Shown: one piece after another, positions 1 to 64,000 of the stretch | Layout of the letters: the number at the start of each line of letters is the position of its first letter | Position numbering within the stretch: position 1 is the stretch's first letter | Assembly: GCA_964393205.1 (NCBI GenBank) | Contig: CAYMSV010000001.1 | Coordinates: forward strand, 5,841-69,840 | Length of the DNA: 64,000 nucleotides | Reading direction: 5' to 3' | DNA from: an uncultured Pseudomonadales bacterium | GTDB taxonomy: Bacteria; Patescibacteriota; Microgenomatia; UBA1400; PJMF01 | Translations under genes and position numbers: made by a program | Notes under the pieces: model-generated | Database searches by the model: none | Told to the model about the DNA's origin: nothing | The model's input: the letters and a program-made list of their open reading frames with translations, nothing else

Positions 1-2
1 AA

Positions 3-404
3 AAGTTTGATGAGTCGCTCTCTCCAGAGGAGTTTAATAGTCCAAGATTTGCTTATCGGGTGATCTACACACAAAAAGTTGTTAACCATCCGGGTCAGGC
101 TGACCGTGTAATTGAGTTCATTGATCCCAAATCAGAAGCGGCTAAAAAAATAAACGTGACCTACGCATCAATTAAAGAGAAGGAAAAAACAAAATATAGA
201 GCAAGTACAATAGTCTCTAAAATACAAAGTGAGGGGTATCCGAAATTTAAGATGTATTCACATACGAAACTTTGGAAAAAGAATGATGGAAAGAACCCGA
301 GCAAAGGTTTTGGTGTGTCTGTAGAGGGTTATTGGTATTGGTACGAAAGCTGGTTAGATTTTGTTAGACAATATTGTAAGAAAAATAAACGAAAACTAAT
401 TTAA
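3..404 (+). CDS. 3' part of an ORF that runs off the 5' window edge; product unknown
   Basis: Frame is open from nt 3 with no stop before the GTG at 60 that the ORF track used as start; no recognisable motif; sits immediately upstream of hsdR. Confidence 0.3.
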   Translation, partial: KFDESLSPEEFNSPRFAYRVIYTQKVVNHPGQADRVIEFIDPKSEAAKKINVTYASIKEKEKTKYRASTIVSKIQSEGYPKFKMYSHTKLWKKNDGKNPSKGFGVSVEGYWYWYESWLDFVRQYCKKNKRKLI

Positions 405-416
405 TAAAGAGTAACT

Positions 417-3353
417 ATGAAATTCAACGAACAATACACAGTCGAAAACCACATTATAAAATTTTTATCCAAAACACTTGGCTATGAATTCATCAAGCCA
501 GAGGAGTTTGCTCTTTTGCGTGAGCTGGAAAACCAGTATTTAGTTATTCCCCATCTTGCTGAAGCGATAAAGCAAATCAATGATTTGACTGATGATACTG
601 AAATACAAAGCGTCGTTAGGGAGGTAAAAAAGATTGATTCTAACGAGGGTTTTTTGAACCTATTGCGTAATGGAGTGAACATTAAGGATCCCACGACAGG
701 CAGAATGAGGGACTATGCGGTTGTTGACCATGACAATATTGAGAATAACCGCTTCGTAGTTACTAATCAGTTTTATTTTGAAGGTAACCTGGAAAATATC
801 AGAACTGATGTGATGATCTTTTTGAACGGTATCCCGGTGGTAGATATTGAAGCTAAAAGCCCCACCGCTTCCACTAGTGTCAGTTATGAGAATGCGATAG
901 GTCAAATCAAACGCTATGAGCGAGTAGCAATGAAGCTTTTTTGGCCAAACTTATTTAACATTGCGACCGATGGTCTCAAGACTGTCTATGGAACAACCTA
1001 TGCCCCAGAGCAGTACTTCTTGCAGTGGAGAGATGAAGAACTAGAAGAAAAGCTCGATGGGCAACTTGAGATGACTTTGGTGGCTTTGCTAGACAAAGAA
1101 AGATTACTGGACATCATCAAAAACTTTATATTATTCGAGCAGACAAAAGATGGGCGCATTAAAAAGATGGCTCGTTACCAGCAACTAAGGGCTACCAATA
1201 AGATTTTGGAGAGAGTCCAGGATGGTGAGAAAAGACGAGGTTTAATTTGGCATACCCAAGGATCTGGTAAATCGCTGACGATGTTTTTTACTGCTTGGAA
1301 GCTGAGGTTTTCCAAGGAATTGAAGAATCCTAAGGTGTTTGTTTTGGTAGATCGGATTGATCTTGATGATCAGATTTATGACACATTCGTTAACGCTGGC
1401 GGTAGAAATGTTATCCGTGTGACTTCGAGGCGTGATCTTGAGAAGAAAGTTACCAATGATGAACGAGGTATCTTCATCTCAACGATTGAGAAATTCAATG
1501 AATTGCCACTTGGTTTGGAGAATCCTACTGAAAATGTGATTGTGCTTTCTGACGAGGCGCATAGAACCAATGAAGGTGTGGCAGCGATTAAGCTGCGTGA
1601 CTCTATGGGAAAAGCCTTTTTCTTTGGCTTTACAGGTACTCCAATCGATAAAACAACACTTAATACTCACAGAAACTTTGGCCAAGAAGGCGAACGGTAT
1701 CTTGACTATTACTCTATTCAACAAGCCATAGATGATGGAGCAACTCTGCCAGTGACTTATGAGGCTCGATTATCGAAGTTTTTCATAGATGAGGATCGAG
1801 TGGACCAACAGTTTGACGAGATGACCACAGAGTTATCTGAAGAACAAAAACAACTAGTGATGAAGCGCTTTGGTAAAAAGGAAGCCCTGATTAAATTAGA
1901 CAAACGAATGCGAGCTGTTGCACAGGATATCGTAGATCATTATCGACTTTATATTGAGCCAAATGGTTTTAAAGCACAGATAGTCTGTTATGACAGAGAA
2001 TCGACAGCTAGGTATAAAGAGTTGTTTGATGAATTGATTCCCCCTGAGTGGTCAGAAGTAGTTTATTCTTCTGGCGATCCCAACTTAGATAAGGAGCACT
2101 TGAGGAAATATAACACCACTAAGGCTCAAAGAGAGCAAATTATTGAATCATTTAAAGACTCCAATAGTTCTCTCAAGTTGCTCTTAGTATGTGACATGTT
2201 GTTGACAGGATTTGATGCTCCAATTGAACAAGCTATGTATTTGGATAAACCATTGCGAGATCATAATCTTTTGCAAGCCATCGCCAGAACTAACCGTACC
2301 TATCCAAACAAGGGTTGCGGCAAGATTATTGATTACTATGGAATTACTAGAAATCTTTATGATGCTTTGAATTTTGATGAGAGCATTATCGACTCAGCCA
2401 TGATTGATTTGGATCACCTAAAACAAGAATTCCTTGAAGTACTAGGTGAGATTAAGGATATCTTCACTGGCATCAACCAAGAAGACCCCTCTATTGAGAA
2501 TTTAAGAACTTGTCTCAAGATTTTTATAGACAACGAAGGCAAACAGCGATACTTCACTGATAAGTACTCCAGATTAAAGCTCTTGTTTGAAGTCCTTTCT
2601 CCTGATCCTTTCTTAGCTCAATATATTAGAACTTTTGAATGGATTACCAGTGTTTACATTGCTTTTATCAACGAGTTCCGCTCTGAAAATCTGGCAATGG
2701 AAGCTTTTAGGGATGGTAGCATTCCTACCTTTGGTGAATATGGTCAGAAAGTTAAAAAATTAATCCAAGATAATCTAGATTATGAAGGAATCACCAAGAG
2801 TTTTAGAGAGCTTAATATCAATGATATCTACACACTGGAGCGGCTAGACAAAATGGATGATGAGGAAAAAGCTCTCAATCTTGAAAAGATGCTCAAGCAG
2901 GAAATTTCTATTAATATCGATACCAACCCTGTGTTTCAGAAGTTTAGTGAGAGATTGACCGCTATTCGCAAAGAGTTTGAACAGCATCAAATTGACCTCT
3001 CTGAGAGGATTAAACGTTATTACGATTTAATGAATGACATTAAGAGCAAATCTGATGAGGCAAAAGAATTGGGCTTAAACTTGCGAGAGTACGGACTTCT
3101 GGTTATCTCTCAAGAGTTCTTACCTGATACAGACCAAGCTATTGTTATCTCTCTTTCCAGAGACTTAGCAAAAAGGCTAGAAGCCATCCTCGACGAAGGT
3201 TGGCAAAATTCATCAAAACGAGAGGAGTTTTTGAAAGGTGTCAAACAAACGATTCAGGAACTAATCCTGAAAGAATACAGGGATAGAATTCAAGTCAAAG
3301 ATTTTCCTAAATTCTTAAACAGATTGGTTGATATCGTAATCAAAAAATTCTAA
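417..3353 (+). CDS. hsdR: Type I restriction enzyme R subunit (HsdR), SF2 helicase/endonuclease
   Basis: 978 aa; Walker A HTQGSGKSLTMF, DEAH box VLSDEAHRTNEG, HsdR-like length and domain order; ATG at 417. Confidence 0.85.
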   Translation: MKFNEQYTVENHIIKFLSKTLGYEFIKPEEFALLRELENQYLVIPHLAEAIKQINDLTDDTEIQSVVREVKKIDSNEGFLNLLRNGVNIKDPTTGRMRDYAVVDHDNIENNRFVVTNQFYFEGNLENIRTDVMIFLNGIPVVDIEAKSPTASTSVSYENAIGQIKRYERVAMKLFWPNLFNIATDGLKTVYGTTYAPEQYFLQWRDEELEEKLDGQLEMTLVALLDKERLLDIIKNFILFEQTKDGRIKKMARYQQLRATNKILERVQDGEKRRGLIWHTQGSGKSLTMFFTAWKLRFSKELKNPKVFVLVDRIDLDDQIYDTFVNAGGRNVIRVTSRRDLEKKVTNDERGIFISTIEKFNELPLGLENPTENVIVLSDEAHRTNEGVAAIKLRDSMGKAFFFGFTGTPIDKTTLNTHRNFGQEGERYLDYYSIQQAIDDGATLPVTYEARLSKFFIDEDRVDQQFDEMTTELSEEQKQLVMKRFGKKEALIKLDKRMRAVAQDIVDHYRLYIEPNGFKAQIVCYDRESTARYKELFDELIPPEWSEVVYSSGDPNLDKEHLRKYNTTKAQREQIIESFKDSNSSLKLLLVCDMLLTGFDAPIEQAMYLDKPLRDHNLLQAIARTNRTYPNKGCGKIIDYYGITRNLYDALNFDESIIDSAMIDLDHLKQEFLEVLGEIKDIFTGINQEDPSIENLRTCLKIFIDNEGKQRYFTDKYSRLKLLFEVLSPDPFLAQYIRTFEWITSVYIAFINEFRSENLAMEAFRDGSIPTFGEYGQKVKKLIQDNLDYEGITKSFRELNINDIYTLERLDKMDDEEKALNLEKMLKQEISINIDTNPVFQKFSERLTAIRKEFEQHQIDLSERIKRYYDLMNDIKSKSDEAKELGLNLREYGLLVISQEFLPDTDQAIVISLSRDLAKRLEAILDEGWQNSSKREEFLKGVKQTIQELILKEYRDRIQVKDFPKFLNRLVDIVIKKF

Positions 3354-3925
3354 TGAAGAAGCAAATAAGCCTACACAACAAAGTTGTTGATTACTCTGTC
3401 CGCAGGAGCAACAGGGCAAAACGGATGAGGTTGGCTGTATATTGCGATGGTAATTTCGTGGTTACTGTTCCAAAAGATTTTCCTGCAAACTCAATTGACA
3501 GGTATCTAATAGAAAAATCTAAGTGGGTAGTTAGCAAACTGGATTTTTTTGAAAAACTTAACAAGAAGCAAAAATTGTCTCTGGGCGATGATGGGTTCGT
3601 GATCTACAAGGATAAAGCCTTGAAAATGGTTACTGAGAGGTTATTAGAACTTAATAATGAGCATTATGGATTTAAGTTTAATAAAATTGCCATTAAAAAT
3701 CAGAAGACACGCTGGGGAAGTTGTTCCAAAAAAAGAAACCTTAACTTCAATTATAAAATCCTATTTTTATCTCCCAAGATGCGGGACTACATTATTATCC
3801 ATGAACTATGTCACTTGAGAGAGTTTAATCATTCTAATAAGTTTTGGCGATTAGTGGCTAAAGCTATCCCTAACTATGCTGATATTGTTGAAGAGTTAAA
3901 GTTAAAAGGATTGATGATTGATTGA
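3353..3925 (+). CDS. DUF45/YgjP-family zinc-dependent hydrolase (type I R-M associated)
   Basis: RWGSCS motif plus HELCHLREFNHSNKFW (HExxH...H...FW) typical of DUF45; start overlaps hsdR stop by 1 nt (TAATG). Confidence 0.75.
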   Translation: MKKQISLHNKVVDYSVRRSNRAKRMRLAVYCDGNFVVTVPKDFPANSIDRYLIEKSKWVVSKLDFFEKLNKKQKLSLGDDGFVIYKDKALKMVTERLLELNNEHYGFKFNKIAIKNQKTRWGSCSKKRNLNFNYKILFLSPKMRDYIIIHELCHLREFNHSNKFWRLVAKAIPNYADIVEELKLKGLMID

Positions 3926-3930
3926 TTTTT

Positions 3931-4539
3931 ATGAATATGCCTACTCCAAGAAAGATGAACCACGGTGTAAAAATCTCTCATAAGGGTTTCAGTGTGACTG
4001 ACCTTGATAAAGAGCGATCAGTTAAGGCTATTAATAAAAAGGTCCTGCCGCATTTATTATCTAGCCTAGCCCTTCCTTACCTTCTTGGGGCAAAAACTCA
4101 AGTAGAAAGATATATATTTGCGGCCTTGCAGCTCAAAACTCAACCATCAATAGCCACAATGGGATGTCTACATGAAGCATCAACTTTATTTGAAGACTTA
4201 AACACGGTGATTATTTATATGAGGAAATGTGGCAAGGACCACAAACTTCATCAGTTATGGACGGATATTCGTAATCACATTCGACACGCGGTCAGAGAGG
4301 AATTTGATAGAGAGGACGACTCAGTAAAAAATGAGAGAGCCCAAAGATTAAGCCTCGACCCAAAACTTCAGATAGGTATTGGATTTGATACAGACGCGAT
4401 AAAAGTAGGAGGGACTCTTGTAGAGCTGTCCGAGATAAATAAGTATCTAGCTTGGGCTGAGGGCGTTATTGCAGATATTTTAGTCAAAGCAAGTGAAGAC
4501 GGCTTCATTGAAGGTATCAGGGTAGTTAAGAAACCATAA
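3931..4539 (+). CDS. hypothetical protein, last gene of hsdR-DUF45 operon
   Basis: ORF track 3922..4539 begins at TTG; first ATG at 3931; soluble, no recognisable motif; 6 nt after DUF45 stop. Confidence 0.4.
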   Translation: MNMPTPRKMNHGVKISHKGFSVTDLDKERSVKAINKKVLPHLLSSLALPYLLGAKTQVERYIFAALQLKTQPSIATMGCLHEASTLFEDLNTVIIYMRKCGKDHKLHQLWTDIRNHIRHAVREEFDREDDSVKNERAQRLSLDPKLQIGIGFDTDAIKVGGTLVELSEINKYLAWAEGVIADILVKASEDGFIEGIRVVKKP

Positions 4540-4556
4540 TCGAGATAAAGGAATCT

Positions 4557-4583
4557 GTTGACATCTCCGATTCTGATGTCAAC
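4557..4583. promoter_or_regulatory. inverted repeat GTTGACATC-N9-GATGTCAAC; a third GTTGACAT copy at 4598-4605
   Basis: Perfect 9-bp arms read directly from sequence in the 269-bp gap after the R-M operon; TTGACA cores could be -35 boxes or operator half-sites. Confidence 0.4.
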
Positions 4584-4619
4584 AAAACCGTTAAAAAGTT
4601 GACATTTGCTTTCACTGTT

Positions 4620-4641
4620 GTAGAAATCTATTCACTTCCTT
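4620..4641. repeat. 22-bp direct repeat copy 1 (gtagaaatctaYtcacttcYtt)
   Basis: 20/22 identity with 5858..5879; the two copies bracket the membrane-protein/XRE/HEAT cassette. Confidence 0.6.
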
Positions 4642-4759
4642 CACCGTCCACTCTGGATATTCCAGCTCGCTGACCCAATCAATTCGTCCAAATTCATACC
4701 ATTTCTCGAGTTTTTTAATCGGGGTAGTGGGTGAAATGATTTCTGAAAATCGGTTTTAA

Positions 4760-4802
4760 AATGTAATATATTATTGACATAATGTAAATAATATATTACA
4801 TT
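4760..4802. promoter_or_regulatory. 43-bp perfect palindrome (16-bp arms aatgtaatatattatt / aataatatattacatt) around TTGACAtaATGTaa; candidate operator/promoter of the membrane-protein/XRE operon
   Basis: Arms are exact reverse complements; centre holds a consensus TTGACA; ends 6 nt before the ATG at 4809. Confidence 0.45.
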
Positions 4803-4808
4803 ACACTT

Positions 4809-5231
4809 ATGAACATAAAAACATACCAACAAATTCGCATTGCAGTTACTTTTTTTGTCGGACTGTTAGTATCTATTTCAGTCGTCCGTGATAGTTTCTT
4901 ACTGGCTCTTGCTGGTGTTTTAACTGGTCTAGTCTTTGTGTTCCTGGTGCGAGCCAAAGCCAAAATCAAAACTGATGAAAGAGAACAAACGATTCAAGAA
5001 AAGGCTGCTCGCCTAACCTATGCTATTTTTGCTCCCACCATTGGAATTGTCGCATTGCTGTTACTTTTGCCATCCAAAGGTGGCTTTGCTGTTTTTAGCA
5101 AAGGCGAATGGTTGTATCTAGAGTCGCTGGGGATGATTTTTGCGTACCTGTCTTTATTTTTGATTGCTGTGTACGCCATCTCTTATCACTTTTTTAATAA
5201 GAGATATACAGGTGGAAGTGATGAAAAATAA
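4809..5231 (+). CDS. small 4-TM membrane protein (DUF2178-like), partner of the XRE regulator
   Basis: 140 aa with four hydrophobic helices; stop overlaps the HTH gene start by 11 nt, the usual membrane-protein/XRE pair arrangement. Confidence 0.5.
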   Translation: MNIKTYQQIRIAVTFFVGLLVSISVVRDSFLLALAGVLTGLVFVFLVRAKAKIKTDEREQTIQEKAARLTYAIFAPTIGIVALLLLLPSKGGFAVFSKGEWLYLESLGMIFAYLSLFLIAVYAISYHFFNKRYTGGSDEK

Positions 5232-5430
5232 ACTAAAAGTCTATCGAGCAATGTACGACTTGACTCAAGAACAACTAGCAGAACAAATTGGCGTTAGTCG
5301 GCAAACTGTCATTGCCATTGAGGCAGATAAATATCTGCCCTCGCTGGGTTTGGCTTTCAAAATGGCTCGGCATTTCCGAGTTAAAGTAGAAGATATTTTT
5401 ATTTATGAAGGAGATGAAAATGACAACTAA
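5221..5430 (+). CDS. XRE-family (Cro/C1-type) helix-turn-helix transcriptional regulator
   Basis: MKNKLKVYRAMYDLTQEQLAEQIGVSRQTVIAIE is a canonical HTH_3; true start ATG 5221 (track start 5164 lies inside the upstream gene). Confidence 0.8.
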   Translation: MKNKLKVYRAMYDLTQEQLAEQIGVSRQTVIAIEADKYLPSLGLAFKMARHFRVKVEDIFIYEGDENDN

Positions 5431-5821
5431 CACCATAAAAGAAAAAGTATTATATGTATTGGCTATCGGGATCAGTATCTTTTTGTTGTTTGTTTTTATA
5501 ACCAGTGTATGGATTGGCCATGAGGCCAAAAATCTGTGTCAACAGGCTCAATGGCAGTATGGTGGTAATTGCACAGAGGCTCTCATTAGCCAGTTGGATG
5601 ATCAACACCAAGCCTACCGCAGACGCAATCATGCCATCTGGGCTCTAGGGCAATTGGGAGATGGTCGCGCCCTGCCTGTTTTAGAAAAATACTACACTGG
5701 CGACATTCCCAACAGGGAACCGCTTGATGAAACAATTAGCCAGTATGAGTTAAAAAAAGCGATTAACTTAGTAAATGGGGAAACCAATATCTCTGCTTGG
5801 ATTTGGAGAAACTTGTTGTGA
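5420..5821 (+). CDS. membrane-anchored HEAT/PBS-lyase repeat protein
   Basis: N-terminal TM helix; AIWALGQLGDGRALPVLEKYY HEAT-like repeat; AAGGAG RBS 7 nt before ATG 5420; overlaps XRE stop. Confidence 0.55.
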   Translation: MTTNTIKEKVLYVLAIGISIFLLFVFITSVWIGHEAKNLCQQAQWQYGGNCTEALISQLDDQHQAYRRRNHAIWALGQLGDGRALPVLEKYYTGDIPNREPLDETISQYELKKAINLVNGETNISAWIWRNLL

Positions 5822-5857
5822 TCGACATCAAATTGGGAGATAGATAAGCTCAAGAGC

Positions 5858-5879
5858 GTAGAAATCTACTCACTTCTTT
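5858..5879. repeat. 22-bp direct repeat copy 2
   Basis: gtagaaatctactcacttcttt, 20/22 identical to 4620..4641. Confidence 0.6.
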
Positions 5880-6129
5880 AGCAGTTCATTTCGGGTATTT
5901 AAGATAAGTCAGCCAAGCAATGTGTCGGAAAATCTCCCGTCCCTCGAGCTACGCATCATTTACTCAAACCGAATTTCTTTTTTCCAATTAGTGATTAAAG
6001 TTGTTTAATGATTTATCATCTCTCAATTTATCTTGTTCTTCATTCAAAGTTACATCCTCCAGATCTTCTATTCTAGAGATTAGTTCATTTTGCCTATCTT
6101 CATCCATGTGTTAATTATATAATTAGCCT

Positions 6130-7632
6130 ATGACCATTTCCAAATCCGACTACATGCTTTTTTTACGCCACTCGGCTTGGTTGTGGCTCAAAAAATACCA
6201 GCCAGAGCGCCTTCCTCAACCCGATGCCAATCTCCAAGCCATTTTTGACACTGGTCACCGCTTTGAAGCCTATGCTGAACAGCTCTTTAATGGTGCGGTT
6301 AAACTTGGTTTTACTGGCTATGAGCAGTATTTGAGTTTGCCAGCCAAGACTCAAGCCTTGCTTGATCAGTACACCCCAGTTATTTTGCAGGGTAGGCTAG
6401 AGGTCGATGGTTTAACCTGTATATTTGATGTCTTAGAGCGTGTTGACGAACACATCCTTAATCTCATCGAAATTAAATCTAGCACTAAGGCTAAGAGCGA
6501 GCATTTTTATGATTTAGCTTTCCAAGCGCTGATTCTGGAGCGCTCGGGTTGGCAAATTAATGAAATTAGTGTCTTACATGTTAATAATGACTATGTTCGC
6601 CAAGGAGAAATTGATCCGGCACAACTGACTGGTCGCACTGAGGTCACTGAGGAGGTCAAAGCTCTGCTGCCGGCCACCAAAGAGCTGGTTGAGCAGGCTT
6701 GGGCAGTAGTTAAGAGAGAGCAAGTGCCCTCTTTTTCACCTACCTTAGTCAATCAAGTAGGGGTGAAAGATGTTGGCTGGTTTAAGGACTGGTTGGGGAT
6801 TTATAAAGACTTACATCCAGATCTGGATTCCTCCAGTATTTATCATTTAGCTGGGCTCAATAGCAAGTTATTAAGCGAACTGGACGAGCAGGGGATTGAG
6901 CTGCTGGCAGATATTCCTATGGCTACAAAACTTAATTCCAAACAAGTAGCTCAAATTCAGGCCACCTGCAGTGGGGAGCGGCTGATAAATCAGCCAGCAA
7001 TTAAGGAATTTCTACAGTCACTACAGTATCCCTTATATTTTTTTGATTATGAAACCCTCAGTTCTGCCATTCCTTTTTTTGATGGCATGAAACCTTATCA
7101 GGATTATCCCTTTCAGTACTCCTTGCATGTTTTAAGGGCGCCCGATGCCAAACTAGAGCACCTTGAGTATTTGCACTCCACAAACAGCAATCCCATGCCC
7201 GAATTAATCGCGAAGTTAAAGAGCGATCTTGGTGAGCAGGGCAGTATTTTGGCTTGGAATAAGGTTTATGAAGAGAAATGCAATAATACGATGGCCGAGC
7301 TTTATCCAGAGGAAGCTGAGTTTTTACAGCAAGTTAATGAGCGCTTAGTAGATTTAATGTTGGTATTTCAACAGTTATATTTTGTCGATAAAGATTTTAA
7401 AGGCAGTGCTAGTTTGAAAAGTGTTTTGCCAGTTTTAGCGCCCGATTGCAGTTACAGCGATCTGAATGTTTCCGATGGATTATTGGCTAGAAGACTGTGG
7501 ACAAACACTATTTTGCTTAGTCAAAATGAGGCGGAGAAAGAAGCCATTCTAAAAGATCTGAGTGCATATTGTACTCTAGATACCTTTGGCATGGTGCGGA
7601 TTTTTGAGGAGTTGGGGAAGGTGGTGGGGTAA
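6130..7632 (+). CDS. DUF2779-like protein with N-terminal PD-(D/E)XK (RecB/Cas4-like) nuclease motifs
   Basis: GHRFEAY ... IFDVLERV ... LIEIKSS ... YDLAFQALIL matches motifs I-IV of the PD-(D/E)XK fold; C-terminal YFFDYETLSSAIPF...PFQYSLHVL resembles DUF2779; TATATAAT 15 nt upstream. Confidence 0.55.
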   Translation: MTISKSDYMLFLRHSAWLWLKKYQPERLPQPDANLQAIFDTGHRFEAYAEQLFNGAVKLGFTGYEQYLSLPAKTQALLDQYTPVILQGRLEVDGLTCIFDVLERVDEHILNLIEIKSSTKAKSEHFYDLAFQALILERSGWQINEISVLHVNNDYVRQGEIDPAQLTGRTEVTEEVKALLPATKELVEQAWAVVKREQVPSFSPTLVNQVGVKDVGWFKDWLGIYKDLHPDLDSSSIYHLAGLNSKLLSELDEQGIELLADIPMATKLNSKQVAQIQATCSGERLINQPAIKEFLQSLQYPLYFFDYETLSSAIPFFDGMKPYQDYPFQYSLHVLRAPDAKLEHLEYLHSTNSNPMPELIAKLKSDLGEQGSILAWNKVYEEKCNNTMAELYPEEAEFLQQVNERLVDLMLVFQQLYFVDKDFKGSASLKSVLPVLAPDCSYSDLNVSDGLLARRLWTNTILLSQNEAEKEAILKDLSAYCTLDTFGMVRIFEELGKVVG

Positions 7633-7751
7633 GCTTGTTATTTTTCAAATTTTTGGATAGTCAAACAATTTTTTTGGTTCTTCCTATCACACAAACATAA
7701 AATTAACATAAAATTTTCCCAAACATTTGCTCTCGTGTTACACTAAACCTA

Positions 7752-8690
7752 GTGTTCAAATTTAATTCTGCTTTGATCATTCACGCCCTTCTGCTTTCTC
7801 TTTTTGTTTTAGTTATCTTTGTTTATTGGTTTGCGATTTTACCTCGTGAGCAAATTTTTCTTTATGGGCATATGGGTTATGGTCCGCTGTCAGCCTTTAC
7901 TATTTCTCGACACTGGATGACGGGTTTGGTGATTGGGGAAATGCTTTTAGTTATTTATTTGCCACTCAATTTAATTTTAAAGAAGTTTTTTAAAGGTTAT
8001 CAGCTTCCTGATTGGAAAAATTTAAGTTACTATCTCTGTCTTTATCTTTTTTTACCACTTTTTTTGCTCTTAACTGTTTTTGCTAAGCCAACTTTGCCTT
8101 TTTTACTTAGTTTATGGGTGTTTGTTATCTTATTTTTAGTTCTGCGCTTGGCCCTCTACTTAACTCACTTGGCTTTCAATAATTTCAAACACTTTATTTG
8201 GTTAACTATAGATGCGCTTTCACTATTGCCGGTATTGATGATCGTGCCAACCTTAATTCAATATGGTCTACAGCGCTCTTTTCCGCTCTTTCCTTTATTA
8301 GTCTTACCACCTTTGGTAGCAGCAGCTTTGAGTTTAATTTGGTTTACTATTATTACTTGGCTCTCTAAGCGCTTTCAGCGTCCCATGCCTAGTTCACTGC
8401 AGCTTTTCTTATCTGCGCTGGAGAGTGCTTATCTCTTCTTCCCCTTCTTGCACTATTTTATTTCTAATCCCAGTGGCACTCTGTATATTACTAATGGTGA
8501 TAATTTTTTTGCCAGCAATCCACTGATTCAGTTAGGAACTTTTGTCCTGGTTTTAGTTTTGCTAAAAATATTTATGAGACGCCGCGGGCAAGAGAGCAGT
8601 GATGATTTTACTGCCACGCTCAAATTATTTTTACTCTTAGCTGTTTTAGTGATTGTCAATTTTATTTTGCGCCAGTTTTTAGTAGTGTGA
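7752..8690 (+). CDS. polytopic membrane protein, unknown function
   Basis: 312 aa, at least 8 hydrophobic segments, GTG start, about 32% GC. Confidence 0.45.
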   Translation: MFKFNSALIIHALLLSLFVLVIFVYWFAILPREQIFLYGHMGYGPLSAFTISRHWMTGLVIGEMLLVIYLPLNLILKKFFKGYQLPDWKNLSYYLCLYLFLPLFLLLTVFAKPTLPFLLSLWVFVILFLVLRLALYLTHLAFNNFKHFIWLTIDALSLLPVLMIVPTLIQYGLQRSFPLFPLLVLPPLVAAALSLIWFTIITWLSKRFQRPMPSSLQLFLSALESAYLFFPFLHYFISNPSGTLYITNGDNFFASNPLIQLGTFVLVLVLLKIFMRRRGQESSDDFTATLKLFLLLAVLVIVNFILRQFLVV

Positions 8691-8714
8691 TTTTTTCTCA
8701 AGTACTTGTCTTTA

Positions 8715-8723
8715 TGATATAAT
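8715..8723 (+). promoter_or_regulatory. extended -10 promoter TGaTATAAT
   Basis: TGnTATAAT match 37 nt upstream of the ATG at 8760. Confidence 0.4.
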
Positions 8724-8759
8724 ATACTCGAGTATTTTCCTGCCCCCTTGAAAGTAATT

Positions 8760-9470
8760 ATGGCAGTTAGTCTTCATGGTCGAGAAGTTAGCGCTGCTGT
8801 TTTTGATTTTGATCAAACCCTCTATCGATGTAATGGAGAAGCTGAAGAACATATGTGGGGTGATTTGCGACGTAAATTAGTAACAGACCCCAATGTTTTA
8901 GCCAAACAAAAAATTGTCAATCCAGACGAAGAAACGATAAAAAATCTAGTAAAAACCTATGTTGAACTAGCTCAAGAAATAAGTTGGAAGCCGGCGTTTT
9001 TAGCCATGGGTGGTAATGAAAAAGACTATCTTGAAATTACTTCATCTTTATCTATAGCTGATTATTTATCTTATGATCCAGAGTTAGTAAAACTCTTGAG
9101 TATGTTAATACAGCATCTACCAGTACATATTTTTACTGGATCAACCAGAGGGCGAGTTTTTGATGCTTTAGAAGTACTGCTAGGAAGTTTAAGTGATCAA
9201 TTTTTATATAAAAAAGTTTTAGCAGTTGATGATATGAAAAAAGGGACCAAGCCTGATTTAGCAGCTTATCAAGAGATGTTGGAGAGATTTAGACTCGAAC
9301 CCCAATCAACGATCTTTGTTGACGACCAAATAGCCGAAGTAGAAGCAGCTGCTAGCTTAGGAATAATTACTTTTTTAATTAGGGAGCAGGGCGAGGACGA
9401 TGAGGCAATTAATCCTCATATTCTTATTAATTCAGTTTTAGATTTAACAAAATATTTGGAAATCAAATGA
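8760..9470 (+). CDS. HAD-superfamily hydrolase
   Basis: DxD motif VFDFDQTL, later FVDDQ; ATG at 8760 (track start 8748 is TTG). Confidence 0.65.
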   Translation: MAVSLHGREVSAAVFDFDQTLYRCNGEAEEHMWGDLRRKLVTDPNVLAKQKIVNPDEETIKNLVKTYVELAQEISWKPAFLAMGGNEKDYLEITSSLSIADYLSYDPELVKLLSMLIQHLPVHIFTGSTRGRVFDALEVLLGSLSDQFLYKKVLAVDDMKKGTKPDLAAYQEMLERFRLEPQSTIFVDDQIAEVEAAASLGIITFLIREQGEDDEAINPHILINSVLDLTKYLEIK

Positions 9471-9484
9471 GCGATTGTTTCATT

Positions 9485-9493
9485 TGCTACAAT
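9485..9493 (+). promoter_or_regulatory. extended -10 promoter TGcTACAAT, 9 nt before ATG (leaderless-type)
   Basis: Exact TGnTACAAT, the same motif recurs before ychF and small ORF 10960. Confidence 0.45.
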
Positions 9494-9502
9494 GATTAAG
9501 CT

Positions 9503-10612
9503 ATGAAAAAATTTTTAATTACTTTTTTATTAATAATTGCTTTGATCGGAGGCTATCTTTGGTTTAACTCAACAGACCAAGAAGAACCGATGCTTTTACC
9601 AAGTGTTAATGACGATGTGACTACAACAGAGGACCAGTTAGAATCACCACTGTTGATAGCTGAAGGTTTAGAAGTGCCCTGGGCACTAGCTTTTTTGCCT
9701 GATGGAGATATTTTATTAACGGAGCGTGAGGGTCGGGTTAGATTAGTTGCTGATGAAGTTTTGCAAGAAGAACCAGTGCTTGTGCTTGATCAGGTGGAAG
9801 CAATTGGCGAGGGTGGTTTATTAGGAATTACCATTCATCCTCAATTTAGTGATAACTCTTTTGTTTATCTTTATTACACTTATCGCAGAGATGAGACTTT
9901 GACTAATCGAGTGGTGAGAATGACTTATCAAAATGGCAAGTTAAGTGATGAAGAAATCATTATCGACAACATTCCTGGAGACAACATTCACAACGGTGGT
10001 CGGCTTAAATTTGGACCGGATGACTATTTATATATAACTACTGGTGATGCCGCTAATGCCGATTTAGCTCAGGATACTAATTCTTTAGCTGGTAAAATCT
10101 TGCGAGTGAACGATGAGGGAGAGGCAGTAGCGGACAATCCTTTTGATAATTTGGTTTATTCTTATGGTCACCGTAATCCTCAAGGTTTAGCTTGGGACAG
10201 TGCTGGTCAATTGTGGGCCACTGAACATGGTCCTTCTGCTCAAGATGAAATTAATTTGATTGAAATGGGAAAAAATTACGGTTGGCCGATTATTACCGGA
10301 GACGATGAGGCAAAGGACATGGAAACAGCTCAACTCCAATCTGGTACTGGTGATACTTGGGCGCCTTCGGGTTTAGCCTTTGTTAATGACTTACTCTTTT
10401 TTGGCGGTTTGCGTGGGCAGGCCTTGCATCAAGTAAAACTAGGTCAGGAATTAAGTCTTGAAAAACATTTTGCCGGCCCTTTTGGACGGATTCGAGCAGT
10501 AGTCACCGGCCCAGATGGTTGGTTATACATTGCTACTAGCAACCGAGATGGTCGGGGTAATCCTAGCACTCAAGATGATCGTTTAATTAAAATTGATCCA
10601 AATAGCCTTTAA
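9503..10612 (+). CDS. PQQ-dependent soluble sugar (glucose/sorbosone) dehydrogenase, beta-propeller, secreted
   Basis: Signal/TM N-terminus; motifs VPWALAFLPDG, GLLGITIHP, HNGGRLKFGPDDYLYITTGD, HRNPQGLAWD, GKNYGWP match the SGDH family. Confidence 0.75.
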   Translation: MKKFLITFLLIIALIGGYLWFNSTDQEEPMLLPSVNDDVTTTEDQLESPLLIAEGLEVPWALAFLPDGDILLTEREGRVRLVADEVLQEEPVLVLDQVEAIGEGGLLGITIHPQFSDNSFVYLYYTYRRDETLTNRVVRMTYQNGKLSDEEIIIDNIPGDNIHNGGRLKFGPDDYLYITTGDAANADLAQDTNSLAGKILRVNDEGEAVADNPFDNLVYSYGHRNPQGLAWDSAGQLWATEHGPSAQDEINLIEMGKNYGWPIITGDDEAKDMETAQLQSGTGDTWAPSGLAFVNDLLFFGGLRGQALHQVKLGQELSLEKHFAGPFGRIRAVVTGPDGWLYIATSNRDGRGNPSTQDDRLIKIDPNSL

Positions 10613-10699
10613 TTTTTATAAAAACAAATAATTTTCGAGATTGATTGGCGTGTTATACTATCAGATTAATTATTTATTTAATAAATAAGGGAGTTAACA

Positions 10700-10903
10700 A
10701 TGTTAGCTACGAGCAGATCAAAAGAATTGTTTAGAAAATATGGGGTTGATTCATCTCTTGTTTCGGCGCTAGACACAGAGCAAGATCAAAATAAAAGAGA
10801 CGAACTACAAGATCAGATCTCAAAAATTCTTTGTGCAGCTTTGCTCAGTTTTCGAGTAGATAAAGAAGACATAGCGGAAGTTAAAAAAATTGCTAATTTT
10901 TAA
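10700..10903 (+). CDS. small hypothetical protein (67 aa)
   Basis: Own TGtTATACT extended -10 element upstream; no homology recognised. Confidence 0.3.
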   Translation: MLATSRSKELFRKYGVDSSLVSALDTEQDQNKRDELQDQISKILCAALLSFRVDKEDIAEVKKIANF

Positions 10904-10941
10904 ATTAACCATAAATTTCAATCGGGCCTGATGATCTATTG

Positions 10942-10950
10942 TGATACAAT
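10942..10950 (+). promoter_or_regulatory. extended -10 promoter TGaTACAAT, 9 nt before ATG 10960
   Basis: Exact TGnTACAAT. Confidence 0.4.
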
Positions 10951-10959
10951 AACCAACAT

Positions 10960-11181
10960 ATGACACCAGAAAAAGGACGCAAACTTAATAAATCTGAAGT
11001 TAAAAAGCCAGAATTAGTTGAAGTGTTGGCCAGTGAAATTTACAATTCAATTATCAAAATTGGCCAAAAACAAGGCCTAACCCTAGCTGATTCTGAATTT
11101 GTCGATAAAGTTTTTTGGGCTTTGACCAAGGCCAAACTTCGCATTTACAATGAATCAAATAAGCTCGAGCAAAACGATTAA
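10960..11181 (+). CDS. small hypothetical protein (73 aa)
   Basis: ORF with its own leaderless-type promoter; no homology recognised. Confidence 0.3.
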   Translation: MTPEKGRKLNKSEVKKPELVEVLASEIYNSIIKIGQKQGLTLADSEFVDKVFWALTKAKLRIYNESNKLEQND

Positions 11182-11284
11182 GCCTTAGTTACTTAGTTTC
11201 TCAATAAAAAAAATTGCTTGAAAGAAAAATAGCTTCTTTTCGGTATTACAGTTAGATAATAATTGTAAACAGAAAGGAGGTAAA

Positions 11285-11671
11285 ATGTTAAAAAAGCAAG
11301 TAATTTCCCTAGGAATAGTAAGTTTATTGACTGCCGGAGTTTTTTTACTCCCCAATGTAGTCAATGCTTATCGTGGTGATCCTAGTATTGAGGGTCCCAA
11401 CCACACTGATGAACGACACGAAGCCATGACCAATGCTTTTGCCAATAATGATTATTCAGCTTGGCAAGAACTGATGAATGGTAAGGGTCGAGTAGCGGAA
11501 GTGGTCAACGAAGGTAATTTTGCTAGATTCGCCGAAGCTCATCAATTAGCCCAAGAAGGTAAGATTGAAGAAGCTAAGCAAATTAGAGCAGAATTAGGTT
11601 TAGGACTTGGTAATGGTGCTGGTAAAGATCAGGATCGGGGTCAAGGACAGATGAATCGTCGCAATCGCTAA
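11285..11671 (+). CDS. small secreted protein with Gly/Asp/Gln-rich tail, upstream of ECF sigma
   Basis: Signal peptide MLKKQVISLGIVSLLTAGVFLLPNVVNA; strong AAAGGAGGT RBS 5 nt before ATG; followed by a terminator. Confidence 0.5.
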   Translation: MLKKQVISLGIVSLLTAGVFLLPNVVNAYRGDPSIEGPNHTDERHEAMTNAFANNDYSAWQELMNGKGRVAEVVNEGNFARFAEAHQLAQEGKIEEAKQIRAELGLGLGNGAGKDQDRGQGQMNRRNR

Positions 11672-11686
11672 ACGATTTTTTCAAAA

Positions 11687-11718
11687 AAGCCCTCTTAAAT
11701 TTTTAAGTGGGCTTTTTT
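11687..11718 (+). terminator. rho-independent terminator
   Basis: 12-bp stem AAGCCCTCTTAA/TTAAGTGGGCTT with one mismatch, 4-nt loop, then TTTTTT. Confidence 0.55.
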
Positions 11719-11768
11719 AGCTTTTAGTAAAATTAAAAAGATACATTATTTTATATTCAAATGGGCTT

Positions 11769-11774
11769 TATAAT
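11769..11774 (+). promoter_or_regulatory. -10 TATAAT for the ECF sigma gene
   Basis: TATAAT 17 nt before ATG 11792; weak TTATTT -35 at 17-nt spacing. Confidence 0.35.
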
Positions 11775-11791
11775 AGTTTTTGTTAATAGTT

Positions 11792-12340
11792 ATGCGAAAT
11801 TATAAGAAGTTGAGTGATGAGCAACTGGTGAGCTTGGTCAGAAAGCAAGATCAAGAACTTTATCGTTATTTGATTGATCGCTATCAAGCTAAACTCTTGC
11901 GTTATGCCCTTTATTTAACGGCTGACGATGATCAAGCTGCAGATGTAGTACAAGAAGCTTTTATTAAGGCTTTTGTTAATCTTCAGTCTTTTAACAGCAA
12001 AAAAAAGTTTAGTAGCTGGCTATATCGGATTACTCACAATGAGGCGATGAACATACTCAATCGCCATAAACAAGAGTTACCAATACTCAAAGACATTGAT
12101 TTTGCCAGTGATATCGATTTGGAAGATGATTTTATTAAAAAAGAACTAGAAGGTCGCGCCCAACGATGTTTGGCGCAAATGCCGGTGATTTATAAAGAAG
12201 TTTTAACTCTTTATTATTTGGAAGAACAATCTTATGAAGAAATTAGTGATATTTTACGAATAGCGATTGGTACGGTGGGTACTAGACTTAATCGAGCCAA
12301 AATATTAATGAAAAAACTATGTCAAAAACAAAAAAAGTAA
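11792..12340 (+). CDS. ECF-subfamily RNA polymerase sigma factor (sigma-70 regions 2 and 4)
   Basis: Region 2 LVQEAFIKAFVNLQSF...SWLYRITHNEAMN, region 4 LTLYYLEEQSYEEISDILRIAIGTVGTRLNRAK; ATG 11792 (track start 11780 is TTG). Confidence 0.85.
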   Translation: MRNYKKLSDEQLVSLVRKQDQELYRYLIDRYQAKLLRYALYLTADDDQAADVVQEAFIKAFVNLQSFNSKKKFSSWLYRITHNEAMNILNRHKQELPILKDIDFASDIDLEDDFIKKELEGRAQRCLAQMPVIYKEVLTLYYLEEQSYEEISDILRIAIGTVGTRLNRAKILMKKLCQKQKK

Positions 12341-12990
12341 GAACAAAGAAAAAAACAGAGCAAAAATCAATCGATCTTAGTCAAGAGATTATGACTAAGG
12401 TGAAGGCTGGTGAAATTAACATGAAACCCAGATGGTATTTTGTTTTAGGTTCTAGTTTGCTGTTTTTAGCTTTGGTAACTTTAATTGTTCTGGCGGTTTT
12501 TTTATTTAATGTCAGTTTGTTTGTTTTACGTCGTCAGGGACCAATGCGTTTATGGCGTTTAGAAATGCTTCTTAGTAATTTGCCACTATGGATACCAATT
12601 TTAGCTATTTTAACCCTGTGGGGTGGAATTAAATTATTAAAAAAATATGACTTTTCTTACAAAAATAATTTCTTGCTGATTATTATTACTTTTGTGATAG
12701 CCATTATTGCAGCTGCCTGGGCAATTGATAGTTTAGGACTCAATGAATTTTGGTCAAGAAAAGAACCCATGAGGCGCTTTTACCAAAATTTAGACCCGAA
12801 TTTTGAAGGCAAAAACTTTGGAAATAAGCCTGGAACTGGCAAGTCCGAGCCTGGCAGTGGCAAGTCTGAACCTGGAATTGGCAAGTCCGAGCCTTGGCAG
12901 TGGCAAACGCTTTTAATCAAACTTATTCAAGCTCGGTCACTGGAGCGACAGCATCCACTTTCCACTCAGCATTTTCTTCAATTAAGGTGA
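12319..12990 (+). CDS. polytopic membrane protein co-transcribed with the ECF sigma (candidate anti-sigma); C-terminal PG(S/T)GKSEPG x3 repeat
   Basis: Overlaps sigma gene by 22 nt; 3 TM helices; 21-bp coding tandem repeat at 12826..12900; 3' end overlaps convergent gene so the true stop is uncertain. Confidence 0.45.
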   Translation: MSKTKKVRTKKKTEQKSIDLSQEIMTKVKAGEINMKPRWYFVLGSSLLFLALVTLIVLAVFLFNVSLFVLRRQGPMRLWRLEMLLSNLPLWIPILAILTLWGGIKLLKKYDFSYKNNFLLIIITFVIAIIAAAWAIDSLGLNEFWSRKEPMRRFYQNLDPNFEGKNFGNKPGTGKSEPGSGKSEPGIGKSEPWQWQTLLIKLIQARSLERQHPLSTQHFLQLR

Positions 12991-13483
12991 TGGCTCTTAG
13001 TGTGCGACCTCCTGAATAATTAAGTCCAACAGTGAGGATGGCGCTACCATCTTCTGCTAAAGCCAAATCTTCCACACTGACTCCTTGATCTGGCATATCT
13101 TGTACACCAACAAACATGGCTAAATCACGAGACAAAGTTTCTTGATTAATATTTGCTTGGGCTCCACTGGATAGGGCTTGATAAGCACGATTGGCCGCTG
13201 CTTCATCCATGCTTGGAGGACCAACTTCAATAAAATCTAAGACAAATTGAAAGCCAGCTCTTTCAGCTTCTTCGGCTTTTTGACTCAATTCATCATCCAT
13301 TATCATTTCGTCTTCAAGATCTGCTGACTCCTCCTCAGGAACAGGCAAAGATTCCTCTTCGAGCACATCAGTGACTTTTGGACTCATAAAACCAGAACCC
13401 AAATTAAACCAGGCTAGGGCGACAACGATAGCGATAATGGCCAAAATTATTAAGATAATAAGACCTGTATTTTGTTTTTTCAT
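12923..13483 (-). CDS. membrane-anchored/secreted acidic protein, unknown function
   Basis: N-terminal TM helix then Glu/Asp-rich region; upstream gene of the two-gene minus-strand unit with the M50 protease. Confidence 0.45.
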   Translation of the reverse strand: MKKQNTGLIILIILAIIAIVVALAWFNLGSGFMSPKVTDVLEEESLPVPEEESADLEDEMIMDDELSQKAEEAERAGFQFVLDFIEVGPPSMDEAAANRAYQALSSGAQANINQETLSRDLAMFVGVQDMPDQGVSVEDLALAEDGSAILTVGLNYSGGRTLRAITLIEENAEWKVDAVAPVTELE

Positions 13484-13550
13484 AATAAATACAATATATC
13501 AAAGAAAGTTTCTTAAGCAAAGTGGATTTGAATCAAGACCAAACCAGAAA

Positions 13551-14177
13551 TTAAATCAACCAATTAGTTAAAAGGTTAATAATTGGTCCGAGCAATTGCA
13601 CTACAGCCGATTGACCACTAAAAATTGGCAAAATCATAAACAATAAAATAAATTGACCATAACGTTCCATGACCGCTTCGTATTCATAGCTAGTTTCTTT
13701 GGGCAAAATAGCTCTCATAATTTTACCTCCATCAAGAGGATAAACGGGTAGAAGATTAAATAAGGCTAGGGCAAGATTAATATAAATTAAAAATTCAGCA
13801 AAAACCGCAATGAGACTACCACCAAAAAAACGAGTCAAAAGTGCTAATAAAAGAGCAATAATAATATTGGTTAAAGGCCCGGCAGCAGCAATAATAGCGG
13901 TGTCGCGTACTGGCGATTTTAGGTTGTAAGGATCATAAGGGGCGGCCTTACCCCAGCCAAAACCAGTTAATATGATCAATAAAGTGCCCAAGGGATCTAG
14001 ATGAGCTCGTGGATCGAGAGTGAGGCGACCTTTTATTCGCGGAGTTGGATCTCCCAATTTATCAGTGACGTAACAATGAGCTGCTTCGTGAAAACTAATT
14101 GACAGCAATAAGCCAATTAAGATTAAGAAAAAAGCGATTGGGCTACTAAACAACAAACTTATTAGCATGTGTTCCAT
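13551..14177 (-). CDS. site-2 protease family zinc metalloprotease (peptidase M50, no PDZ)
   Basis: HEAAHCYV HExxH in a TM helix, second-site LPVYPLDGG (LDG) motif, 208 aa polytopic. Confidence 0.8.
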   Translation of the reverse strand: MEHMLISLLFSSPIAFFLILIGLLLSISFHEAAHCYVTDKLGDPTPRIKGRLTLDPRAHLDPLGTLLIILTGFGWGKAAPYDPYNLKSPVRDTAIIAAAGPLTNIIIALLLALLTRFFGGSLIAVFAEFLIYINLALALFNLLPVYPLDGGKIMRAILPKETSYEYEAVMERYGQFILLFMILPIFSGQSAVVQLLGPIINLLTNWLI

Positions 14178-14263
14178 TCTACTACATATAGCAAATGATA
14201 AAAGTTTTATTTTAATCAGGAGATAATTGCAGAAAAGCCTTGCGCGTGTTAGAATTCCTTCTT

Positions 14264-14494
14264 ATGAAAAGAGCAAAAGTTAGTGACTTAATTAAAAAAT
14301 TACCACGAGCATCTCATACTGGTAATAATGTTTCTCACGCCAAGAATCGTACTAAGCGCAAGTTCAAATATAACTTACACGCAGTAACTGTCATTTTGGA
14401 TGGGGAAAAGAAAAAGATTAAGGTTCCAACAAGTCAACTCAGACAACTCAAAAAAGCTGGTTTAACTACTCATTATAAAAAACCCAGCGAATAA
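14264..14494 (+). CDS. rpmB: 50S ribosomal protein L28
   Basis: SHTGNNVSHAKNRTKRKFKYNLH matches the bL28 signature; ATG 14264 (track start 14240 is TTG). Confidence 0.8.
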   Translation: MKRAKVSDLIKKLPRASHTGNNVSHAKNRTKRKFKYNLHAVTVILDGEKKKIKVPTSQLRQLKKAGLTTHYKKPSE

Positions 14495-14505
14495 ATTTTT
14501 TACTT

Positions 14506-15588
14506 TTACTTAAAGTCGATCAGGTTTTTGATTTCGCTAAATAAGCAAGGATTTTTGCCGGCGAATTGAACTTTTTTCAAAACTAAGCGTTTGTCAGACT
14601 TTTTTTCTTCAATTTTACAAGACAAAATTTTTAATCGTTGTTCACCTTTGTGAGTAGGGACAATCGTCCATAATCCAGGCCAAGGCTGAAAAGCTGAACA
14701 AGCGTTTTTGATAAATTGCATTTGTTCAAGCTTTGTTAAGGGATAGTTGCCCAAAACTCCTTGTCCAGCCAATAATTGGCTAAGTAAGGTGTCTTTTTTA
14801 ATGTTTAAGGAAGAGTTATTTTTTTGTAATTCTTTCAATTTTTCATCTGAGCTAAATTCCAACAAGCCTTGTAATTGTGACCAAACCACAAAAGCGTCTG
14901 CCTTATCTAGGCGCTGAGCAAATGGGGTAGGGGCCTGTTTGGGTTGAGCTATTGGCTTTAATTGGCCTTTAACAAATTTTAAGATATTGTTTGCTAGAGA
15001 TTGTCTAATTAAAGTAAAAGCACTTTGATAATAGTCTGCTAGTGTCCAATTTTTGGCAATATCAAATGTTTTTTGCAAGATAATATCACCACTATCAAGT
15101 TCTTTTTTAACGGTCATCAGGGTGACAGCAGTTTTCTGGCCGCCAATTAGCTCGCCTTGCCAAGGACGTTTAAAATCCTGAAAAAGCATGGCAAATTGCC
15201 CAGGAGAACTACCTCGCCAACGAGGTAAAAGAGAGGGATGTATATTGAGCGCATCTATTTTGGGAAAATCCAAGAGCCAATCTGGAATAAAATAACCAAA
15301 ATCAACTACAAGCAAGATATCGACTTCGTGGGCACGAATTTGTTTTTTTAGTTGCAAATTTTTTAAATTATCGGGAACCAAAAAAGTGTTAATTTTTTTT
15401 TCTTTAGCCCAAAGAGCTAGGGGGTTAATAGTTAGTAGTTGTTTACGACCCACTTTCTTTGGTGGTGGAGTGAGTACCCAAACCAATTCAAAAGCTTTAT
15501 TACTGGCTAATTTTTCAGCAATTTCTTGACTATGTTGAGTTGAACCAGCAATTGCCAAGCGCAGTGGAGGAGAGGGATTCAATTTCAT
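14506..15588 (-). CDS. fmt: methionyl-tRNA formyltransferase
   Basis: NIHPSLLPRWRGSSP formyltransferase motif; immediately downstream of def. Confidence 0.85.
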   Translation of the reverse strand: MKLNPSPPLRLAIAGSTQHSQEIAEKLASNKAFELVWVLTPPPKKVGRKQLLTINPLALWAKEKKINTFLVPDNLKNLQLKKQIRAHEVDILLVVDFGYFIPDWLLDFPKIDALNIHPSLLPRWRGSSPGQFAMLFQDFKRPWQGELIGGQKTAVTLMTVKKELDSGDIILQKTFDIAKNWTLADYYQSAFTLIRQSLANNILKFVKGQLKPIAQPKQAPTPFAQRLDKADAFVVWSQLQGLLEFSSDEKLKELQKNNSSLNIKKDTLLSQLLAGQGVLGNYPLTKLEQMQFIKNACSAFQPWPGLWTIVPTHKGEQRLKILSCKIEEKKSDKRLVLKKVQFAGKNPCLFSEIKNLIDFK

Positions 15589-15596
15589 TTGTATCT

Positions 15597-16160
15597 TTAA
15601 AAACTTTCCAAAATTTGTCGGTTTTCAATCTCCACCCATTTATCATCTTCAATTGTGTAGGCTGGTAAATCATTGTCCAAGAGATAATCGGTAAATAAAA
15701 TACCTTGCAAATGATCGTATTCATGTTGAATGACTCTAGCCAGAAAACCCGAGTATTTTTCCTTTTTAACTTCAACTTGACCTTGATCATTGATGGTTTG
15801 ATACTGGATTTTTAACCATTCCCACCTAGGTACAGGACCATAAATTTTTGGCACCGAAAGACAGCCTTCAAAATGCTCATTTTCTTCGAGTAAAGTTTTT
15901 TTTGAACTGTGATCTATGATTTGTGGGTTAATGAAAGCACTAATTGTGGGCTTTTGATTTTTTTGATCAGATTTTCTTAAAACAAAGATCTGCCAAGACT
16001 TATTGACTTGAGGAGCAGCTAAACCGACTCCTTCAGGATCTTTTTCAAGCAAGAGTTGTTTTTTTAGTCGCTCTAGTAATTTAAGTAATCTTTTGTCAAA
16101 TTTCTCAACTGGACTAGCTACTTTGCGCAAAGTTGGATGAGGCGCCGAAATAATTTTCAT
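15597..16160 (-). CDS. def: peptide deformylase
   Basis: All three PDF motifs present: GVGLAAPQV, EGCLSVP, HEYDHLQG. Confidence 0.9.
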   Translation of the reverse strand: MKIISAPHPTLRKVASPVEKFDKRLLKLLERLKKQLLLEKDPEGVGLAAPQVNKSWQIFVLRKSDQKNQKPTISAFINPQIIDHSSKKTLLEENEHFEGCLSVPKIYGPVPRWEWLKIQYQTINDQGQVEVKKEKYSGFLARVIQHEYDHLQGILFTDYLLDNDLPAYTIEDDKWVEIENRQILESF

Positions 16161-16189
16161 GGGAGGTATTATAACCTAAATTGCCTGGT

Positions 16190-18325
16190 TTATAAATCTT
16201 TATTCTCTAATGCTTCTAGTGCTTCTTGAGCCGAATCATTGTTGGGATCAATTTTCTCTAGTATGAGCTGATAGTAATCTGCTGCCTCTTGAGTTTTACC
16301 TTGTAGCTCCAAAATTCTACCAAGCGCGTAATAGGCTTGCCAATAATTAGCTTTTAATTCAATGGCTTCATTTAATAGCTCAATGGCCTTTTCTTGTTCA
16401 CCCATCTCTTCTTCTACTAAAGCTAAATTATAGTAGAGTTTAGCTTCAGTGGGTGAAAGTTTAATTGCTGTTAGCAGACTATCTTTGGCAGCCGTATAAA
16501 ACCCATTACTAATTTGGGCTAATCTGATAAAAATTCTTGATCTACTTTTATAAAAATTAAGATGTGCCGGGTTAATTTTTTGTACAAAATTACTGGTTTG
16601 AATGGCTGCTTCTGCAAACTCAGCACTATTTGTAGCTTGATTGTCTTTAGCAAAAGCAATCGCTAAGATACTGTATTGACTGGCTAATTCATCATAAAAG
16701 AGCGCTTCCTTGGGAGATAAATCAATTGATTTTTGTATGAGCTGTAGTCCACTTTGCCAGTTTCCTTGCTGAATGTGAGTTTTACCATTGCTAAATAAGT
16801 AATCTGCTCGCCAAATTTTCCAAACGCCTCTATTAAGTGTAAACACTGCTAAAAGCAGAAAAACTATTGCCAAATATTCTAAAAAATTAAACTTTTTGTT
16901 TTTAATTTTTGGCCAGACTTGATCTGTTTGAAGCAAGACGCTGGCAAAAATTGCAAACAATAAATTGCTAGTAACGGTTGAGAAACCAAAGAAGTTGCTA
17001 ATAAACATTGCTAACAAAGAACTGGCTAAAGCAATTTTTTGGCTAGTTAATTGTTTGAGTTGCCATTGTTTAATAAGATAAATAAACAGAGCGACAAATA
17101 AGCTTAAATAGCTAAGTAAGCCAACTATGCCAGTAGTGGCTAAGAAGTTGAGTAATTCGTTATGCGCTTTGTTATATAAAAAATCCCATTCTGAAAGTAG
17201 ATTATGTTCAGCTGGTCGATCTTGATAGTAGCTGTACGCAAAAGTTTCTACTCCAGAGCCAAAAACAGGATAACGTTGCCAAACTTTCCAGGCTCCCTGC
17301 CAAACTACTCTTCTAATGTCACTAGATTTAGAACCACCAGCTTGGGGAAGGTTAGTAATCTCTGCCTCTTCACTGAGCGAATTTTCCGTACTTAGACCAT
17401 CGGTTAAAGAGCTAATTATTGATTGATTGGGAGAACTTAAACTTAAACTGGGACTAAAAATTATACTCACCAAGAGAATTAGAACGAAGGGTAGTAATAA
17501 CAAGGTATTTCTGATTTTCTTTTTGATGACCAGTTTTTGAGCAGCTAGTTGGAAAATGAGAGCAATGCCAAGAGCCAACAGGCCAGATCGTGATTTAGTG
17601 AATAATAAGGCCATTGATAGCAAAACAATTAGCAGAGCATAGTAAATAGCTTTTAGTGATAGCTTTGGCTTATTAGATTTTTCTAAGTATTGCCAAAATT
17701 GCCAGATAGCCAATGGGATAAGCATTATCAAAAAGGCAGCCAACCAGTTGGGTTGACCAAAAGTAGCAAAAACCCGATTTTGCACATCTTGTACCCAGCA
17801 GGTAACATCGTAATGTCCAGTGACAATTAAACAGCTCAAAGAATGACCAAAACGCTCAGGAATGGCGTATAAGCTGATCAATAAACCAGCAAAGAGTAAG
17901 TTTTTTAAGAGCAGTGTTAACTGTTCTTTTTTTAGATTATATTGAGCGCCGTAAAATAGGGCAGCATAGGCAAAGATAGACAGCAAGCCACCATTAAAGC
18001 GGGTGTAGTAACCAAAAATTGAAGTGCGTGGATGTATGGAAAATAAAGTTGAAACTAATTGAGAGAGTAAAAAGATAAGGATTAGATAATTATGAGTTTT
18101 GTATTGCCACAGCCATTGCCTTCTTACTAATGAGCGTAAACACCACAAGCCAACAATTAGACTGGTGAAAATATACACAAAAATCATTTTGTTAAATTCA
18201 AAGAGTTCTTGATTAAACCAGGTAAAAACAAAAGGAGTGCTAAAGACTACTATATTAAGTAGTACAAATATTATTTTTTGCAAAAGTCTATCAATTTTTT
18301 GCCGATCAATACTCATAATGGGCAT
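16190..18325 (-). CDS. O-antigen ligase/Wzy-like polytopic membrane protein with C-terminal TPR repeats
   Basis: 711 aa, more than 10 TM helices, C-terminal TPR motifs (YYNLALVEEEMGEQEKAIELLNEAIELKANYWQAYYALGRIL). Confidence 0.6.
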   Translation of the reverse strand: MPIMSIDRQKIDRLLQKIIFVLLNIVVFSTPFVFTWFNQELFEFNKMIFVYIFTSLIVGLWCLRSLVRRQWLWQYKTHNYLILIFLLSQLVSTLFSIHPRTSIFGYYTRFNGGLLSIFAYAALFYGAQYNLKKEQLTLLLKNLLFAGLLISLYAIPERFGHSLSCLIVTGHYDVTCWVQDVQNRVFATFGQPNWLAAFLIMLIPLAIWQFWQYLEKSNKPKLSLKAIYYALLIVLLSMALLFTKSRSGLLALGIALIFQLAAQKLVIKKKIRNTLLLLPFVLILLVSIIFSPSLSLSSPNQSIISSLTDGLSTENSLSEEAEITNLPQAGGSKSSDIRRVVWQGAWKVWQRYPVFGSGVETFAYSYYQDRPAEHNLLSEWDFLYNKAHNELLNFLATTGIVGLLSYLSLFVALFIYLIKQWQLKQLTSQKIALASSLLAMFISNFFGFSTVTSNLLFAIFASVLLQTDQVWPKIKNKKFNFLEYLAIVFLLLAVFTLNRGVWKIWRADYLFSNGKTHIQQGNWQSGLQLIQKSIDLSPKEALFYDELASQYSILAIAFAKDNQATNSAEFAEAAIQTSNFVQKINPAHLNFYKSRSRIFIRLAQISNGFYTAAKDSLLTAIKLSPTEAKLYYNLALVEEEMGEQEKAIELLNEAIELKANYWQAYYALGRILELQGKTQEAADYYQLILEKIDPNNDSAQEALEALENKDL

Positions 18326-18397
18326 AGTATAGCCGATTTTCTTCTTCTTTTTGTTTTTAATTTATGTTAAATTAAGGATAGTTAAGAAAGCCTGCCT

Positions 18398-19642
18398 ATG
18401 ACTAATATTCAAGATGATCAATTAAATGTAAATAACGACTCCAATACTGTTGTTGTTGATAATAACAATCAACAAACAGAACAAGTTGCTGCTTCTTCAG
18501 ATCAAACTAATAAAGCTGCTCCAACTAAGGCTAATGTTGAAGAACTACTAAGCCAACTAGAAGCTTTAAATAAAGAAATTGCTGCCAAAACAGTTGTTGA
18601 TCAAACTCAGTTGGAAGATAAGAAAGAAGAAACAGAAAAGCTAGAAGCTCCTGCAGCTCAGCCTGCTCTAGAGAGCAGTGATGAAGCTCAGTTGCCAGTT
18701 AGCACTGAAGAAATTAGTCAAGCTCAAGAAACAAGCCAAGCTCAAGAAACAAGCCAAGCTCAAGAAACAACTGAAGAAAATAATAAAAGTCAAACAGATC
18801 TTGATTTGGATAAATTTATTAATGAACTTGAGACAAAAATTGCTCAGAAAAATGATGAGCCAAATCAGGAGCCTAAAGCTGATCAAAATAGTGAGGTGGC
18901 TAATTCTGTTGACCTTGGTCAAGATTCTATGGTTAAGCCCACCCCAATGCCCACTATTACTCCAGATCCAAATTTGACTAGCGTAAATGAAGTAGAAGAT
19001 TCTGTAGTAGAAAAGGAAAATCCGGTTGCGGTTGAAGAAAACTTCAGTCAAGTTCGACCCTCCTTAGATTTATCAGGTGTTAGTGAGCAAGCAACTCCTT
19101 CGTTAACCCTAAATAATGGTCAACTAGAGGAAAAAACCCAAACTCCAGTTGATAATGCTCCAATTTCTCAACCGAAGACAGAGACAGAAGAAACTAAAGT
19201 TGATGATGAGAGCTTGGAGGCTCAAAACCTCTTTACTATGTTGGCTTTAGATACTATCAGTGAAGAGGAAAAACAAGGATTTCTTAAAGATTTAGAACAG
19301 TTAATTTGGGATAATTTTGTCGAAGTAGAGTTACCCCTTTTATTAAACAATGAGGAAAAAAATCAGGCAGATCAAATCTTGGCTGACAGTAGTAAGACAG
19401 AGGATGAACGTAAAGAAGCTCTCTTGGTTTATCTAGATAAATTTGTGCCAAATCTTGAAGATATGATGTACAAGAAAGCCCTGACACTTAAAAAAGAAAT
19501 GTTTGAAGAGAGATTGAAAAAACTCAGAGAAAATGCTACTGAAGCAAATAACTTGAGTCTAATTGCGGACTTAGACCAGATTCAAGAACTAGTCCAAGCT
19601 GGTCGATACAAAACTGCCGTAAATCTTTTGAATAAAGCCTAA
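18398..19642 (+). CDS. acidic low-complexity protein with SQAQET x3 tandem repeat
   Basis: 18-bp coding repeat caagctcaagaaacaagc x3 at about 18709..18770; Glu/Gln/Thr-rich; no homology recognised. Confidence 0.4.
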   Translation: MTNIQDDQLNVNNDSNTVVVDNNNQQTEQVAASSDQTNKAAPTKANVEELLSQLEALNKEIAAKTVVDQTQLEDKKEETEKLEAPAAQPALESSDEAQLPVSTEEISQAQETSQAQETSQAQETTEENNKSQTDLDLDKFINELETKIAQKNDEPNQEPKADQNSEVANSVDLGQDSMVKPTPMPTITPDPNLTSVNEVEDSVVEKENPVAVEENFSQVRPSLDLSGVSEQATPSLTLNNGQLEEKTQTPVDNAPISQPKTETEETKVDDESLEAQNLFTMLALDTISEEEKQGFLKDLEQLIWDNFVEVELPLLLNNEEKNQADQILADSSKTEDERKEALLVYLDKFVPNLEDMMYKKALTLKKEMFEERLKKLRENATEANNLSLIADLDQIQELVQAGRYKTAVNLLNKA

Positions 19643-19663
19643 CTTTCTGCTAAGCTTTGATAT

Positions 19664-20380
19664 ATGGAGAAAGGGATTGAGCTAATTGATCTCAGCTACC
19701 ACTCTTGGGTTTTTTTATGGGATTCCAATGAAGAACGGGCCATTAACTTTGGCCAGGAAGCGCTGGATTGGTGGCAGTGGTACAGACAAGATCAGGGCAA
19801 TGAACACTGGCAACTAATTTTTCCTCTGAAGGCTGGTATTTTGCAGTCAAAGTGGGCTTTGGAGCAGGTTTTGAGGCAAGAGCTTGCTTCAGATCAAATT
19901 AAATTTAAAGAGGCCAAACGCCTTCAAGTCTTAGTAGCTAGCGCTAACAGTGATTTAGAGAAAGAGCTGATTAAGCGACTATTTACTCAAGTTTTTTTAA
20001 AGCCAACTACAATAATTAATCGAGCAGAATTTTTGAATAATTATCTAAAACAAAAACAAGATTTTTCTAAATTAAAATTAATTATAGATATAAATTTAGA
20101 TTTCGCCGAGTTATCTCTATTTTTAGCTGATAAAAAATTGAAAAGTAAACATTTGGCTTTTAGCAAAAACCTAGATGAAGCAGTTTTGATTAAGCGCCTT
20201 AAGGCTGTTTTAGATATGTTTGTTTTAAATGTACCAATTAACTTATTTCAAGAAAAATGGCAATACTTTTACCTTTTCCTTCATCAAGATATGGGAAAAT
20301 CCTTAATTCTAGAGGCTCTTAGTCGACACTTAAAAATGGAGGGTATTCTCAATCAAGAAACACCCAGCAACTATGTTTAA
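19664..20380 (+). CDS. hypothetical protein upstream of mreC
   Basis: 238 aa soluble ORF; stop overlaps mreC start. Confidence 0.4.
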   Translation: MEKGIELIDLSYHSWVFLWDSNEERAINFGQEALDWWQWYRQDQGNEHWQLIFPLKAGILQSKWALEQVLRQELASDQIKFKEAKRLQVLVASANSDLEKELIKRLFTQVFLKPTTIINRAEFLNNYLKQKQDFSKLKLIIDINLDFAELSLFLADKKLKSKHLAFSKNLDEAVLIKRLKAVLDMFVLNVPINLFQEKWQYFYLFLHQDMGKSLILEALSRHLKMEGILNQETPSNYV

Positions 20381-21140
20381 TTATCAAAAAGTGACCCGTT
20401 ATCTTGTTCTAAGTGGTTTAATTGTTTTTATTTTGTTATTAGATTTTTTGGGTTTTTTAAGCTTGACTAGATTGCGTAATGTCATAGTTAATTGGCAAGC
20501 ACGTAATTATCAAGTTGTGCTTAAACTAACTCAGCCAGTTAGTAAATTACGTCAATTTTGGAAATTGCGGCAAAAATTGGAAGATTTAGAATATCGTTAT
20601 CGAGAAAGTTCGGTGCAACTTACTGAGCTAGAAGCTTTGCGTGAAGAAAATCAAGCTTTAAAAAAACTAATAGAGAACACTGATCGTGGATTAGAAAAAA
20701 ATTTAATTGCTCGGCCCATTAGCTCTTTTGCTAAACCAGTATTGGCAATTAGCAGTGATAGTGGTGTGCAAATTGGCTCAGTGGTTTTAGGTGAGGGGAG
20801 TTTATTAGGTTTGATTGAAGACTTCAGTCATCAACAGGCACGAGTTTTGTTACTTAAAGACATGTTGAACCAGGGTATAGTAGCTAAAACAGAGTCAGGT
20901 GCAAGAGGTATTGTAAAAGGTGATGGTAAAAATATCTTATTGACTGAAGTTGCTAGTGAGGCAGAACTTAATCTACGAGACAGAGTGTTAACGCTTGGTC
21001 AAGAAGGGATAGCAGCTGACATTTTTATTGGTAGGATCGCTAGTTTGAAAAATGTTGATTCAGCAAAAGCTACTCAAGAGGCAATCTTACAACAGGATGT
21101 TAGTTTTCATGAATTGAGCTTAGTGGAGGTTCAGCCATGA
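20373..21140 (+). CDS. mreC: rod shape-determining protein MreC
   Basis: N-terminal TM helix, coiled-coil LEDLEYRYRESSVQLTELEALREENQALKKL, C-terminal GSVVLGEGSLLGLIED...LLKD beta domain; followed by mreD and pbp2. Confidence 0.7.
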   Translation: MFNYQKVTRYLVLSGLIVFILLLDFLGFLSLTRLRNVIVNWQARNYQVVLKLTQPVSKLRQFWKLRQKLEDLEYRYRESSVQLTELEALREENQALKKLIENTDRGLEKNLIARPISSFAKPVLAISSDSGVQIGSVVLGEGSLLGLIEDFSHQQARVLLLKDMLNQGIVAKTESGARGIVKGDGKNILLTEVASEAELNLRDRVLTLGQEGIAADIFIGRIASLKNVDSAKATQEAILQQDVSFHELSLVEVQP

Positions 21141-21580
21141 TTTATCTCAATCGATTATTACAAGTTCTTCTCTTAGTTTTTTTATTGAGTATTGAGTCAA
21201 CATTATCTTTACCCATTTTCTCTCTCTTTTTAGCTTTTAGATTAATAGATAAATTTAATTATAGAGATGAGGAAAGTTTTTATTTAATTATTTCTTCTAT
21301 TTTATTGCTTGTTTTAGCTATAGCCTTGTTTTATCAATTAAGTATGAGTAGTAGTTTACTTATTATTGCTATCTATTATTTTTTTCGAAGCTTAATTGGC
21401 AATAAAGTTTTTGCTAAAAATTTTCAACAGTGGCAACTATTACAATTGTTGCTGTTTGCCATTTTACAACTTACGATTTTTTTCTTATCTAATTTAAGCT
21501 TTAACATATTTATGTTTTTACAGGGTTTAATTATTTTTGTTTTACTTTTTTTTAAAATTAGTGCTGTAGGTAAATTATGA
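21137..21580 (+). CDS. mreD: MreD-like membrane protein
   Basis: 147 aa, 4-5 TM helices, between mreC and pbp2 with 4-nt overlaps. Confidence 0.5.
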   Translation: MIYLNRLLQVLLLVFLLSIESTLSLPIFSLFLAFRLIDKFNYRDEESFYLIISSILLLVLAIALFYQLSMSSSLLIIAIYYFFRSLIGNKVFAKNFQQWQLLQLLLFAILQLTIFFLSNLSFNIFMFLQGLIIFVLLFFKISAVGKL

Positions 21581-23427
21581 AAAAAAATAGATTTATCTAT
21601 GGAGATCGCCAAAAACTGTTTTTTTGCTGTACTCTTTTAGTATCTATTTTTGTTTTACTTTTAGCTCGTTTAATTGATTTGCAATTGGTTCGGGGACAAG
21701 TATTGGCTGAATTAGCTAATCAGAACCGTTATTTTTCTAAGAATTATCTGGTTGAGCGAGCTTTGATTTTTGATCGTTATCAACAACCTTTAGTTAAAAA
21801 CCGTCCTAATTATTATTTGCTTTCAGACCCTCATCAACTCTATAGTCAACAAGAACTAATAGATCATGATCAGGCTTTATTTATGATGGCTACTGATAGC
21901 GCTTCACTTGAGCGAGATTTTTCTAGGATTTATACTTATCCTCAAACTTTAGCCCATGTTTTAGGTTACGTGACGGGGATTACGGCTGATGATTTAGTCG
22001 AAAATAAACAATTAAATTTTGCTGAACAATTTGGTCGCACAGGTTTGGAAAGATTTTTTGATAATTCACTACGAGCTACTCCAGGAACCGAAGTTTTTGA
22101 GGTAGATGCGCTGGGATATAAACAACAACTAGTCAGTAAAACAGAGGCTTTTTTTGGCAGTAATCTTTTTAGTAGTCTTGATCCTTTTTTATCAGAAGTG
22201 GCTTATCAAGCTTTGGCAGACAGAAAAGGTGCAGTGGTGATCATGGATGCGCAGACTGGCCAAATCTTAACTTTGATTAGTAGTCCTAGTTTTGATCCTA
22301 ATTTGTTTGAAAAAGTTCGTTTAGCACGTCTAGCAGACCAGCCAAATTCTGAGGAGCAAAAAGAATTGCTTGCTCAAATACAAGATGACAGACAATTATT
22401 TTTTAATCGGGCTGTCAGTGGTAACTATCCTCCTGGTTCAGTTTTTAAACTAATAACTGCTTTAGCAGCTTTGGAAGAGGGAGTTCTTGACCAATCAACT
22501 ACCGTTTTAGATGAAGGGGTGTTGGAGGTGGGCGAATATCAATATGCAAACTGGTATTACACTCAATATGGTCGAGCTGAAGGTGAAATTAATTTACTAA
22601 GAGCTATTATTCGTAGCAATGACATTTTCTTTTATAAAGCGGCAGAGTGGCTTGGTCCTCAAAAATTAGCAGAATACTCAAGGATTTTCGGCTTGGGTAA
22701 GGCAACAGGTATCGAGTTACATGGAGAAGCACTGGGTTTAGTACCTGATCCTAGTTGGAAAGAAGAGCATTTCGGAGAAAAGTGGTTTTTAGGTAATACT
22801 TATCATTTTGGCATTGGTCAAGGAGATGTATTAGTTAGTCCTTTACAATTAACTCAAGTTTTTCAAGCTTTGAGTAATGGTGGAGTGATGTGTCGGCCAA
22901 CCTTGTTAATGAGTGTTAAAGAGTGTCAAGATCTATCTTTTGAAGAAGAAAATTTAGATTTAATTAGTCAAGCTCTATTAGGTGTAGCTCAGGAAGGAGG
23001 GACAGCTTTTCCTCTATTTGATTATAATCAGATCTTGTCCTCAACTTTGAGGAGTAGATTGGGAGAACAAGTTTTTGAAAGTTTGAGCGCTAAAGAAAAA
23101 ATCAGAGCTGGAATGGTAGCAGGTAAAACTGGAACTTCGGAGTTTGGTGGTGTTGATCAACGTGGATATCGTGCCACCCACGCCTGGTTTTCTAGCGTAG
23201 TAGGTTTAAATAAGCAATTAATTTTAGACCATTGGCAAGAATTAGGTTTAGAGAATGCTAGCCCAGAACAAGAGCTTTGGTTGGAGGCTTTGGCTGATAA
23301 TCAATTACCTAAGGAGATAGTTATCACTGTTTTGGTTGAAAGTGATGAAGATGTCAAATATCGAGAAGGTTCGGCTGATGCAGCACCAGTTGTTAGAGAA
23401 ATTTTAGAGTGGATGACTGGTTTCTAG
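21577..23427 (+). CDS. mrdA: penicillin-binding protein 2 (elongasome transpeptidase)
   Basis: SxxK SVFK, SxN RSND, KTGT motifs; N-terminal TM anchor; mreCD context. Confidence 0.85.
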   Translation: MKKNRFIYGDRQKLFFCCTLLVSIFVLLLARLIDLQLVRGQVLAELANQNRYFSKNYLVERALIFDRYQQPLVKNRPNYYLLSDPHQLYSQQELIDHDQALFMMATDSASLERDFSRIYTYPQTLAHVLGYVTGITADDLVENKQLNFAEQFGRTGLERFFDNSLRATPGTEVFEVDALGYKQQLVSKTEAFFGSNLFSSLDPFLSEVAYQALADRKGAVVIMDAQTGQILTLISSPSFDPNLFEKVRLARLADQPNSEEQKELLAQIQDDRQLFFNRAVSGNYPPGSVFKLITALAALEEGVLDQSTTVLDEGVLEVGEYQYANWYYTQYGRAEGEINLLRAIIRSNDIFFYKAAEWLGPQKLAEYSRIFGLGKATGIELHGEALGLVPDPSWKEEHFGEKWFLGNTYHFGIGQGDVLVSPLQLTQVFQALSNGGVMCRPTLLMSVKECQDLSFEEENLDLISQALLGVAQEGGTAFPLFDYNQILSSTLRSRLGEQVFESLSAKEKIRAGMVAGKTGTSEFGGVDQRGYRATHAWFSSVVGLNKQLILDHWQELGLENASPEQELWLEALADNQLPKEIVITVLVESDEDVKYREGSADAAPVVREILEWMTGF

Positions 23428-23482
23428 GTTTCAAGTTTACGATGTTAACTTAATTGTCATTTCTATTTTTTATTATTCTTTG

Positions 23483-24643
23483 ATGTCTCAATTTAGCAAA
23501 AGTCATTTAACTGCTCTGTGGTCAGTGAAGGGCATAGGGCTCATGAGTTTTAAACGCTGTTTATTTGAGCAGAAGAAAAACCGAATTAGTGATGAAGATT
23601 TTTGGGTGAACAGAGAGGGGGTATGGCAAAAATCATCGCTGTCTAAAAGACAGGTAGAATCAATTAAAAAATTCAAAAAAGAACATAATTTTACTAATTA
23701 TTATCATACATTAAAAACTAAAAAAGTTCGGGTGCTTTTAGATAGGGATAGAAATTATCCGCCCTTGCTTAAAATGATTGCTCAGGCACCCCCAGTTTTA
23801 TTTGTAAAATCTAATCAAAAGTTGAGTGCAAATTTTTGGCAGAAGCTGTTTTTGTCGGTGGTTGGCACGAGGCGAATTACTAGTTATGGACGTTTAGTGA
23901 GTAAAACATTACTGCGAGATATTATTAGATCTAGTCAGGCTAAATTAGTCTCTGGTTTTATGTATGGAGTTGATGTGGAAGCTATGAAAATAGCTCATCA
24001 ATTAACTCAAGCAATAGGTATTTTAGGTTACGGATTTGATTATTGTTACCCGAGACACCAGCAATCACTAATGGAGAAAATGCTTGAGGAGGGGGCTGTT
24101 TTCCTTAGCGAATACCCTCCAACTACTCAACCGAGTGCGGGCAGTTTTGTTCAGAGAAACAGGATTATTGCTGGTTTAGCGCAAGCAGTGATGATTATTG
24201 AAGCAGCCGAGAACAGTGGCAGCCTAATTACTGCTCAAAATGCCCTAGATGAAGGACGAACAATTTTAGCGGTGCCTGGTCCAATTAGTAATCCCTATTC
24301 TCGAGCTTGTCACAAGTTGATTCAAGAAGGAGCTCATTTAGTTGCCAGTGTTGAGGATTTTTATTCAGCTCTTCATTTAGTTAAGGAGAAGGCTTGTTTG
24401 TCAGCAAATGATCAGGAGCAAGATCAAACACGAAATGAGTTTAAAACTCATTTTGTAACAGCTTTGTCAGTTCAAGAAGAAAAAATAATAAAAGCTTTAC
24501 GTAATCAGGGAACAGCTCTCTCTTTTGATCAATTAGCTCAATCAAATTCTTATAAACATGGAGAGTTAGCAGAATGGCTTTTACAGTTACAAATCAAAAA
24601 AATTATTAAACAGGAGGGGCAAAATTACATCTTAAAAAGCTAA
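23483..24643 (+). CDS. dprA: DNA processing protein DprA (Smf)
   Basis: GSLITAQNALDEGRTILAVPGPI Rossmann-like DprA core. Confidence 0.8.
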   Translation: MSQFSKSHLTALWSVKGIGLMSFKRCLFEQKKNRISDEDFWVNREGVWQKSSLSKRQVESIKKFKKEHNFTNYYHTLKTKKVRVLLDRDRNYPPLLKMIAQAPPVLFVKSNQKLSANFWQKLFLSVVGTRRITSYGRLVSKTLLRDIIRSSQAKLVSGFMYGVDVEAMKIAHQLTQAIGILGYGFDYCYPRHQQSLMEKMLEEGAVFLSEYPPTTQPSAGSFVQRNRIIAGLAQAVMIIEAAENSGSLITAQNALDEGRTILAVPGPISNPYSRACHKLIQEGAHLVASVEDFYSALHLVKEKACLSANDQEQDQTRNEFKTHFVTALSVQEEKIIKALRNQGTALSFDQLAQSNSYKHGELAEWLLQLQIKKIIKQEGQNYILKS

Positions 24644-24662
24644 GCTACAGTTGCTTTTTTTT
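24644..24662 (+). terminator. weak terminator after dprA
   Basis: 4-5-bp AAGC/GCTT stem followed by an 8-nt T run; weak stem. Confidence 0.3.
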
Positions 24663-24737
24663 CCTTAATCCTTTTAAAATGAGGGCTTAGCGCTTGCATT
24701 GATCACTATAATAGACAAGCAGTAAAAGAAAATCATT

Positions 24738-26969
24738 ATGGATTTAGTTATTGTTGAATCACCCACCAAGGCCAGGAAGCTCAAGTCATATTTGGGCAAG
24801 GACTTTGTGATAGAGGCATCTGTTGGTCATGTTAGAGATTTGCCTAAGAAAAATTTGGGAATCGATTTGGAAAACAATTATCAGCCGGTTTATGAGGTAA
24901 GTGATGATAAAAAAAAGGTAGTGAGTAAGCTTCGTGGCTTGGCTAGAGAAGCCAAAAATGTTTATTTAGCGATGGATCCAGATCGTGAAGGAGAGGCGAT
25001 TGCTTGGCACATTCAATATTTATTGGAAAATGATCGGGCAATGAAGAAAAAGGATAAAGTAGATCGTAGTTTTTTACGTTCTACCTTTCATGAGATCACT
25101 AAGCCAGCAGTTATTAAAGCGATTAATAAGCCAGGAACTATTAATATAGATTTGGTCGATGCTCAACAAGCAAGAAGAATTTTGGATCGTTTAGTTGGTT
25201 ACAAAGTATCACCAGTTTTATGGAAAAAGGTCAGGCGAGGTTTATCTGCTGGACGAGTCCAGTCAGTAGCGTTGCGACTCATTGTAGAGAGAGAAAGAGA
25301 AATTGAAGCTTTTAAAAGCGAAGAGTATTGGGAATTCGCTGTCGCACTAGCGATTCCAGATCATTTTAAGCAAGAAGAGCTGGATAAATTACGTCAAAAA
25401 GAAGCTATTTTTCTTGAAAATAGACCAAAAGATGATTTAGCTAAAGAAATTTTATTATTATCAGTAGAAAAATTAGAAGATAAAAAATTAAAAATTGATA
25501 ATGAAGCTCAGGCCAAAGAAGTTATTAAAGACTTAGATGAGGCAAGCTATAAAGTTAAAGATTTAAATCAGGTTGAAAGACGTCGTCAAAGTTTACCTCC
25601 ATTCACTACTTCACTGCTACAACAGACTGCAGCCAACCGTTTTGGTTTTAGTGCTAGTCAGACCATGAGTTTAGCCCAGCGTCTTTATGAAGAAGGTTTA
25701 ATTACCTATCATCGTACTGATGCCTTTTATTTAGCTAAAAGTGCAGTGGAATCGGCACGTCAATATATTGCTCAAGAATTTGGTCAAGAATACTTGCCAA
25801 GTAAAGCACGCCACTTTAGTAAAAAAAGTAAGAACTCTCAAGAAGCTCACGAAGCAATTCGAGCCACGGACTTGAGTATTACAAAAGACAATGTTGGTCA
25901 AAAAACTAGTAAATTAACTGCTAATCACATCAAGCTCTATGATTTAATTTGGAGAAGATTTTTAGCTTCACAAATGAGTGAAGCTGTTTATGATCAAACC
26001 ACTATTTTGGTAAGTGCTACTCCTAAGAATAGTGACAAAGAATACGAACTAAAAGTTGTTGGTTCTGTTATGAGATTTCCTGGTTGGCGACGCTTGTTTA
26101 ATCAAAAAAGCGATCTGTTGTTGCCGGAAGTTAAGGTTGATCAAAAATTGCATTATCTAGCTCAATGCCCAATGCAAAAATTTACTCAACCACCAGCTAG
26201 ATACAACGACGCATCTTTGGTTAAAGAATTAGAAAAAAGAGGCATTGGTCGTCCTAGTACTTATGCCTCCATCATTTCAGTGATTAGACAAAGAGGTTAC
26301 GTAGAAAGACAAAATCGTAGATTTTTTGCTACACCAATCGGTACAACGGTTAGTGATTTTTTACTAAAACACTTCACGGTATTGATGGACTATGATTTTA
26401 CTGCCACGATAGAAGAAAGTTTAGACAAAATAGCTGAGGGGAAAAAAGTTTGGACGAAAGTGGTTGACCTTTTTTATCAACCATTAGCTAAGAAAATTGA
26501 ATCAGTGAGTAAAGAAGCAGATAGAGTAGCAGTGCCAGTTGAAAAAACCGGCGAAAGTTGTCCCGATTGCGCCAAATTAGTCAAAGCTGGCGAGCTAGAA
26601 GCTAAAGAAGCAGGAGAAATAGTCATTCGTTCTGGTCGTTTTGGTAAGTTTAAGAGCTGTAGTCGTTTTCCAGATTGTAAATATACTGAAAACTTAGTTG
26701 AAAAACTGGGTGATCAACTTTGTCCTCTGTGTGGGAAGGGTGATATTATCATTAAAAACACTCGTTGGGGCAAATCTTTTTATGGTTGCTCTGATTATCC
26801 AAAATGTACATGGGCTTCTTGGAAAAAGCCAGAACCTGGATATAAGTTAAGTCAGGCTGAGTGGGAAGAAATTCAGGCCAAGCGGGCTGCTTGGAAGGCT
26901 AAACGAGCTAAAGGTAAAAGTAAAAAAACTACAACTAAGAAGGCTAGTAAAAAGAAAAAATCTTCATGA
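24738..26969 (+). CDS. topA: DNA topoisomerase I with C-terminal Zn ribbons and Lys-rich tail
   Basis: MDLVIVESPTKARKL TOPRIM N-terminus, ITYHRTD active-site Tyr region, several CxxC...CxxC fingers, KKASKKKKSS tail. Confidence 0.9.
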   Translation: MDLVIVESPTKARKLKSYLGKDFVIEASVGHVRDLPKKNLGIDLENNYQPVYEVSDDKKKVVSKLRGLAREAKNVYLAMDPDREGEAIAWHIQYLLENDRAMKKKDKVDRSFLRSTFHEITKPAVIKAINKPGTINIDLVDAQQARRILDRLVGYKVSPVLWKKVRRGLSAGRVQSVALRLIVEREREIEAFKSEEYWEFAVALAIPDHFKQEELDKLRQKEAIFLENRPKDDLAKEILLLSVEKLEDKKLKIDNEAQAKEVIKDLDEASYKVKDLNQVERRRQSLPPFTTSLLQQTAANRFGFSASQTMSLAQRLYEEGLITYHRTDAFYLAKSAVESARQYIAQEFGQEYLPSKARHFSKKSKNSQEAHEAIRATDLSITKDNVGQKTSKLTANHIKLYDLIWRRFLASQMSEAVYDQTTILVSATPKNSDKEYELKVVGSVMRFPGWRRLFNQKSDLLLPEVKVDQKLHYLAQCPMQKFTQPPARYNDASLVKELEKRGIGRPSTYASIISVIRQRGYVERQNRRFFATPIGTTVSDFLLKHFTVLMDYDFTATIEESLDKIAEGKKVWTKVVDLFYQPLAKKIESVSKEADRVAVPVEKTGESCPDCAKLVKAGELEAKEAGEIVIRSGRFGKFKSCSRFPDCKYTENLVEKLGDQLCPLCGKGDIIIKNTRWGKSFYGCSDYPKCTWASWKKPEPGYKLSQAEWEEIQAKRAAWKAKRAKGKSKKTTTKKASKKKKSS

Positions 26970-27574
26970 AAGTAGTGCTTTTTGGTGGAAGTTTTAACCC
27001 TCCTCATCTTGGTCATCAACAAATGGTCAAATCAGTATTGGAAATGGGACTGGTTGATCAAATTTGGTATTTGCCAGTGGGTAAACACGATTTTGACAAA
27101 AATGTTGTTGCGGCTGATCGGCGCCTAGAAATGCTCGAGCTTATTTTACCCAAAGCAGGAGAGGAGTTCTTTAATCAAATAAAAATTGAAGATTGCGAAA
27201 TTCGTTATTTTCAAACTAGTTATACCGCGACCACTCTAGATTATTTAAGTGCTCGCTATCCACAACATCAATTTTCTTTTTTAATGGGTAGTGACAATTT
27301 GGCTAAATTTCATCTTTGGTACGATCAATTGGGTAGGGATTATCAGTATCTGCTCAATAATTATCCAACCTATGTTTATCCAAGAGTGGGTTTTCCTCTC
27401 GAGCCTTTATACAAAAACATGATTCCCTTATCTCAATTAGAAGCAGTTGCTGTTTCTTCTACTCAAGTGAGAGAGGCTTTGGCAAATGCTGGCAAAGAAG
27501 CAGATTTAGCAAAATTACTTGACCAAAAAATTATTAAGTATATTGCGAAACATAATCTATATGCCTCAAGCTAA
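26966..27574 (+). CDS. nadD: nicotinate-nucleotide adenylyltransferase
   Basis: GGSFNPPHLGHQ (H/T)xGH nucleotidyltransferase motif; 4-nt overlap with topA. Confidence 0.85.
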   Translation: MKVVLFGGSFNPPHLGHQQMVKSVLEMGLVDQIWYLPVGKHDFDKNVVAADRRLEMLELILPKAGEEFFNQIKIEDCEIRYFQTSYTATTLDYLSARYPQHQFSFLMGSDNLAKFHLWYDQLGRDYQYLLNNYPTYVYPRVGFPLEPLYKNMIPLSQLEAVAVSSTQVREALANAGKEADLAKLLDQKIIKYIAKHNLYASS

Positions 27575-27872
27575 ATACCAAATTTACTATCAAAAAATGA
27601 TTGATGATAACCGATCTGCGTTTGATCAATTTGCTAAAATTCATCAGCAATTTGAGCAAGATGAAGAAAAAAATGGAGAAGCTTTTCATCAGTTGGGTAA
27701 AGAAATTTTAGATATTATTCGTGATTATGATCGTCGACTATGTGCAGCTATGGGTCGAGGTATTTATAGTGTTTATTCTGATAAACTTTCTCAAAAGTTT
27801 TGGGATTTAGTCAGAGCAGATTTTTCCAAAATTGATATGGTGGGCGTAAAAATTAAAAAACCCACTAGTTAA
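27561..27872 (+). CDS. hypothetical protein
   Basis: ATG 27561 overlaps nadD end; track start 27519 is TTG; no homology recognised. Confidence 0.35.
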   Translation: MPQAKYQIYYQKMIDDNRSAFDQFAKIHQQFEQDEEKNGEAFHQLGKEILDIIRDYDRRLCAAMGRGIYSVYSDKLSQKFWDLVRADFSKIDMVGVKIKKPTS

Positions 27873-27929
27873 TTGTCTGATTTTTATCTGGTTTTGTTTC
27901 TTTAATTAAAATTATGTTATAGTTTCTCT

Positions 27930-28490
27930 ATGAATAAAACAGTGCGCATTATCTTTAATGCTAGCGAAATCAAAGAGATTGTCGACCAAGCTAGAAAAAA
28001 GGGTAAAAAAATTGTTTTAACTCAAGGTTCCTTTGATTTAGTGCACATTGGTCATGCTCGTTATTGTGAAAAAGCCAAATCATACGGGGACTTGTTGATT
28101 GTCGGAGTTGATAGTGATGAAAAAGTAAGAAAGCGCAAAGGTCAACATCGACCAATTGTTCCACAAAACGAAAGAATGGAGATGCTCACTCACTTACGCA
28201 GTGTCGATTATGTGGTGCTGAAAGAATTGAGTGATGCAAAATTTAATCTAATTAAAACGATTAAGCCAGACGTTTTGGTAGCAACCAAAGAAACCTATGA
28301 CATAGAAACAATTCGCAAATTAGAAGAAATATGCGGAAAAATTGTGGTCTTGGAGCCAATGGCAACCACCAGTACCACTGGTAAAATTCGTCTAATGCAG
28401 ATGAATACTGCTAATAAAATTAAAGATAAAATGGCTAGCCAATTAATTAATACAATAGAAGACGTACTAGCAGAATTTAAAGAGGATTAA
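27930..28490 (+). CDS. cytidylyltransferase-fold nucleotidyltransferase, RfaE domain II-like
   Basis: GSFDLVHIGHARY...LIVGVDSDEKVRKRKGQHRPIVPQNERMEMLTHLRSVDYVV aligns with the HldE C-terminal adenylyltransferase domain (recalled from memory). Confidence 0.6.
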   Translation: MNKTVRIIFNASEIKEIVDQARKKGKKIVLTQGSFDLVHIGHARYCEKAKSYGDLLIVGVDSDEKVRKRKGQHRPIVPQNERMEMLTHLRSVDYVVLKELSDAKFNLIKTIKPDVLVATKETYDIETIRKLEEICGKIVVLEPMATTSTTGKIRLMQMNTANKIKDKMASQLINTIEDVLAEFKED

Positions 28491-29450
28491 ATGCAAAAAA
28501 GTTTAGCTTTGTATTTGCCCGTTATGCATGAGGGTTATCGCTTGTTTTTAGAAAAAAACAAAGACGCTAGTTTATTGTTTTTATTTGATCGGCAATTTTT
28601 GTCTCAGTGGCCAGCTTTTGAGTATATAAAAAAAGATATTAGGGCTCTAAATAGCCAACTAGTAAAGCAGATGTTGGAGAAAATTTATTCTAATATTGAA
28701 ATTAAAGTGATAAGAAATCAAGAGGATTGGCAAGTTTTTCTAGATAGGGTTGCAAGTGAAAAAAGAGAATGGGTATTGAGCAATGATGATTTGGGAAGAT
28801 ATTTAGCTGAAGAATTTTTAAAAGGGCAGAAGATTTCTTTTGATTCATTCTTTTTACGTTGGGATCGGCCAGCAGTTGAGCAGGCAACACAGTCTAAAAC
28901 AACTTTAGAAAAAGAAAATAAAGTCGCGCTTGACCAAATGATTAGCGCTGATCACTTTGAAAAAGAAATAATGAAAAAGGCTTTTGTGCAAGCTAATTAT
29001 AGTAATGATTGGTGGAGGCAGGTGGGAGTGGTTTTTCTTAAAGATGGCCAAGTATTGATGAGTGCATACAATCAGCATTTACCCAGCCAACAAGAACAAT
29101 ATTTTAGTGGTGATCCACGCACTTTATTTTCCTCTGGAGAAGCCATTGAATTAACAAGTTCTATTCATGCTGAGGCGCTCGCTATCGCTCGCGCTGCTAG
29201 CCAAGGCATTGCCTTAGCTGGAGCAGATTTATTTGTGACCACTTTTCCTTGTCCGATTTGTGCTAAACAAGTAGCTGCGGCTGGTATTAAGAGGCTTTAT
29301 TACAGTCATGGTTACTCGCTGTTAGATGGCGAGCAGGTTTTGACTAGCGCCGGCATAGAAATTATTAAAGTAGAGTTTTCCAAAAAAGAAGAGCAAGAAC
29401 TTGCAGATCAAAAAAATCAGTCTAGCAATTTGAAAAAGCGCTATTCTTGA
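28491..29450 (+). CDS. dCMP/cytidine deaminase-domain protein with an unassigned ~170-aa N-terminal domain
   Basis: Zn-binding HAE (SSIHAEALAI) and PCPIC motifs in C-terminal half; start is 1 nt after the preceding stop. Confidence 0.6.
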   Translation: MQKSLALYLPVMHEGYRLFLEKNKDASLLFLFDRQFLSQWPAFEYIKKDIRALNSQLVKQMLEKIYSNIEIKVIRNQEDWQVFLDRVASEKREWVLSNDDLGRYLAEEFLKGQKISFDSFFLRWDRPAVEQATQSKTTLEKENKVALDQMISADHFEKEIMKKAFVQANYSNDWWRQVGVVFLKDGQVLMSAYNQHLPSQQEQYFSGDPRTLFSSGEAIELTSSIHAEALAIARAASQGIALAGADLFVTTFPCPICAKQVAAAGIKRLYYSHGYSLLDGEQVLTSAGIEIIKVEFSKKEEQELADQKNQSSNLKKRYS

Positions 29451-29485
29451 AGCTATTGATCTAGTGTGATAGATTATACCAATCT

Positions 29486-30424
29486 ATGACGTCCTTGTCC
29501 GAAAAACTTTCATTGGCTAGTTTAGAATTACTAACTCATCCGAAAAAAATAAATAGAGGAATAGAGGCCAGTCAGCGACATTCAGACAAAGAAGAAGATG
29601 CCTGTGATTTACTCTGGCCGAATATTAGTTTAGATCGACAAGTTTTTAAGTCTGTATTAGCTTTGTTAAGTATTGCCAATTGCTTTGAAGACGATAGATT
29701 TAAAAAAGATATTTTACCCACTATAAAGCGTTTGTTAAACAACACTCAACTTTTTAGATTCCTAGCTGATCCAGAAATTATTTTAACCAAAGCTCATCAA
29801 AAAAATGGGCTCAATTCAGCTGAGCATATTTTTAAAGTTTTAGATGAATTACCGACCAAATATTTAGATGATAAACATAAATTAATATTAAGAGTTTTTG
29901 CTCTACATCATGATTTGGGCAAAGCTATCTCGGCTGGTTTGAATAGGGAAGAGCTTGAGCAAGCTTTTTCTCATCAGGCCTACGAAGATACTAGAGATGA
30001 ACAAGGAGTTTTAAAAAATTCTTTTCCTGATCACCAACTCACTTCCGCTTTACTTTTTTTAAGTCTTTATGAAGGGAGAGCTAATCAACTTAAAAGTGAA
30101 CATTTGGGAGAGAAAGAAATAGAATTAATTACTTATTTAATAGCCAATCACCATATTTTTTATAATTTTACTCTTGATTCAGGTTGTGAACAGTTCAAAG
30201 ATTGGCGAGAATTTTTACCAGGAAATAGGCAACAGCAAGAATTACTTTTAGCTTATTTGTTTATTTTCAATTATGCAGATACCAATGCGACTCCCGCTCA
30301 CCACAAATGGTTAAAACCTAATTCTGTATGGATGGAAAGTATCTTAGGTGAACTGGGAACTTTGCCACAGAACTTATGCAAGCAAATTTGTCATATAATA
30401 TTAGGAGAAACAAAAGAAGTTTAG
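29486..30424 (+). CDS. HD-domain phosphohydrolase-like protein
   Basis: RVFALHHDLGKA H...HD motif, second IANHH motif. Confidence 0.45.
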   Translation: MTSLSEKLSLASLELLTHPKKINRGIEASQRHSDKEEDACDLLWPNISLDRQVFKSVLALLSIANCFEDDRFKKDILPTIKRLLNNTQLFRFLADPEIILTKAHQKNGLNSAEHIFKVLDELPTKYLDDKHKLILRVFALHHDLGKAISAGLNREELEQAFSHQAYEDTRDEQGVLKNSFPDHQLTSALLFLSLYEGRANQLKSEHLGEKEIELITYLIANHHIFYNFTLDSGCEQFKDWREFLPGNRQQQELLLAYLFIFNYADTNATPAHHKWLKPNSVWMESILGELGTLPQNLCKQICHIILGETKEV

Positions 30425-30427
30425 TTA

Positions 30428-31288
30428 ATGACAGAAGCTAAAAAAATACCTATTTCTAGAGGAGTTTTGACAGATGTTGATTGCACTTTATTAGATAGTC
30501 AGAGACAGCTATCGATAGAAAATAGAGATGCAATTATAGATTATTTAATTGAAAGTCAGCGTAACTCTTCTTTACCAAAATTAGCTCTTTGTACCGCTCG
30601 TCACCCAGCTGCTTTAATTAAAACGGTTTTACCAATATTTGCCAAATTCGCTCCTGAATCTTTGCATGTGGTTTGCGATGGAGCCATGATTATTAATGCT
30701 AAAGCAGAAGTGCTTTGGCAAGAAGTGATCAATCCCTTGATTACCAAAAAAATTTGTCAAGATGTTGAAAAATTGAATGGTAGTTTTGCTTTTGGTAATG
30801 GACGGGTTTTTTATTGTGGCAAGTCTTTTCTTGAAGGAAGACGACAGAGTAGTGAGCCTATTGATTATTTGCCCTATACAGACATCAAAGATGATAATAA
30901 TTGGACAACCGGTTTGATTGTGATTAATCATTTAAATGAGTCGGTGGAAGCCTACATTCAAGGTTTAGAAGAAAAAAATAAATTTCATTTAGATAAATCT
31001 TTGAGTACTTTTGATCAACAACCTTATTACAATCTTACTTTACCCGGTGTTTCAAAAGTTAAGGGTTTGAAAAAATGGGCAGAATATTATGACCTAGATG
31101 CAAAAGAGATTATGATGGTTGGTGATGGAGACAATGATATTTCAGCCATGAAAAAAAGTATTGGAGTAGCTGTAGCTAATGCTAAGCCCGAGGTTAAAGA
31201 AGTGGCCAAATTGATTCTAGAACATAGTAATGATGAAGGAGCCATAGCCTGGCTTTTACAGGGAATACTCAAGGAGAGTGTTGCTTAA
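30428..31288 (+). CDS. Cof-type HAD-IIB sugar-phosphatase-like hydrolase
   Basis: N-terminal DxD (LTDVDCTLLDS) and C-terminal MMVGDGDNDISAM motif. Confidence 0.75.
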   Translation: MTEAKKIPISRGVLTDVDCTLLDSQRQLSIENRDAIIDYLIESQRNSSLPKLALCTARHPAALIKTVLPIFAKFAPESLHVVCDGAMIINAKAEVLWQEVINPLITKKICQDVEKLNGSFAFGNGRVFYCGKSFLEGRRQSSEPIDYLPYTDIKDDNNWTTGLIVINHLNESVEAYIQGLEEKNKFHLDKSLSTFDQQPYYNLTLPGVSKVKGLKKWAEYYDLDAKEIMMVGDGDNDISAMKKSIGVAVANAKPEVKEVAKLILEHSNDEGAIAWLLQGILKESVA

Positions 31289-31301
31289 TTTTATCGAATT
31301 G

Positions 31302-31772
31302 TTAATTTTTATCTCGATTCTTACCAATTTTAATTCTGACTGGAGCAAAATCAGGGTCTGTTAAGTCTGGTTCTATGAGCTGAACATGCAAATGATTGAC
31401 AGTGCCAGCACTATAATTTGTATCACCAAAGCGCATGGCAAATCCGCCCCCCTGTAATTTATATGATTCTTCGATTTCTGCTACTAGTTCAAATAATTCT
31501 TGACCAGCGGCTGGTGAGAGATCGCTGAGGTTGACGGCATGAACTTTATAGATTAATAAAAAATGATGCTTGGTGTGTGCATAGGGCCATTGATTTGTAG
31601 TCACTATCCAAAATTTGCCCTCTTTGAGAATTGGTTCTTGGTGATATTTACAAAGATTTTCTCGACAAAAAGGACAATGTTTAGCTTCAGCAATATCTTC
31701 CATAACTTGCTTCTGTTCATCTTCGCGTGCGTTATCGATATCGATAAACTGATTTTTTTGTTTTTTTGTCAT
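31302..31772 (-). CDS. HIT-superfamily protein of the GalT-like branch (HxHxQ) with N-terminal CPFC zinc knuckle
   Basis: NHLHVQLI has Gln in the third position as in GalT/Ap4A phosphorylase; CPFCRENLCKYH upstream; ATG 31772 overlaps thyA stop by 4 nt. Confidence 0.55.
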   Translation of the reverse strand: MTKKQKNQFIDIDNAREDEQKQVMEDIAEAKHCPFCRENLCKYHQEPILKEGKFWIVTTNQWPYAHTKHHFLLIYKVHAVNLSDLSPAAGQELFELVAEIEESYKLQGGGFAMRFGDTNYSAGTVNHLHVQLIEPDLTDPDFAPVRIKIGKNRDKN

Positions 31773-31774
31773 GT

Positions 31775-32647
31775 TTATACTGCCACCGGAATATTCCAAA
31801 TACCAGGATGAGGTTTATAGTTTTCTAAAGTGAAATCTTCTTTGCGAAAAGCAAATAAATCTTTAATTTTGGGATTAAGTTTCATTTCGGGTAAAGGTCG
31901 TACTTCTCGTTTAAGCATAGTTTTTACTGCTTCAATTTGGTCAACATAAATATGAGCATCAGAAAAACTATGAACGAATTCGTAAGCTTCAATATTTAAA
32001 ACCTGAGCGATCATCATCGTTAGAGCAGCATACTGAACCATGTTGGCAGGCACACCAATTGGCACATCGGCACTGCGCTGAAACATGTGCAGGGTTAATT
32101 TATTATCAATAATCCTCATATGAATCCAGCCATGACAGGGGCAAACCACCACTTTTTGGGTGCGATCTTTGATGCGCATAGTATATTGAGGTACCCAAGG
32201 GCTAATAAAATGAGTGCGCAGATGAGGTTTTTCACGCATTTGCTGCAAAATGCTAGCAAATTGATTATAAGTTTCACCCTCGGCAGTGGGAAAGTCATGA
32301 AAGGCAGCCCCATAAGATCCAGGACCAAGATCGCCAGTTTCAAGCCCTCGTTTTTTAGCTTTGGCTTCAGTACCCCAAGCTTTCCACCAATAACAACCAT
32401 AACTTTCTAGTTCCTCTATGGTTCGAGCACCATTAATAAAAGCAATAATTTCGCCAATGGCTTGTTGCCAAATTTTTTCACTTAATTTGCGTTCGGTAAT
32501 AGCAGGAAAACCCTTTGCTAACTGATAGTGCATCGGTTTAGGACCAATAATGGTCAGAGCATCTACTCCTTGTGGAGTCTTTACTCTTTGTCCATGTTCA
32601 AGAATTTCAGCTAATAACTGTTGATATTGAGAGCGTTGTTTTTCCAT
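31775..32647 (-). CDS. thyA: thymidylate synthase (ThyA)
   Basis: Catalytic-Cys motif CPCHGWIHMRII(D) and ADVPIGVPANMVQYA typical of ThyA; 290 aa. Confidence 0.9.
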   Translation of the reverse strand: MEKQRSQYQQLLAEILEHGQRVKTPQGVDALTIIGPKPMHYQLAKGFPAITERKLSEKIWQQAIGEIIAFINGARTIEELESYGCYWWKAWGTEAKAKKRGLETGDLGPGSYGAAFHDFPTAEGETYNQFASILQQMREKPHLRTHFISPWVPQYTMRIKDRTQKVVVCPCHGWIHMRIIDNKLTLHMFQRSADVPIGVPANMVQYAALTMMIAQVLNIEAYEFVHSFSDAHIYVDQIEAVKTMLKREVRPLPEMKLNPKIKDLFAFRKEDFTLENYKPHPGIWNIPVAV

Positions 32648-32662
32648 AAGTTCTAATATATC

Positions 32663-32700
32663 ATAAAGCCGAAACGAAAGAATAAAGCCGAACTGAAAGA
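32663..32700. repeat. 19-bp tandem direct repeat ATAAAGCCGAAMYGAAAGA x2 in the thyA/cofE-like divergent intergenic region
   Basis: Two adjacent 19-mers, 17/19 identical, ending 6 nt before ATG 32707 and 16 nt from the thyA start. Confidence 0.6.
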
Positions 32701-32706
32701 ATTTTT

Positions 32707-33504
32707 ATGAAAGTAACTGCATTAAAAACTCCAATGATTGGTATCGGTGAAAAACTGAGACCAATTATTAATACTGCTATTAAAGAAAAGTTTAGCGATG
32801 GTTTGCCAGAGCGCTCAGTACTGGTCATTACTTCTAAAATTATTGCCTACGAACAAGGACGACTGATACCCACCTTAGCAGCAGAGACAGGGGCAGAAGT
32901 AACTAGGGAGGAAGAACGGGCTTTAAAACACCAACTAGTGCGCCAAGAAGCCGATTATTATCTTGAGCCTCATAGTTCAAAATATGATTTAATGCTAACT
33001 GTTACCAATGCGACTTTGATGATTAATGCAGGTATTGATGAATCTAACGCTAATGAACACTATGTACTTTGGCCAAAAAATTTATATGCTGAAGCAGAAA
33101 AAATTTGGCGAAATCTTAGGGAGGATTTTTCAGTTAAGGAAGTGGGTGTTATTATTCCTGATAGTCGCTCTGTCCCTTTGCGCTGGGGAGTAGTAGGTAT
33201 GTCACTAGCTAGTTGTGGCTTCCGACCACTCAACGATCATGTTGGTGACGAGGATTTGTTTGGTCGAGAAATTAAAATGGTACAGGTTAACGTAGCTGAA
33301 GCACTGGCTACAGCTGCTGTGTTCGAGATGGGTGAAGTGGCAGAACAAACTCCTTTGGCTTTAGTGACCGACAGCAAAATGATTAAATTTATGGATCGAC
33401 CACTTAACGAGCAAGAATTAGGGGAACTGGAAATTGCAATTGAAGATGATATGTATGGTCCATTATTAACCAGCGTTGATTGGCAAAAGGGAAAAAATGA
33501 CTGA
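32707..33504 (+). CDS. CofE-family (F420-0:gamma-glutamyl ligase-like) protein
   Basis: VLVITSKIIAYEQGR, NAGIDESN, GVIIPDSRSVPLRWGVVGMSLASCG, EDLFGREIKMV align with conserved CofE blocks (from memory). Confidence 0.7.
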   Translation: MKVTALKTPMIGIGEKLRPIINTAIKEKFSDGLPERSVLVITSKIIAYEQGRLIPTLAAETGAEVTREEERALKHQLVRQEADYYLEPHSSKYDLMLTVTNATLMINAGIDESNANEHYVLWPKNLYAEAEKIWRNLREDFSVKEVGVIIPDSRSVPLRWGVVGMSLASCGFRPLNDHVGDEDLFGREIKMVQVNVAEALATAAVFEMGEVAEQTPLALVTDSKMIKFMDRPLNEQELGELEIAIEDDMYGPLLTSVDWQKGKND

Positions 33505-34072
33505 AAAGAAAAAATCCAGAATTAAAGATACTTTAATTGTAGCCACTAGCAAAGATGGTTTTATTAGTCCGGCAGATGGTGTTGAGTTGCCTTCAACAAA
33601 GTGGACTAGTGAGGAAGATTATCAGTTTTTTACTGAAAAAACTAAAGAAATTGGTGTCTTAATTATGGGTCGAGCCACCTATGACACAATTGGTCGACCT
33701 TTACCTGGACGTTTGACTGTGGTGTTGACTCGTGATAGCGAGAAACAAGCTGAGTTGGCTCGAAAGAAATTTAAAATGGATTGGTTACCTAATAATTTAC
33801 GCTTTACTAATAAATCTCCGCAAGAAGTTTTACAGGCACTAGCAACTGAGGGTTATGAGCAGGTGGCCTTGTGTGGAGGGGCGAGTTTATATCAATTGTT
33901 TACCGAACAAGATTTAGTTGATGAAATGTTTATTACCATTGAGCCAATTGAATTTGGTGAAGGCATTAAATTGTTTGAAAATAACAAAATCTTTGGTAAT
34001 TTTCAGTTGATCAAGGAAATCCCACTCAATGAGCAGGGCACCATAGTGCAACATTGGATTCGCAAAAATTAG
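33497..34072 (+). CDS. dihydrofolate-reductase-family protein (RibD C-terminal-domain type)
   Basis: IVATSKDGFISPADG...IMGRATYDTIGRPLPGRLTVVLTRD is the RibD_C/DHFR-like pattern; ATG 33497 overlaps cofE-like stop by 8 nt; adjacent to thyA. Confidence 0.65.
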   Translation: MTEKKKSRIKDTLIVATSKDGFISPADGVELPSTKWTSEEDYQFFTEKTKEIGVLIMGRATYDTIGRPLPGRLTVVLTRDSEKQAELARKKFKMDWLPNNLRFTNKSPQEVLQALATEGYEQVALCGGASLYQLFTEQDLVDEMFITIEPIEFGEGIKLFENNKIFGNFQLIKEIPLNEQGTIVQHWIRKN

Positions 34073-34087
34073 TTTTTATTGAAACTG

Positions 34088-34264
34088 TTATTTAATTAAG
34101 TTTTCGATTTCTTGATCGCTCAATTCAGGATATGCTTCTTTAAGTTTTGTAAACTTTATTTCCTGAGAGTTGTATCTCAGCGCTTCTGCTAAGCGTTTCG
34201 CATCTTCAATCATTTGAGCTTTTTCAGTTAGGTGTTGTTGGCCTTCTGTTCTTAGTTCTGTCAT
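34088..34264 (-). CDS. possible small protein (58 aa), not in ORF track
   Basis: Hand-translated MTELRTEGQQHLTEKAQMIEDAKRLAEALRYNSQEIKFTKLKEAYPELSDQEIENLIK; 42 nt downstream of the MBL gene on the same strand; no RBS or homology. Confidence 0.3.
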   Translation of the reverse strand: MTELRTEGQQHLTEKAQMIEDAKRLAEALRYNSQEIKFTKLKEAYPELSDQEIENLIK

Positions 34265-34306
34265 ATGTTCTCATTATATGAAAATATTGTGCTTTTGCCA
34301 AATCTT

Positions 34307-34915
34307 TTAATAAAAACTTTCACCATGACCAGGTAAGACAAGCGAATATTTATTATTTTGTTTAAGTTTTTTGAGCTTAGCCAAGCTGTTTAGTAAATCT
34401 TGATGATTGCTATAACTAAAATCTGTACGACCCACGCCATTGGCAAAGAGAGTGTCTCCACTGAATAAATAAGTTTCTCCATTTTCTTGTTTTTTACTTA
34501 ATAAAGAAATACTGCCTGGGGTATGTCCAGGAGTATGGATAACTTGCAGAGTTTCTGATCCCAATTTGATTTCTTGTCCATCACTAAGTGCCTGATTGGC
34601 TTTGGGGACAGGATCGCTGCTGCGTCCTAGCCAATGTAAGGCACTATCATTAGCGCTATCTAGTAAAAAATTATCTTTTGGATGGAGCATAATTTTTAAT
34701 TTTGGCCAAGAAACAGCTAAACTCAATAAACCTAAACAGTGATCGAAATGACCATGGGTTAAGATTACTGCTTTTAACTGTAAATTATTTCGACTTAGCT
34801 CTTCATTTAAAAAATCACCCTCATCACTAGGATCAATAATGATTGCTTCTTGTTCATCATCGAGTAAGTAGCAATTAGTTTGCAAATCACCAAGTGTGAA
34901 AATACTTAAATTCAT
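34307..34915 (-). CDS. MBL-fold metallo-hydrolase (glyoxalase II-like)
   Basis: THGHFDHC HxHxDH motif and downstream His/Asp ligands. Confidence 0.8.
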   Translation of the reverse strand: MNLSIFTLGDLQTNCYLLDDEQEAIIIDPSDEGDFLNEELSRNNLQLKAVILTHGHFDHCLGLLSLAVSWPKLKIMLHPKDNFLLDSANDSALHWLGRSSDPVPKANQALSDGQEIKLGSETLQVIHTPGHTPGSISLLSKKQENGETYLFSGDTLFANGVGRTDFSYSNHQDLLNSLAKLKKLKQNNKYSLVLPGHGESFY

Positions 34916-34982
34916 TACTTTAGTCTAGCTTATTTGTCAAAAATTTGTTAGCATGATCGCTGAATTTAATGAGAGGAAATTA

Positions 34983-35414
34983 ATGAAAGTAAAGATTAAG
35001 CGCTTTGATAAAACTTTGCCGCTACCAGTTTATAAAACCAGTGGTGCCGCGGCGCTAGACTTAGCCAGCAGAGAAGAAATGAAAATTGAAGCCGGGCAAG
35101 TTGATTATTTACCTCTCAATATTGCACTACAAGTACCTAAGGACAGTTTTGTCTTAGTGGCGGCGCGCAGTTCATTGCACAAACGGGGTTTATTTTTAGT
35201 GAATGGCATTGGTATTGGTGATAGCGATTATTGTGGTGGTGAGGATGAATATCGAGCAGCTGTCTATAATTTTTCCAAAGAAACAGTTACAGTGAAAAAG
35301 GGTGAACGAGTAGCGCAAATGATGGTTCTGAGAAGGGAGAAAGTTGAGTGGGAAGAACTAGATGATTTTAGCGATCAGAAAAACCGTGGTGGTTTTGGAA
35401 CTACTGGTCAGTAA
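34983..35414 (+). CDS. dut: dUTP diphosphatase
   Basis: Trimeric dUTPase motifs GIGIGDSDYCGGE and RGGFGTTGQ; GAGAGGAAA RBS before ATG 34983. Confidence 0.85.
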   Translation: MKVKIKRFDKTLPLPVYKTSGAAALDLASREEMKIEAGQVDYLPLNIALQVPKDSFVLVAARSSLHKRGLFLVNGIGIGDSDYCGGEDEYRAAVYNFSKETVTVKKGERVAQMMVLRREKVEWEELDDFSDQKNRGGFGTTGQ

Positions 35415-35476
35415 AAAACAAAAAAAAGACTCTATAATTATTAAAGACACAAAAAGTCAAAACAGAAAGTAAGCTT

Positions 35477-36190
35477 ATGAAGCCTGCACAAAAAAAAGGA
35501 TTACTGATTACTTTGGAAGGTGGAGAGGGAGGTGGCAAAACCACTCAAATTGTGCGCTTAAAAAATCGTTTAGTTAAAGCTGGTAAAGATGTGGTAGTTT
35601 TGCGTGAACCAGGCGGTACGGCCATTAGTGAACAAATTCGTGAAGTAGTTTTATCCAGCAAAAATATTGGCATTGCTTTTACTACCGAAGTTTTATTATT
35701 TCAGGCGGCTCGCTCACAAATTTATCGAGAAATTGTTCTGCCTTCACTTAAAGCTGGAAAAATAGTGGTGATGGATCGATCCCGAGACAGCAGTGTGGTT
35801 TATCAGGGAATGGTTAGGGGTTTTGGTATAGAATTAATCGAGCAGTTAAATGACATTTCAACCAAAAAAACTTATCCAGATATTACTTTTTTACTTGATG
35901 TTCCAGTAAAAATTGGTCTTGAAAGAAGAAATGGCGCAGGCGATGTCAATCGTTTAGATATGGAAGCTAAGGATTTTCATCAAAAAGTTCGTCAATCCTA
36001 TTTAGAATTAGCAAAAAAAGATCAGAAAAAAAATGGCAAAAATGCTCGCTGGGTAGTGGTTGATGCTGAGCCAGAAATTGAGCAAGTTGAAAAGAAAATT
36101 TGGCAGACTGTCAAAGATTTTTTAGTGAAAAAAGAGCTTAGTCCTTGGCAAGATGAAGTCTCAGATCTTGATTTAGAATATTCAGAATAA
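35477..36190 (+). CDS. tmk: thymidylate kinase
   Basis: P-loop LITLEGGEGGGKTTQ, DRSRDSSVVYQG lid region. Confidence 0.9.
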   Translation: MKPAQKKGLLITLEGGEGGGKTTQIVRLKNRLVKAGKDVVVLREPGGTAISEQIREVVLSSKNIGIAFTTEVLLFQAARSQIYREIVLPSLKAGKIVVMDRSRDSSVVYQGMVRGFGIELIEQLNDISTKKTYPDITFLLDVPVKIGLERRNGAGDVNRLDMEAKDFHQKVRQSYLELAKKDQKKNGKNARWVVVDAEPEIEQVEKKIWQTVKDFLVKKELSPWQDEVSDLDLEYSE

Positions 36191-36193
36191 TTT

Positions 36194-36835
36194 ATGCAAA
36201 AATTACCGAAAGCACTGCGTCGCTTGATCGAAAAATTTGAAACCTTGCCTGGCATTGGTCCTAAATCAGCTCAACGCTTGGTTTTTTATTTATTACACAC
36301 TTCTGAAGCTCATTTAGAGGATTTTTCCGAAAAATTATTAGCCCTTAAACGAGAAACGGTAATGTGTAAGACCTGTCACAATGTGGCAGAGCAAGATCCT
36401 TGCAGTATTTGTCAGGACAAACAACGAGATCAAGAAGTATTGTGTGTGGTAGAGCAGCCACTCGATTTGTTAGCAATTGAGAGTTCAGGAAAATATTTAG
36501 GTAACTACCATGTTTTACATGGCTCAATTGCTCCTTTGAATAATATTGGTCCTGATCAGCTCTATTTACGCGATATTATTAAGCGGCTGAAAGATGAAGC
36601 CGGAGATTTGCAAGTTAAAGAATTAATTTTAGCTACCAATCCAACTATGGAAGGAGAGGCGACAGCCCTCTATATTGCTGAAATGCTTAGAAACGATGCT
36701 TTTTTTGCTGAAAAAATTAATGATGGCGAGCTAACAATAACACGCATTGGCCACGGTTTGCCGATCGGTGCAGATATTGAATATGCAGACGGGGTAACTT
36801 TAGCACGCGCTCTTGAGGGAAGAAGAAAATTATAA
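36194..36835 (+). CDS. recR: recombination protein RecR
   Basis: HhH LPGIGPKSAQRL, C4 zinc finger CKTCHNVAEQDPCSIC, Toprim domain. Confidence 0.9.
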   Translation: MQKLPKALRRLIEKFETLPGIGPKSAQRLVFYLLHTSEAHLEDFSEKLLALKRETVMCKTCHNVAEQDPCSICQDKQRDQEVLCVVEQPLDLLAIESSGKYLGNYHVLHGSIAPLNNIGPDQLYLRDIIKRLKDEAGDLQVKELILATNPTMEGEATALYIAEMLRNDAFFAEKINDGELTITRIGHGLPIGADIEYADGVTLARALEGRRKL

Positions 36836-36840
36836 ATTAA

Positions 36841-37371
36841 TTATTGGATAGGGCCATCTTTTAAAACTTGAAGCCAATCAGTAGCAACATAGCCAATAGA
36901 TCCATCACCTTCTGATTTCACCAAAATCCAATTGTAGCCATCTTTTTCTCCAGCTAATTCAACAACTTTAAAAACTGTTCCATCTGGAACATTTTTAACT
37001 AAATTTGAATTAATACCAGCTTCAGTTCTGATGTTTAAACCATCACCACCAGTTTCCACTACTTGCACCCTGGAGCCAGGGAGAATTCTTTGGTCAACAG
37101 CTGGTACTTCAAAAGATTCATGAGTCTTAGCAACACTCTGATCATTAACATTTTCTTCCATATTCAATGCTTGTACATTGAAGGCTCTAGAGCGCGGATC
37201 TTCTAAATCATTTTCTGATTTATTATTTTCTCCAAAAATTTGATGGCCAAGGAGTGCTAGGCCCACCACAGCAACGATAACAGCTGTTCTTTGGGGAAGT
37301 TTATTATTTTTATCTATAGAATCAGGATTAAATGGTTTTAAGGTTTCTGGTTTTTCCGTCATGATTATCAT
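36841..37371 (-). CDS. secreted protein with bacterial SH3-like domain
   Basis: N-terminal TM/signal; C-terminal VQVVETGGDGLNIRTEAGINSNLVKNVPDGTVFKVVELAGEKDGYNWILV resembles SH3b. Confidence 0.45.
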   Translation of the reverse strand: MIIMTEKPETLKPFNPDSIDKNNKLPQRTAVIVAVVGLALLGHQIFGENNKSENDLEDPRSRAFNVQALNMEENVNDQSVAKTHESFEVPAVDQRILPGSRVQVVETGGDGLNIRTEAGINSNLVKNVPDGTVFKVVELAGEKDGYNWILVKSEGDGSIGYVATDWLQVLKDGPIQ

Positions 37372-37559
37372 TATAGCAAAACTTGTTTCTTAATACTATT
37401 TTTGCTATATTGAAGTGTAGATGGATCAGTATCTAATATTGATTGACCGACTACTTTGTTATCAACAGAGTTGCCGGTTTTTTTTACCAAATTCAACTCA
37501 AAATAATTTAACAAGGTCGATATTATTAAGTTTGAAGCCATCAGGCTAGAAGGAGACTC

Positions 37560-37874
37560 ATGAAAGTGATTGTTCAGGCTAAAAGTTTAAAGGTTACGAG
37601 AGCTTTACGTGAATTTATTGAACGACATAGTCAAAAATTAAATAAATTGGGCCAAAATGTAACGGCAGTACGCGTTTACTTAGAACAAAGCACTAAAAAG
37701 AGTAGTAAGAGTAAGAGCGTGTTAGTAAAGTTTAAAATTGAGGTGCCGGGACAAGATTTATGGGTTGAGGTCGCAGGTTATGATTTTTATGACGCTATCG
37801 TTGATGCGATTAATGCCGCAACTCGTAAACTCAGAAAAAATAAAGAAAAACAATTAGACCAACAAAAGGCTTAG
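37560..37874 (+). CDS. hpf: ribosome hibernation promoting factor (HPF/RaiA, short form)
   Basis: MKVIVQAKSLKVTRALREFIERHSQKLNKL...VRVYLEQ matches the YfiA/HPF fold signature. Confidence 0.8.
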   Translation: MKVIVQAKSLKVTRALREFIERHSQKLNKLGQNVTAVRVYLEQSTKKSSKSKSVLVKFKIEVPGQDLWVEVAGYDFYDAIVDAINAATRKLRKNKEKQLDQQKA

Positions 37875-37921
37875 TAAAACGCTAGTAGTTGTTAGCCTTA
37901 TTTTTGTGCTATCCTAGCTTT

Positions 37922-38263
37922 ATGTCAGACAATCAAGATCCTTTAACTATGTTACAAAAAATTATTGAAAAACCTGAGGGAGCAGAGCCTGTACAAAATA
38001 GTGCTGATGACAAACAAGATCAGCAAGTCCAATCTCAAGAAGAAATTGCTGCACAAGAAAAGAGAATGGTTGAGCTTAAAGCCAAGGAAGTTGCTAAATC
38101 AGCTGAAGACGAGGTAAAAATTGCTGAAACAAGAGAAGAATTTTCTCAGGTAATTGGTGATGCTGATCAAGAATCAACAGATCAACTTCCCAGCGAAGGA
38201 GATGACAGTGATCAGGACAGGGAAGAAATTCACAAGATTGCTCAGTTAAAAAGATTAGATTAA
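37922..38263 (+). CDS. acidic hypothetical protein
   Basis: ATG 37922 (track start is TTG); Glu/Asp/Gln-rich, no homology. Confidence 0.3.
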   Translation: MSDNQDPLTMLQKIIEKPEGAEPVQNSADDKQDQQVQSQEEIAAQEKRMVELKAKEVAKSAEDEVKIAETREEFSQVIGDADQESTDQLPSEGDDSDQDREEIHKIAQLKRLD

Positions 38264-38269
38264 TTTATT

Positions 38270-38929
38270 ATGGAAGGTGGATCAAGTCTAGGTGCTGGAG
38301 CTAAAAGCCAGCTAACCAGTAGTGGGGGTTTTCGTCAAACTTTTGGTGGTAGTATTACTGAAGAACACTTGGATAAGGCGGCCGCTAAGACTAGTAGTCA
38401 AATTAAGCAAAGCAATCAGCAAAGTAGTGTTTTGGGTCAAAAGGGCGCGCAAAAGGGAGCGGCCGCCACTCAAGGCGCTGGTAAAACAGATCTAGCTAAA
38501 ACTCCAGATAAAGCAGCCACTCAAGCACGGCCAGTGGCTAGTTTAAATCAAGAGTTGATTAGACGTCCAGCTGTCGATGTGCTAGATACTTTTAAGGCAA
38601 TGTTTGACCCTAATCGTTTACTTAATATTCAAACCAAAACCCCAGAAGAACAGGCTAAGCAAAAAAAAGTAGCTGCTCGTTGGCAGCAGCTAACTGAGGC
38701 TGAACAGGCTGAAGCTAAACGCCTATATGAAGAAAGCTTGGCAAAAAAACGTCAAGAACAAGAAGCTGAAGAACAAAAGAAAAAACAAGAAGAAGAGGCT
38801 AAAGCCCAAGAATTACCAGTTCCTCAGGGTCGACAAACTGGTTTTCGTGGTTTTGGCGGTATGTCTGGCTCTACAAAAGCTCAAACTATTCTACAGCGCC
38901 AGCGCACTACCATGACTGGGGCAGAATAA
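38270..38929 (+). CDS. low-complexity Ala/Lys/Glu-rich hypothetical protein
   Basis: 219 aa, predicted disordered, no motifs. Confidence 0.35.
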   Translation: MEGGSSLGAGAKSQLTSSGGFRQTFGGSITEEHLDKAAAKTSSQIKQSNQQSSVLGQKGAQKGAAATQGAGKTDLAKTPDKAATQARPVASLNQELIRRPAVDVLDTFKAMFDPNRLLNIQTKTPEEQAKQKKVAARWQQLTEAEQAEAKRLYEESLAKKRQEQEAEEQKKKQEEEAKAQELPVPQGRQTGFRGFGGMSGSTKAQTILQRQRTTMTGAE

Positions 38930-38956
38930 GTTTTTTAATGCTAAAATGAACTAGCC

Positions 38957-40483
38957 ATGAAACTTTATAATACCGTTTCGCGATCTATAGAAGAATTTCA
39001 AGCTCTAGAAGATAATTTTGTTAAGTTGTACGCTTGTGGTCCGACTGTTTATGATTACACTCATCTTGGTCATCTACGCAAGTATGTTTTGGATGATGTT
39101 TTAGTAAGAACATTGCGTCACGCTGGTTATGAGGTGAAGCATGTGCAAAATATTACTGATGTTGGTCATTTGGTTAGTGATGATGATGTGGGAGAGGACA
39201 AACTAGAAAAAGGGGCTAAAAAATATGGTACTGACGCGGAAGCTTTAGCTCGTCGTTTTGAAGATTATTTTTTTTATAGTATGGATTTGCTGGGGGTCTT
39301 GCGACCGAGTCTTAGTTGCCGTGCTACTGACCATATTCAAGCTCAGTTAGAAATGGTTTTAGCATTGGAGAAAAAAGATTTAACTTATGTTATTGAGGGA
39401 GATGGTGTTTATTTTGATACTAGTAAGATTGATGATTATGGCAAGTTAATTAATCAAGATCCGCAATTAGCTAAGCAAGTTTTAACAGCTCAGCGTGAAG
39501 GTGAGCGAGTCGACAAGGTGCCGGGGCGTAAACATCCAACCGATTTTGCGCTATGGAAATTTGAGCGTCCAGGAGAAAATAGACAAATGGTTTGGTCTAG
39601 TCCTTGGCACGAACGTAGTTTTCCAGGTTGGCATATTGAGTGTAGCGCTATGTCACTTGAGCATTTAGGCGATCAAATTGATATTCACACTGGAGGAATT
39701 GACCATATTAACATCCATCACACTAATGAGATTGCTCAAACTGAAGCCGTAACTGGTAAAAAACCCTTTAGTCGTTATTGGGTGCATCACAATCATCTGT
39801 TTGTTGAGGGTCAAAAAATGAGTAAGTCTCTCAATAACTTTTATACAATAGACAATATTATTGAGCGAGGCTATTTGCCGAAGGCCTTACGCCTACTATT
39901 TTTAATGAGTCACTATCGTAGTGAACAAAACTTTACTTGGGATAGCCTGCAAGCCGCTCACAAAGCTTATTTAAAACTTGTTTATTTTGTTTTAAAATTG
40001 CGCGCTAATAAAGACAATCGAGAAATTGAGTTAAGTGATTTTCCAGGAGCCATGCAACTGCGTAGTGATTTTTTTACAGCTATGGAAAATGATTTAAAAA
40101 CAAATGAGGCTTTAACAGTATTATGGGAGTTATTAAAAAGTGATTTAGATGCTGATGTTTTGTATCGATTAATTATGGAATTTGATCAGGTTTTGGGACT
40201 TGGTTTAGCTGGGATTAGTGAGGAATATTTATTAAAATCTCTACGCCAATCTTTAAACAAAAAAATAATTGATGTAGATTTAGCTCAAAGTTTAGGTTTG
40301 GAAGCAGAAGGTTTGCGCTTGGCAGATTTGCCAGCTCAGGTGAGACATCTAGTAGAAGAGCGCCAAATTGCACGTCAAGACAAAGATTTTGCCAAAGCCG
40401 ATGAATATCGAGCACAAATTAAAGAACATGGTTTTGAACTTTTGGATATGGAAAATAACGAGCTACTGATTAGAAAAATTTAA
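38957..40483 (+). CDS. cysS: cysteinyl-tRNA synthetase
   Basis: HIGH-type motif YTHLGHLRKY, Zn ligand CGPTVYD, KMSKS motif. Confidence 0.9.
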   Translation: MKLYNTVSRSIEEFQALEDNFVKLYACGPTVYDYTHLGHLRKYVLDDVLVRTLRHAGYEVKHVQNITDVGHLVSDDDVGEDKLEKGAKKYGTDAEALARRFEDYFFYSMDLLGVLRPSLSCRATDHIQAQLEMVLALEKKDLTYVIEGDGVYFDTSKIDDYGKLINQDPQLAKQVLTAQREGERVDKVPGRKHPTDFALWKFERPGENRQMVWSSPWHERSFPGWHIECSAMSLEHLGDQIDIHTGGIDHINIHHTNEIAQTEAVTGKKPFSRYWVHHNHLFVEGQKMSKSLNNFYTIDNIIERGYLPKALRLLFLMSHYRSEQNFTWDSLQAAHKAYLKLVYFVLKLRANKDNREIELSDFPGAMQLRSDFFTAMENDLKTNEALTVLWELLKSDLDADVLYRLIMEFDQVLGLGLAGISEEYLLKSLRQSLNKKIIDVDLAQSLGLEAEGLRLADLPAQVRHLVEERQIARQDKDFAKADEYRAQIKEHGFELLDMENNELLIRKI

Positions 40484-40508
40484 TTTAGCGCAGCTCTTTT
40501 CATTTTTT

Positions 40509-41252
40509 TTAGCAATCTATCTTTTTTAAATCTCCGTATTCTTCTCTTATAGAAAAATATCCTTGACGAGAAATAATCAAATGATCAATCAGCTTAACTC
40601 CCATGGCTTCTGCCAGTTGAGCTAATTTTTTACTAACCAGTAAATCATTCATTGAGGGTTCTAGGTTTCCTGAAGGATGATTATGAACTAAAATGATGTT
40701 GCTAGCTTGGAGTTGAAAAGCAATTTCAAAAATTTCCCGGCCTTCTAGATAGTTAAAATTTAAACCGCCGATGGTGATGGTTTTTTTGAGTAACAATTCT
40801 TGTTGGCCATTGAGAAAAAAGGCCAAACAATATTCTTGTTTTTTGGCTTTCAAATCTGAACAATGATTAAAGACTTGAAGGGGAGAGCGCAATGGGGTGG
40901 AGTTTGATTCCAAAATACTTCTTCTGCCTAGTTCAATGGCAGCAATGATTTTTGTAGCTTGAGCGAAGGCAATTCCCGGTATGCTTTGCAGATCTTTAAG
41001 TAATTGTTGTTCTCGATTTAATTTTTTGAGAGTAAATAGTTCGTGTAATAGTTTTAGAGGAAACTTTTTTAAAATTTTTTGAGCCAAATTTAAAACTGGT
41101 AGGTTTTTATGACCACTACTTAAGATAATAGCTAATAATTCTGCATTACTTAAACTAGTTGTTCCGGAATAATGTAGTTTTTCTCTGGGGCGATAAGTAA
41201 ATATGATGCTTGGTTTTTTAGAAGACTTTAATCCAATTGATTGTTGCTGCAC
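40509..41252 (-). CDS. radC: RadC-family JAB/MPN domain protein
   Basis: HNHPSGNLEPSMNDLLVSKKL JAMM motif; N-terminal HhH-like region. Confidence 0.8.
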   Translation of the reverse strand: MQQQSIGLKSSKKPSIIFTYRPREKLHYSGTTSLSNAELLAIILSSGHKNLPVLNLAQKILKKFPLKLLHELFTLKKLNREQQLLKDLQSIPGIAFAQATKIIAAIELGRRSILESNSTPLRSPLQVFNHCSDLKAKKQEYCLAFFLNGQQELLLKKTITIGGLNFNYLEGREIFEIAFQLQASNIILVHNHPSGNLEPSMNDLLVSKKLAQLAEAMGVKLIDHLIISRQGYFSIREEYGDLKKIDC

Positions 41253-41311
41253 TATTTTAATTGTAGTGAAAGAAAATGACTTTAAGTGTGATGGAATTTT
41301 CTTGTGCTATT

Positions 41312-42478
41312 TTATCTTCGCAAGGCTTCAATCAGTAATTTGAATGTCCGAAGATTATGCAAAGTAGCTAGTCGCCAAGCACTACTATCTTTTACCTTAA
41401 AAAGGTGGTGTAAATAAGCGCGACTGATCTGATTTTTTTGACAAATTGGACAATCACAGTGTTCACTAATTGTTTTTAAATCTGTGCTGTGTTTTCCCTG
41501 TCCAATATATAGATAATCAAAAAGCTGGTCGAACTCTTTGTTGTCATCAATCTTTTTTAAATCTTTTTGAGTTAATTGCTGGGGGTCTGTTTTAAAGACA
41601 TAGAGTCGTTGATGACGAGCATCTCTAGTGGGCAAGACACAATCAAAAAATTGGTATCCCATAAAAAATAATTGCACTATGTTTTCTAAACTACCCACAC
41701 CTAGGGCAAAACGGGGGTTTTGATTGGGTGTTAAACGAGCATTAAATTGAGAAAGTTGATAATCAAATTTGCCATTGTCATCAATTGGCCAACCACCCAA
41801 ACCATAAAGATCAAAGCCGATTTCAAGTAGAGCATTAGCACAGTATTGGCGCCATTTTTGATGATTATGTCCTTGAATAGGAGCGAGAAGTAGGGGACGA
41901 GGCTCCAAGCTCTTTTTTTGTTGGAGTTGCTGATCAAATTCAGCCTTAGCACGCTCCGCCCAAGCAATGGTTCTTTTTACACTTTGCTCTAGACGTGTCT
42001 CATCTGCTTCTGGTGGGCTAAAATCATCAAGGGCAATTTTAATATCACTGCCAATAGTAAATTGTAAACGAATGGAATCTTCTGGAGTAAAAAGTTTTTT
42101 CTTTTGTTTTTTAGGTCCGGTATATAAGACCACACCTTCATCAGTAATTTTTCCCAGATTAGGATTTTTTTGAATTAGAGAAAAAAGTTGAAAACCACCT
42201 GAATCAGAAGCTAAAAAACCGGGCCAATTCATCAATTTTTTAAGACCACCAACCTCTTTTAATATTTTTTCCCCTGGTTTATTAATTAAATGGTAGGTAT
42301 TAACCATTAGCCAATCTAAGCCAATTTCTTGGAGATCGATGGGCCCTAAACTACGCACCACACCTAGAGTAGCGTCAGGCATAAACACTGGCAAGTTGGC
42401 TAGTAGCTTTTTTGAATTTTGGTAATTATCGAATTTTTCCATCAGGCCTATTTTACTTGATCTGGTATAATAATGCAT
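41312..42478 (-). CDS. tgt: queuine tRNA-ribosyltransferase
   Basis: PVFMPDAT, NTYHL, DSGGFQ and C-terminal Zn site CDCPICQ...HHLF; start may be the internal Met 12 codons downstream. Confidence 0.8.
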   Translation of the reverse strand: MHYYTRSSKIGLMEKFDNYQNSKKLLANLPVFMPDATLGVVRSLGPIDLQEIGLDWLMVNTYHLINKPGEKILKEVGGLKKLMNWPGFLASDSGGFQLFSLIQKNPNLGKITDEGVVLYTGPKKQKKKLFTPEDSIRLQFTIGSDIKIALDDFSPPEADETRLEQSVKRTIAWAERAKAEFDQQLQQKKSLEPRPLLLAPIQGHNHQKWRQYCANALLEIGFDLYGLGGWPIDDNGKFDYQLSQFNARLTPNQNPRFALGVGSLENIVQLFFMGYQFFDCVLPTRDARHQRLYVFKTDPQQLTQKDLKKIDDNKEFDQLFDYLYIGQGKHSTDLKTISEHCDCPICQKNQISRAYLHHLFKVKDSSAWRLATLHNLRTFKLLIEALRR

Positions 42479-42511
42479 CTCAAGAAATTATTAATTAATA
42501 AGAAAGATAAA

Positions 42512-42715
42512 ATGCCTCAAAAAAAAGCAGTCAAGCGTCTTACTCGCTCCAAAACTGATAAAAAAATTGCTGGTGTAGCTGGCGGTATCGCTAACTATTT
42601 CGAAATTGATCCGGTGTTAGTGCGCTTAATTTTTGCTCTAACTTGTATTCCAGGTGGTTTTCCAGGTCTTTTGGCATACATCATTGCTTGGATTGTGATG
42701 CCTTTGGAAAAATAA
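42512..42715 (+). CDS. PspC-domain membrane protein
   Basis: KLTRSKTDKKIAGVAGGIANYFEIDPVLVRLIFAL is the PspC domain signature; ATG 42512 preferred over 42473. Confidence 0.6.
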   Translation: MPQKKAVKRLTRSKTDKKIAGVAGGIANYFEIDPVLVRLIFALTCIPGGFPGLLAYIIAWIVMPLEK

Positions 42716-42742
42716 TTTATTTTGTGAAATAAACAAGAAAAA

Positions 42743-42770
42743 GCCCCATCGTATGATGGGGCTATTTTTT
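42743..42770. terminator. bidirectional rho-independent terminator
   Basis: GCCCCATC-GTAT-GATGGGGC perfect 8-bp stem flanked by A run upstream and TATTTTTT downstream; sits between convergent genes. Confidence 0.8.
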
Positions 42771-43047
42771 ACTGGCTGTTGTTTTTGTACGCAGCCCTTG
42801 CCTCCCCTAGGGAAGCCTTGGCTGCGTTCAGCTCCTCACGGAGCCGACTCACCTCTTCCTGCGCATAAAAATATGCGCAGGCCTGCTGATTGCCATTAAG
42901 ACAATCTGCAGCAGGATTCTTGCTGTTGGATGACCAAATCATTCCAATAACAAGAATTATGATAACAATTACCAGTACGATAATGACAACACGGTTTTTC
43001 TTTTCCACGTTGTCACCTCCTTTTTCCATTGCCGTTTGAATTTCCAC
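42769..43047 (-). CDS. small membrane-anchored protein with coiled-coil tail; 3' half encoded by anomalously GC-rich DNA
   Basis: TM helix VVIIVLVIVIIILVIGMIW; segment 42781-42900 is 67/120 = 56% GC by direct count and contains two strong palindromes. Confidence 0.4.
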   Translation of the reverse strand: MEIQTAMEKGGDNVEKKNRVVIIVLVIVIIILVIGMIWSSNSKNPAADCLNGNQQACAYFYAQEEVSRLREELNAAKASLGEARAAYKNNSQ

Positions 43048-43156
43048 AACTGCTTTAGCTGTGGTTCGACAATGCAGAAGTTATTTTACTATAAAACAGC
43101 AAATAATTCAATATTATAGGACAGTTTAAACTATGCCATTCTTAAATTATTTTCAA

Positions 43157-43165
43157 TGCTACAAT
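43157..43165 (+). promoter_or_regulatory. extended -10 promoter TGcTACAAT, 7 nt before ychF ATG (leaderless-type)
   Basis: Exact TGnTACAAT. Confidence 0.45.
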
Positions 43166-43172
43166 AACTGCC

Positions 43173-44306
43173 ATGAGTCAATTATCTATCGGCATCGTTG
43201 GTTTGCCTAATGTTGGTAAGTCAACTTTATTTAATGCCTTACTAAAAAAACAGGTAGCGTTAGCTGCTAATTATCCTTTTGCCACCATAGAACCTAATGT
43301 TGGTGTGGTAGAGGTGCCAGACGCGCGTTTGCAAACCTTGGCTGAAATTACTCAAAGCAGTGAAAAACTAGAATCTTTACCTCCAGTCAAGCATGCTTTA
43401 GTAGAGTTTGTCGATATTGCTGGCTTGGTTAAAGGAGCGTCTCAGGGTGAGGGATTGGGCAATCAATTTTTGGCCAATATTCGAGAAACTCAAGCTATTT
43501 GTCACGTTTTGCGTGCCTTTAGTGATGAAAATGTAGTGCGAGAGGGCAGTGTTTCACCGACTGAAGATTTAGCAACTATTCGTACAGAATTGCAATTAGC
43601 TGATCTTGAAACTCTCAACAAACAACGCCCTCCAAAAGGTTCAGCAAGCAAAGAAGAAAAATTGCGTTGGTCAATTATTGAAAATTTTAAAAAAACATTA
43701 GAGAGTGGCCAGAATCTTATTAATTCTGATCAAGTAGGCAGTCAAAGCGCAAAAAGTTTTACTGAAGTTGAAGCTTTAGTAGCTAAAGAATTATGCTTGC
43801 TAACTGCTAAGCCTGAAATTTTTGCAATCAATGTTGATGAAGACGCTTTGAGCAAAGCTGATGCTTTAAAAGAAGAATGGGCAAACAAACTTACCCTGTC
43901 GCAGACGCAAATAGTAATCATCTCTGCTCAAATTGAGAGCCAGTTAGCAACCCTAAGTAGTGAAGACCAAGAAGCTTATCTTGAAGATTTAGGTTTAAAG
44001 GAAAGTGGTTTAGAGCGTTTAGCTCAGGTTGCCTATGAAACTTTAAATTTACAAAGCTTTTTAACTGCAGGTGAAATTGAAGTTAAGGCTTGGACAATTA
44101 AGCGAGGTAGTAGCGCGCGTCAGGCTGCTGGCGTTATTCATGGTGATTTTTACGATAAATTTATTAGTGCCAAAATTATTAGCTTCAGTGACTTTGTTGC
44201 TCTGGGAGGTTGGCAAGCCGCCAAGATAGCTGGAAAAATTCGTCAAGAGGGCAGAGACTATATTATGCAAGATGGAGATGTAGTAGAGTTTATGGTGGGG
44301 CGCTAA
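43173..44306 (+). CDS. ychF: ribosome-binding ATPase YchF (Obg-family GTPase)
   Basis: G1 GIVGLPNVGKSTLFNAL, NVxE, TGS C-terminal domain. Confidence 0.9.
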   Translation: MSQLSIGIVGLPNVGKSTLFNALLKKQVALAANYPFATIEPNVGVVEVPDARLQTLAEITQSSEKLESLPPVKHALVEFVDIAGLVKGASQGEGLGNQFLANIRETQAICHVLRAFSDENVVREGSVSPTEDLATIRTELQLADLETLNKQRPPKGSASKEEKLRWSIIENFKKTLESGQNLINSDQVGSQSAKSFTEVEALVAKELCLLTAKPEIFAINVDEDALSKADALKEEWANKLTLSQTQIVIISAQIESQLATLSSEDQEAYLEDLGLKESGLERLAQVAYETLNLQSFLTAGEIEVKAWTIKRGSSARQAAGVIHGDFYDKFISAKIISFSDFVALGGWQAAKIAGKIRQEGRDYIMQDGDVVEFMVGR

Positions 44307-44314
44307 ACTTATTT

Positions 44315-44342
44315 TTGCTTGTAATTTCAAGGAATCTATACT
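44315..44342 (+). promoter_or_regulatory. sigma-70-type promoter TTGCTT-N16-TATACT for rpsF
   Basis: Hexamers read from sequence; about 85-nt 5' leader follows. Confidence 0.4.
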
Positions 44343-44349
44343 AAAATAC

Positions 44350-44432
44350 CCTTCAAGAGTTCGCTAAATTTATCAATTATCCAAGGAAAGAATTGTTTCC
44401 GACAATTTTTTTCGCGAACTAGAACGGAACAG
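44350..44432 (+). promoter_or_regulatory. structured rpsF 5' leader (candidate S6:S18 autoregulatory element)
   Basis: 7-bp long-range helix AGTTCGC(44358-64)/GCGAACT(44414-20) enclosing a GGAAA-GAATTG-TTTCC hairpin, 12 nt before the ATG. Confidence 0.3.
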
Positions 44433-44819
44433 ATGAAGTTGGTTAAAGAATCAATCAAAAGAGAATATGAGTTAACTTACCTGCTAACAGGTGATCTTTT
44501 GGACGCTGATGTAGCTAAAATTCGTAAAGAAATTGTTGACTTAATTACAAGTTTCAAGGGTAAGGTTGTTGAAGAAAATGACTGGGAGCGCAAGCTCTTG
44601 GCTTACAAAATTCGTCACGCCGGCAAAGCTCAGGTAGAAGCTATTTTTACTCATCTTATAATTGAGTTAAGTCCCAGTAAAGTTCAGAAACTAGATAAAG
44701 AAATGACTCTTCATAATCAAGTGATGCGTCATTTATTAGTTTTAAAAGAGGATGAAATCCTTGGTGATGAAAAATCTGTAAAAAGTAAAGTAGAAGATGA
44801 AGAAGAAAGTGAAGAATAA
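44433..44819 (+). CDS. rpsF: 30S ribosomal protein S6
   Basis: YELTYLL N-terminal signature, acidic C-terminal tail, rpsF-ssb-rpsR order. Confidence 0.85.
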   Translation: MKLVKESIKREYELTYLLTGDLLDADVAKIRKEIVDLITSFKGKVVEENDWERKLLAYKIRHAGKAQVEAIFTHLIIELSPSKVQKLDKEMTLHNQVMRHLLVLKEDEILGDEKSVKSKVEDEEESEE

Positions 44820-44898
44820 AAGGTTACGGATTTTGTCAATTAAATATTAATAATAAGATGAAGTTAATGAAACAACTCTGTTACAGAGAAAGGAAAAA

Positions 44899-45420
44899 AT
44901 GTCAGTAAGATCTCTTAATAAAGTCATGCTAATTGGTAATCTTACCAGAGATCCCAATTTAAGGTTTACGCCCAATGGAGCAGCCGTTTGTTCTTTTGGT
45001 TTAGCTACCAACCGATCTTGGACTAATTCGGATAGTGGAGAAAAACAAGAACGAGTGGATTTTCACAATGTAGTTGCTTGGGGCAAATTAGCAGAAATTT
45101 GTGGACAATTGTTACACAAAGGTGACAAAACTTATGTAGAAGGAAGAATTCAAACTCGTGATTGGAAAACTGATGATGGTGCTGAACGTCGAATTACTGA
45201 AATCATCATTGATAATATGATGTTGCTCAATAGTCGAGGTGGTTACAGTCCAAGTGAAGAAGATGAAGCTGGTGAGGAAGAAGAGGGTAGTAGTGATGAT
45301 AAAAAAAGCAAAAAAGCCAATGACAAAAAAGAAGATAAAGACGAGGAAGCAGAAGACGAGAATGGTTCTGAAGGAGAGGCTGAAGAAGTAGAAGATGTCA
45401 GTGATGATATTCCTTTTTAA
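44899..45420 (+). CDS. ssb: single-stranded DNA-binding protein
   Basis: OB-fold LIGNLTRDPNLRFTPNGAAVCSFGLATNRSW; acidic tail ending DDIPF. Confidence 0.9.
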   Translation: MSVRSLNKVMLIGNLTRDPNLRFTPNGAAVCSFGLATNRSWTNSDSGEKQERVDFHNVVAWGKLAEICGQLLHKGDKTYVEGRIQTRDWKTDDGAERRITEIIIDNMMLLNSRGGYSPSEEDEAGEEEEGSSDDKKSKKANDKKEDKDEEAEDENGSEGEAEEVEDVSDDIPF

Positions 45421-45443
45421 ATTAATTAAAATGAAAGTTTTTC

Positions 45444-45620
45444 ATGAATCAACAATTTACTTATAAAAAACCAGAAGCACTTCGAAAATTTATTACCCCT
45501 TTTGGTTCGATTTTACCTCGCGCTAAAACTGGTTTGAGTGCAAAAGAGCAAAAAAAGTTGACTAGAGCAATCAAAAGAGCTCGTCACCTAGCTCTTTTAC
45601 CATTTACTCAAACCTTGTGA
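45444..45620 (+). CDS. rpsR: 30S ribosomal protein S18 (58 aa, missed by the ORF track)
   Basis: Hand translation [58 protein letters not shown]; KRAR(H/Y)L(A/S)LLP(F/Y)T is the bS18 signature; conserved S6-SSB-S18 order. Confidence 0.8.
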
Positions 45621-45642
45621 TATTGTGTTAATACAACAAAAA

Positions 45643-45667
45643 AGCTAGTTTTTTAACTAGCTTTTTT
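45643..45667 (+). terminator. rho-independent terminator after rpsR
   Basis: AGCTAGTT-TTTT-AACTAGCT perfect 8-bp stem then TTTTT. Confidence 0.75.
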
Positions 45668-45702
45668 GTTGGCTTCGTTTTACAATGACTTGCTGGAGAC
45701 TC

Positions 45703-47031
45703 ATGAATAATTATCAAGTTTTAGAAGAATTGGACCATCATACAGAGAATTATATGTTTAAGCAAAAAAAAACTTCATTAAAGTTATTAACTAATTTAAT
45801 TGCTATTCTTTTAATTTTAATATTGGGAGTGATTATTGGTTATCGCTACGCCATTGGCAACTTACCCTTTGGATTAAGATTAGGCTTTTTAGATCAATTA
45901 GCTCAAACTCAAAGAAGCGAGGATTTAACTCGTTTAATGCAAAGTTCTCAACAAGCTCCGGTTTCAATGGATGTTTTTTGGGAAGTTTGGCAAATTGTTG
46001 AACGTGATTATTTAGATTCAAGCAAAATAGATTATTCTAAAATGATGGATGGGGCGATTTCTGGTATGGTTTGGGGTTTAGAAGATCCTTATACAGCTTA
46101 TTTACCTCCAGAGGATAATGAAAAGGCTGGTGAAGATCTGGCAGGTAGTTTTTATGGAACTGGCATTGAGCTTGGTTATATTGAAGGTGTGGTAGGGGTA
46201 ATTGCTCCTTTGTCTGGCAGTCCCGCTGAGAAAGCTGGTATTAGGGCTGGAGATATGATTTTGCGCGTTAAAGACGAAGCAGCTGGTTTAGATGAAGAAA
46301 CTAATACTTGGACTCTGGATAAGGCTGTTAAAAATATCCGTGGTCCAAAAGGATCGGTTATTACTTTGACTGTTTATCAGCCAGGTGACAATGATAGTCG
46401 TGAGGTGGAAATTATCCGAGATGAGATCGTTGTAGAAAGCGTTACCTTAGAATTTAAGGAATTTGAGGGTAAAACTCTAGCTCACCTCGAGCTTAGTCGT
46501 TTTGGTGATCGTACTTTGGAGGAGTGGGACAGTGCAGTGCAATCAATTTTAAGTAAATGGAATAATCGAGAAATAGCTGGTGTAGTCTTCGATTTACGCA
46601 ACAACCCCGGTGGTTATTTTGATATTTCTATCAAAGTAGCCAGCGATTTTATCCAAAAGGGAGTAATAGTTTCACAAAAGAGCAAATATAATCAAAGAGA
46701 TTTTGCAACTACTGGCAAAGCTAGGTTAGCAGAAGTTCCAACTGTAGTTTTAGTTAACAAGGGCAGTGCTAGTTCTAGTGAGATTGTAGCTGCGGCCCTT
46801 CGTGATGATCTGGGTATGAAATTAATTGGCGAGAAAACTTTTGGTAAGGGTACTGTTCAAGACAGACGAGAATTAAGTAATGGTGGTGGTTTGCACGTCA
46901 CTGTTGGTCGTTGGCTAACTCCAGCTGGTAATTGGATTGATGATGATGGTTTGACCGTTGATATCGAAGTCGAACAAAATTACGAAACAGAAGAGGATGA
47001 AGTTTTACAGAGAGCGGCTGAAGAATTTTAA
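45703..47031 (+). CDS. ctpA: carboxyl-terminal processing protease (S41, PDZ domain)
   Basis: PDZ GIRAGDMILRV, S41 catalytic region DLRNNPGGYF and KTFGKGTVQ; start codon uncertain (45685, 45703 or 45754). Confidence 0.85.
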   Translation: MNNYQVLEELDHHTENYMFKQKKTSLKLLTNLIAILLILILGVIIGYRYAIGNLPFGLRLGFLDQLAQTQRSEDLTRLMQSSQQAPVSMDVFWEVWQIVERDYLDSSKIDYSKMMDGAISGMVWGLEDPYTAYLPPEDNEKAGEDLAGSFYGTGIELGYIEGVVGVIAPLSGSPAEKAGIRAGDMILRVKDEAAGLDEETNTWTLDKAVKNIRGPKGSVITLTVYQPGDNDSREVEIIRDEIVVESVTLEFKEFEGKTLAHLELSRFGDRTLEEWDSAVQSILSKWNNREIAGVVFDLRNNPGGYFDISIKVASDFIQKGVIVSQKSKYNQRDFATTGKARLAEVPTVVLVNKGSASSSEIVAAALRDDLGMKLIGEKTFGKGTVQDRRELSNGGGLHVTVGRWLTPAGNWIDDDGLTVDIEVEQNYETEEDEVLQRAAEEF

Positions 47032-47037
47032 AGATAC

Positions 47038-48042
47038 TTATTCTTTTAAATAAGCTCTAAATCCAGCAATGACGGTCTCAAGTTTGCCCTCTAGAACTTC
47101 ACTTAAACCGTGCCAGGATTGTTTAATCCGATGATCAGTGACTCGATTTTGAGGAAAATTGTAGGTTTTAATTTTTTCAGCTCGCATACTACGTCCAATG
47201 CTTTCTCTAGCAGAACCAATAGCTGCTTCTTTTCTTTCCTCTTCAATTTCCCAAAGCTTAGCTCTAAGTAATTCTAGGGCAATTTGGCGATTTTGCACTT
47301 GTTTACGCTCGCTTCTAGCGACTACCACTATGCCGCTGGGAATGTGAGTTAAGCGAACCGCTGAACTAGTTTTGTTAACTGATTGACCACCAGCACCACT
47401 AGCGCGCATAAATTGTAATTCTAAATCCTCGTCTTTTATTTCAATAGCTTTGGCGTGAATTTCTGGCAAAACAGCTACAGAAGCCGTAGAGGTATGTAAA
47501 CGGCCTTGAGATTCAGTGCTAGGCACACGTTGCACTCGATGTACACCAGCTTCAAAACGCAGTAGATTAAAGGCACTCAACTGCTCTGTTTCTTCAGTTT
47601 CAACTAACTCTTCAGTCTTATTTTCTTTTGTTAGTTGAAAGATGGGTAATTGAGCATTACCCTTAACTTTAAATACCAAATCATCAATTAATTCAATTTT
47701 TAAATTATGATTAAAACAGAATTTTTGATACATGCGCATTAACTCACTTGCCCATATCTTGGCTTCATCACCGCCAGCTCCAGCGCGAATTTCTATAATA
47801 GCGTTAGATTTTTTAATTTCTTGAGAAGAATTATCTTCTTGAGATTCTTGATCTTCTTGCAGTGCTGTTGCCGCTGATTCTAGAGTTTTTAGTTCTGTCT
47901 CTAGTTGATCAATTTCTTCTTGAACTAGCTTTTGCATTTTAGGGTCAGCAAAACTTGGGTCACTCAATAAATTTTGATTGTTTTTTAATTGTTCTTTGCA
48001 GCGCTCAATAGCAGCGCTGTATGGATTAAGTTGTTTTGTCAT
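47038..48042 (-). CDS. prfA: peptide chain release factor 1
   Basis: Codon-recognition motif PST in VQRVPSTESQGRLHTS (RF1 PxT type), GGQ motif SGAGGQSVNKT. Confidence 0.85.
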   Translation of the reverse strand: MTKQLNPYSAAIERCKEQLKNNQNLLSDPSFADPKMQKLVQEEIDQLETELKTLESAATALQEDQESQEDNSSQEIKKSNAIIEIRAGAGGDEAKIWASELMRMYQKFCFNHNLKIELIDDLVFKVKGNAQLPIFQLTKENKTEELVETEETEQLSAFNLLRFEAGVHRVQRVPSTESQGRLHTSTASVAVLPEIHAKAIEIKDEDLELQFMRASGAGGQSVNKTSSAVRLTHIPSGIVVVARSERKQVQNRQIALELLRAKLWEIEEERKEAAIGSARESIGRSMRAEKIKTYNFPQNRVTDHRIKQSWHGLSEVLEGKLETVIAGFRAYLKE

Positions 48043-48117
48043 AACTGTGTATTTTTCATTATACCCAATAATAGCCTTCTTTAAGAAGGGCTTTCGTTTA
48101 AATTGAGAAGGGGAGAG

Positions 48118-48525
48118 CTAACTCTTTTTGTCAGTTGCTGTTGGTTTATCAGCTTTTACTGTTTTTTGATCAGCGCTAGCTTCTTTGTCTTTAACAGTTA
48201 CTGATTTTTTTAGATTTTTGATAGCTTGCTGCTGTTCTTGAAGAATTTGTTTGTAAGATTTAACAGGAGCATTTGTTTTTTGAGTAGCTTTTTTGGCAGT
48301 TTTTTTAGCCTTAGCGAGAGCTTCAGCAGTAGCTCGCTTTTTAATAAATTTATCAACTCGACCCTGACGATCAACAAATTTCATTTCACCAGTAAAAAAA
48401 GGATGACAAGCGCTACAAATATCTACGCTTAGCGTCTTATTCATTGATCCAGTAACGAAACTGTTTCCACAGCTACAAGTTACTACACAATCGTGGTGCC
48501 AATCTGGATGTATACCTTGTTTCAT
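48118..48525 (-). CDS. rpmE: 50S ribosomal protein L31 with Lys-rich C-terminal extension
   Basis: [12 protein letters not shown]...CSCG...[10 protein letters not shown] zinc-ribbon bL31 signature. Confidence 0.85.
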
Positions 48526-48559
48526 AACGAACAGTGATTATAACATAAAAAATTGAGTG

Positions 48560-49828
48560 CTAAATAGTGGATTTATTTTTTTTATTTCTAACTGTTTCAA
48601 TTAGTGTTTGCAAATCTAATTCTTTTTGTTCGCCTGTATCTAGATTTTTAAGACTGATAAGGTTTTTATCTATTTCTTCACTACCAACGATTATCACCCA
48701 AGGGATATTCTTATCTTGTGCTAACTTAAATTGTTTACCAATCTTATCTTTTTCCAGATAAATTTCAGTGCTTATGTCAGCTGATCTCAAATTTTTACTT
48801 ATTTCTAAAGCTTTTTTTTGACAAGTATCATCGTCAAAAATACTGATTAAAACTTGAGCACTAGGCTCAGATTTTAATTGTTTTTTTTCTTTAATTAACT
48901 CAACAATTCTATCAAAACCTAAACCAAATCCTACAGCCGGCATATCTAAACCTGATAATTCTTCAATCAAATTATCATAGCGACCTCCAGCTCCTAAGCT
49001 ACCACTACCATATTTAGCAATTTTTCCTTCAAAAATTAAGCCAGTATAGTAATCTAAACCACGAGCTATTTTTGGGTTAAAAACGAGAGCTTCCTGAGGC
49101 ACTCCTAGTTCTATGGTTTTTTGTTCAATTTTTATTAAACTTTCTGATTTATCAATATTATTTAATCTAGAAAAAATTGACTCAACCACTTGTCGATTAA
49201 GGCCTTTGGCTATCAGCTCATTAGTGACTTCTTCGGGTGATAATTTATCTAGTTTATCAATACTTTGAATAATAGATAAAACAGAAACTCGCTCTTTGGC
49301 GAATTCGCTAAAACTATCAAGCAAAAGTTGTCGATCGTTATACTCGATTTTAATATCAACCAAACCTAAGCTTTTAAAAATATCATAAAAAACAGCTAAG
49401 ATTTCTGCATCAGCTAGAGGAGAGCGACTGCCAAAAATATCAGCATCACATTGTATAAACTCCCGATAGCGGCCTCGTTGAGGTTTGTCTGCTCGAAAAA
49501 CGCTTTGAATTTGAAAGCGGCGCAAATATTTAGGCAATTCATTTTGATAGTTAGCTAGTACTCTAGCTGTGGGTACGGTTTGGTCATAACGCAAGCCAAG
49601 TTTTCGGCCACCTCGATCAGTAAAGGTGTAGAGTAATTTATCTGCTTCTTCACCATATTTGCCCAATAGTAAACTAGCGTACTCTAGAGTAGGAGTTTCA
49701 AAAGGCACAAAAGCAAAACGCTTAAAACTATCCCGAATGATAGAGCGTACTTTTTCTCTCAAACTGGCTTCTGTTGGTAAAAAATCACGAAAGCCCTTGA
49801 GTGTTTGTAACTGATTATTCTTTTTCAT
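48560..49828 (-). CDS. hisS: histidyl-tRNA synthetase
   Basis: Class II motifs: LKGFRDFLP, YTFTDRGGRKLGLRYDQTVP, RRFQIQSVFRADKPQRGRYREF; C-terminal anticodon-binding domain present. Confidence 0.9.
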   Translation of the reverse strand: MKKNNQLQTLKGFRDFLPTEASLREKVRSIIRDSFKRFAFVPFETPTLEYASLLLGKYGEEADKLLYTFTDRGGRKLGLRYDQTVPTARVLANYQNELPKYLRRFQIQSVFRADKPQRGRYREFIQCDADIFGSRSPLADAEILAVFYDIFKSLGLVDIKIEYNDRQLLLDSFSEFAKERVSVLSIIQSIDKLDKLSPEEVTNELIAKGLNRQVVESIFSRLNNIDKSESLIKIEQKTIELGVPQEALVFNPKIARGLDYYTGLIFEGKIAKYGSGSLGAGGRYDNLIEELSGLDMPAVGFGLGFDRIVELIKEKKQLKSEPSAQVLISIFDDDTCQKKALEISKNLRSADISTEIYLEKDKIGKQFKLAQDKNIPWVIIVGSEEIDKNLISLKNLDTGEQKELDLQTLIETVRNKKNKSTI

Positions 49829-49853
49829 AAAATTCCTTTATATATTTATTGTA

Positions 49854-49880
49854 CAAAAAAATCCCCGTTATCAGGGGATT
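49854..49880 (-). terminator. intrinsic terminator of the hisS attenuator (AAUCCCC-UGAUAAC-GGGGAUU + U6), 26 nt upstream of the hisS start codon
   Basis: Plus strand atcccc(49861-66)/ggggat(49874-79) with A run 49855-60; an identical GGGGAU at 49914-19 can pair with the same 5' arm as an antiterminator. Confidence 0.7.
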
Positions 49881-49921
49881 AATTATTATTTGCTCATTTA
49901 AGCAATACAAAACATCCCCTC

Positions 49922-49972
49922 TTACGAGTGGTGATGATGAACTGCTAAAGTTTGAGCAATTAATTTTTGCAT
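49922..49972 (-). CDS. hisS leader peptide MQKLIAQTLAVHHHHS
   Basis: Hand-translated minus-strand ORF ATG CAA AAA TTA ATT GCT CAA ACT TTA GCA GTT CAT CAT CAC CAC TCG TAA; four consecutive His codons; stop is 2 nt before antiterminator arm. Confidence 0.65.
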   Translation of the reverse strand: MQKLIAQTLAVHHHHS

Positions 49973-49981
49973 CAGAGGAAT

Positions 49982-50010
49982 ATTATATGTTTTTTAGGCC
50001 CATTAGTCAA
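49982..50010 (-). promoter_or_regulatory. near-consensus sigma-70 promoter TTGACT-N17-TATAAT driving the His leader (leaderless, 9 nt to ATG)
   Basis: Minus-strand hexamers are reverse complements of plus agtcaa(50005-10) and attata(49982-87). Confidence 0.65.
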
Positions 50011-50070
50011 ACAATTATTTGTTATAATTTGCTTGGATTGAGCTCTTAAGTTTAATCTTTAATAAAAAAC

Positions 50071-50144
50071 GGGCCTGTAGCTCAGTTGGCTAGAGCGCTG
50101 CATTCGCATTGCAGAGGTCAGGGATTCGATTTCCCTCAGGTCCA
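50071..50144 (+). tRNA. tRNA-Ala (anticodon CGC)
   Basis: Cloverleaf folded by hand: acceptor GGGCCTG/CAGGTCC with G3:U70 Ala identity pair, anticodon loop TT-CGC-AT, T-loop TTCGATT, discriminator A; no encoded CCA. Confidence 0.9.
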
Positions 50145-50846
50145 CTAATTGGCTAAATCTACCAAGGCTTTGATACTGCTCACAAGCCACTGTCCGTCTG
50201 TTTTAGCGGTAGCGACAATTAGACATTGAAGGTCAGAGTAGAGATCTCTAAGGCTTATTTCATCTCCATTATCATCAAAATATTGAGTGTTTTTATCTAA
50301 TAAAAAGTTCAAATCACTTTCTCCAGTTCGAGAATCAAATAATAAATTATTAGAATAGAGTTCAGTAATGCTGCCGATTGTTATTTTTCGATCTTCTTGA
50401 GTAAAGTCTGTTTCTGTTAATAAAATTCTTTTAGGAACAGAAACATCCTTTTCAACTACACTATAAACAATAACCCAGTCATCAACTGCAATTTCATCAA
50501 GTTCAATTTCTTCTTCTTTTTTAACAATTTCTAAATCTTCAGTTAGTGGAACCACAATATTATTTTGATTATTAAGAACAGTGAGAGTTTCTGCACTAAC
50601 TCTTTTGACTTGAGCGAGATAAGCTTGTTTAAGCTGTGTTGGTTGTTGATCGTTTTGACCTAGTTCAACCTGTTTGTCTTGGATGACTTTCTTGATATTT
50701 GAGATAGTAGATTCCTCAGTAGCTTCTGACTCAGTCTGGGCATTAATCATGGGTATAGCAAAAAACAACGAAATCATGATAAAAAAACCAGTGATCAAAT
50801 AAAAGTTTTGCGATTTAAAGAATTGTTTATTGTTTAATTTTGACAT
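50145..50846 (-). CDS. membrane-anchored/secreted hypothetical protein
   Basis: Start at internal Met (MSKLNN..) gives tandem non-overlapping arrangement; TM helix then Glu/Thr-rich region. Confidence 0.4.
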   Translation of the reverse strand: MSKLNNKQFFKSQNFYLITGFFIMISLFFAIPMINAQTESEATEESTISNIKKVIQDKQVELGQNDQQPTQLKQAYLAQVKRVSAETLTVLNNQNNIVVPLTEDLEIVKKEEEIELDEIAVDDWVIVYSVVEKDVSVPKRILLTETDFTQEDRKITIGSITELYSNNLLFDSRTGESDLNFLLDKNTQYFDDNGDEISLRDLYSDLQCLIVATAKTDGQWLVSSIKALVDLAN

Positions 50847-50847
50847 C

Positions 50848-51354
50848 TTAGTTATCTTCTGTTTCTTCTTCGTTTGCTTCTTCTTCAGTTGTTTCTTGAT
50901 TGTCATTATTGCTTTGACTAAAGTCTTCATTGAGAAAATCAGCGTCAACAATGACTGTTCGAGTGGCTTGATTAAGCAAGCCGTCTTGATTAATGCTGTA
51001 GATTTTCAAAACATTAGCGCCCTGATCCAATCTGACTTCTTTTGAAAAATTACCAGATTCATCTGCACTGCTAATCACTTCCTCATTATTAACAAAAACA
51101 ACTACAAAATTATTAGCATTGGTATTACCACTAACGATGAGACGTTGACTATCGGTAATGAGGTTATCTTCAGGAGAAGTAATGGCCAATTGGCTATTAT
51201 CTTCATTTTCATCCAAAACGGGGTTTTTTATTACGTCTTGAACCTGATCCTTTTGAGCGTCACTGATGTTACGACGGCTTTGGTAAACTCCAAAAGTAAT
51301 TAAAAGACCTAAGCTGATACCTATAACAACTGCTAAAAGAACTTCTTTTCGCAT
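50848..51354 (-). CDS. secreted hypothetical protein with acidic C-terminus
   Basis: Signal/TM MRKEVLLAVVIGISLGLLITFGVY; no motif recognised. Confidence 0.4.
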   Translation of the reverse strand: MRKEVLLAVVIGISLGLLITFGVYQSRRNISDAQKDQVQDVIKNPVLDENEDNSQLAITSPEDNLITDSQRLIVSGNTNANNFVVVFVNNEEVISSADESGNFSKEVRLDQGANVLKIYSINQDGLLNQATRTVIVDADFLNEDFSQSNNDNQETTEEEANEEETEDN

Positions 51355-51427
51355 AATACTATTATAATTGAAGAGACATCCTATGTTAAATCTTGTAAAA
51401 TGTCAACTTTAACGGTAATATGCGAAT

Positions 51428-52087
51428 ATGCAAATTAGTTATCATGGACATTCCTGTTTCAGATTAAAAGGCAAGAACGGAACGGTGGTTACCGATCCCT
51501 ACAGTGAAGAGGGGGTGTATGGCATTAGTATGCCGAAACTAACAGCTGATTTAGTGACGGTTTCTCATCAGCATCGAGGTCACAATGCCATCGAAAAAAT
51601 TAAGGCCTCAGCTAATCGTAAAAAACCATTTATTATAGACTTTCCTGGAGAATATGAGGTTGGTGGAATTAGCGTTTTTGGCACGAAAACTTTTCATGAT
51701 AAACAGGCTGGAAAAGAGCGTGGCAGCAATTTGATTTTTACAATTTTAATTGATGGAATTACGGTTTGTCACTTAGGTGATTTAGCTCACCCTTTAAGTG
51801 ATGAACAGCTAAAAAATCTTTCTTCAATTGATGTTTTATTTTTACCCGTTGGTGGCCCTAGTTCTATTATGGGTGAGGAAGCGGTTAAATTAGCTCAAGC
51901 TATTAGTCCTAATTATCTAATACCAATGCATTATGCTGATGCTGCTTATCCTAAAGATGCTCCTTTGAAAAAAATTGAAGACTTTTTTCAAGTTTATGGA
52001 AATACTGTTGAAGCTGAAGAAAAGTTAAATGTCGAAAAGGATCGTTTACCAGACGAAATGCAATTAGTAGTTTTATCTCGTAGTTAG
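51428..52087 (+). CDS. MBL-fold metal-dependent hydrolase (UPF0173-like)
   Basis: MQISYHGHSCFRLKG...VSHQHRGHN beta-lactamase-fold pattern. Confidence 0.65.
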   Translation: MQISYHGHSCFRLKGKNGTVVTDPYSEEGVYGISMPKLTADLVTVSHQHRGHNAIEKIKASANRKKPFIIDFPGEYEVGGISVFGTKTFHDKQAGKERGSNLIFTILIDGITVCHLGDLAHPLSDEQLKNLSSIDVLFLPVGGPSSIMGEEAVKLAQAISPNYLIPMHYADAAYPKDAPLKKIEDFFQVYGNTVEAEEKLNVEKDRLPDEMQLVVLSRS

Positions 52088-52088
52088 T

Positions 52089-53420
52089 ATGGCCAATAAA
52101 CTTGATCCCAAAACACCACCCCATGATTTACAGGCCGAAGAATCAGTTTTGGCAGCAATTTTGATTGATAAAGATGCAATTTTGCGAGTTTCAGAAATTT
52201 TAATAGCCAAATCTTTTTATAGTGCAGCTAATCGAGCTATATATCAAGCTATGCTTGATTTATATGATAATCGTCAACCAATTGATGTTATTACCTTAAA
52301 AAACCAGTTAAAAAAGCATAAAAAACTTAGTCAAGCTGGAGGTGTATCTGGTATTAGTAGGTTGTCCAACTTATTATCAACCAGTGCTAATGTAAAAAAC
52401 TATGCTGATGTAGTGAGAGAAAAATACGTTAAACGAGAGTTAATTGCTCTGTCTAATGATGTGGCCAATTTGGCTTTTGATGACGCTAAAGAAGTTAGTC
52501 AGATTTTAGATACTGCCGAAAAATCAGTAATGGAGATTTCCCAAACTCACGCACGCAAAGATTTTTTGCCGGTCAAACATACTTTAGTTGAAAGCTTTGA
52601 TCGTCTCGATGAATTGCAAAAAAGTGGTGGAGAACTACGAGGTATGCCATCTGGATTTGCTGAACTAGATAGAATGTTGGCTGGTTTTCAGAAATCCAAC
52701 CTAATTATTTTAGCTGCTAGACCAGGTACTGGTAAAACTGCTATGGCAGTCAATATTGCTCAATACTTAACAGTAGTGGCTAAGAAAAAAGTTGGCTTTT
52801 TTTCTTTGGAAATGAGTCGCGAAGAATTAGTTGATCGTTTGTTAACTAGTCAGGCAGATATTGATGCTTGGAAGTTAAAAACTGGTCGTTTAAATCAAGA
52901 AGATTTCGGCCGTTTATCTGATGCAATGGGTGTTTTAGCTGAAGCTAAACTTTTTATCGATGATACTCCTGGTCTCAGTATTTTTGAAATGCGCACTAAA
53001 GCCAGACGTCTAATGATGGAGCAAAATATAGATATGTTGGTGGTTGACTATCTGCAACTTGCTCATGGAGTTAATCGTGATAATAGGGTGCAAGAAGTCG
53101 GGGAAATTTCTCAGGGACTGAAGAATATTGCTCGTGAACTCAAAATACCTGTTTTGGCCTTAGCTCAGCTCTCTAGGGCAGTAGAACAAAGGGGAGAGCG
53201 ATCACCACAATTGTCAGATTTGCGTGAATCTGGCTCTATAGAGCAGGATGCTGACGTAGTGATGTTTTTGTATCGTAAAGATGAAGATTTGCGTGAATCT
53301 GTGACTTTGAAAATAGCTAAGCACCGTAATGGTAGTCTAGGAGATTTCGAGCTGTTCTTTAGAGGAGATCGAGTTCGTTTCTATGGAATGGAAATGCGTC
53401 GTACTCAAAGTCTTTCTTAA
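52089..53420 (+). CDS. dnaB: replicative DNA helicase DnaB
   Basis: Walker A ARPGTGKTAMAVNIA, DnaB N-terminal domain, RecA-like C-terminal domain; no intein. Confidence 0.9.
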   Translation: MANKLDPKTPPHDLQAEESVLAAILIDKDAILRVSEILIAKSFYSAANRAIYQAMLDLYDNRQPIDVITLKNQLKKHKKLSQAGGVSGISRLSNLLSTSANVKNYADVVREKYVKRELIALSNDVANLAFDDAKEVSQILDTAEKSVMEISQTHARKDFLPVKHTLVESFDRLDELQKSGGELRGMPSGFAELDRMLAGFQKSNLIILAARPGTGKTAMAVNIAQYLTVVAKKKVGFFSLEMSREELVDRLLTSQADIDAWKLKTGRLNQEDFGRLSDAMGVLAEAKLFIDDTPGLSIFEMRTKARRLMMEQNIDMLVVDYLQLAHGVNRDNRVQEVGEISQGLKNIARELKIPVLALAQLSRAVEQRGERSPQLSDLRESGSIEQDADVVMFLYRKDEDLRESVTLKIAKHRNGSLGDFELFFRGDRVRFYGMEMRRTQSLS

Positions 53421-53450
53421 AATTTATTTTGCTCGGGAATTTTTAGTATT

Positions 53451-53684
53451 TTAGCTTTGTGCAAAACCGAAGAGTAAGTAAATTAGACCTCCAGACAAGA
53501 CCATAAAAATCAAGAAAAAACCCAAATTAGCTTTAAGTTTTTTACTGGCTAAATCAGCATTAGGATTGTCCATGCTAATAATAATGATTAAGGATATCAC
53601 TAGCCAGATTAGACCTCTAATCACGATTGACCAGATACTGTTAACTGAGGTAGCTTGATGAACTAATTCTTTGATACTATCCAT
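53451..53684 (-). CDS. small 2-TM membrane protein
   Basis: 77 aa, two hydrophobic helices. Confidence 0.3.
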   Translation of the reverse strand: MDSIKELVHQATSVNSIWSIVIRGLIWLVISLIIIISMDNPNADLASKKLKANLGFFLIFMVLSGGLIYLLFGFAQS

Positions 53685-53714
53685 GTTTGTGTCTAATATA
53701 ATGACGCAATTTGC

Positions 53715-53744
53715 TTACAAAAACAAGTCTTTTTACGGTAGAAT
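53715..53744 (+). promoter_or_regulatory. promoter TTACAA-N18-TAGAAT upstream of tRNA-Leu
   Basis: Hexamers read from sequence, about 26 nt before the tRNA 5' end. Confidence 0.4.
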
Positions 53745-53770
53745 ATACAAGCTTAAACTAAGAAGTCATC

Positions 53771-53854
53771 GCCGAGATGGCGGAATTGGTAGACGCGTAG
53801 GTCTCAAAAACCTATGAGGGCAACCTCATGAGGGTTCGATTCCCTCTCTCGGCA
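53771..53854 (+). tRNA. tRNA-Leu (anticodon CAA), type II with long variable arm
   Basis: Acceptor GCCGAGA/TCTCGGC perfect, anticodon stem TAGGT/ACCTA with loop CT-CAA-AA, long variable arm, T-loop TTCGATT, discriminator A. Confidence 0.9.
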
Positions 53855-53860
53855 CTATAT

Positions 53861-54661
53861 ATGTGGCCCACCATTATAAACATTGGTTCTTTTCGTTTAC
53901 AATCTCTAACTTTATTGGCGATTCTAGCTCTATTTTTTACTGCTTTTGTTTTTTGGCGTAAGGGCAAAGAAGAGCATTATGATTTGACAGAATTATTTGA
54001 TGCTTTCTTATTGTCTGGTTTTTTTGGGGTAGTTGTTGGGCGTTTAGCATTTGTTGTGTTTCATTGGGGAGTTTTTAAGGAAGACTGGTTGCAAATTTTC
54101 AATATTGTTCAGTCACCTGGAAATGAACCCTTGTTGGCTTTATCTGCTGCTGCCATTTATTTGTACTTTTTAGCTAAAAAACACAAATGGGATGCTTTTG
54201 AAGTTTTGGATTTTTGGGCAACCTCTATTAGTTTGGGGATGGTTTTTGTTTATCTTGGGTTTTTTCTAGCTGGTAGTTATGCTGGTCAGTTAACAAATGT
54301 GCCTTGGGGAGTAGTGATACCTGGAACTTTTGAGAAAAGTCATCCAGTTCAATTATATTTTATGTTATTTTATTTATTTCTTTTTAATTATTTGCTTAAA
54401 GTTGAGTATAAATACCGTACTTTTGACTGGTATCGGCGGGGCAAAAAAACTGCTCAATCTGGTTTTTTATTAGCCATGTTTTTAATATTAACTGGCTTCT
54501 TTTATTTGCTAATGAGCATGTTGTCTTTGCCTGGAATGGTAGTGCGGGGCAGAGTAATTGATCCTTTTATTTATATTTTAGTTTTGTTAATTGGTTTAAT
54601 ACTTTTATTTTATCGTTCTGGTCGCTCTCTTAAAACTAAAAGGAAAAGACCAATTAGATGA
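53861..54661 (+). CDS. lgt: prolipoprotein diacylglyceryl transferase
   Basis: Polytopic; HPVQLY matches Lgt HP(T/S)QLYE signature; ATG 53861, 7 nt after the tRNA (track start 53828 lies inside the tRNA). Confidence 0.75.
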   Translation: MWPTIINIGSFRLQSLTLLAILALFFTAFVFWRKGKEEHYDLTELFDAFLLSGFFGVVVGRLAFVVFHWGVFKEDWLQIFNIVQSPGNEPLLALSAAAIYLYFLAKKHKWDAFEVLDFWATSISLGMVFVYLGFFLAGSYAGQLTNVPWGVVIPGTFEKSHPVQLYFMLFYLFLFNYLLKVEYKYRTFDWYRRGKKTAQSGFLLAMFLILTGFFYLLMSMLSLPGMVVRGRVIDPFIYILVLLIGLILLFYRSGRSLKTKRKRPIR

Positions 54662-55539
54662 AGGTTATTTTCGAAGATCCAAATTTACTAGTGATTAATA
54701 AGCCTGCAGGCATAGTGGTTAATAGAGCTCAAACTCACCAAGACAGCACTATTCAAGATTGGTTTGTCAAGTATTTAGGTCAACAGAGTTTTCTCCCTGA
54801 TTTTATTGCCCAAAATCGCAATTCTTGGGAGCAATTCATTCCTCACGATTTTCAAGATGATTTTGGTTCTCCAGAAGAAATTTGGTTGAGTCGTCAGGGT
54901 TTAGTACACCGCTTAGATAAAGAAACTTCAGGAGCGCTGCTATTAGCTAAAAACCCAGGAGCGCTAGTGAATTTATTAGCTCAATTTAAACAAAAACAAG
55001 TGCAGAAAACTTATTTGGCTCTTTGTCATGGTCGCTTTGTATTAGACACTGGTAAAATCAATGCTCCTTTGGCTAGAGCTAGACGAAATCGCTTTCGTTT
55101 CGCCATTAGTGCAACAGGTAAAAAGGCGGAAACCAACTATGAGGTAGTAGAGAGATATCACGACCTTGATTGGCAGACTCTAGAAAAACAAAGTTTAAAC
55201 AATAACGATCTTTTTTCAAAAAAAAACACCAAAAAAATTTTAAAACGTGGGCCACAACTTTATCAAGCAGGTTTTACTTTAGTTAAGGCTAAGCCAAAAA
55301 CTGGTCGTACCCATCAAATTCGGGTTCACTTTGCTTCAATGCAGCATCCTTTAGTTGCTGACAAAATTTACTCGGGAAGGAAGAGACAGGATTTGGATCA
55401 CCTCTGGTGTCCAAGACACTTTTTACATGCAAGTAGTTTGGAATTTTATTTACCAACTGGTCCAGTATGGAAAAAAAGACAATTAGTGAAAGTCCCTTTA
55501 ATTGATGATTTACAACAAGCTTTGGCTTTGTTAAAATAA
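54658..55539 (+). CDS. RluA-family 23S rRNA pseudouridine synthase (RluD-like)
   Basis: Catalytic motif LVHRLDKETSGALLLAKN. Confidence 0.85.
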   Translation: MKVIFEDPNLLVINKPAGIVVNRAQTHQDSTIQDWFVKYLGQQSFLPDFIAQNRNSWEQFIPHDFQDDFGSPEEIWLSRQGLVHRLDKETSGALLLAKNPGALVNLLAQFKQKQVQKTYLALCHGRFVLDTGKINAPLARARRNRFRFAISATGKKAETNYEVVERYHDLDWQTLEKQSLNNNDLFSKKNTKKILKRGPQLYQAGFTLVKAKPKTGRTHQIRVHFASMQHPLVADKIYSGRKRQDLDHLWCPRHFLHASSLEFYLPTGPVWKKRQLVKVPLIDDLQQALALLK

Positions 55540-55558
55540 AATTGTTAAGCAAAGAGTG

Positions 55559-55660
55559 CGAAAGAGCGTTAAGCTTTTCGTATTCCCAAGCAACGAATTT
55601 TGACTTTTAGTCAAGAGGAAACCAAGTGAATAAGAAAAGTTCAGCGCTCTTTTTTTATTA
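55559..55660 (+). promoter_or_regulatory. candidate structured 5' leader of the PRT gene with alternative pairings
   Basis: Hairpin CGAAAGAGCG-GTTAA-GCTTTTCG (55559-80), hairpin TTGACT-TTT-AGTCAA (55600-14), and CGCTCTTTTTTT (55645-56) complementary to both AAAGAGCG (55561-68) and the SD-like AAAGAG (55668-73). Confidence 0.3.
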
Positions 55661-55678
55661 AATATAGAAAGAGTAGCG

Positions 55679-56290
55679 ATGAAATTTAACAATATTGTAT
55701 TTAAACAAGATCAAGCACAATACATTGTGCCCAGTTGGCAGGATTTAGACCAATTAAGCTTTGAATTGGCTCAAAAAATAATTGAATCGGGTGAAGAATT
55801 TGATTTGGTCGTGGCTTTAGCTAAAGGAGCTTGGCCAATGAGTCGTACTTTAGTTGATTATTTGGCCATTTCTAATTTAGTGAGCTTGGGTGTTAGATTC
55901 TATTCTGGAATTAATGAGCGTCTTAGTGAACCAGAGGTTTATCAAGATTTACCAGTGAGCGTAGATAATAAAAAAATTTTACTTTTTGATGACGTAGCTG
56001 ATACCGGTGAGTCACTAGTATTTGCTAGTGATTACCTCATGGAGCAGGGGGCAAGTGAAGTAAAAACTGCCACCCTCTTTTTGAAAGAGCGCTCGGCTAT
56101 TATTCCAGATTTTCATGCTAATACCACTAATTCTTGGATTATTTTTCCTTTTGAGGTGAGAGAAATGATGGGGTTGCTGGCGAGCAATTGGCGAGAACAG
56201 GGGATTGGAGAAAGTGAAATTATTGATAGGTTCGAGCAACTAAATTTCAAAAAAAATATTAGTAGTTATTTTAATAAAAATAAAAAATAA
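55679..56290 (+). CDS. type I phosphoribosyltransferase (purine PRT-like)
   Basis: PRPP-binding motif KILLFDDVADTGESL; 203 aa. Confidence 0.7.
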   Translation: MKFNNIVFKQDQAQYIVPSWQDLDQLSFELAQKIIESGEEFDLVVALAKGAWPMSRTLVDYLAISNLVSLGVRFYSGINERLSEPEVYQDLPVSVDNKKILLFDDVADTGESLVFASDYLMEQGASEVKTATLFLKERSAIIPDFHANTTNSWIIFPFEVREMMGLLASNWREQGIGESEIIDRFEQLNFKKNISSYFNKNKK

Positions 56291-56306
56291 ACAGAAAGGG
56301 TTTGAT

Positions 56307-56525
56307 ATGGGTAAAGAACTTTTACCAAACTTAATAGAGAAATCTGAGGCCGACTTAAGGCTTATGTTGAAACAAGCAGAGTCTGATAAAAATTATCAGC
56401 TGCAATTGTATATTTGTCGTGCACTTTTACCATTTGAAGAACGTCCTTGCTTGGCTTTAACTGCGATTAAAGAATTAGAAGAGTTAATAAACACAGAACC
56501 AAATCTAGAGGAAAATATAATTTAA
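56307..56525 (+). CDS. small hypothetical protein
   Basis: 72 aa ORF, no motif. Confidence 0.3.
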   Translation: MGKELLPNLIEKSEADLRLMLKQAESDKNYQLQLYICRALLPFEERPCLALTAIKELEELINTEPNLEENII

Positions 56526-56545
56526 ATGTTTAAGTTGTCTTAATT

Positions 56546-57415
56546 ATGCCAATCACTATTTTTTCTAGCGAAAGGTTTTCTCAAGAGGAAGCGGTTAGAA
56601 TGGCTAGAAAAGAACAGTTGCGTGAATTAATGCAAGATTTAAGTGCTTTGGTGATTAATACTGGCAATAAAAATAAGGCTCTAGCTTTAGCTAACCTAAT
56701 CAATAAACTTACTAACCAACAATTAATTTCTAGAGAGATAATCTGTTTTGCTGATCCCAAGCAAGAGCAGTGTGCTGTTCGAGCTGCTACGGTTGCTCGT
56801 ACAAAGGTGGAAAATTTGATGAAGGACCTAAAATCCTATCCGGAGCACTGTCACACTATCGATGATGAAAATCATTCGGACATAAATTTATTATTTAGTC
56901 AATTAATTTTATTTGCCGGTTCAGATGTTAATGCTTTTGTTAAGGAGGCAGATCAAAACTGGAGTCAAAATCATCAATTATCCAGACAATATACAGAAAA
57001 GTTACCAGATGAAAAATTTTGGCGATTACGTGAGCAACTACGCCAACAATTTTGTTTTCCCGAAAACAAGCAAGTGGTATTGCGTTGGGACATAGCTAGT
57101 CATTTAGTGAATGGTCGAGATCATAGTTTTAGTGATTTAATAGAGGTAGTAAGTCGGCCAGTCGATCCTGAATTATTGGATAAGTATTTATTCGCAGCTT
57201 TAGACAACGGTCTTATTTTAGAATCAAATCAACATTTTGCTGCTTTAGAGTGTTTAATTGATAATGGACAAATTATTAGCACCAGTCATTTGCCACGAGA
57301 ACTAGAGGAGAGAGGCGCTAGTTTAGCCGATTTTAGCAGTTTTGAAGTATCTCCGGTGCTTTTATCAGCATTTTTATACTCCGTTGTTAATAATACACCT
57401 ATTTACATCCCATAA
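56546..57415 (+). CDS. hypothetical cytoplasmic protein
   Basis: 289 aa, no motif recognised. Confidence 0.4.
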   Translation: MPITIFSSERFSQEEAVRMARKEQLRELMQDLSALVINTGNKNKALALANLINKLTNQQLISREIICFADPKQEQCAVRAATVARTKVENLMKDLKSYPEHCHTIDDENHSDINLLFSQLILFAGSDVNAFVKEADQNWSQNHQLSRQYTEKLPDEKFWRLREQLRQQFCFPENKQVVLRWDIASHLVNGRDHSFSDLIEVVSRPVDPELLDKYLFAALDNGLILESNQHFAALECLIDNGQIISTSHLPRELEERGASLADFSSFEVSPVLLSAFLYSVVNNTPIYIP

Positions 57416-57478
57416 TTTTTATAAAAACTATCCCATAACATTTATATTCTTTTGTTTGCTAGATTTAGCCAGAAAGCA

Positions 57479-57487
57479 TGTTATAAT
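57479..57487 (+). promoter_or_regulatory. extended -10 TGtTATAAT for rpsB-tsf
   Basis: Exact TGnTATAAT; about 95-nt leader follows. Confidence 0.45.
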
Positions 57488-57548
57488 TTAAACTCTAATT
57501 ATTAAATTTGGTCTTAGTATCTTCTTTCCTGATTAAATACTAAAACCC

Positions 57549-57569
57549 ATTTCGGACGAGATCTGAAAT
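57549..57569 (+). promoter_or_regulatory. hairpin in the rpsB leader 15 nt before the start codon
   Basis: 8-bp stem ATTTCGGA/TCTGAAAT (one G-U) with loop CGAGA. Confidence 0.3.
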
Positions 57570-57583
57570 AAACAAGGAACAAT

Positions 57584-58582
57584 ATGGCAGAAAGCAAAAA
57601 AGCTTCTAAAACTAAAAAAAGTGCTCCCAGCAAGAAAACTGCTGTTAAAAAAGTGGCTAAAAAAACGGCCAAGAAAGCGGTTAAGAAAGTAGAGAAGAGT
57701 AGTGCTAAAAAAGCCCCTGCTTCAGTCAAAAAGACTTCTCCAAAAAAGCCTAGTGTTAAGAAAATAGATTCAAAAAAAGAAGAAGCAGTTAAAGCAAGTT
57801 CTGAAACAACTCCAGCTACAAAAACAAAAAAAACAGAGGAAAAATCTTCAGTAGAAGAGAAATCTTCAGTAAAAAATAGAGAAATTGACAGCGAGTTGCC
57901 AGAAATTGATTTACAAGCTATGTTTGAGGCAGGTTGTCATCTGGGTCATAAAGTTTCTAAATGGCATCCTAAGATGGAGCCTTTTATCTATACTAGTGAA
58001 GGTGGCATACATATTTTTGATTTAGAGAAGACTGCGGAACAACTAGAATTAGCTTGTCAGCGTTTTTATGATTTAGCTAAAGAGGGAAAGAGTTTATTAA
58101 TGCTGGGCACCAAACGCTCAGCTCGTGAAATAGTTAAAGAAGCAGCTGTTGAAATGGGTTGCTTTTATATTGTTTCTCGCTGGATGGGTGGTTTATTAAC
58201 CAATTTCAACCAATTGCAAAAATCTATTAAAAGGATGAGTGAGATTGAAACTGGTTTGGAATCTGGAAAATTTGATAAATATACCAAATATGAACGTCTA
58301 CAATTAGATAAAGAAAAAACCCGTTTGGAAAGATTTTTTATGGGGTTGAAGGGTTTGAAGGGCAAGCCAGACTGTGTATTTGTGGTTGATTCAGAAAAAG
58401 AGAATATAGCTGTCAAAGAATCCATTAGTGAGAATGTTGAAGTGATTGCTATTGCTGATAGCAACGCTGATCCAAGAGAGATTAACATTGTCATTCCTGC
58501 AAATGATGATGCAGCAAAAAGCGTTGCTTATATTGTGAATTGTTTGAAGACTGCCTACAATGCTGGTAAAACAGCGCGTTAA
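57584..58582 (+). CDS. rpsB: 30S ribosomal protein S2 with ~105-aa Lys/Ala-rich N-terminal extension
   Basis: Core starts at MFEAGCHLGHKVSKWHPKM; upstream [14 protein letters not shown] repeats; rpsB-tsf order. Confidence 0.85.
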   Translation: MAESKKASKTKKSAPSKKTAVKKVAKKTAKKAVKKVEKSSAKKAPASVKKTSPKKPSVKKIDSKKEEAVKASSETTPATKTKKTEEKSSVEEKSSVKNREIDSELPEIDLQAMFEAGCHLGHKVSKWHPKMEPFIYTSEGGIHIFDLEKTAEQLELACQRFYDLAKEGKSLLMLGTKRSAREIVKEAAVEMGCFYIVSRWMGGLLTNFNQLQKSIKRMSEIETGLESGKFDKYTKYERLQLDKEKTRLERFFMGLKGLKGKPDCVFVVDSEKENIAVKESISENVEVIAIADSNADPREINIVIPANDDAAKSVAYIVNCLKTAYNAGKTAR

Positions 58583-58603
58583 TAGTCATTGAAAGGTTAA
58601 AAA

Positions 58604-59068
58604 ATGGCAATAACTATGGAATCAATTAAGAAACTACGTCAAGAAACCGGAGCCCGGATTATGGATTGTAAAAAGGCTTTAGAGGAGGCGAAGGGTGACT
58701 TAAAATTAGCCAAAAAGTACGTTCAAGAAAAAGGTTTAGCTAGAGCAGAAAAGAGCACTGATCGTGAAGCGGGTGTTGGTTATATTGCTAGTTATACTCA
58801 TGCTACAGGTCAAATTGCTAGTTTAGTAGAATTACTCTGTGAAACAGATTTTGTAGCGGCCAACGAAGAATTCCGTCAATTGGCTAAAAATTTAGCTATG
58901 CAAGTAGCAGCTATGAATCCTCAAGACAAAAAAGAATTATTAAAACAAGATTTTATTAGAGAGAGCGGTCAAACTGTAGACATGGTCATTAAAGCTTTGT
59001 CAGGAAAGATTGGTGAAAAAATAGTTTTAGGTCGCTTCATGCGTTTTGTGGTTGGTCAAGAGAACTAA
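58604..59068 (+). CDS. tsf: elongation factor Ts (very short, 154 aa)
   Basis: UBA-like N-terminus ESIKKLRQETGARIMDCKKALEEAKGDLKLAKKYV, EF-Ts core ETDFVAANEEF. Confidence 0.8.
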   Translation: MAITMESIKKLRQETGARIMDCKKALEEAKGDLKLAKKYVQEKGLARAEKSTDREAGVGYIASYTHATGQIASLVELLCETDFVAANEEFRQLAKNLAMQVAAMNPQDKKELLKQDFIRESGQTVDMVIKALSGKIGEKIVLGRFMRFVVGQEN

Positions 59069-59109
59069 AAAAGTGTTAAACTAAAAACTAGAAGAAAACA
59101 TTCTTTGCT

Positions 59110-60090
59110 ATGCGTGATTACTGCCCATCTCGCCAAGAACAAAAGAAGCTTAAGGCTAAAAAAGTTAAAGCCAAAAAGTCACGGCGATCAAAAAAAAAGA
59201 AAAGATCTGTATCTTCTGCTTGGCAAAAATTTTTTTTAATCTTATTTTCAATATTTTTAGTATTATTGTTAGCAATCTTTTTTATTTATTTGTTTCGCAC
59301 TCAACAATCTAAAAAAAATCAATTAAGTTGCACTCAACACTTGCTTATAACAGAAACGGGTCGACCACATGCTTGGGTAGTATTGGCGCCCGCAGAACAA
59401 AAAGTAAAAGTATTGACTTTCAATGAACTGAGTATTCAAAAATGGAATGAGCTGGCTCCAGATTCAGAGCTAAGTGCTGATGAAGAAATATTATTTTTTA
59501 GTTTATTGTTTGATGTTTTTGTTGATCAAGTTATAGAATATAAAACTCAAGAGATTAGTAAAAATAAGCAAAATCAATTTAAAGAATTTCTAATTAATGA
59601 ATTAAAGGATAGGGGAGTCAAAAATTTGGCCTTTTATTTAGAAGGATTTCAACCCAATTGGGAATGGGTAGATGAAGAAAACTTTTCAGACATTGAAGCA
59701 GAACGCTTGAGATTGAAAAGTTTTTTGGACAGAAATACTGGAGCTAATTATGGAAAAGTTTTTGAGTGTCCAGTAGCGGTTATTAACAGTAGCGGAGAGC
59801 CTGGTTTAGCTACTACTTTTACTGGGCTTTTGGAGAAGGATGGCTTCTCTGTAGTCAGAAGAGATAGTGGTCCTGAAATTTTGACAGAAACTACTTTGCT
59901 TGTGGATCAGGAGGCGATAGCTTGCCAATTGTTGATTAGTCGATTTAAACAGCTAATGCCAAATAAAGCTATTAATCACAATCGAGAACTAGCACAACAA
60001 TATCGGGTTAGTGCAGTAATTTTCTTGGCTGAGGATTTGTCAAAACTCAGAATTGGAGCTTTGAATTTTTTATACGATGATTTCCAGTAG
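59110..60090 (+). CDS. membrane-anchored protein with Lys-rich cytoplasmic tail and LytR_C-like extracellular domain
   Basis: KKLKAKKVKAKKSRRSKKKKR then a TM helix; C-terminal VAVINSSGEPGLATTFTGLLEKDGFSV resembles LytR_C. Confidence 0.4.
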   Translation: MRDYCPSRQEQKKLKAKKVKAKKSRRSKKKKRSVSSAWQKFFLILFSIFLVLLLAIFFIYLFRTQQSKKNQLSCTQHLLITETGRPHAWVVLAPAEQKVKVLTFNELSIQKWNELAPDSELSADEEILFFSLLFDVFVDQVIEYKTQEISKNKQNQFKEFLINELKDRGVKNLAFYLEGFQPNWEWVDEENFSDIEAERLRLKSFLDRNTGANYGKVFECPVAVINSSGEPGLATTFTGLLEKDGFSVVRRDSGPEILTETTLLVDQEAIACQLLISRFKQLMPNKAINHNRELAQQYRVSAVIFLAEDLSKLRIGALNFLYDDFQ

Positions 60091-60121
60091 AATATTTTTT
60101 TCTTAGAAGCCATAATGTGTA

Positions 60122-61591
60122 TTGATAAAAAAAATGAATAATCAAAATAAATTATTTGGTTTCAAAATAAAACACCTAATTCTTATATCGATAGTTTTAT
60201 CGATTATTACTGGATTAAGTTTCGGTAGATATGCAAAGTTTTCTTTTGATTTGGATGAAATTTTTACAATTTACAATAGTAAAAACATTAATCCTTTTGA
60301 TTATTGGACTTCTTTAAATTATGATTTGGGAAATCCGCAGCTTTTTGCTGTTTTATTAAAACCTTTTGTATTGGTTTCAAATCCATCAGATATTTGGTTG
60401 AGAACTTTACCCTTAATTTTTTACTTATTATCAGTTTGGGTTTTTATTAAGATATTGATTGAATTTAAAATATCAGAGAATTTACGTCTTTTAACGATCA
60501 TTATTTTTTTGGGTTTAGCACCGTTTTGGTTTTTTAGATTTTACGTAAGAGCTTATTCACTTTTATCTTTTTTAACTTTATTGACAATCTACCAAAGTTT
60601 TAAGTTAATTAAAGGCCCTCGCTTAAGAGAATTAAAAAGATTGATGATAACTATGTTTTTTGGTTTTCATAGTCATTATATCTACTGGGTTTTTAGTGCT
60701 ATTTGGATATTAACTCTACTTCTTACTGGCGTATTCAAAAAAGTTCTAATCAAGTTAGGTAGCAAGAGGTTTTTTAAAATTGTTGGCATAGGTGTCGTTT
60801 CATTGTTTCCCATTGTAATTAATTTAGTTTCGAGAGAACTGATTAATAACTTTGATCGTTATTATTTTTTTCAACTAAACATAGTCCATCCTTCTTTTTT
60901 AGATATTTTTCAGTTTATTTTAAAAATGAATCTAAGCCATAATTTTTTTACATTAATTGCTGTTCTTTTCTGGTTAATATTATTTGTCGGTGGCATCTTA
61001 GCAATTAAGAAAAAAGTACATAAAAATCAAGAGATATGGCTAGTTTTTTCAATTTTATTTTGGTTAATCTATTTTCTAACTCCATTGAAGAATTTTTTAA
61101 GTGTATTTAAATATATATCTGGTTTTACATTATTTGTACCAATTAGTATTGTTCTTATTTTAAATAAATTATTTAACTTGGAGCGTCACTTAAAATCAAA
61201 AATAATTATGTTTGTAAGTACTATGTTAATAATTACTTGGTCTTTTTTGCCACCATTAAAGACAATTAGGGCTGAGTATGGAGATGATTGGAAGACAGTG
61301 GTTAATATGATTCCTCGACCTCCAACTAATTTTGTAGTTGTTGTTGATTGTGTGGATAAACTAGGTTTTGATTATTATTCAACTAAGAGCTTTGAATTTT
61401 ATGGGTTTGAAGGTTTTAATTCAGGAAACAATTGTGGTTTGCCATCTATAACTGAAAATACACAATTTTTAAGAAATATTTTGGTAGTTGGTGATGGAGT
61501 GGTTCCTTTACCGATAGAGGATAGTCACACTCTAGTTTTTTATTCAGAAAAATATTTTCCAATCAAGCTTTATTATTATCAAAAAAAATAA
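60122..61591 (+). CDS. GT-C fold glycosyltransferase-like polytopic membrane protein (PMT/ArnT-like)
   Basis: 489 aa, more than 10 TM helices, DE-containing first loop FDLDEIF; very AT-rich (about 27% GC). Confidence 0.45.
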   Translation: MIKKMNNQNKLFGFKIKHLILISIVLSIITGLSFGRYAKFSFDLDEIFTIYNSKNINPFDYWTSLNYDLGNPQLFAVLLKPFVLVSNPSDIWLRTLPLIFYLLSVWVFIKILIEFKISENLRLLTIIIFLGLAPFWFFRFYVRAYSLLSFLTLLTIYQSFKLIKGPRLRELKRLMITMFFGFHSHYIYWVFSAIWILTLLLTGVFKKVLIKLGSKRFFKIVGIGVVSLFPIVINLVSRELINNFDRYYFFQLNIVHPSFLDIFQFILKMNLSHNFFTLIAVLFWLILFVGGILAIKKKVHKNQEIWLVFSILFWLIYFLTPLKNFLSVFKYISGFTLFVPISIVLILNKLFNLERHLKSKIIMFVSTMLIITWSFLPPLKTIRAEYGDDWKTVVNMIPRPPTNFVVVVDCVDKLGFDYYSTKSFEFYGFEGFNSGNNCGLPSITENTQFLRNILVVGDGVVPLPIEDSHTLVFYSEKYFPIKLYYYQKK

Positions 61592-61659
61592 TGAATAAGA
61601 AATAACTTTATTGTTAAAAAAGATTTCACTGTAGCTAAGTCTAGGGGAAAGCAGTCGGT

Positions 61660-62418
61660 TTAAGAATTGGAACTTTGAATTTTCTTCATGACGGTTTCTA
61701 GGCCATCGCCTTGATCGTCATCGTCTTCATCGGTGCTAATAATTCCTAGCGGAATATCCTTTTCCAACACAATGTCTTCTCCAAGATTAAATTGGTTGTT
61801 AATTTTTTTGCTTGGGAAAGACTGTAGTTGTGAGTTTTTTTTAGAACGCAGAACCTCTTTTAACTGTACACAACATTGTTTGTCATCAATTTTGTAAATA
61901 ACACAGCTATATTGATTACCGCCAGCGATCAACTTACTCAAGCGAAAAGAAATATCTTCGGGTAGTGCGCCTATATGTTTTTTTTTGTCATCTACGATAC
62001 TGATATAGCGATTTTTCGTTTGTAAAAAACATTGTTGACCAACTTTTAATTTATTTAATTGTGAACTGCTGGTTAAGCGATGCAAGGAAATAATTTTACT
62101 TTTACCCGGTTCTTCAATAAAATCAGCGTTATTATTAAAAATAATATCAGGAGTTTGTTCTTTGTTTTTAATTTTTTTCAGGTGTTTATTGGCGATGATG
62201 TTAGAGCGATCAATAGTTAAAACATTTTTAAAAATTTTTTTCGCTTCTTTTGCTTTTTTGAGCTTGAGCAAAGCAAGGCCCAAGCGATTCATTGCTTCTA
62301 AGTTTTTTGGAGATTGTTCAAGTATTTCCTGATTAATGAGGACGGCATTGTTCCAATCAGCATCTTTAACTGCTTGAATGGCTTTAGCTCTTAGCAGGGA
62401 GCTATTTGGCATGGTCAT
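61660..62418 (-). CDS. TPR-repeat protein with unknown C-terminal domain
   Basis: N-terminal TPR motifs LEAMNRLGLALLKLKKAKEAKKIFKNVLTID; acidic DEDDDDQGD tail. Confidence 0.45.
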   Translation of the reverse strand: MTMPNSSLLRAKAIQAVKDADWNNAVLINQEILEQSPKNLEAMNRLGLALLKLKKAKEAKKIFKNVLTIDRSNIIANKHLKKIKNKEQTPDIIFNNNADFIEEPGKSKIISLHRLTSSSQLNKLKVGQQCFLQTKNRYISIVDDKKKHIGALPEDISFRLSKLIAGGNQYSCVIYKIDDKQCCVQLKEVLRSKKNSQLQSFPSKKINNQFNLGEDIVLEKDIPLGIISTDEDDDDQGDGLETVMKKIQSSNS

Positions 62419-62504
62419 AAGGTTTACACCTTTCTTCGGGGATGTTACAGCTTGTTGAGTAAATTGTCAACTCACAAAATTGATAATGAGGGTTTAACAA
62501 GCTT

Positions 62505-62513
62505 TGTTATAAT
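62505..62513 (+). promoter_or_regulatory. extended -10 TGtTATAAT, 6 nt before yebC ATG (leaderless-type); TTGTCA -35-like upstream
   Basis: Read from sequence. Confidence 0.4.
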
Positions 62514-62519
62514 GTTCTT

Positions 62520-63077
62520 ATGTCAGGACATAGCAAATGGAGTAACATCAAGAATCGTAAAGACGCCCAAGACAAAGTGAGGGGTAAAATTTTTAGTCAG
62601 TTATCTAGACAAATTCGAGCCAGTGTTAAATCTGGTGGATCTGGAGATCCAAACCTTAATTCAAATTTGAGACTGATACTAGATAAGGCTAGGGGGGCTA
62701 ATATGCCCAAGGATAAGATTCAACGAGCCATCGATGTGGCTTTAGGTAAAACTGGCGGAAATGAGATTAAAGAAATAGTTTATGAAGCTTTTACTTCAGA
62801 TGGTGTGGCTTTGATGATTGTGGCTTTAACAGACAATAATAATCGTACAGCCAGTGAGCTTAGAACATTATTGAGTAAACATAATGGTTCTTTAGCTGGT
62901 CCTGGTAGTGCTGCTTACATGTTTGAGCGTGATAATGAAGGGGGATTTACAGCTAAGATCAAGATTACGGTAAGTGAAGAGCAAATTCCCTTAATACTTG
63001 AGCTAGTTGAGTTATTACGTCAAAATGAGGATGTAGAAGATGTTTTTGTGGCAACTGATTTGCCAGAAGAAGACTAA
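62520..63077 (+). CDS. yebC: YebC/PmpR-family protein, minimal form lacking the middle domain
   Basis: MSGHSKWSNIKNRKDAQDKVRGKIFSQLSRQI matches the YebC N-terminus; 185 aa versus about 240 typical. Confidence 0.75.
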   Translation: MSGHSKWSNIKNRKDAQDKVRGKIFSQLSRQIRASVKSGGSGDPNLNSNLRLILDKARGANMPKDKIQRAIDVALGKTGGNEIKEIVYEAFTSDGVALMIVALTDNNNRTASELRTLLSKHNGSLAGPGSAAYMFERDNEGGFTAKIKITVSEEQIPLILELVELLRQNEDVEDVFVATDLPEED

Positions 63078-63082
63078 AAACT

Positions 63083-63850
63083 ATGCGTCGTCGCGAAAAA
63101 TTTATTATTGTTTCTGTATTATTATCTCTGGGTTTATTAGCTACACAGTATGTGCCAGCTGATTGGCGTTATGGAGCAATTGCTTTATTTACTGTAATTA
63201 GTTATTTTATGTCTGCTTGGGCTTTAAGTGACGACTTACAAGCTTATGAGTGGCTGACTATCTTACCTTTTCCTGCGCTTTATGCTTTGTCTGTTGGTCT
63301 ATTTTATTTTCTATTACCAGAGGTAATATTATCTCGTTTGGCAATTTTAGCCATTTTTGGTGTTGGTATGTACGCCTTATTTTTGACGTCAAATATTTTC
63401 TCTGTAGCTAAAGGTAGGACTATTCAACTTTTGTATGCAGCTCACGCTATCGCTTTATTTTTTACAATGATTACTTCCTTATTATTAACTAATACTATTT
63501 TTTCATTACGCCTACCTTTTTATTTTAATGCTTTGTTAATTGCTGCTGTTCATTTTATTCTAGTGTTGATGTCTTTATGGTCAGTCCAACTAGAGCCACG
63601 TATTAATAAAGAAATTTTGAGTTATAGCTTGTTGTTTGTTTTATTACTAGCTGAATTTGCTATTTGTTTTTCCTTTTTACCGATGCAAGTTTGGCACATT
63701 TCTTTATTTATAATGTCTTTGGTGTATGTGGGTCTATCGCTGTTTCAGAACTTGCTGCAGGGGAGATTGTTTAAAAACACTGCCACCGAATATGGCTTGG
63801 TAGCAATTTTTATTATATTGGCTTTTCTTATAGTTTTTCCAGGTAAATAA
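63083..63850 (+). CDS. polytopic membrane protein, unknown function
   Basis: 255 aa, about 7 TM helices. Confidence 0.4.
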   Translation: MRRREKFIIVSVLLSLGLLATQYVPADWRYGAIALFTVISYFMSAWALSDDLQAYEWLTILPFPALYALSVGLFYFLLPEVILSRLAILAIFGVGMYALFLTSNIFSVAKGRTIQLLYAAHAIALFFTMITSLLLTNTIFSLRLPFYFNALLIAAVHFILVLMSLWSVQLEPRINKEILSYSLLFVLLLAEFAICFSFLPMQVWHISLFIMSLVYVGLSLFQNLLQGRLFKNTATEYGLVAIFIILAFLIVFPGK

Positions 63851-64000
63851 GTAATTTAGATTGATGTATCAATCTAAATTTAAACAATGAGAGTGGGGAA
63901 GAGCTATAAAATTTTTCTTGTTTTAACTATTTTTTAAAGACTGATTAAAGATGCATGCTCCGTATATTTTTTGATTAATTTAGCAATCTTAAAATGTTTT

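Follow-up and report, generated by a model that had tools for sequence, protein, structure and literature searches.

A probable variable defence slot with a complete type I restriction-modification operon beside a resident DUF2779 gene in a Patescibacteria chromosome

The 5' end of the window (the whole 64,000-nucleotide stretch of DNA that was analysed) very probably belongs to a variable defence slot, which carries a horizontally acquired complete type I restriction-modification (R-M) operon and a separate DUF2178–XRE–HEAT cassette, with DUF2779 as a resident gene. Positions 1–6023 would constitute the right-hand two thirds of this slot, ca. 12.7 kb in size and located on the chromosome of a member of Patescibacteria (CPR). 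The slot would be bounded by a conserved small gene situated 6.7 kb beyond the 5' edge of the window and, on the right, by the pair of an acidic ORF and DUF2779. Its putative cargo comprises a 10.3-kb nine-gene type I R-M operon of horizontal origin and a 1.2-kb DUF2178–XRE–HEAT module lying between two decayed copies of the 3' end of one gene, while R-M systems in the same orientation recurrently occupy the 5' side of DUF2779 in many lineages of CPR. The single island of the original prediction gives way to the 10.3-kb operon, the separate 1.2-kb module, and resident genes. In sum, the locus is of a known type and contributes some new candidate genes.

Chromosomal defence hotspots between core genes are known in Pseudomonas, Escherichia, and Vibrio. 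The locus described here likewise has conserved flanks and a cargo that varies among co-occurring strains and related genera: the right flank is kept in the sister haplotype L016 and in the genus-level relatives L028 and L029, and the left one has one homologue only, in L028. The cargo found between the flanks is a type I R-M system, a type I fragment with PDC-S11 and a retron-VI-like pair (L016), MazG with an SLFN-type helicase (L028), or DUF5655 (L029). The locus differs from those hotspots in having no integrase or att site, its sole repeat bracketing the inner 1.2-kb cassette, and in that one anchor family, DUF2779, stands beside R-M systems across several CPR classes. It does not resemble an integrase-borne island, as no recombinase family is represented among the genes called on the extended contig L001; neither tRNA genes nor Rfam RNAs are found on the 22.9-kb contig, and no att-like repeats beyond chance expectation lie between the ends of the R-M block.

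The type I operon and its second copy

The hsdR gene (417..3353, + strand) codes for a type I restriction subunit of 978 aa, as predicted originally, and is identified by Pfam (HSDR_N, E 1.4e-35; SWI2_SNF2, 6.8e-70; T1R_D3, 6.8e-22; T1RH_C, 1.3e-10) and PADLOC (REase_I, E 5e-132) matches. The product has the complete domain set of HsdR, an N-terminal PD-(D/E)XK nuclease, an SF2 (DEAD/ResIII) motor, and a C-terminal assembly domain, and in its translation the nuclease D...ExK (VVDIEAK), Walker A (GSGKS), and DEAH motifs are intact. A tblastn search agrees with the earlier statement that hsdM and hsdS are absent within the 64 kb. Nevertheless, contigs 100% identical to positions 1–13353 of the window reach 9.6 kb further upstream, and there, where the original prediction had allowed that they might lie, the cognate hsdM and hsdS are both found, 1.8–5.7 kb upstream of hsdR, in the same operon and strand, the gaps not exceeding 12 nt. 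The hsdM gene (L001 4259–5953; N6_Mtase, E 6.5e-109; HsdM_N, 4.5e-26) is fused with a sequence coding for a MerR-type HTH, and hsdS (L001 7096–8163) shows two stretches of Methylase_S (1.2e-46). The locus encodes hsdM and hsdS, so hsdR is not solitary; it looks like an orphan because the window edge cuts the operon, and by the extended sequence it belongs to the downstream end of a type I R-M operon that is complete and of horizontal origin. The headline "orphan" gene turns out, once extended, to be part of an ordinary type I system, and with an apparent orphan at a window edge the sequence should be extended before it is interpreted.

The nine genes of the operon are tightly packed over 10.3 kb in the order MerR-HTH–hsdM, DinD/Bro-N (PDC-S13), DUF2321 (coding for a zinc ribbon), hsdS, a gene for a 277-aa protein, DUF3644 (PDC-S19), hsdR, YgjP, and a gene for a 202-aa protein. 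The window opens with the 3' part of the DUF3644 gene (1..404, + strand; the last 134 codons of 327 aa), whose complete form lies between hsdS and hsdR (L001 9005–9988). Its product matches the PADLOC candidate PDC-S19 (E 3.9e-43 for the window fragment, 6.3e-154 for the full protein) and Pfam DUF3644 (E 2.8e-56). DUF3644 has been placed in the HEPN class (PMC3710099), and HEC-08, a DUF3644 protein, has been validated as anti-phage (bioRxiv 10.1101/2024.01.29.577857). The DinD/Bro-N protein matches PDC-S13 (PADLOC, E 9e-113). Both PDC-S13 and PDC-S19 are embedded between hsdM and hsdR and thus combine the two marks of a PADLOC candidate, the profile match and the embedding. The DUF2321, 277-aa, and 202-aa proteins have no PADLOC entry and are nominated here as candidate defence genes.

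A second copy of the operon, of identical nine-gene architecture, is found on another MAG contig, L114, with a G+C content of 41.6%. Its nucleotide homology to the extended locus (about 85% identity) runs from L001 4015 to 14294, the latter corresponding to window position 4710. At the protein level the backbone is closely similar (hsdM 96%, DUF2321 93%, hsdR 95.5%, YgjP 96% identity), the 202-aa protein, in the same operon position, is 82% identical and HsdS 54%, while three embedded positions are occupied by unrelated proteins. Recent horizontal transfer and cassette swapping are indicated because the higher-G+C L114 keeps the backbone and differs in the slots. Two copies of one backbone with three swapped slots make a clean natural case of an R-M system whose internal cassettes have been exchanged.

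The base composition points in the same direction, over a wider stretch than the one first noticed. The G+C content of positions 4800–7650 is 0.411, against 0.360 +/- 0.017 (maximum 0.389) in equal-sized windows elsewhere, which bears out the higher G+C claimed for 4.8–7.6 kb; the neighbouring membrane-protein gene has 36.4%, not about 32%, and the anomaly extends further. GC3 is 0.35–0.45 all the way from hsdM, 5.3 kb outside the window on its 5' side, to position 8690 (0.36–0.45 for hsdM, DinD, hsdR, YgjP, and the 202-aa gene), against 0.270 +/- 0.030 for 48 background genes. The view of the region as accessory, of defence type, and horizontally acquired holds for the operon and the cassette, by GC3, L114, and L016; DUF2779, on the other hand, lies on the conserved side of position 6023.

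These data bear on the reading in which a solitary HsdR, a DUF45 protease, the protein of 202 aa, and DUF2779 form a new methyltransferase-independent anti-phage module on one higher-G+C island. The absence of hsdM and hsdS inside the 64 kb, the tight coupling of the genes, and the elevated G+C content at 4.8–7.6 kb would suit such a module; however, hsdM and hsdS stand upstream in the same operon on identical contigs, the operon in L114 is complete without DUF2779, and DUF2779 lies outside the strain-variable segment, which makes the reading extremely improbable. The discovery of hsdM and hsdS just upstream, in a synteny conserved across relatives, had been named beforehand as evidence against an accessory module; the genes are there, but the synteny across relatives is not conserved.

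In type I systems, methylation of the host site is the task of M2S, and R2M2S is the form that translocates on unmodified DNA and cuts it. The products of this locus would act accordingly, and the three swappable embedded genes would, on the PrrC and HEC paradigm, code for second-line effectors. By position and family, YgjP would control or clear HsdR by proteolysis, and the 202-aa protein would act as an RNase-type or other hydrolytic effector. The arrangement resembles the operons known for "guilt by embedding" (PrrC; the HEC/PDC candidates of Payne et al. 2024 and PADLOC), in which hsdM, hsdS, and hsdR likewise enclose extra genes. It differs from them in having three separate embedded slots and two trailing genes, in the swapping of slots with the backbone kept, as seen in the comparison with L114, and in the CPR host.

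The first of the trailing genes (3353..3925, + strand) codes for a YgjP/DUF45 SprT-like zinc metallopeptidase of 190 aa (PF01863, E 2.9e-41; 142.2 bits, the gathering cut-off being 26), with the HExxH motif intact as HELCH in the translation. Its start overlaps the hsdR stop in TAATG at 3353, and the gene for the 202-aa protein (3931..4539, + strand), unannotated and the last in the operon, follows after a 5-nt gap, in agreement with the coupling of the three genes originally described. The coupled pair is a recurrent, previously seen arrangement and not a novel module: hsdR stop and YgjP start overlap likewise in IncFIB plasmids of Klebsiella (one inspected, out of 355 Klebsiella plasmid records with a match to the query) and in pSYSX of Synechocystis, although the YgjP proteins of these plasmids are only 24–26% identical to that of the window. 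The closest plasmid match to YgjP, from Lachnospira eligens (33%), is not located beside an R-M system. A literature search for a role of YgjP/DUF45 in type I restriction gave nothing usable.

The 202-aa protein is possibly a HEPN-like effector, a candidacy based on its conserved residues. Its family is small and uncharacterised: about 100 homologues are found, none of them annotated, and a set of 1.84 billion proteins contains only 81 representatives. Its invariant columns are C79, H81, E82, S84, E88, D89, and R114-N-H-I-R-H119; the last block, invariant or nearly so in 40 sequences, has the form of the Rx4-6H motif of HEPN proteins. Two further proteins matching the family profile were set aside, one of 2111 aa as an RTX repeat protein and a low-complexity artefact, and one of 3527 aa whose sole Pfam match is beta-eliminating-lyase. 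The fixed link with hsdR–YgjP was sought around distant homologues and is absent except in the closest operon.

A more specific proposal makes the 202-aa protein a HEPN-superfamily RNase, serving the R-M operon as a back-up effector of the abortive-infection or toxin type, like PrrC, RloC, and the DUF3644 proteins. The invariant RNHIRH suits the HEPN signature, including the usual polar residue after R, the helix before it carries further invariant residues, both acidic ones and histidines, the confident model (pLDDT 87.8) is mostly helical, and the family occurs both at the operon end and alone in other islands, like mobile single-gene effectors. Moreover, the top hhalign alignment with the HEPN proteins of the locus (DUF3644, Ymh), although not significant (probability 0.15%), brings RNHIRH into register with RHEIEH of the operon's DUF3644. 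Against it, no significant match to a HEPN family or structure was obtained by any of these searches: Pfam (40 members), a PDB profile search, Foldseek of the model against PDB (best E 1.3, with HEPN entries only within noise), BFVD (best match an unnamed protein, E 0.04), and hhalign; PHROG likewise gave no significant match. RNHIRH sits in the middle of a helix followed by a small beta-sheet atypical of HEPN, and the invariant H, E, D, and C would equally suit a metal-dependent hydrolase or a regulator. The RNase proposal is a tentative one, with the balance tilting against it, and the 202-aa protein is retained here as a candidate HEPN-like effector.

The 1.2-kb cassette and the sister haplotype

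To the right of the operon lie three overlapping ORFs spanning 4809–5821, all on the + strand and recognised by Pfam: a gene for a DUF2178 membrane protein (4809–5231), one for an XRE HTH protein (5224–5430), and one for a membrane-anchored protein with weak HEAT repeats (5405–5821). The repeat-flanked cassette originally described is thereby recovered, as its direct repeat (4620–4641 and 5858–5879) is identical in 20 of 22 positions, with 0 matches expected in shuffles, and continues for ~90 nt in a diverged form. Copy 1 of the repeat lies within a start-less 3' remnant of a gene (4609..4750, - strand), recognised by its translation (...LEKWYEFGRIDWVSELEYPEWTVKEVNRFLQQ*), which delimits the transferred R-M block on the right; the same remnant in L114 (92% nucleotide identity over 77 nt) adjoins an IS3-family transposase gene. 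Copy 2 lies in a second, more decayed copy of this 3' remnant (5850..5950, - strand; ...YLKYPK*TAKEVSRFLRS*), identified by translation and by the repeat. When tested against the 187-aa and 61-aa genes standing beside the acidic ORF in relatives, the remnants proved not to derive from them.

A repeat search found a 43-nt near-perfect palindrome (4760..4802; 21-nt arms, 95% complementary) which, in a promoter scan, overlaps a promoter-like TTGACA-17-TACATT and ends 6 nt before the DUF2178 start codon. We infer a candidate operator here, to which the XRE repressor would bind, and the 1.2-kb module is probably self-repressed.

DUF2178–XRE–HEAT is a separate cassette, distinct from the R-M operon, and variable because the sister haplotype L016 has other genes in its place. 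L016 carries an identical HAD protein and is 99.7% identical to the window from position 6023 onward, the breakpoint found by blastn. To the left of it L016 has an hsdS fragment, DUF4268/PDC-S11, and a pair of RT_VI (E 2.4e-28) and HTH_VI (E 7.7e-14), the latter two at the position of DUF2178–XRE–HEAT. This retron-VI-like pair, with the RT plus HTH composition of type VI retrons, is present in L016 only and absent from the window. The possibility that the window XRE and the L016 retron HTH are the same protein was rejected, the two sharing only a generic HTH (39% identity over 33 residues). L016 comes from the same sample as a contig of the R-M haplotype, and one chromosomal site with two coexisting defence haplotypes is thus seen in an uncultured CPR population. 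The breakpoint at 6023 lies inside the acidic ORF (5988..6107, - strand), divergent from DUF2779, which in the window is truncated to 39 aa and is conserved at 52 aa elsewhere, being intact in L016, L028, and L029.

DUF2779 and the conserved right flank

The DUF2779 gene (6130..7632, + strand) codes for a double nuclease of 500 aa and forms the conserved right flank of the hotspot; its nuclease-like character was rightly recognised at the outset (PF11074, E 4.5e-39, 134 bits against a cut-off of 23.3; weak Cas4 hits). The N-terminal Cas4-like PD-(D/E)XK part contains D100, E114, and K116, and the C-terminal DEDDy 3'-5' exonuclease part D306, E308, D408, Y480, and D484, all eight residues being invariant in 20 sequences. 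The model (pLDDT 85.3) matches in PDB Cas4 4r5q (E 5.5e-4), Cas4-Cas1 7mi4, Exo5, ACE1, and RNase T (E 0.04). The protein differs from Cas4 proper in that the four-cysteine Fe-S cluster is not kept, only C97 being invariant in the Cas4-like part, and in that its Pfam Cas_Cas4 score, 16.8, is below the cut-off of 22.7. Patescibacteria are mostly devoid of CRISPR, and no cas genes or CRISPR context were found in any locus read. The double-nuclease architecture is shared with the UU173/MMSYN1_0389 family, in which MMSYN1_0389 combines a Cas4-like PD-(D/E)XK domain with a tyrosine-variant DEDD-type exonuclease (PMC13621843; for the DUF2779 family see also PMC3985635).

DUF2779 is followed by a gene (7752..8690, + strand) for a 312-aa multi-pass membrane protein, whose homologues, 65–75% identical, occupy the same position in L028, L029, L034, and L035. 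In L028 and L029 the order acidic ORF, DUF2779, 312-aa gene ... M50, L28, fmt is kept. By this synteny, DUF2779 and the 312-aa gene are conserved residents flanking the island and not its cargo. The GC3 of both genes is elevated against the rest of the window (z 5.7 and 3.0), which taken alone would fit acquisition; a recent acquisition of DUF2779 was nevertheless rejected because its syntenic orthologues in L028 and L029, 69–70% identical, share the high GC3 (0.44–0.45).

R-M systems upstream of DUF2779 in Patescibacteria

Eight of the ten DUF2779 loci read gene by gene have R-M genes upstream of DUF2779, the other two being L028 (MazG-like protein and SLFN-type helicase) and L029 (DUF5655). 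The ten were chosen non-randomly, by the length of their contigs, and an unselected metagenome sample gives 46%, not 100%: R-M genes are found upstream in 17/37 cases and downstream in 2/40 (Fisher p 3.4e-5), with 20 of the 21 upstream R-M ORFs co-oriented with DUF2779. The upstream Pfam families comprise ResIII (11), SWI2_SNF2 (8), Eco57I (8), N6_Mtase (7), and GmrSD_N (5), while those downstream are housekeeping ones. In three loci with hsdR beside DUF2779, the HsdR proteins show 27–28% mutual identity and the DUF2779 proteins 54–65%. None of the papers searched describes such a systematic upstream association in CPR. A similar adjacency to R-M systems is known for solo-Cas4 in DPANN archaea, where it was read as a link with defence (PMC5704561).

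The association raises the question of whether DUF2779 works together with the restriction systems preceding it. Its two nucleases, Cas4-like (5'-3') and DEDDy (3'-5'), would then degrade or process restricted ends in a RecBCD/AddAB-like manner, R-M and DUF2779 would form the real functional unit, and the original grouping of DUF2779 with the restriction gene would be correct. The strong upstream–downstream asymmetry, the invariance of both active sites, the solo-Cas4 precedent, and the presence among structural matches of ACE1, an Argonaute-associated Cas4-family protein, speak for it, as does the placement of co-oriented R-M genes directly upstream in many CPR lineages, often at a distance of at most 25 nt, with gaps of 19 nt (L030), 18 nt (L032), 4 nt (L031), 22 nt (L013), and 5 nt (L043 and L098), and an overlap in L033. 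However, short gaps are weak evidence of coupling because CPR genomes are compact, and the R-M types involved are unrelated (I, IIG, PLD-SNF2, GmrSD), some neighbours not being R-M genes at all. In the window itself 1.6 kb lie between the operon and DUF2779, occupied by another cassette, decayed remnants, and a divergent ORF, and in five more distant DUF2779 loci dnaG and rpoD stand upstream. Furthermore, the minimal cell JCVI-syn3.0 has a quasi-essential member of the family (PMC13621843), an indication of a housekeeping role in DNA metabolism. On this evidence the partnership is doubtful, and DUF2779 is best described as a conserved resident.

A broader combination, which we consider unlikely as a whole, would make DUF2779 a generic downstream partner of any installed restriction system, acting on the restricted DNA by processing or destruction, and its 5' side a lineage-wide docking site for R-M and defence cassettes, with the operon possibly carrying, in addition, at least one new effector family (the 202-aa RNHIRH proteins) and a conserved zinc-ribbon restriction regulator (DUF2321). 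The direction-specific association of R-M systems with DUF2779 is itself statistically clear and offers a testable lead to the function of a widely conserved family. In two loci, L030 and L032, DUF2779 has an R-M system on one side and a serine recombinase gene on the other, accompanied in L032 by a primase-polymerase gene, and DUF2779 itself may travel on mobile elements in some lineages.

The type I restriction-modification operon and its embedded genes

The left part of the window opens with an ORF cut by its edge, the last 134 codons of a DUF3644 gene ending at position 404. It is followed by hsdR (417-3353; 978 aa), which matches HSDR_N, SWI2_SNF2, T1R_D3, T1RH_C and the PADLOC model REase_I (E 5e-132), a gene for a YgjP/DUF45 metallopeptidase (3353-3925), whose start overlaps the hsdR stop (TAATG), and, five bases further, an unannotated gene coding for a 202-aa protein (3931-4539). 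Then come three overlapping genes, for a DUF2178 membrane protein (4809-5231), an XRE HTH protein (5224-5430) and a membrane-anchored protein with weak HEAT repeats (5405-5821), and finally the gene for a DUF2779 protein (6130-7632). This gene list, already given in the original prediction, is borne out by ORF listing and profile searches. The nuclease (VVDIEAK), Walker A (GSGKS) and DEAH motifs are all kept in the HsdR translation, as is HELCH in that of YgjP.

No hsdM or hsdS is detectable by tblastn within the 64-kb window, and hsdR had been regarded as an orphan; this is an artefact of the window edge. An exact look-up of the HsdR protein gave 15 contigs, two of which, L001 and L003, are 100% identical to window 1-13353, with L001 reaching 9,584 bases further upstream. 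There, on the same strand as hsdR and with gaps of at most 12 nt, lie hsdM with an N-terminal MerR-type HTH (N6_Mtase 6.5e-109, HsdM_N), a gene for a Bro-N protein (the DinD equivalog of NCBIfam; PADLOC PDC-S13, 9e-113), a DUF2321 zinc-ribbon gene situated between the DinD slot and hsdS (L001 6758-7093, 2.5-2.8 kb beyond the 5' edge of the window), hsdS with two recognition domains, a gene for an unannotated 277-aa protein, and the DUF3644 gene (327 aa; PDC-S19, 6.3e-154) running into window 1-404. Since L001 carries hsdM, hsdS and further genes in line with hsdR, the locus is a full nine-gene type I R-M operon.

The PDC models stand for genes nested within type I R-M, BREX or DISARM loci (bioRxiv 10.1101/2024.01.29.577857). 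DUF3644 has been placed in the HEPN superfamily and reported from R-M operons (PMC3710099), and its member HEC-08 defends against phage, the histidine of the Rx4-6H signature being needed (bioRxiv 10.1101/2024.01.29.577857). The 277-aa protein belongs to an unannotated, CPR-restricted family, and DUF2321 gives a weak PHROG match to a Lar-like restriction alleviation protein (E 0.005). Upstream of hsdM (L001 4130-4260) there are two palindromes, AACTGTACGCAAAAACCGGACAGTT and TCAAGGAATTCTTGA, and a promoter-like site, TTGACA-17-TATTAT, all kept in L114, a contig with a second copy of the operon backbone; the MerR-type HTH of the HsdM fusion may use them as operators. In two other CPR loci, L030 and L032, the HTH is coded for by a separate gene of 59-60 aa preceding hsdM.

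A YgjP query matched 534 plasmid records, 355 of them from Klebsiella, and in three of the four plasmid hits examined hsdR is followed by a YgjP-like gene. On a Klebsiella IncFIB plasmid and on Synechocystis pSYSX the hsdR stop and the YgjP start overlap, and embedded genes are present at each locus; for a Methylobacter plasmid the table row shows the match extending into an annotated hsdR. The closest plasmid match, from Lachnospira eligens, has no R-M link. With YgjP after hsdR in three plasmids, the pairing is thus recurrent across phyla. Given the SprT/WLM-like fold of YgjP and the known phenomenon of restriction alleviation, the protein may control or clear HsdR by proteolysis.

The 202-aa protein has about 100 homologues, all unannotated and mostly from CPR bins, and when 1.84 billion representatives were searched exhaustively with the profile, just 81 matched. 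Residues C79, H81, E82, S84, E88, D89 and R114-N-H-I-R-H119 are invariant, and the AlphaFold model (pLDDT 87.8, pTM 0.82) is mostly helical with a small sheet. RNHIRH fits the HEPN Rx4-6H signature, and a HEPN RNase is a tentative reading, held at somewhat less than even confidence; apart from this fit, nothing else supports the assignment. An alternative is a metal-dependent hydrolase. hhalign gave a probability of 0.15%, though in its top alignment the motif is in register with RHEIEH of the DUF3644 protein. No match to the family was found in Pfam (40 members), by PDB profile search or in PHROGs; the best Foldseek hit of the model in PDB has an E of 1.3, and the best in BFVD, an unnamed protein, an E of 0.04. 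More distant family members are solitary or lie in other islands. A 59%-identical homologue is found in a different island (L005 5396-11561, on a 1.2-Mb contig), together with LexA-like, Dam, HNH and DUF8370/DUF8371 genes and several large unannotated ones. Fourteen stretches of a giant predicted protein, P0156 (3527 aa), match the family profile (E 1.3e-24); P0156 is possibly a read-through or recoded-stop artefact.

Horizontal transfer of the operon and borders of the variable slot

The closest long-contig homologue of the 202-aa protein is found in L114 (GCA_020632235.1, GC 41.6%), within the same nine-gene architecture. The backbone proteins are closely similar in the two operons (HsdM 96%, DUF2321 93%, HsdR 95.5%, YgjP 96%, 202-aa protein 82%), HsdS shows 54% identity, and the three embedded positions are occupied in L114 by unrelated proteins: another Bro-N, a protein of 281 aa and a membrane-like one of 256 aa. 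DUF2321 is thus kept though the neighbouring genes are swapped. Nucleotide homology of 85-87% extends from L001 4015 to 14294 (= window 4710), and DUF2779 is not nearby in L114. Background GC3 is 0.270 +/- 0.030 with a maximum of 0.331 (48 genes from the rest of the window), and that of hsdM (0.416), DinD (0.440), hsdR (0.397), YgjP (0.393) and the 202-aa gene (0.360) is higher, the values of the backbone resembling those of L114's own genes; upstream of hsdM, and at and beyond the HAD gene on the other side, GC3 is at background. This per-gene anomaly agrees with horizontal transfer of the operon.

The predicted G+C content of about 42% for 4.8-7.6 kb was measured as 0.411, the highest among windows of equal size (mean 0.360, sd 0.017, maximum 0.389), and the adjoining 312-aa membrane gene (7752-8690), put at about 32%, has in fact 36.4%.

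The DUF2178-XRE-HEAT cassette is preceded by a 43-nt palindrome (4760-4802), overlapping a TTGACA-17-TACATT site that ends 6 nt short of the start codon, from which a self-repressed module may be proposed. On either side of the cassette lies a copy of a direct repeat (4620-4641 and 5858-5879), with 20 of 22 positions identical and none expected by chance; in diverged form the repeat stretches over about 90 nt. Each copy represents the 3' end of a minus-strand gene that has decayed (...YPEWTVKEVNRFLQQ* and ...YPK*TAKEVSRFLRS*). Because the first copy belongs to the block common to L114, where it abuts an IS3-family transposase, two successive insertions may have occurred, each bringing or keeping a copy of the same gene end. 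No integrase (among genes called on L001), tRNA gene or end-to-end repeat of the R-M block was found.

The right border is marked by a sister haplotype, L016, found through look-up of the downstream HAD protein and 99.7% identical over window 6023-19488. In L016 1-3419, left of the breakpoint, the cargo of the window is replaced by a DUF4268 gene (PDC-S11, 2.8e-120) beside an hsdS fragment and, on the opposite strand, a retron-VI-like pair of RT (RT_VI 2.4e-28) and HTH (HTH_VI 7.7e-14) genes. Both haplotypes occur in one metagenome: L016 and the R-M-haplotype contig L004 share sample ERZ27252308. The breakpoint lies inside a small acidic ORF divergent from DUF2779, which is intact (52 aa) on the minus strand of L016 (3347-3505) and of the genus-level relatives L028 (8796-8954) and L029 (3711-3869); in the window copy (5988-6107, minus strand), the cassette junction interrupts the ORF at codon 29, and the sequence differs beyond codon 28 and is reduced to 39 aa. 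This very acidic conserved ORF (MDxxRQDEL...IDELDWERG) accompanies DUF2779, divergently upstream in the genus-level relatives and directly downstream in loci L060 (11511-11651, plus strand) and L056; its product could be a partner or an inhibitor of the nuclease.

Relatives whose DUF2779 proteins are 69-70% identical share the gene order acidic ORF, DUF2779, 312-aa membrane gene ... M50 peptidase, L28, fmt, and L028 also has a homologue of the small gene situated 6.7 kb beyond the 5' edge of the window. Between these flanks, L028 carries genes for a 1506-aa protein, a MazG-like protein and an SLFN-type helicase, and L029 one for a DUF5655 protein. The defence slot begins some 6.7 kb beyond the 5' edge and ends at window 6023, and DUF2779 and the membrane gene form its conserved right flank. 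DUF2779 has a high GC3 (0.44-0.45) in these relatives too, which makes its high G+C a trait of the gene itself and no sign of recent acquisition. The original prediction is largely borne out in what it observed and half right in how it read it. An accessory, acquired, defence-type region had been predicted for window 1-7650, and the anomalous GC3, the operon copy in L114 and the different cargo in L016 support it; the region is, instead of one block, a composite of R-M operon, inner cassette and resident flank, DUF2779 lying right of the 6023 breakpoint in synteny with relatives and not being island cargo. Taken as a whole, the locus is a type I R-M operon carrying embedded candidates within a chromosomal defence hotspot, and a few candidate families and a testable lead on DUF2779 come from it.

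DUF2779 and its restriction-modification neighbours

The DUF2779 family is abundant in Patescibacteria: over 1,200 matches at 53-58% identity turned up across classes. Invariant residues comprise D100/E114/K116 (PD-(D/E)XK) and D306/E308/D408/Y480/D484 (DEDDy); conservation does not extend to the cysteine cluster of Cas4. The strongest match of the model (pLDDT 85.3) is Cas4 4r5q (E 5.5e-4), ahead of Cas4-Cas1, Exo5, ACE1 (an Argonaute-associated member of the Cas4 family), AdnAB and RNase T. These features agree with published analyses, in which PF11074 was grouped among 3'-5' exonucleases with a DUF83 nuclease partner (PMC3985635) and its member MMSYN1_0389, quasi-essential in JCVI-syn3.0, was described as a Cas4-like and DEDD fusion with no role assigned (PMC13621843).

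Co-oriented R-M genes lie directly upstream of DUF2779 in 8 of 10 CPR loci read gene by gene, often with a gap of 25 nt or less. They are of type I in the window, in L016 (with the retron-like pair), L030 (MerR, hsdM, hsdS, SduA_C, hsdR) and L032 (MerR, hsdM, hsdS, hsdR, with GmrSD downstream), and of type IIG in L011 (with a GajB-like UvrD-type helicase and a Ymh HEPN protein), L013 (with an OLD-family ATPase and DUF2130) and L033; L031 has PLD-SNF2 and a type IIG-like gene. The other two, L028 (MazG-like gene and SLFN-type helicase) and L029 (DUF5655), carry cargo without an R-M gene. In an unselected metagenome sample (80 loci before removal of duplicates) the share is lower than in the hand-read loci: an R-M marker occurs within 6.5 kb on the upstream side in 17 of 37 loci and on the downstream side in 2 of 40 (Fisher p 3.4e-5); 20 of the 21 upstream R-M ORFs are co-oriented with DUF2779. 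Pfam tallies point the same way: the three nearest upstream ORFs gave ResIII 11 times, SWI2_SNF2 and Eco57I 8 each, N6_Mtase 7, HSDR_N and GmrSD_N 5 each and Methylase_S 4, with dnaG-rpoD upstream instead in five loci, and the downstream tally comprises histidyl-tRNA synthetase, thioredoxin/DsbA and other housekeeping families. When three loci are compared, the HsdR proteins adjoining DUF2779 share just 27-28% identity, against 54-65% for the DUF2779 proteins, and therefore the R-M systems have not been co-inherited with the nuclease. A long-lived docking site for R-M systems next to a resident DUF2779 gene is favoured, with functional coupling of DUF2779 to the adjoining systems as a serious, though less probable, rival. 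Solo-Cas4 adjoining R-M has been noted in DPANN archaea (PMC5704561); no paper describing R-M adjacency for DUF2779 was found in a literature search.

More distant DUF2779 proteins (47-50% identity; L086, L087, L100, L109, L112) have dnaG and rpoD upstream, a housekeeping context. In L030 (10582-11922) and L032 (9516-17459) type I R-M and DUF2779 are followed by a serine recombinase, which suggests that DUF2779 sometimes resides inside an integrative element; GmrSD and a primase-polymerase follow DUF2779 in L032 alone.

What the first reader, a model, noticed from the sequence alone, without database searches (positions are those of the whole stretch)
32707..34072. CofE-like gamma-glutamyl ligase translationally coupled to the DHFR-family gene beside thyA
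The 265-aa protein aligns block-for-block with the F420-0:gamma-glutamyl ligase CofE family. No other F420 biosynthesis gene (cofC/D/G/H) is in the window. Its stop overlaps the start of a RibD_C-type DHFR-family protein by 8 nt (ATGACTGA), and the pair is divergent from thymidylate synthase, separated by a tandem-repeat element. No canonical folA or folC was seen in the window. This is a hypothesis: the pair may supply dihydrofolate reduction for ThyA, with the CofE homologue acting on a folate or flavin-like substrate (a non-orthologous polyglutamylation step), rather than in F420 synthesis.
Basis: inference. Interest (0 to 1): 0.55.

Follow-up and report, generated by a model that had tools for sequence, protein, structure and literature searches.

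The report
FolC2-type folate glutamate ligase with DHFR

Summary
ORF 32707-33504 (265 aa) is a CofE-fold protein: Pfam F420_ligase 5.6e-35, and an AF2 model with pLDDT 93.7 matches only A. fulgidus CofE. Its stop overlaps by 8 nt (ATGACTGA) the start of a 191-aa reductase (33497-34072). The pair is divergent from thyA across a 59-nt spacer holding a 2 x 19-nt repeat.

Its best curated model is TIGR04132, "putative folate metabolism gamma-glutamate ligase" (226 bits, against 113 for CofE; below both cut-offs). That is the FolC2 idea: Chlamydia CT611, a COG1478/CofE homologue next to folA, complements an E. coli folC mutant (PMC1971073).

Three results here support it:
- The catalytic core is invariant, but the three CofE elements that hold the F420 head group are replaced.
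- DHFR is the commonest neighbour (directly adjacent in 15 of 74 loci, in both gene orders, with overlapping stop and start).
- One alphaproteobacterial locus has FolC2-like, FolK-FolP and DHFR in a row.

The "RibD_C-type" partner is a real DHFR, closest to Thermotoga maritima DHFR (5.5e-28). The repeat is a recent duplication. A whole-genome check for F420 genes and folC was not possible. Verdict: a new member of a known kind, of modest interest.

The parts
32707..33504 (+). FolC2-like gamma-glutamate ligase (CofE fold, COG1478), 265 aa
   Evidence: PF01996 at 5.6e-35. TIGR04132 226 bits over the full length, against CofE TIGR01916 113 bits. AF2 model pLDDT 93.7 matches only Af-CofE, TM 0.73-0.80. 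Catalytic core invariant but F420 head-group contacts replaced.
33497..34072 (+). Dihydrofolate reductase (folA type, Thermotoga maritima-like), 191 aa
   Evidence: DHFR_1 63 bits and RibD_C 53 bits. Best PDB hit is T. maritima DHFR 1cz3/1d1g, 5.5e-28. By my own residue mapping from the alignments and E. coli numbering recalled from memory, W36, D41, F45, R67 and R72 are the equivalents of E. coli W22, D27, F31, R52 and R57.
33497..33504 (+). 8-nt stop/start overlap ATGACTGA (translational coupling), with an AAGGGA Shine-Dalgarno-like motif just upstream
   Evidence: Read directly from the sequence. The same ATGNNTRR overlap is seen in L008, L009, L010, L013, L014 and L027. ATGA or TAATG overlaps are seen where the order is DHFR then FolC2.
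31775..32647 (-). Thymidylate synthase ThyA, divergent from the pair
   Evidence: PF00303 228 bits. TIGR03284 197 bits, above its cut-off of 108.
32648..32706 (.). 59-nt divergent intergenic spacer containing a 19-nt tandem duplication (32663-32702)
   Evidence: TRF: 2.1 copies, 90% match. Unique in the window. Two copies in L008, one in L009. No consensus promoter was called.
31302..31799 (-). HIT-family protein immediately downstream of thyA (same strand)
   Evidence: PF01230 at 3e-06. Found next to thyA in about 10 related loci.
28491..29450 (+). dCMP deaminase with a ~150-aa N-terminal extension (supplies dUMP)
   Evidence: PF00383 at residues 157-272. Conserved in the island in 11 loci.
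34953..35414 (+). dUTPase (supplies dUMP)
   Evidence: PF00692 at 8.7e-21.
35477..36190 (+). Thymidylate kinase (consumes dTMP)
   Evidence: PF02223 Thymidylate_kin on the called gene.
14506..15588 (-). Formyl_trans_N protein next to peptide deformylase; read as methionyl-tRNA formyltransferase, a second folate-dependent enzyme in the window
   Evidence: PF00551 Formyl_trans_N next to Pep_deformylase. The Fmt assignment is my inference from that pairing.

Best explanation
The pair is a folate-recycling and folate-trapping module in the thymidylate-synthesis island of a CPR (Patescibacteria) bacterium of the Pacebacteria/Microgenomates group.

Proposed mechanism:
1. ThyA makes dTMP from dUMP and oxidises 5,10-methylene-THF to dihydrofolate.
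2. The 191-aa enzyme is a genuine NADPH-dependent DHFR that regenerates THF.
3. The 265-aa CofE-fold enzyme is a FolC2-type ligase. It keeps the nucleotide/metal-dependent acyl-phosphate chemistry of CofE, but its head-group pocket is rebuilt for a pteroyl (folate) substrate instead of the F420 deazaflavin.
4. It adds gamma-linked glutamates to salvaged or recycled (dihydro/tetrahydro)folate. This retains the cofactor in the cell and makes it a better substrate for ThyA and the other folate enzymes.
5. The two genes are translationally coupled through the 8-nt overlap, so they are made together.

What is shown: the fold, the family placement, the conserved catalytic residues, the replaced F420 contacts and the conserved linkage to DHFR.
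What is inferred: the folate substrate, the glutamylation activity, the physiological role, and FPGS-only use in salvage rather than DHFS in de novo synthesis.
For: Family placement:
- TIGR04132 'putative folate metabolism gamma-glutamate ligase' is the best model: 226 bits, profile positions 1-241 of 241 covered. CofE equivalogs score 81-113 bits, all below their cut-offs.
- Ten relatives from CPR, Spirochaetia, Christensenellaceae, Caldilineaceae and Alphaproteobacteria behave the same way: 200-326 bits against 102-131 bits.
- In a three-group alignment the CPR clade is closer to the proteobacterial TIGR04132-like clade than to Archaeoglobi CofE (Kimura distance 1.12 against 1.81). The split of CofE from the rest appears in 39 of 40 bootstraps.

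Active site:
- N107, A108, G109, D111, S113, N114, D152, S153, M208, G209 and E210 are 97-100% conserved across all three groups.
- The Af-CofE contacts to the F420 isoalloxazine named in PMC10861534 (F92, G153-C155, R234) are replaced.
- Af-CofE F92 aligns with an unconserved position.
- Af-CofE G153-R154-C155 corresponds to S/T-x-P here.
- Af-CofE R234 corresponds to Ile here (92-95%).
- The S/T155 and I243 replacements are shared by the CPR and proteobacterial FolC2-like groups; P157 is near-invariant in CPR (97%) but only the majority residue (57%) in the proteobacterial group.

Genomic context:
- DHFR is the largest neighbour cluster.
- It lies within 8 kb in 19 of 74 GTDB loci. It is directly adjacent on the same strand in 15, in both orders, with 1-8 nt overlaps in most and gaps of 1 and 14 nt in L067 and L076.
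- L074 reads FolC2-like, FolK-FolP fusion, DHFR. This mirrors the Chlamydia folKP-folA-folC2 operon (PMC4161248).

Precedent and partners:
- Chlamydia CT611 (COG1478) complements E. coli folC mutant SF4 (PMC1971073).
- The partner is a real DHFR. CPR folA genes complement E. coli delta-folA (PMC11974145).
- The window also holds ThyA and a putative Fmt (Formyl_trans_N next to deformylase), both folate users, and no Mur-ligase FolC.
Against: - The protein scores below the curated cut-off of TIGR04132 (226 against 350 bits).
- I could not obtain the Chlamydia CT611 sequence, so I could not place the validated enzyme in the same alignment.
- That CT611 belongs to the TIGR04132 seed is from my memory only.
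- No enzyme of the CPR clade has been assayed.
- In 55 of 74 loci no DHFR lies within 8 kb.
- Only 64 kb of the genome was seen, so a canonical folC or F420 genes elsewhere cannot be excluded.
- The 2007 complementation shows FolC-like function in vivo, but not the substrate range or the nucleotide used.
Confidence: 0.75

Rival explanations
1. It is a gamma-glutamyl ligase of the CofE fold that acts on some other carboxylate-bearing cofactor or metabolite, neither folate nor F420. Examples would be another pterin or a nucleotide-derived molecule. Its link to DHFR would then reflect that other pathway.
For: - The score is below the TIGR04132 cut-off.
- Most loci (55 of 74) have no DHFR nearby.
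- Other recurrent neighbours have no known folate role: a Vut_1/COG1738 transporter, known for preQ0 and queuine uptake (PMC5372724), and a PduO-type cobalamin adenosyltransferase homologue, found near the gene in 7 CPR loci and directly adjacent in 4.
- Some DHFR-like neighbours are more RibD_C-like than DHFR-like; L068 scores RibD_C 71 bits against DHFR_1 31 bits.
Against: - In the window the partner is a clear DHFR with the folate-binding residues, and it sits next to thyA.
- The S/T155 and I243 head-pocket replacements are shared with the proteobacterial group, which scores close to the TIGR04132 cut-off (L066, 326 bits). One member of the family sits in a folK-folP-DHFR cluster.
- A validated homologue replaces FolC (PMC1971073).
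Confidence: 0.15
2. It is a genuine CofE (F420-0:L-glutamate ligase), and the organism makes or remodels coenzyme F420. The position beside DHFR and thyA would be coincidental.
For: - Pfam names the domain F420_ligase.
- The only structural relatives are A. fulgidus CofE.
- NCBI names many homologues 'coenzyme F420-0:L-glutamate ligase'.
Against: - TIGR01916 scores 113 bits against a cut-off of 180.65, and the other CofE models are also below their cut-offs.
- The F420 head-group contacts F92, G153-C155 and R234 are not conserved.
- No cof gene is among the Pfam-annotated genes of the window.
- CPR phyla are not among the F420-producing phyla listed in the 2021 review.
- The overlap with DHFR is conserved across species.
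Confidence: 0.03
3. The CofE-like protein has lost ligase activity and serves as a structural or regulatory partner of DHFR.
For: Tight translational coupling in both gene orders suggests that the two proteins are made in fixed proportion.
Against: All metal, nucleotide and glutamate-site residues are invariant across 33 to 121 sequences. That pattern is typical of an active enzyme. Most family members are not next to a DHFR.
Confidence: 0.05

Closest known systems
FolC2 (Chlamydia trachomatis CT611; COG1478; NCBIfam TIGR04132 'putative folate metabolism gamma-glutamate ligase')
   Same: - Same CofE fold and the same best curated model, aligned over its full length.
- Sits directly beside folA; Chlamydia has folKP-folA-folC2 in one operon.
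- No F420 genes were seen around it.
- Occurs in a reduced-genome, host-dependent bacterium.
   Different: - Scores 226 bits, below the 350-bit cut-off.
- Belongs to a separate, very large CPR clade (1633 hits).
- The gene order is folC2 then folA, with an 8-nt overlap, and the pair is divergent from thyA.
- It is not embedded in a de novo folB-folKP cluster, so it probably works on salvaged folate (FPGS role) rather than on dihydropteroate (DHFS role).
- It has not been tested experimentally.
CofE / FbiB N-domain (F420-0:L-glutamate ligase; TIGR01916; PDB 2phn, 2g9i, 7uld)
   Same: Same fold (TM 0.73-0.80, about 25% identity). Identical catalytic motifs: NAGIDxSN, the Asp-Ser/Thr pair (D152-S153 here, D150-T151 in Af-CofE) and MGE. 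It therefore presumably uses the same nucleotide/Mn2+-dependent acyl-phosphate mechanism in a dimer-interface site.
   Different: - The F420 head-group contacts (F92, G153-C155, R234) are replaced.
- There is a 6-7 residue insertion carrying an invariant Phe228, and a family-specific C-terminal motif (ExxxIxxxDDxYxPLLxxxxW).
- It scores below the CofE model cut-offs.
- No cof gene neighbours were found.
FolC (COG0285, Mur-ligase-type dihydrofolate synthase / folylpolyglutamate synthase)
   Same: The proposed reaction is the same: gamma-glutamylation of folates.
   Different: The fold is unrelated, so this is a non-orthologous displacement. FolC uses ATP; CofE uses GTP. Which nucleotide this enzyme uses is unknown.
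Thermotoga maritima DHFR (PDB 1cz3/1d1g)
   Same: It is the closest solved relative of the partner protein (101 bits). By my own mapping of the alignment, it shares the W-x4-D-x3-F and GRxTxxxIGRPLPxR motifs.
   Different: The window protein has a ~12-residue N-terminal extension. It also scores on RibD_C. Whether it is a dimer is unknown.

Membership tests
FolC2 / TIGR04132 folate-type gamma-glutamate ligase | CofE (PF01996) fold | tested here: met
   Pfam 121 bits. Foldseek finds only Af-CofE, TM 0.73-0.80.
FolC2 / TIGR04132 folate-type gamma-glutamate ligase | Best-scoring curated model is TIGR04132, aligned end to end | tested here: met
   226 bits, profile positions 1-241 of 241, against 113 bits for CofE TIGR01916.
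FolC2 / TIGR04132 folate-type gamma-glutamate ligase | Score reaches the curated cut-off (350 bits) | tested here: not met
   226 bits. All ten relatives tested also fall below it, at 200-326 bits.
FolC2 / TIGR04132 folate-type gamma-glutamate ligase | Gene clustered with folate genes (folA, folKP) | tested here: met
   8-nt overlap with DHFR in the window. DHFR directly adjacent in 15 of 74 loci. L074 has FolK-FolP and DHFR.
FolC2 / TIGR04132 folate-type gamma-glutamate ligase | Genome lacks canonical FolC (COG0285) and the other F420 biosynthesis genes | tested here: inconclusive
   None among the Pfam-annotated genes of the 64-kb window. The rest of the genome was not available.
FolC2 / TIGR04132 folate-type gamma-glutamate ligase | Replaces FolC function (complementation, or folate glutamylation in vitro) | not testable with these tools
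   Shown only for Chlamydia CT611 (PMC1971073).
CofE (F420-0:L-glutamate ligase, TIGR01916) | Score reaches the curated cut-off (180.65 bits) | tested here: not met
   113 bits. NF009809 scores 106 against 274, and NF009810 scores 81 against 304.
CofE (F420-0:L-glutamate ligase, TIGR01916) | Residues that hold the F420 isoalloxazine (Af-CofE F92, G153-C155, R234) conserved | tested here: not met
   R234 corresponds to I243, G153/C155 to S155/P157, and F92 to an unconserved position. The contact residues are taken from PMC10861534.
CofE (F420-0:L-glutamate ligase, TIGR01916) | Catalytic metal/nucleotide core | tested here: met
   D111, S113, N114, D152, S153 and E210 are invariant. That these are the metal ligands is from my memory of the Af-CofE structure papers.
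CofE (F420-0:L-glutamate ligase, TIGR01916) | Co-occurrence with cofC, cofD, cofG and cofH | tested here: inconclusive
   Absent among the Pfam-annotated genes of the window. CPR phyla are not listed among F420 producers (PMC8498797). The genome was not seen.
Dihydrofolate reductase (FolA, PF00186) | Pfam gathering score and closest solved structure | tested here: met
   63 bits against a cut-off of 25. T. maritima DHFR at 5.5e-28, followed by many bacterial DHFRs.
Dihydrofolate reductase (FolA, PF00186) | Catalytic Asp and folate/NADPH-binding motifs | tested here: met
   My own residue mapping from the alignments, with E. coli numbering recalled from memory: W36, D41, F45, T61, R67 and R72 match E. 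coli W22, D27, F31, T46, R52 and R57, and the GG motif is CGGAS.

The most novel reading that the evidence does not exclude
FolC2-type ligases, not FolC, may be the standard folylpolyglutamate synthetase of a large part of the Patescibacteria. They may form a compact 'import, reduce, trap' folate-salvage operon there: a Vut_1/COG1738 transporter, then DHFR, then FolC2, all translationally coupled. This arrangement was seen in four lineages including Saccharimonadales and Levybacteria. It would give the Vut_1 family, so far known only for queuosine-precursor uptake, a new folate or pterin substrate. It would also mean that many 'coenzyme F420 ligase' annotations in CPR genomes, and possibly 'cofE' calls in metagenome studies, are wrong.
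Probability: 0.3. Interest if true: 0.5.

Novelty: new member of a known kind. Interest (0 to 1): 0.28.

Why it matters
CPR bacteria depend on hosts or neighbours for most cofactors. A 2025 study argued that folate reduction by CPR DHFR underlies exchange between CPR bacteria and their hosts, but it did not address how folates are glutamylated or retained (PMC11974145).

Recognising the CofE-like gene as a FolC2-type enzyme fills that step. It gives a coherent thymidylate cycle for these organisms:
- dCMP deaminase and dUTPase supply dUMP.
- ThyA converts dUMP to dTMP.
- Thymidylate kinase consumes dTMP.
- DHFR and FolC2 maintain the folate cofactor.

It also flags a widespread annotation problem. 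Close homologues are variously named F420 ligase, folate-metabolism ligase, DHFS/FPGS and even DNA polymerase III beta clamp. Reading them as 'F420 biosynthesis' could mislead metabolic reconstructions of metagenomes.

It does not open a new kind of biology. The enzyme recruitment was described in 2007.

Tried and rejected
- Whole-genome check for cof, folC, folP and folK. The tools return at most 10 kb either side of a gene, and 12 look-ups cannot cover a ~1 Mb genome. Only the 64-kb window was annotated, through precomputed Pfam hits.
- Getting the validated Chlamydia CT611 sequence for a joint tree. A search seeded with the protein scoring closest to the TIGR04132 cut-off (L066) returned proteobacterial and Tisiphia sequences but no named Chlamydia entry in the top 120. 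A literature search for TIGR04132 found nothing. The tree therefore has only three groups.
- The tandem repeat as a regulatory element. It is unique in the window but not conserved in the 83%-identical relative, and no consensus promoter or terminator was called in the spacer. I rejected it as a conserved element.
- FolC2-like genes on viral contigs, prompted by a paper that reports viral 'cofE' genes. No confirmed relative was found in IMG/VR.
- Supplementary tables of PMC11974145 for folC, folP, folK or F420 counts in 4,581 CPR genomes. No occurrences in the files held.
- Rfam and tRNA scans found only two tRNAs, far from the locus.
Full report
**1. What is in the sequence**

- A 265-aa ORF lies at 32707-33504 (+).
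- A 191-aa ORF starts at ATG 33497, 5 nt before the TGA stop of the first ORF. The overlap is ATGACTGA, 8 nt. An AAGGGA Shine-Dalgarno-like motif sits just upstream.
- An independent gene caller on public contigs carrying the identical protein places the same two genes with the same overlap.
- Upstream and divergent lies thyA (31775-32647, minus strand; Pfam 228 bits; TIGR03284 197 bits against a cut-off of 108).
- The 59-nt spacer holds a 19-nt unit in 2.1 copies (32663-32702). The unit occurs nowhere else in the window.
- The repeat is present in a 93%-identical relative (L008), but the 83%-identical L009 has only one copy. It is a recent duplication, not a conserved element. No consensus promoter was called in the spacer.

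**2. The surroundings**

The surrounding genes form a thymidylate island:
- two CTP_transf-like nucleotidyltransferases
- a dCMP deaminase with a long N-terminal extension (28491-29450)
- an HD protein and a Cof-type HAD phosphatase
- a HIT protein and thyA on the minus strand
- the CofE-like and DHFR pair
- a metallo-beta-lactamase-fold protein
- dUTPase (34953-35414), thymidylate kinase (35477-36190) and recR

The same island recurs in about ten related genomes.

Elsewhere in the window, a Formyl_trans_N protein next to peptide deformylase (14506-15588) is most likely Fmt, a second folate-dependent enzyme. Pfam annotation of called genes over window 2319-63420 shows no Mur-ligase FolC, no folP, folK, folB or folE, and no CofC/D/G/H-type gene.

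The nearest relatives are Patescibacteria of the Pacebacteria, Microgenomates and Woesebacteria groups.

**3. The CofE-like protein**

Fold:
- It hits Pfam F420_ligase at 5.6e-35 and A. fulgidus CofE in the PDB at 4.6e-17.
- An AF2 model built on 33 homologues has pLDDT 93.7. It matches only CofE structures (TM 0.73-0.80, about 25% identity; next hit E = 0.8).
- The 'CofE-like' observation is therefore solid.

Family:
- The best curated family is TIGR04132, 'putative folate metabolism gamma-glutamate ligase'. It scores 226 bits and is aligned end to end.
- The three CofE equivalog models reach only 81-113 bits. All four scores are below their curated cut-offs.
- Ten relatives from CPR and non-CPR lineages show the same pattern.

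Alignment of 41 CPR, 40 proteobacterial TIGR04132-like and 40 Archaeoglobi CofE sequences:
- The catalytic core is 97-100% conserved in all three groups: N107, A108, G109, D111, S113, N114, D152, S153, M208, G209 and E210.
- The three elements that the 2024 Af-CofE ligand structures identify as holding the F420 isoalloxazine are F92, G153-C155 and R234 of the dimer partner (PMC10861534). All three are changed.
- R234 (100% conserved in CofE) corresponds to Ile (92-95% in both FolC2-like groups).
- G153-R154-C155 corresponds to S/T-x-P. The S/T is fixed in both groups; the Pro is 97% in the CPR group and 57% in the proteobacterial group.
- F92 aligns with an unconserved position.
- The FolC2-like groups also share a 6-7 residue insertion with an invariant Phe228 and a C-terminal motif, DDxYxPLL....W.
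- Distances agree: CPR to the proteobacterial FolC2-like group 1.12, CPR to CofE 1.81. The split of CofE from the rest appears in 39 of 40 bootstraps.

The chemistry is kept and the head-group pocket is rebuilt.

**4. The partner protein**

It passes both DHFR_1 (63 bits) and RibD_C (53 bits). By a wide margin its closest solved relative is Thermotoga maritima DHFR (5.5e-28), followed by dozens of bacterial DHFRs. Mapping the alignments by hand, with E. coli numbering recalled from memory, places W36, D41, F45, T61, R67 and R72 on E. coli W22, D27, F31, T46, R52 and R57.

CPR folA genes, including ones from Paceibacterales, have been shown to complement E. coli delta-folA (PMC11974145).

**5. 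Comparative context**

A scan of GTDB species representatives returned 80 loci. In 74 of them a FolC2-like ORF was called.
- Unbiased clustering of the three genes on either side gives DHFR as the largest neighbour family.
- Profile searches find DHFR within 8 kb in 19 of 74 loci. It is directly adjacent on the same strand in 15.
- Both gene orders occur. FolC2 then DHFR carries an ATGNNTRR 8-nt overlap in at least six species at 49-93% protein identity to the window (L008, L009, L010, L013, L014, L027). DHFR then FolC2 carries ATGA or TAATG overlaps in four.
- Coupling in two independent arrangements argues for a functional link rather than inherited synteny.
- In L074 (an alphaproteobacterial MAG) the FolC2-like gene overlaps a FolK-FolP fusion, which is followed by DHFR. 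That mirrors the Chlamydia folKP-folA-folC2 operon (PMC4161248).

**6. What is known**

- The 2007 SEED analysis of folate genes noted that chlamydiae lack folC but have a COG1478/CofE homologue (CT611, 'folC2') in their folate cluster. [quoted passage not shown]
- The CofE/CT611 pair is listed as a textbook paralogue trap (PMC5041015).
- Databases already partly reflect this. JGI names the 95%-identical P0001 'dihydrofolate synthase / folylpolyglutamate synthase'. NCBI names some CPR homologues 'putative folate metabolism gamma-glutamate ligase' but others 'coenzyme F420-0:L-glutamate ligase'.
- I found no paper in the library that discusses this enzyme in CPR bacteria. The CPR folate paper does not mention folC.
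- The 2021 F420 review lists no CPR phylum among F420 producers.

**7. Most likely mechanism**

ThyA consumes methylene-THF and releases DHF. The coupled DHFR regenerates THF. The FolC2-type ligase uses CofE-like nucleotide/metal-dependent acyl-phosphate chemistry to add gamma-glutamates to the folate tail. This traps the salvaged cofactor in the cell and improves it as a substrate.

No de novo folate genes were seen in the window, and cofactor biosynthesis pathways are reported as mostly absent in CPR genomes (PMC11974145). The enzyme probably therefore acts as an FPGS on imported folate. This parallels the FolC that Rickettsia retains for host-derived THF (PMC5615194).

Shown: the fold, the family placement, residue conservation and replacement, and gene linkage.
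Inferred: the substrate, the activity, the nucleotide used and the salvage role.
Confidence: about 0.75.

Rivals: another non-folate, non-F420 substrate (0.15), a true CofE (0.03), and an inactive partner protein (0.05).

**8. Limits**

- The protein is below the curated TIGR04132 cut-off.
- I could not retrieve the Chlamydia CT611 sequence for a joint tree.
- Only 64 kb of the genome was seen.
- A scan of viral contigs for FolC2-like genes found none.

**9. Verdict**

This is a new, untested member of a known kind, in a lineage where the enzyme has not been discussed. Interest is modest (0.28).

The most novel reading still open is a Vut_1-DHFR-FolC2 'import, reduce, trap' operon in several CPR lineages. 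It would give the COG1738 transporter family a folate-related substrate.

Noticed in passing
L045 6747-8759; L050 6827-8768; L068 6799-8750; L073 6815-8759; L086 7231-8672; L005 7343-8756: A Vut_1 (PF02592, COG1738/YhhQ-family) transporter gene lies directly upstream of DHFR-like and FolC2-like genes in L045, L050, L068 and L073. The genes are on the same strand, and the DHFR-like and FolC2-like genes overlap by 1-4 nt. In L086 and L005 it lies directly before FolC2-like. The family is known only for preQ0 and queuine uptake, so this context suggests a folate or pterin importer.
   Followed up: partly
L018, L023, L024, L025, L026, L037, L040 (downstream of the FolC2-like gene near 8750): A PduO-type cobalamin adenosyltransferase homologue (PF01923, 1.2e-40) follows the FolC2-like gene in 7 CPR loci listed (8 profile hits). 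It is directly adjacent in four of them, with overlaps in three. I have no explanation for this.
   Followed up: partly
L074 7965-10559: An alphaproteobacterial MAG has FolC2-like, a FolK-FolP fusion (HPPK plus Pterin_bind, 4-nt overlap) and DHFR_1 in a row. This is a Chlamydia-like de novo folate cluster in another lineage.
   Followed up: yes
L067 6900-10628: The order here is a RimK-like ATP-grasp protein, FolC2-like, DHFR and an MFS transporter. From memory, RimK-type ATP-grasp enzymes add alpha-glutamate caps to F420 and methanopterin in archaea. A second glutamate ligase next to FolC2 is therefore intriguing.
   Followed up: no
window 28491-29450: The dCMP deaminase carries a ~150-aa N-terminal extension with no clear Pfam domain (weak ATP-grasp_4 hit, 0.003). 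A protein of the same length (about 315-322 aa) recurs in related islands (L005, L010).
   Followed up: no
window 31302-31799 (-): A HIT-family protein with an N-terminal CPFC motif follows thyA. Its longest ORF overlaps the thyA stop; an internal ATG at 31772 would leave a 2-nt gap. A homologue lies next to thyA in about 10 related loci. Its role in the thymidylate island is unknown.
   Followed up: no
window 34088-34264 (-): A 58-aa ORF between DHFR and the MBL-fold gene is called as a gene on all public contigs that carry the locus. It has no Pfam hit.
   Followed up: no
one search hit list (P0074, P0105, P0031, P0041) and record titles: Annotation is inconsistent. Homologues are named F420 ligase, folate-metabolism ligase, DHFS/FPGS or 'DNA polymerase III beta clamp subunit'. 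Many CPR-like contigs in GTDB carry the record title 'uncultured Pseudomonadales bacterium'.
   Followed up: no
L034, L038, L043, L056 (Spirochaetia, contigs of 0.5-7 Mb); L051, L065, L079 (Caldilineales); L052, L060 (Christensenellales): FolC2-like genes (TIGR04132 score well above the CofE score in the three tested: L043, L051 and L060) also occur in large-genome, free-living lineages, with no DHFR detected within 8 kb. Their role there, and whether those genomes also have folC, is open.
   Followed up: no
window 12827-12906 and 18708-18770: Two in-frame-length tandem repeats (21 nt in 3.8 copies; 18 nt in 3.5 copies) lie inside coding regions elsewhere in the window.
   Followed up: no

Follow-up and report, generated by a model that had tools for sequence, protein, structure and literature searches.

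The window, that is, the entire 64-kb stretch of DNA that was analysed and that comes from an uncultured Microgenomates (CPR) bacterium, carries on its minus strand a true hisS gene (histidine--tRNA ligase; TIGR00442, 389.8 bits versus a cut-off of 286.75). For its upstream region, the original prediction had proposed a leader-peptide attenuator with His codons. The features of this region and of the gene 3′ of it are listed below in the direction of transcription; the family mentioned consists of 15 distinct leader sequences that are described further below.

50005..50010, minus strand: −35 hexamer TTGACT of the leader promoter P1 (promoter scan)
49982..49987, minus strand: −10 hexamer TATAAT of P1 (promoter scan)
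49922..49972, minus strand: leader ORF MQKLIAQTLAVHHHHS with its stop codon (read from the sequence; mRNA predicted to be leaderless or to have a leader of 1–3 nt)
49928..49939, minus strand: putative regulatory His codons CAU CAU CAC CAC, codons 12–15 (read from the sequence)
49926..49936, minus strand: core of region 1, CAUCACCACUC, partner of region 2 (folding; pairing in 15 of 15 family members)
49913..49921, minus strand: region 2, GAGGGGAUG, partner of region 1 or region 3, beginning directly after the stop codon
49885..49909, minus strand: spacer after region 2 (folding, compensatory changes)
49873..49880, minus strand: region 3, AAUCCCCU, 5′ arm of the terminator and antiterminator partner of region 2 (AGGGGAU:AUCCCCU; folding)
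49855..49866, minus strand: region 4, GGGGAUU plus U7 tract, predicted intrinsic terminator together with region 3 (7-bp stem, 7-nt loop, in 15 of 15 family members)
49848..49853, minus strand: −10-like hexamer TACAAT, candidate weak second promoter P2, 1 nt past the U tract
49834..49838, minus strand: Shine-Dalgarno motif AAGGA of hisS (read from the sequence)
48560..49828, minus strand: hisS, 422 aa, the regulated gene in the proposed model (PF13393, 1.6e-38; TIGR00442)

The promoter and the short ORF were found exactly as originally predicted. TTGACT and TATAAT are separated by a 17-nt spacer (promoter scan score 11/12), the 9 nt ATTCCTCTG separate the −10 hexamer from the ATG (49972-49970), and the 16 codons for MQKLIAQTLAVHHHHS include four consecutive His codons, followed by Ser and a stop codon at 49924-49922 (ATG CAA AAA TTA ATT GCT CAA ACT TTA GCA GTT CAT CAT CAC CAC TCG TAA). 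The configuration TTGAC(T/C)-17-TATAAT was read from the sequences of 14 of the 15 family members, with TGCTATAAT in its place in L171, and the distance from the −10 hexamer to the leader ATG is 6–11 nt in all 15. The short distance between the −10 box and the ATG means that the leader ORF, if translated as predicted, must rely on a leaderless or nearly leaderless mRNA; the transcription start is expected at about 49975-49972, and at most about 3 nt of RNA would thus precede the ORF. No Shine-Dalgarno sequence was found for the leader ORF. Leaderless starts appear to be normal in the source genome: a −10-to-ATG geometry of this type was observed for 17 of the 69 long ORFs in the window (about a quarter), versus 5.3% of all ATGs, and the promoters of real genes in the window often lack a recognizable −35 hexamer. 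The substitution pattern yielded no coding signal for the leader ORF, that is, third codon positions show no bias, and in 11 of the 15 members the +2 frame is open as well. Therefore, it is the geometry, not the substitution pattern, that supports coding, and we infer that the leader ORF is translated.

The gene following hisS, rpmE, has a TATAAT-N11-ATG of its own at 48525, so that the hisS transcription unit is probably monocistronic. A scan of the ten largest ORFs detected only one other synthetase gene, cysS (38957-40483), which has a leaderless-type start without a leader. Other attenuators were not found in the window.

The pairing segments, too, are present at the positions assigned to them by the original prediction. 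A first GGGGAU (49919-49914), 2 nt past the stop codon, can pair with AUCCCC (49879-49874), and the latter can alternatively pair with a second GGGGAU (49866-49861), followed by a run of seven U (up to 49855) that lies 26 nt before the hisS ATG at 49828. The terminator stem AAUCCCC/GGGGAUU has 7 bp with 4 G-C pairs, precedes the U7 tract directly and has a free energy of −9.7 kcal/mol; the 2:3 duplex has −12.7 kcal/mol (−9.5 to −14.7 kcal/mol across the 15 members). In addition, CAUC-A-CC-A-CUC in region 1 (49936-49926) pairs with region 2 (49921-49913) in a 1:2 anti-antiterminator helix that is extended by outer helices, and the leader thus has three mutually exclusive helices. Because of this 1:2 helix, which was absent from the original prediction, the element is predicted to be a full four-segment attenuator with the 1:2/2:3/3:4 design of the trp/his/pheST type. 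The spacer after region 2 can pair with ORF nt 49964-49938 and thereby contribute the outer portion of the long 1:2 hairpin; alternatively, it folds into an inner hairpin, UUGCUUAAAUGAGCAA, within the antiterminator. UUUUG, immediately after region 2 (49912-49908), may be a pause site, at which the 1:2 hairpin and the UUUUG would act together. A pairing of a 5′ AUUCCU with the Shine-Dalgarno motif of hisS, which was seen in the first fold, was rejected, as these bases are located upstream of the likely transcription start.

Folding of the leader RNA with ribosome footprints masked resulted in either the antiterminator or the terminator. Without a ribosome, the 1:2 hairpin and the terminator were formed; with the A site on the first or the second His codon, the antiterminator was formed (−20.8 and −18.5 kcal/mol, respectively); and with the A site on the stop codon, the terminator was formed. 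The masked folds thus switch as anticipated by the initial model, according to which a ribosome stalled at the His codons would favor the antiterminator and a ribosome at the stop codon the terminator.

The element is very likely a ribosome-mediated (leader-peptide) transcription attenuator, by means of which the transcription of hisS responds to the charging level of tRNA-His. The sequence of events, from stalling and termination to the response to His and the regulatory outcome, would be as follows. Transcription from P1 would begin at, or very close to, the AUG of the 16-codon leader ORF, and a ribosome would load on this leaderless start and trail the RNA polymerase. When His-tRNA-His is plentiful, the ribosome would reach the UAA and its footprint would mask the G-run of region 2; region 3 (AAUCCCC) would then pair with region 4 (GGGGAUU), and transcription would end at the U7 tract, about 118 nt from the start. 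When His-tRNA-His is scarce, the ribosome would stall while its A site is on codon 12 or 13 (His), cover region 1 and leave region 2 free to pair with region 3 as soon as the latter has been made (AGGGGAU:AUCCCCU); in the absence of the terminator, the polymerase would continue into hisS, which would be translated from its own Shine-Dalgarno motif. Without any translation, regions 1 and 2 would form the long hairpin, and the terminator would form as well.

The arrangement exceeds what would be expected from sequence composition. The leader fold has −41.6 kcal/mol and a z-score of −4.9, and none of 200 shuffled sequences was equally stable. In 128 kb (both strands), two occurrences of the motif (CAY)4 were counted, versus 0.09 expected by base composition. 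A scan of the 64 kb for perfect stems revealed only three intergenic terminator hairpins, namely that of the leader and those located 3′ of rpsR (45644) and of the gene 42769-43047, and the hisS leader contains the only short ATG ORF in the window that has two consecutive His codons and is followed by a terminator. In principle, an AT-rich intergenic region could harbor a fortuitous short ORF next to the terminator of a neighboring gene; promoter-like hexamers are indeed as common in this region as in shuffled sequences, and the hairpin is scored on the plus strand, too. However, plus-strand transcription toward the hairpin would only be antisense to hisS, the nearest upstream gene on the minus strand ends 267 nt away, beyond a tRNA-Ala gene on the opposite strand and a consensus promoter, and the rarity of (CAY)4 as well as the retention of the arrangement in 15 diverged sequences contradict this reading, so that chance, already deemed unlikely in the original prediction, is hardly credible. 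A role of the terminator for a neighboring gene or for the plus strand was rejected on the basis of the gene layout.

A comparison with related genomes, proposed along with the original prediction, revealed a conserved His-codon ORF and terminator in 15 distinct leader sequences (the query and 14 others) from independent NCBI, ENA, JGI and Logan assemblies. The associated HisRS proteins are 60–100% identical to that of the query, about 60% being the lower limit. A HisRS identical to that of the query is encoded on 12 contigs from NCBI, JGI, ENA, and Logan. In all 15 sequences the leader is located between a divergent tRNA-Ala(CGC) gene and hisS-rpmE-prf, the leader ORF has 16–18 codons, and the terminator is present. 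Two consecutive CAY codons are in frame throughout, at codons 12-13 or, with a 3-nt insertion, at codons 13-14. These first two His codons are invariant, whereas the third was observed in 11 of the 15 sequences and the fourth in two; L166, L169, L171, and L175 have only two His codons. The invariant positions are exactly the two at which a stalled ribosome leaves region 2 uncovered. After the His pair, two to three further codons, a stop codon abutting GGGG, UCCCC, GGGGA, and a run of U are invariant, and no sense codons other than the His codons and the first codons of the ORF are conserved; loops and spacers could not be aligned between subgroups. The invariant features correspond to the parts that the attenuation model requires, and the comparison strengthens the initial model. 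Relatives without the leader also lack a Shine-Dalgarno motif, and their hisS starts 6–9 nt after a −10 box, that is, it is of the leaderless type.

The pairings were analyzed by alignment-free helix tests for each sequence, because a MAFFT alignment of all 15 sequences misplaced the G-run by 1–2 columns, with RNAalifold recovering only the terminator, and because the covariation counts from the eight alignable close relatives were weak: there were two compensatory pairs, with scores not above the shuffle control, and the G and C runs of the core are without any variation. Examples of compensatory changes are U-A/C-G (columns 11-87 of A4) and, in L001, GU/UA to AU/CG. In each of the 15 sequences, the G-run lies −1 to +4 nt from the stop codon and pairs with C-rich codons at or past the last His codon; once the footprint of a stalled ribosome is masked, it pairs with region 3. 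In 13 of the 15 members, the 2:3 duplex outperformed 90% or more of the dinucleotide shuffles, and in L167 it was not better than the shuffles. The base 5′ of the G-run covaries with the base 3′ of the C-run (A-U, C-G, or U-A); the latter is located in the terminator loop and is therefore constrained by the antiterminator only. In equilibrium folds with the stalled ribosome masked, the terminator was still preferred in 7 of the 15 members, and their switch would therefore depend on co-transcriptional kinetics.

A scan of JGI metagenomes for HisRS yielded no relative closer than 57% and no new leaders of the main family, and it led to L112, L117, L120, and L125. In more distant Microgenomates, three other His leaders (L112, L022, and L125) were found ahead of hisS operons; their match to the family profile is weak or absent. 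The leader of L112 precedes a tRNA-His gene, which begins 2 nt past the U tract of the attenuator, that of L022 precedes a histidine-racemase-like gene and hisS, and that of L125 precedes an AstE-like gene and hisS. Although the sequences differ, the geometry of ORF, His codons, and stop codon is that of the family. The cognate logic, a His leader ahead of His-related genes, thus seems to recur independently. In L019, L099, and L123, a tRNA-His gene is located upstream of hisS, yet no His-codon ORF was found there. Tentatively, leaderless His leader peptides might make up a histidine-sensing regulon that spans the Microgenomates lineage, with hisS and the histidine-racemase-like gene as targets and, in one lineage at least (L112), also tRNA-His; this extension is speculative. 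If it is true, L112 would, to our knowledge, be the first case of a ribosome-mediated attenuator that governs a tRNA gene. A literature search revealed no description of an amino-acid-responsive cis-regulator for Microgenomates.

These comparisons also bear on the possibility that promoter, short ORF, and terminator are a stand-alone unit, for example a gene for a small protein or a small RNA, that hisS is transcribed from P2 (TACAAT, 49853-49848), and that the His codons are unrelated to hisS control. A TAnAAT-type hexamer is located 1–5 nt past the U tract in 13 of the 15 members, GTACAATAAA is identical in the eight closest members, and a lone −10 box might suffice, as for real genes of the window without a recognizable −35. 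Such a unit would, however, leave unexplained why a copy of the terminator 3′ arm is found exactly at the stop codon in all 15 members, why a base of the terminator loop covaries with the base 5′ of this copy, and why, apart from the first codons, only the His codons are conserved among the sense codons. The peptide shows no constraint at the amino acid level. Moreover, the leader is always tied to hisS, and other genes related to His have independent His leaders in front of them. We regard a stand-alone unit as improbable. P2 may nevertheless be a weak second promoter that provides basal hisS expression and could thus allow transcription independent of the attenuator; this is compatible with attenuation, as a weak P2 could secure a basal supply of HisRS.

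Somewhat less probable still is a ribosome-independent RNA switch, in which a factor such as HisRS, tRNA-His, or another protein binds the long leader hairpin and the ORF is incidental. Such a switch would fit the pronounced structure of the leader (the z-score given above), the mostly open +2 frame, and the missing codon-position bias, and aminoacyl-tRNA synthetase genes elsewhere do have leaders that sense tRNA or protein, examples being the T-box and the thrS operator of E. coli, respectively. It is at odds with the lack of a T-box match and of membership in any Rfam family, and also with the position of the AUG, which is always at the distance from the −10 box that is typical of leaderless starts. 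Furthermore, CAY-CAY stays in frame in all 15 members even across 3-nt indels, the in-frame stop codon always abuts region 2, and L112, L022, and L125 share the geometry of ORF, His codons, and stop codon in spite of their different sequences.

The proposed attenuator was also compared with known regulatory systems. At gathering thresholds, the search of the whole window against Rfam detected two tRNAs only. The T-box (RF00230) did not match the leader at the gathering threshold or at E <= 10, in line with the earlier failure to find a T-box motif, and His_leader (RF00514) did not match at gathering or, on 49800-50070, at E <= 10. The best alignment was obtained with Phe_leader (RF01859; 25.4 bits, E = 0.026, full-length over 49853-49976), which is below the gathering threshold of 55 bits and reflects a resemblance in architecture, not membership. 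The experimentally established pheST leader of E. coli (pheM) likewise combines a short ORF of cognate codons, a choice between terminator and antiterminator, and a synthetase for the amino acid specified by these codons, but it senses Phe instead of His, belongs to another phylum, and differs from the leader ORF described here, which is leaderless and has no Shine-Dalgarno sequence. The usual regulator of hisS in Firmicutes is the T-box riboswitch. With the T-box, too, uncharged tRNA-His results in more HisRS via read-through of a leader terminator, but the tRNA is bound directly, whereas the proposed sensor in the CPR leader is a translating ribosome. The enterobacterial his operon leader (hisL) and trpL share the four-segment logic of 1:2, 2:3, and 3:4 pairing; in both, the regulatory codons are within or just before region 1, and the stop codon adjoins region 2. 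However, hisL has seven His codons, compared to two to four here, it controls biosynthesis genes and not a synthetase gene, and its translation is not leaderless.

pheST is the model for synthetase attenuators and, along with leuS and trpS2, belongs to the genes with a known or predicted classical attenuator (PMC1262725). The initial view that hisS is usually unregulated or controlled by a T-box was incomplete, since a His leader peptide had been predicted, by computation only, before the hisS paralog (hisS*) and hisZ in bacilli (Naville & Gautheret 2010, PMC2965389). In these cases, too, a His-codon ORF and a terminator precede a gene of the HisRS family, but the target is a paralog beside a T-box-controlled hisS, whereas the CPR leader precedes a hisS in conserved synteny. 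In Paenibacillus L071 and L079, we found ORFs of the type M..QLHHHKRR* just 5′ of hisS, followed by a GC-rich terminator. These differ from the CPR leaders in their Shine-Dalgarno-type context, their longer GC-rich structures, and their peptide (..QLHHHKRR versus MQK..HHHHS), and neither was matched at E <= 10 by an nhmmer profile built from the 15 CPR leaders. With respect to a short ORF with which the transcript begins, the closest parallel considered is that of polycysteine leaderless short ORFs in mycobacteria (Actinobacteria), which, as outlined in a preprint, act as attenuators and sense the amino acid by ribosome stalling (bioRxiv 10.1101/834739); the phylum, the amino acid, and the target genes differ, and the comparison covers the leader ORF. 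Leader-peptide attenuators of synthetase genes are thus already known or predicted for pheST, leuS, trpS, and the bacillus hisS paralog, and the CPR hisS leader appears to be a new family, absent from Rfam, of this known kind.

Bacteria of the CPR/Patescibacteria are uncultured and genome-reduced, they are presumed to rely on hosts for their amino acids, and very little is known about their gene regulation. In a literature search, we found no description of a leader-peptide attenuator in Patescibacteria and nothing specific on leaderless translation or attenuation in the CPR. The understanding of the attenuation mechanism itself is unchanged by the results, and a seed alignment of 15 members is now available for a family that is absent from Rfam. 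If the proposed model is correct, the classical attenuation of synthetase genes would have arisen in yet another phylum, instead of the T-box solution. The hisS leader is thus a concrete candidate for amino-acid sensing in the CPR via translation of a leaderless mini-ORF, and the proposed point of control would be the single enzyme that charges tRNA-His.

Direct reading of positions 49700-50200 of the window located every element of the His-codon attenuator that the original prediction had described upstream of hisS. The elements are listed below, together with a -10-like hexamer that follows the U tract.

Elements of the hisS leader region in the window (sequence reading)
50010-50005, minus strand: promoter -35 box TTGACT, with a 17-nt spacer to the -10 box
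49987-49982, minus strand: promoter -10 box TATAAT
49972, minus strand: leader start ATG, 9 nt downstream of the -10 box
from 49972, minus strand: leader ORF MQKLIAQTLAVHHHHS
49939-49928, minus strand: His codons CAT CAT CAC CAC of the leader ORF
49924-49922, minus strand: leader stop codon TAA
49919-49914, minus strand: first GGGGAT, after the leader stop
49879-49874, minus strand: ATCCCC, the terminator C-run
49866-49861, minus strand: second GGGGAT, followed by the T-run (seven T in total)
49853-49848, minus strand: -10-like TACAAT after the U tract
49828, minus strand: hisS start ATG

The TTGACT-17-TATAAT promoter scored 11/12 in a promoter scan. The identity of the downstream gene was also borne out: 48560-49828 encodes a true histidine--tRNA ligase with matches to PF13393, PF03129, and TIGR00442 (389.8 bits, cut-off 286.75). 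A divergent tRNA-Ala(CGC) gene lies at 50071-50145 and, therefore, the interval from the promoter to hisS is a self-contained 5' region. Beyond it, between the tRNA-Ala gene and a Glucodextran_B-domain gene, a conserved gene of about 240 codons without a Pfam family (50145-50951, minus strand) occupies this place in every close relative. The start of the window (417-3353, plus strand) encodes a type I restriction enzyme R subunit with HSDR_N, SWI2_SNF2, and T1R domains.

In the original prediction, two pairings were opposed, namely, an antiterminator, in which the first G-run (region 2) pairs with the C-run (region 3), and a terminator, in which region 3 pairs with the second G-run (region 4). 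This switch was recovered, but a further helix had been overlooked. In the minimum-energy fold, region 2 (GAGGGGAUG, 49921-49913) also pairs backwards with CAUC-A-CC-A-CUC (49936-49926), a segment composed of the final His codons plus the Ser codon (region 1). The loop of this 1:2 core is GUAA, with the stop codon inside, and the core is prolonged by outer helices between ORF nucleotides 49964-49938 and spacer nucleotides 49909-49885. Thus, the element has the complete four-segment design (1:2, anti-antiterminator; 2:3, antiterminator; 3:4, terminator), a layout it has in common with the trp, his, and pheST attenuators. Folding had been proposed as a check for mutually exclusive helices, and the switch was reproduced in folds that masked a ribosome footprint whose edge lay 13 nt from the start of the A-site codon.

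Masked-footprint folding of the window leader
No ribosome: 1:2 plus terminator, -36.8 kcal/mol
A site on His1: antiterminator, -20.8 kcal/mol
A site on His2: antiterminator, -18.5 kcal/mol
A site on stop: terminator, -15.0 kcal/mol

By several comparisons, the element is more than a product of chance. For the 153-nt RNA that spans the -10 box to hisS, the folding energy is -41.6 kcal/mol (z = -4.9), a stability reached by none of 200 shuffles. Runs of (CAY)4 occur twice in 128 kb (both strands), compared to 0.09 expected from base composition. Across the window, a perfect-stem scan detected intergenic terminator hairpins at three sites, one in the hisS leader and two after gene ends (rpsR, 45644; the gene at 42769-43047); the hisS leader was the sole window site at which a scan found a short HH-containing ATG ORF followed by a perfect-stem terminator.

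The source organism is a Microgenomates-group CPR bacterium, and the nearest named HisRS proteins carry the labels Woesebacteria (72% identity) and Pacebacteria (61%). A scan of species-representative genomes yielded three close loci with the leader-hisS unit (L001-L003), and a protein search, followed by examination of twelve contigs, added 11 further distinct leader versions; a JGI metagenome scan contained no HisRS relative above 57% identity. Conservation of the His-codon ORF and the terminator in related genomes, on which the original prediction had been made to depend, was thus found in 15 distinct sequences (that of the window included), whose HisRS proteins are from 100% down to about 60% identical to that of the window. 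All 15 share the synteny tRNA-Ala(CGC)/hisS/rpmE/prf; the leader unit is absent at two loci with HisRS identities of 59% (L173) and 57% (L004) and at loci of lower identity. In every member, an ATG 6-11 nt past TATAAT opens an ORF of 16-18 codons with His-His at codons 12-13 (13-14 in L170, which has an exact 3-nt insertion), 2-4 His codons overall, and 2-3 further codons. The stop codon then lies -1 to +4 nt from a run of 4-5 G, and a C-run/G-run terminator (-8.7 to -10.6 kcal/mol) with 5-8 U precedes the hisS ATG by 20-80 nt. TTGAC(T/C)-17-TATAAT is discernible in 14 of the 15. In the 15-way alignment, the columns without variation (the ATG, part of the following A-rich stretch, CA-CA of two His codons, GG, UCCCC, GGGA, and the U run) are, at the level of sequence, the parts that the attenuator model would require, and loops and spacers are not alignable between subgroups. 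Two distant members, L171 (321-371) and L175 (1148-1200), carry an extra conserved stretch, ATGAAYTATGATGRTTTAAATCAGC, between terminator and hisS that is absent from the others and possibly constitutes a second mini-ORF (MNYDD* / MNYDGLNQLER*).

All three helices were found in all 15 members: 1:2 between the G-run and C-rich codons from the last His codon onward, 2:3 between the G-run and the terminator C-run (with the stalled ribosome masked and region 4 not yet made), and the 3:4 terminator. The 2:3 duplexes (-9.5 to -14.7 kcal/mol) beat at least 90% of dinucleotide-preserving spacer shuffles in 13 members; L162 was borderline (47/500 shuffles) and L167 no better than shuffles. The flanks of this helix vary by lineage: AGGGGAU:AUCCCCU in the window, CGGGGA:UCCCCG in L169, UUGGGG:CCCCAA in L172, AUGGGGG:CCCCCAU in L174, and GAUUGGGG:CCCCAAUC in L175. 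The base 5' of the G-run covaries with the base 3' of the C-run as A-U, C-G, or U-A; the latter sits in the terminator loop and is, therefore, constrained by the antiterminator alone. The first two His codons, at which stalls leave region 2 free, are invariant; the third and fourth, at which stalls in the window would start covering region 2, are variable. Among the 8 alignable close sequences, 86.8% of the cells were paired, compared to 38-49% with partners slid, a comparison favoring the true register because the structure came from one of these sequences; compensatory change was limited to two pairs, and covariation scores were not above the shuffle control. In equilibrium folding, 7 of the 15 members still prefer the terminator with a stalled ribosome and thus need the usual kinetic argument.

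No Shine-Dalgarno motif precedes the leader ORF. With the ATG only 9 nt past TATAAT, the transcript would begin at the AUG or within about 3 nt, and we infer that the mRNA is leaderless or nearly so. From this geometry, we argue that the leader ORF would be translated; the 15 members show no third-position bias in it, and frame +2 is also open in 11. A -10-like hexamer lies 5-12 nt ahead of the ATG in 17 of the 69 long ORFs of the window, compared to 5.3% of all window ATGs with such a hexamer at 6-11 nt, and 7 of the 14 exact TATAAT-N6-11-ATG sites are starts of ORFs of at least 135 aa. Judged from these counts, the -10-to-ATG leaderless geometry is normal in the source genome, in which leaderless mRNAs appear to be in wide use. 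Of the long ORFs, about a quarter begin 6-12 nt past a TATAAT-like box (for example, at 6130, 16160, 37362, 48525, 51354, and 62520), usually without a recognizable -35 box or Shine-Dalgarno motif. In at least 14 Microgenomates lacking the leader, hisS itself begins 6-9 nt after a -10 box, whereas hisS with the leader upstream carries the Shine-Dalgarno motif AAGGA instead, which fits insertion of the attenuator between the ancestral promoter and hisS. A -10-like hexamer (TACAAT, TAGAAT, or TAAAAT) follows the U tract by 1-5 nt in 13 of the 15 members, and GTACAATAAA at this site is invariant among the 8 closest. This hexamer may act as a weak additional promoter that supplies basal hisS expression, or it may be functionless.

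An ORF-plus-terminator scan with follow-up identified three other, more distant Microgenomates His leaders, for which the family profile gave weak matches (L112, E = 0.0056; L022, 0.37) or no hit (L125).

Distant His leaders in Microgenomates, with the genes downstream of each terminator
L112: MTIVLVVHHHRF*, promoter TTGACA-16-TACAAT-N7-ATG; then tRNA-His(GUG), a second candidate leader, a histidine-racemase-like gene, and hisS
L022, L117, and L120: MKLKLNKNLESHHHPLNGGL*; then the L112-type racemase-like gene and hisS
L125 (117-214): candidate leader MNRISFEIIAHHSAS*; then an AstE/AspA-like gene (PF24827) and hisS

The L112 leader (60-290, JGI contig Ga0233420_10005795) shows all three pairings (1:2, 2:3, and 3:4), with 2 nt between the end of its terminator U tract and the tRNA-His(GUG) gene (208-282); on this one contig, it looks like a predicted leader-peptide attenuator before a tRNA gene. 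Masked-footprint folds of L112 and L125 switch as the model predicts. The L022 fold retains the terminator even with the ribosome masked at the His codons and, therefore, the exact 8-bp 2:3 complementarity is the sole support for a switch there. That leaders with His codons recur ahead of His-related genes is an argument for these codons as the sensor. In Roizmanbacteria-type genomes, the racemase-like gene lies between a His leader with its terminator and hisS (region 2032-2968 of L022, also L117 and L120; 597-1397 of L112). Its 265-aa product has no Pfam match, and its greatest similarity is to histidine racemases (PDB 9cr1, E = 3e-16; NCBIfam His_racem_CntK, 2e-19, below the cut-off of that model).

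Among synthetase genes, pheST has an established classical attenuator, and such attenuators have been predicted for Streptomyces leuS and trpS2 (PMC1262725) and, in bacilli, for a hisS paralog and hisZ (PMC2965389). His-codon mini-ORFs ahead of hisS were also seen in unrelated phyla. In two Paenibacillus loci (L071, 2823-2990; L079, 2838-2990), a His-codon mini-ORF (..QLHHHKRR*) with a GC-rich terminator lies closely upstream of hisS; these elements are of the kind predicted for bacilli (PMC2965389) and, in a family-profile search, are unrelated in sequence to the CPR family. A Phenylobacterium locus (L080, 2739-2816) also has a His-codon mini-ORF, MIRVSHHHGHHHPTAH..., closely upstream of hisS. 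Regulatory mini-ORFs with leaderless starts are known from mycobacteria (bioRxiv 10.1101/834739). No Rfam family matched the window leader, including His_leader and T-box; the best sub-threshold match was Phe_leader (25.4 bits, threshold 55). A literature search for leader-peptide attenuation in Patescibacteria returned no paper on the subject, by which measure this mode of regulation is previously unreported in the phylum. Taken together, the conserved anatomy, the helices, and the masked folds support the interpretation as a His-codon attenuator, and the window element very probably acts by this mechanism. In sequence, the leader represents a new family, with a predicted leaderless start; its kind of regulation is well known.
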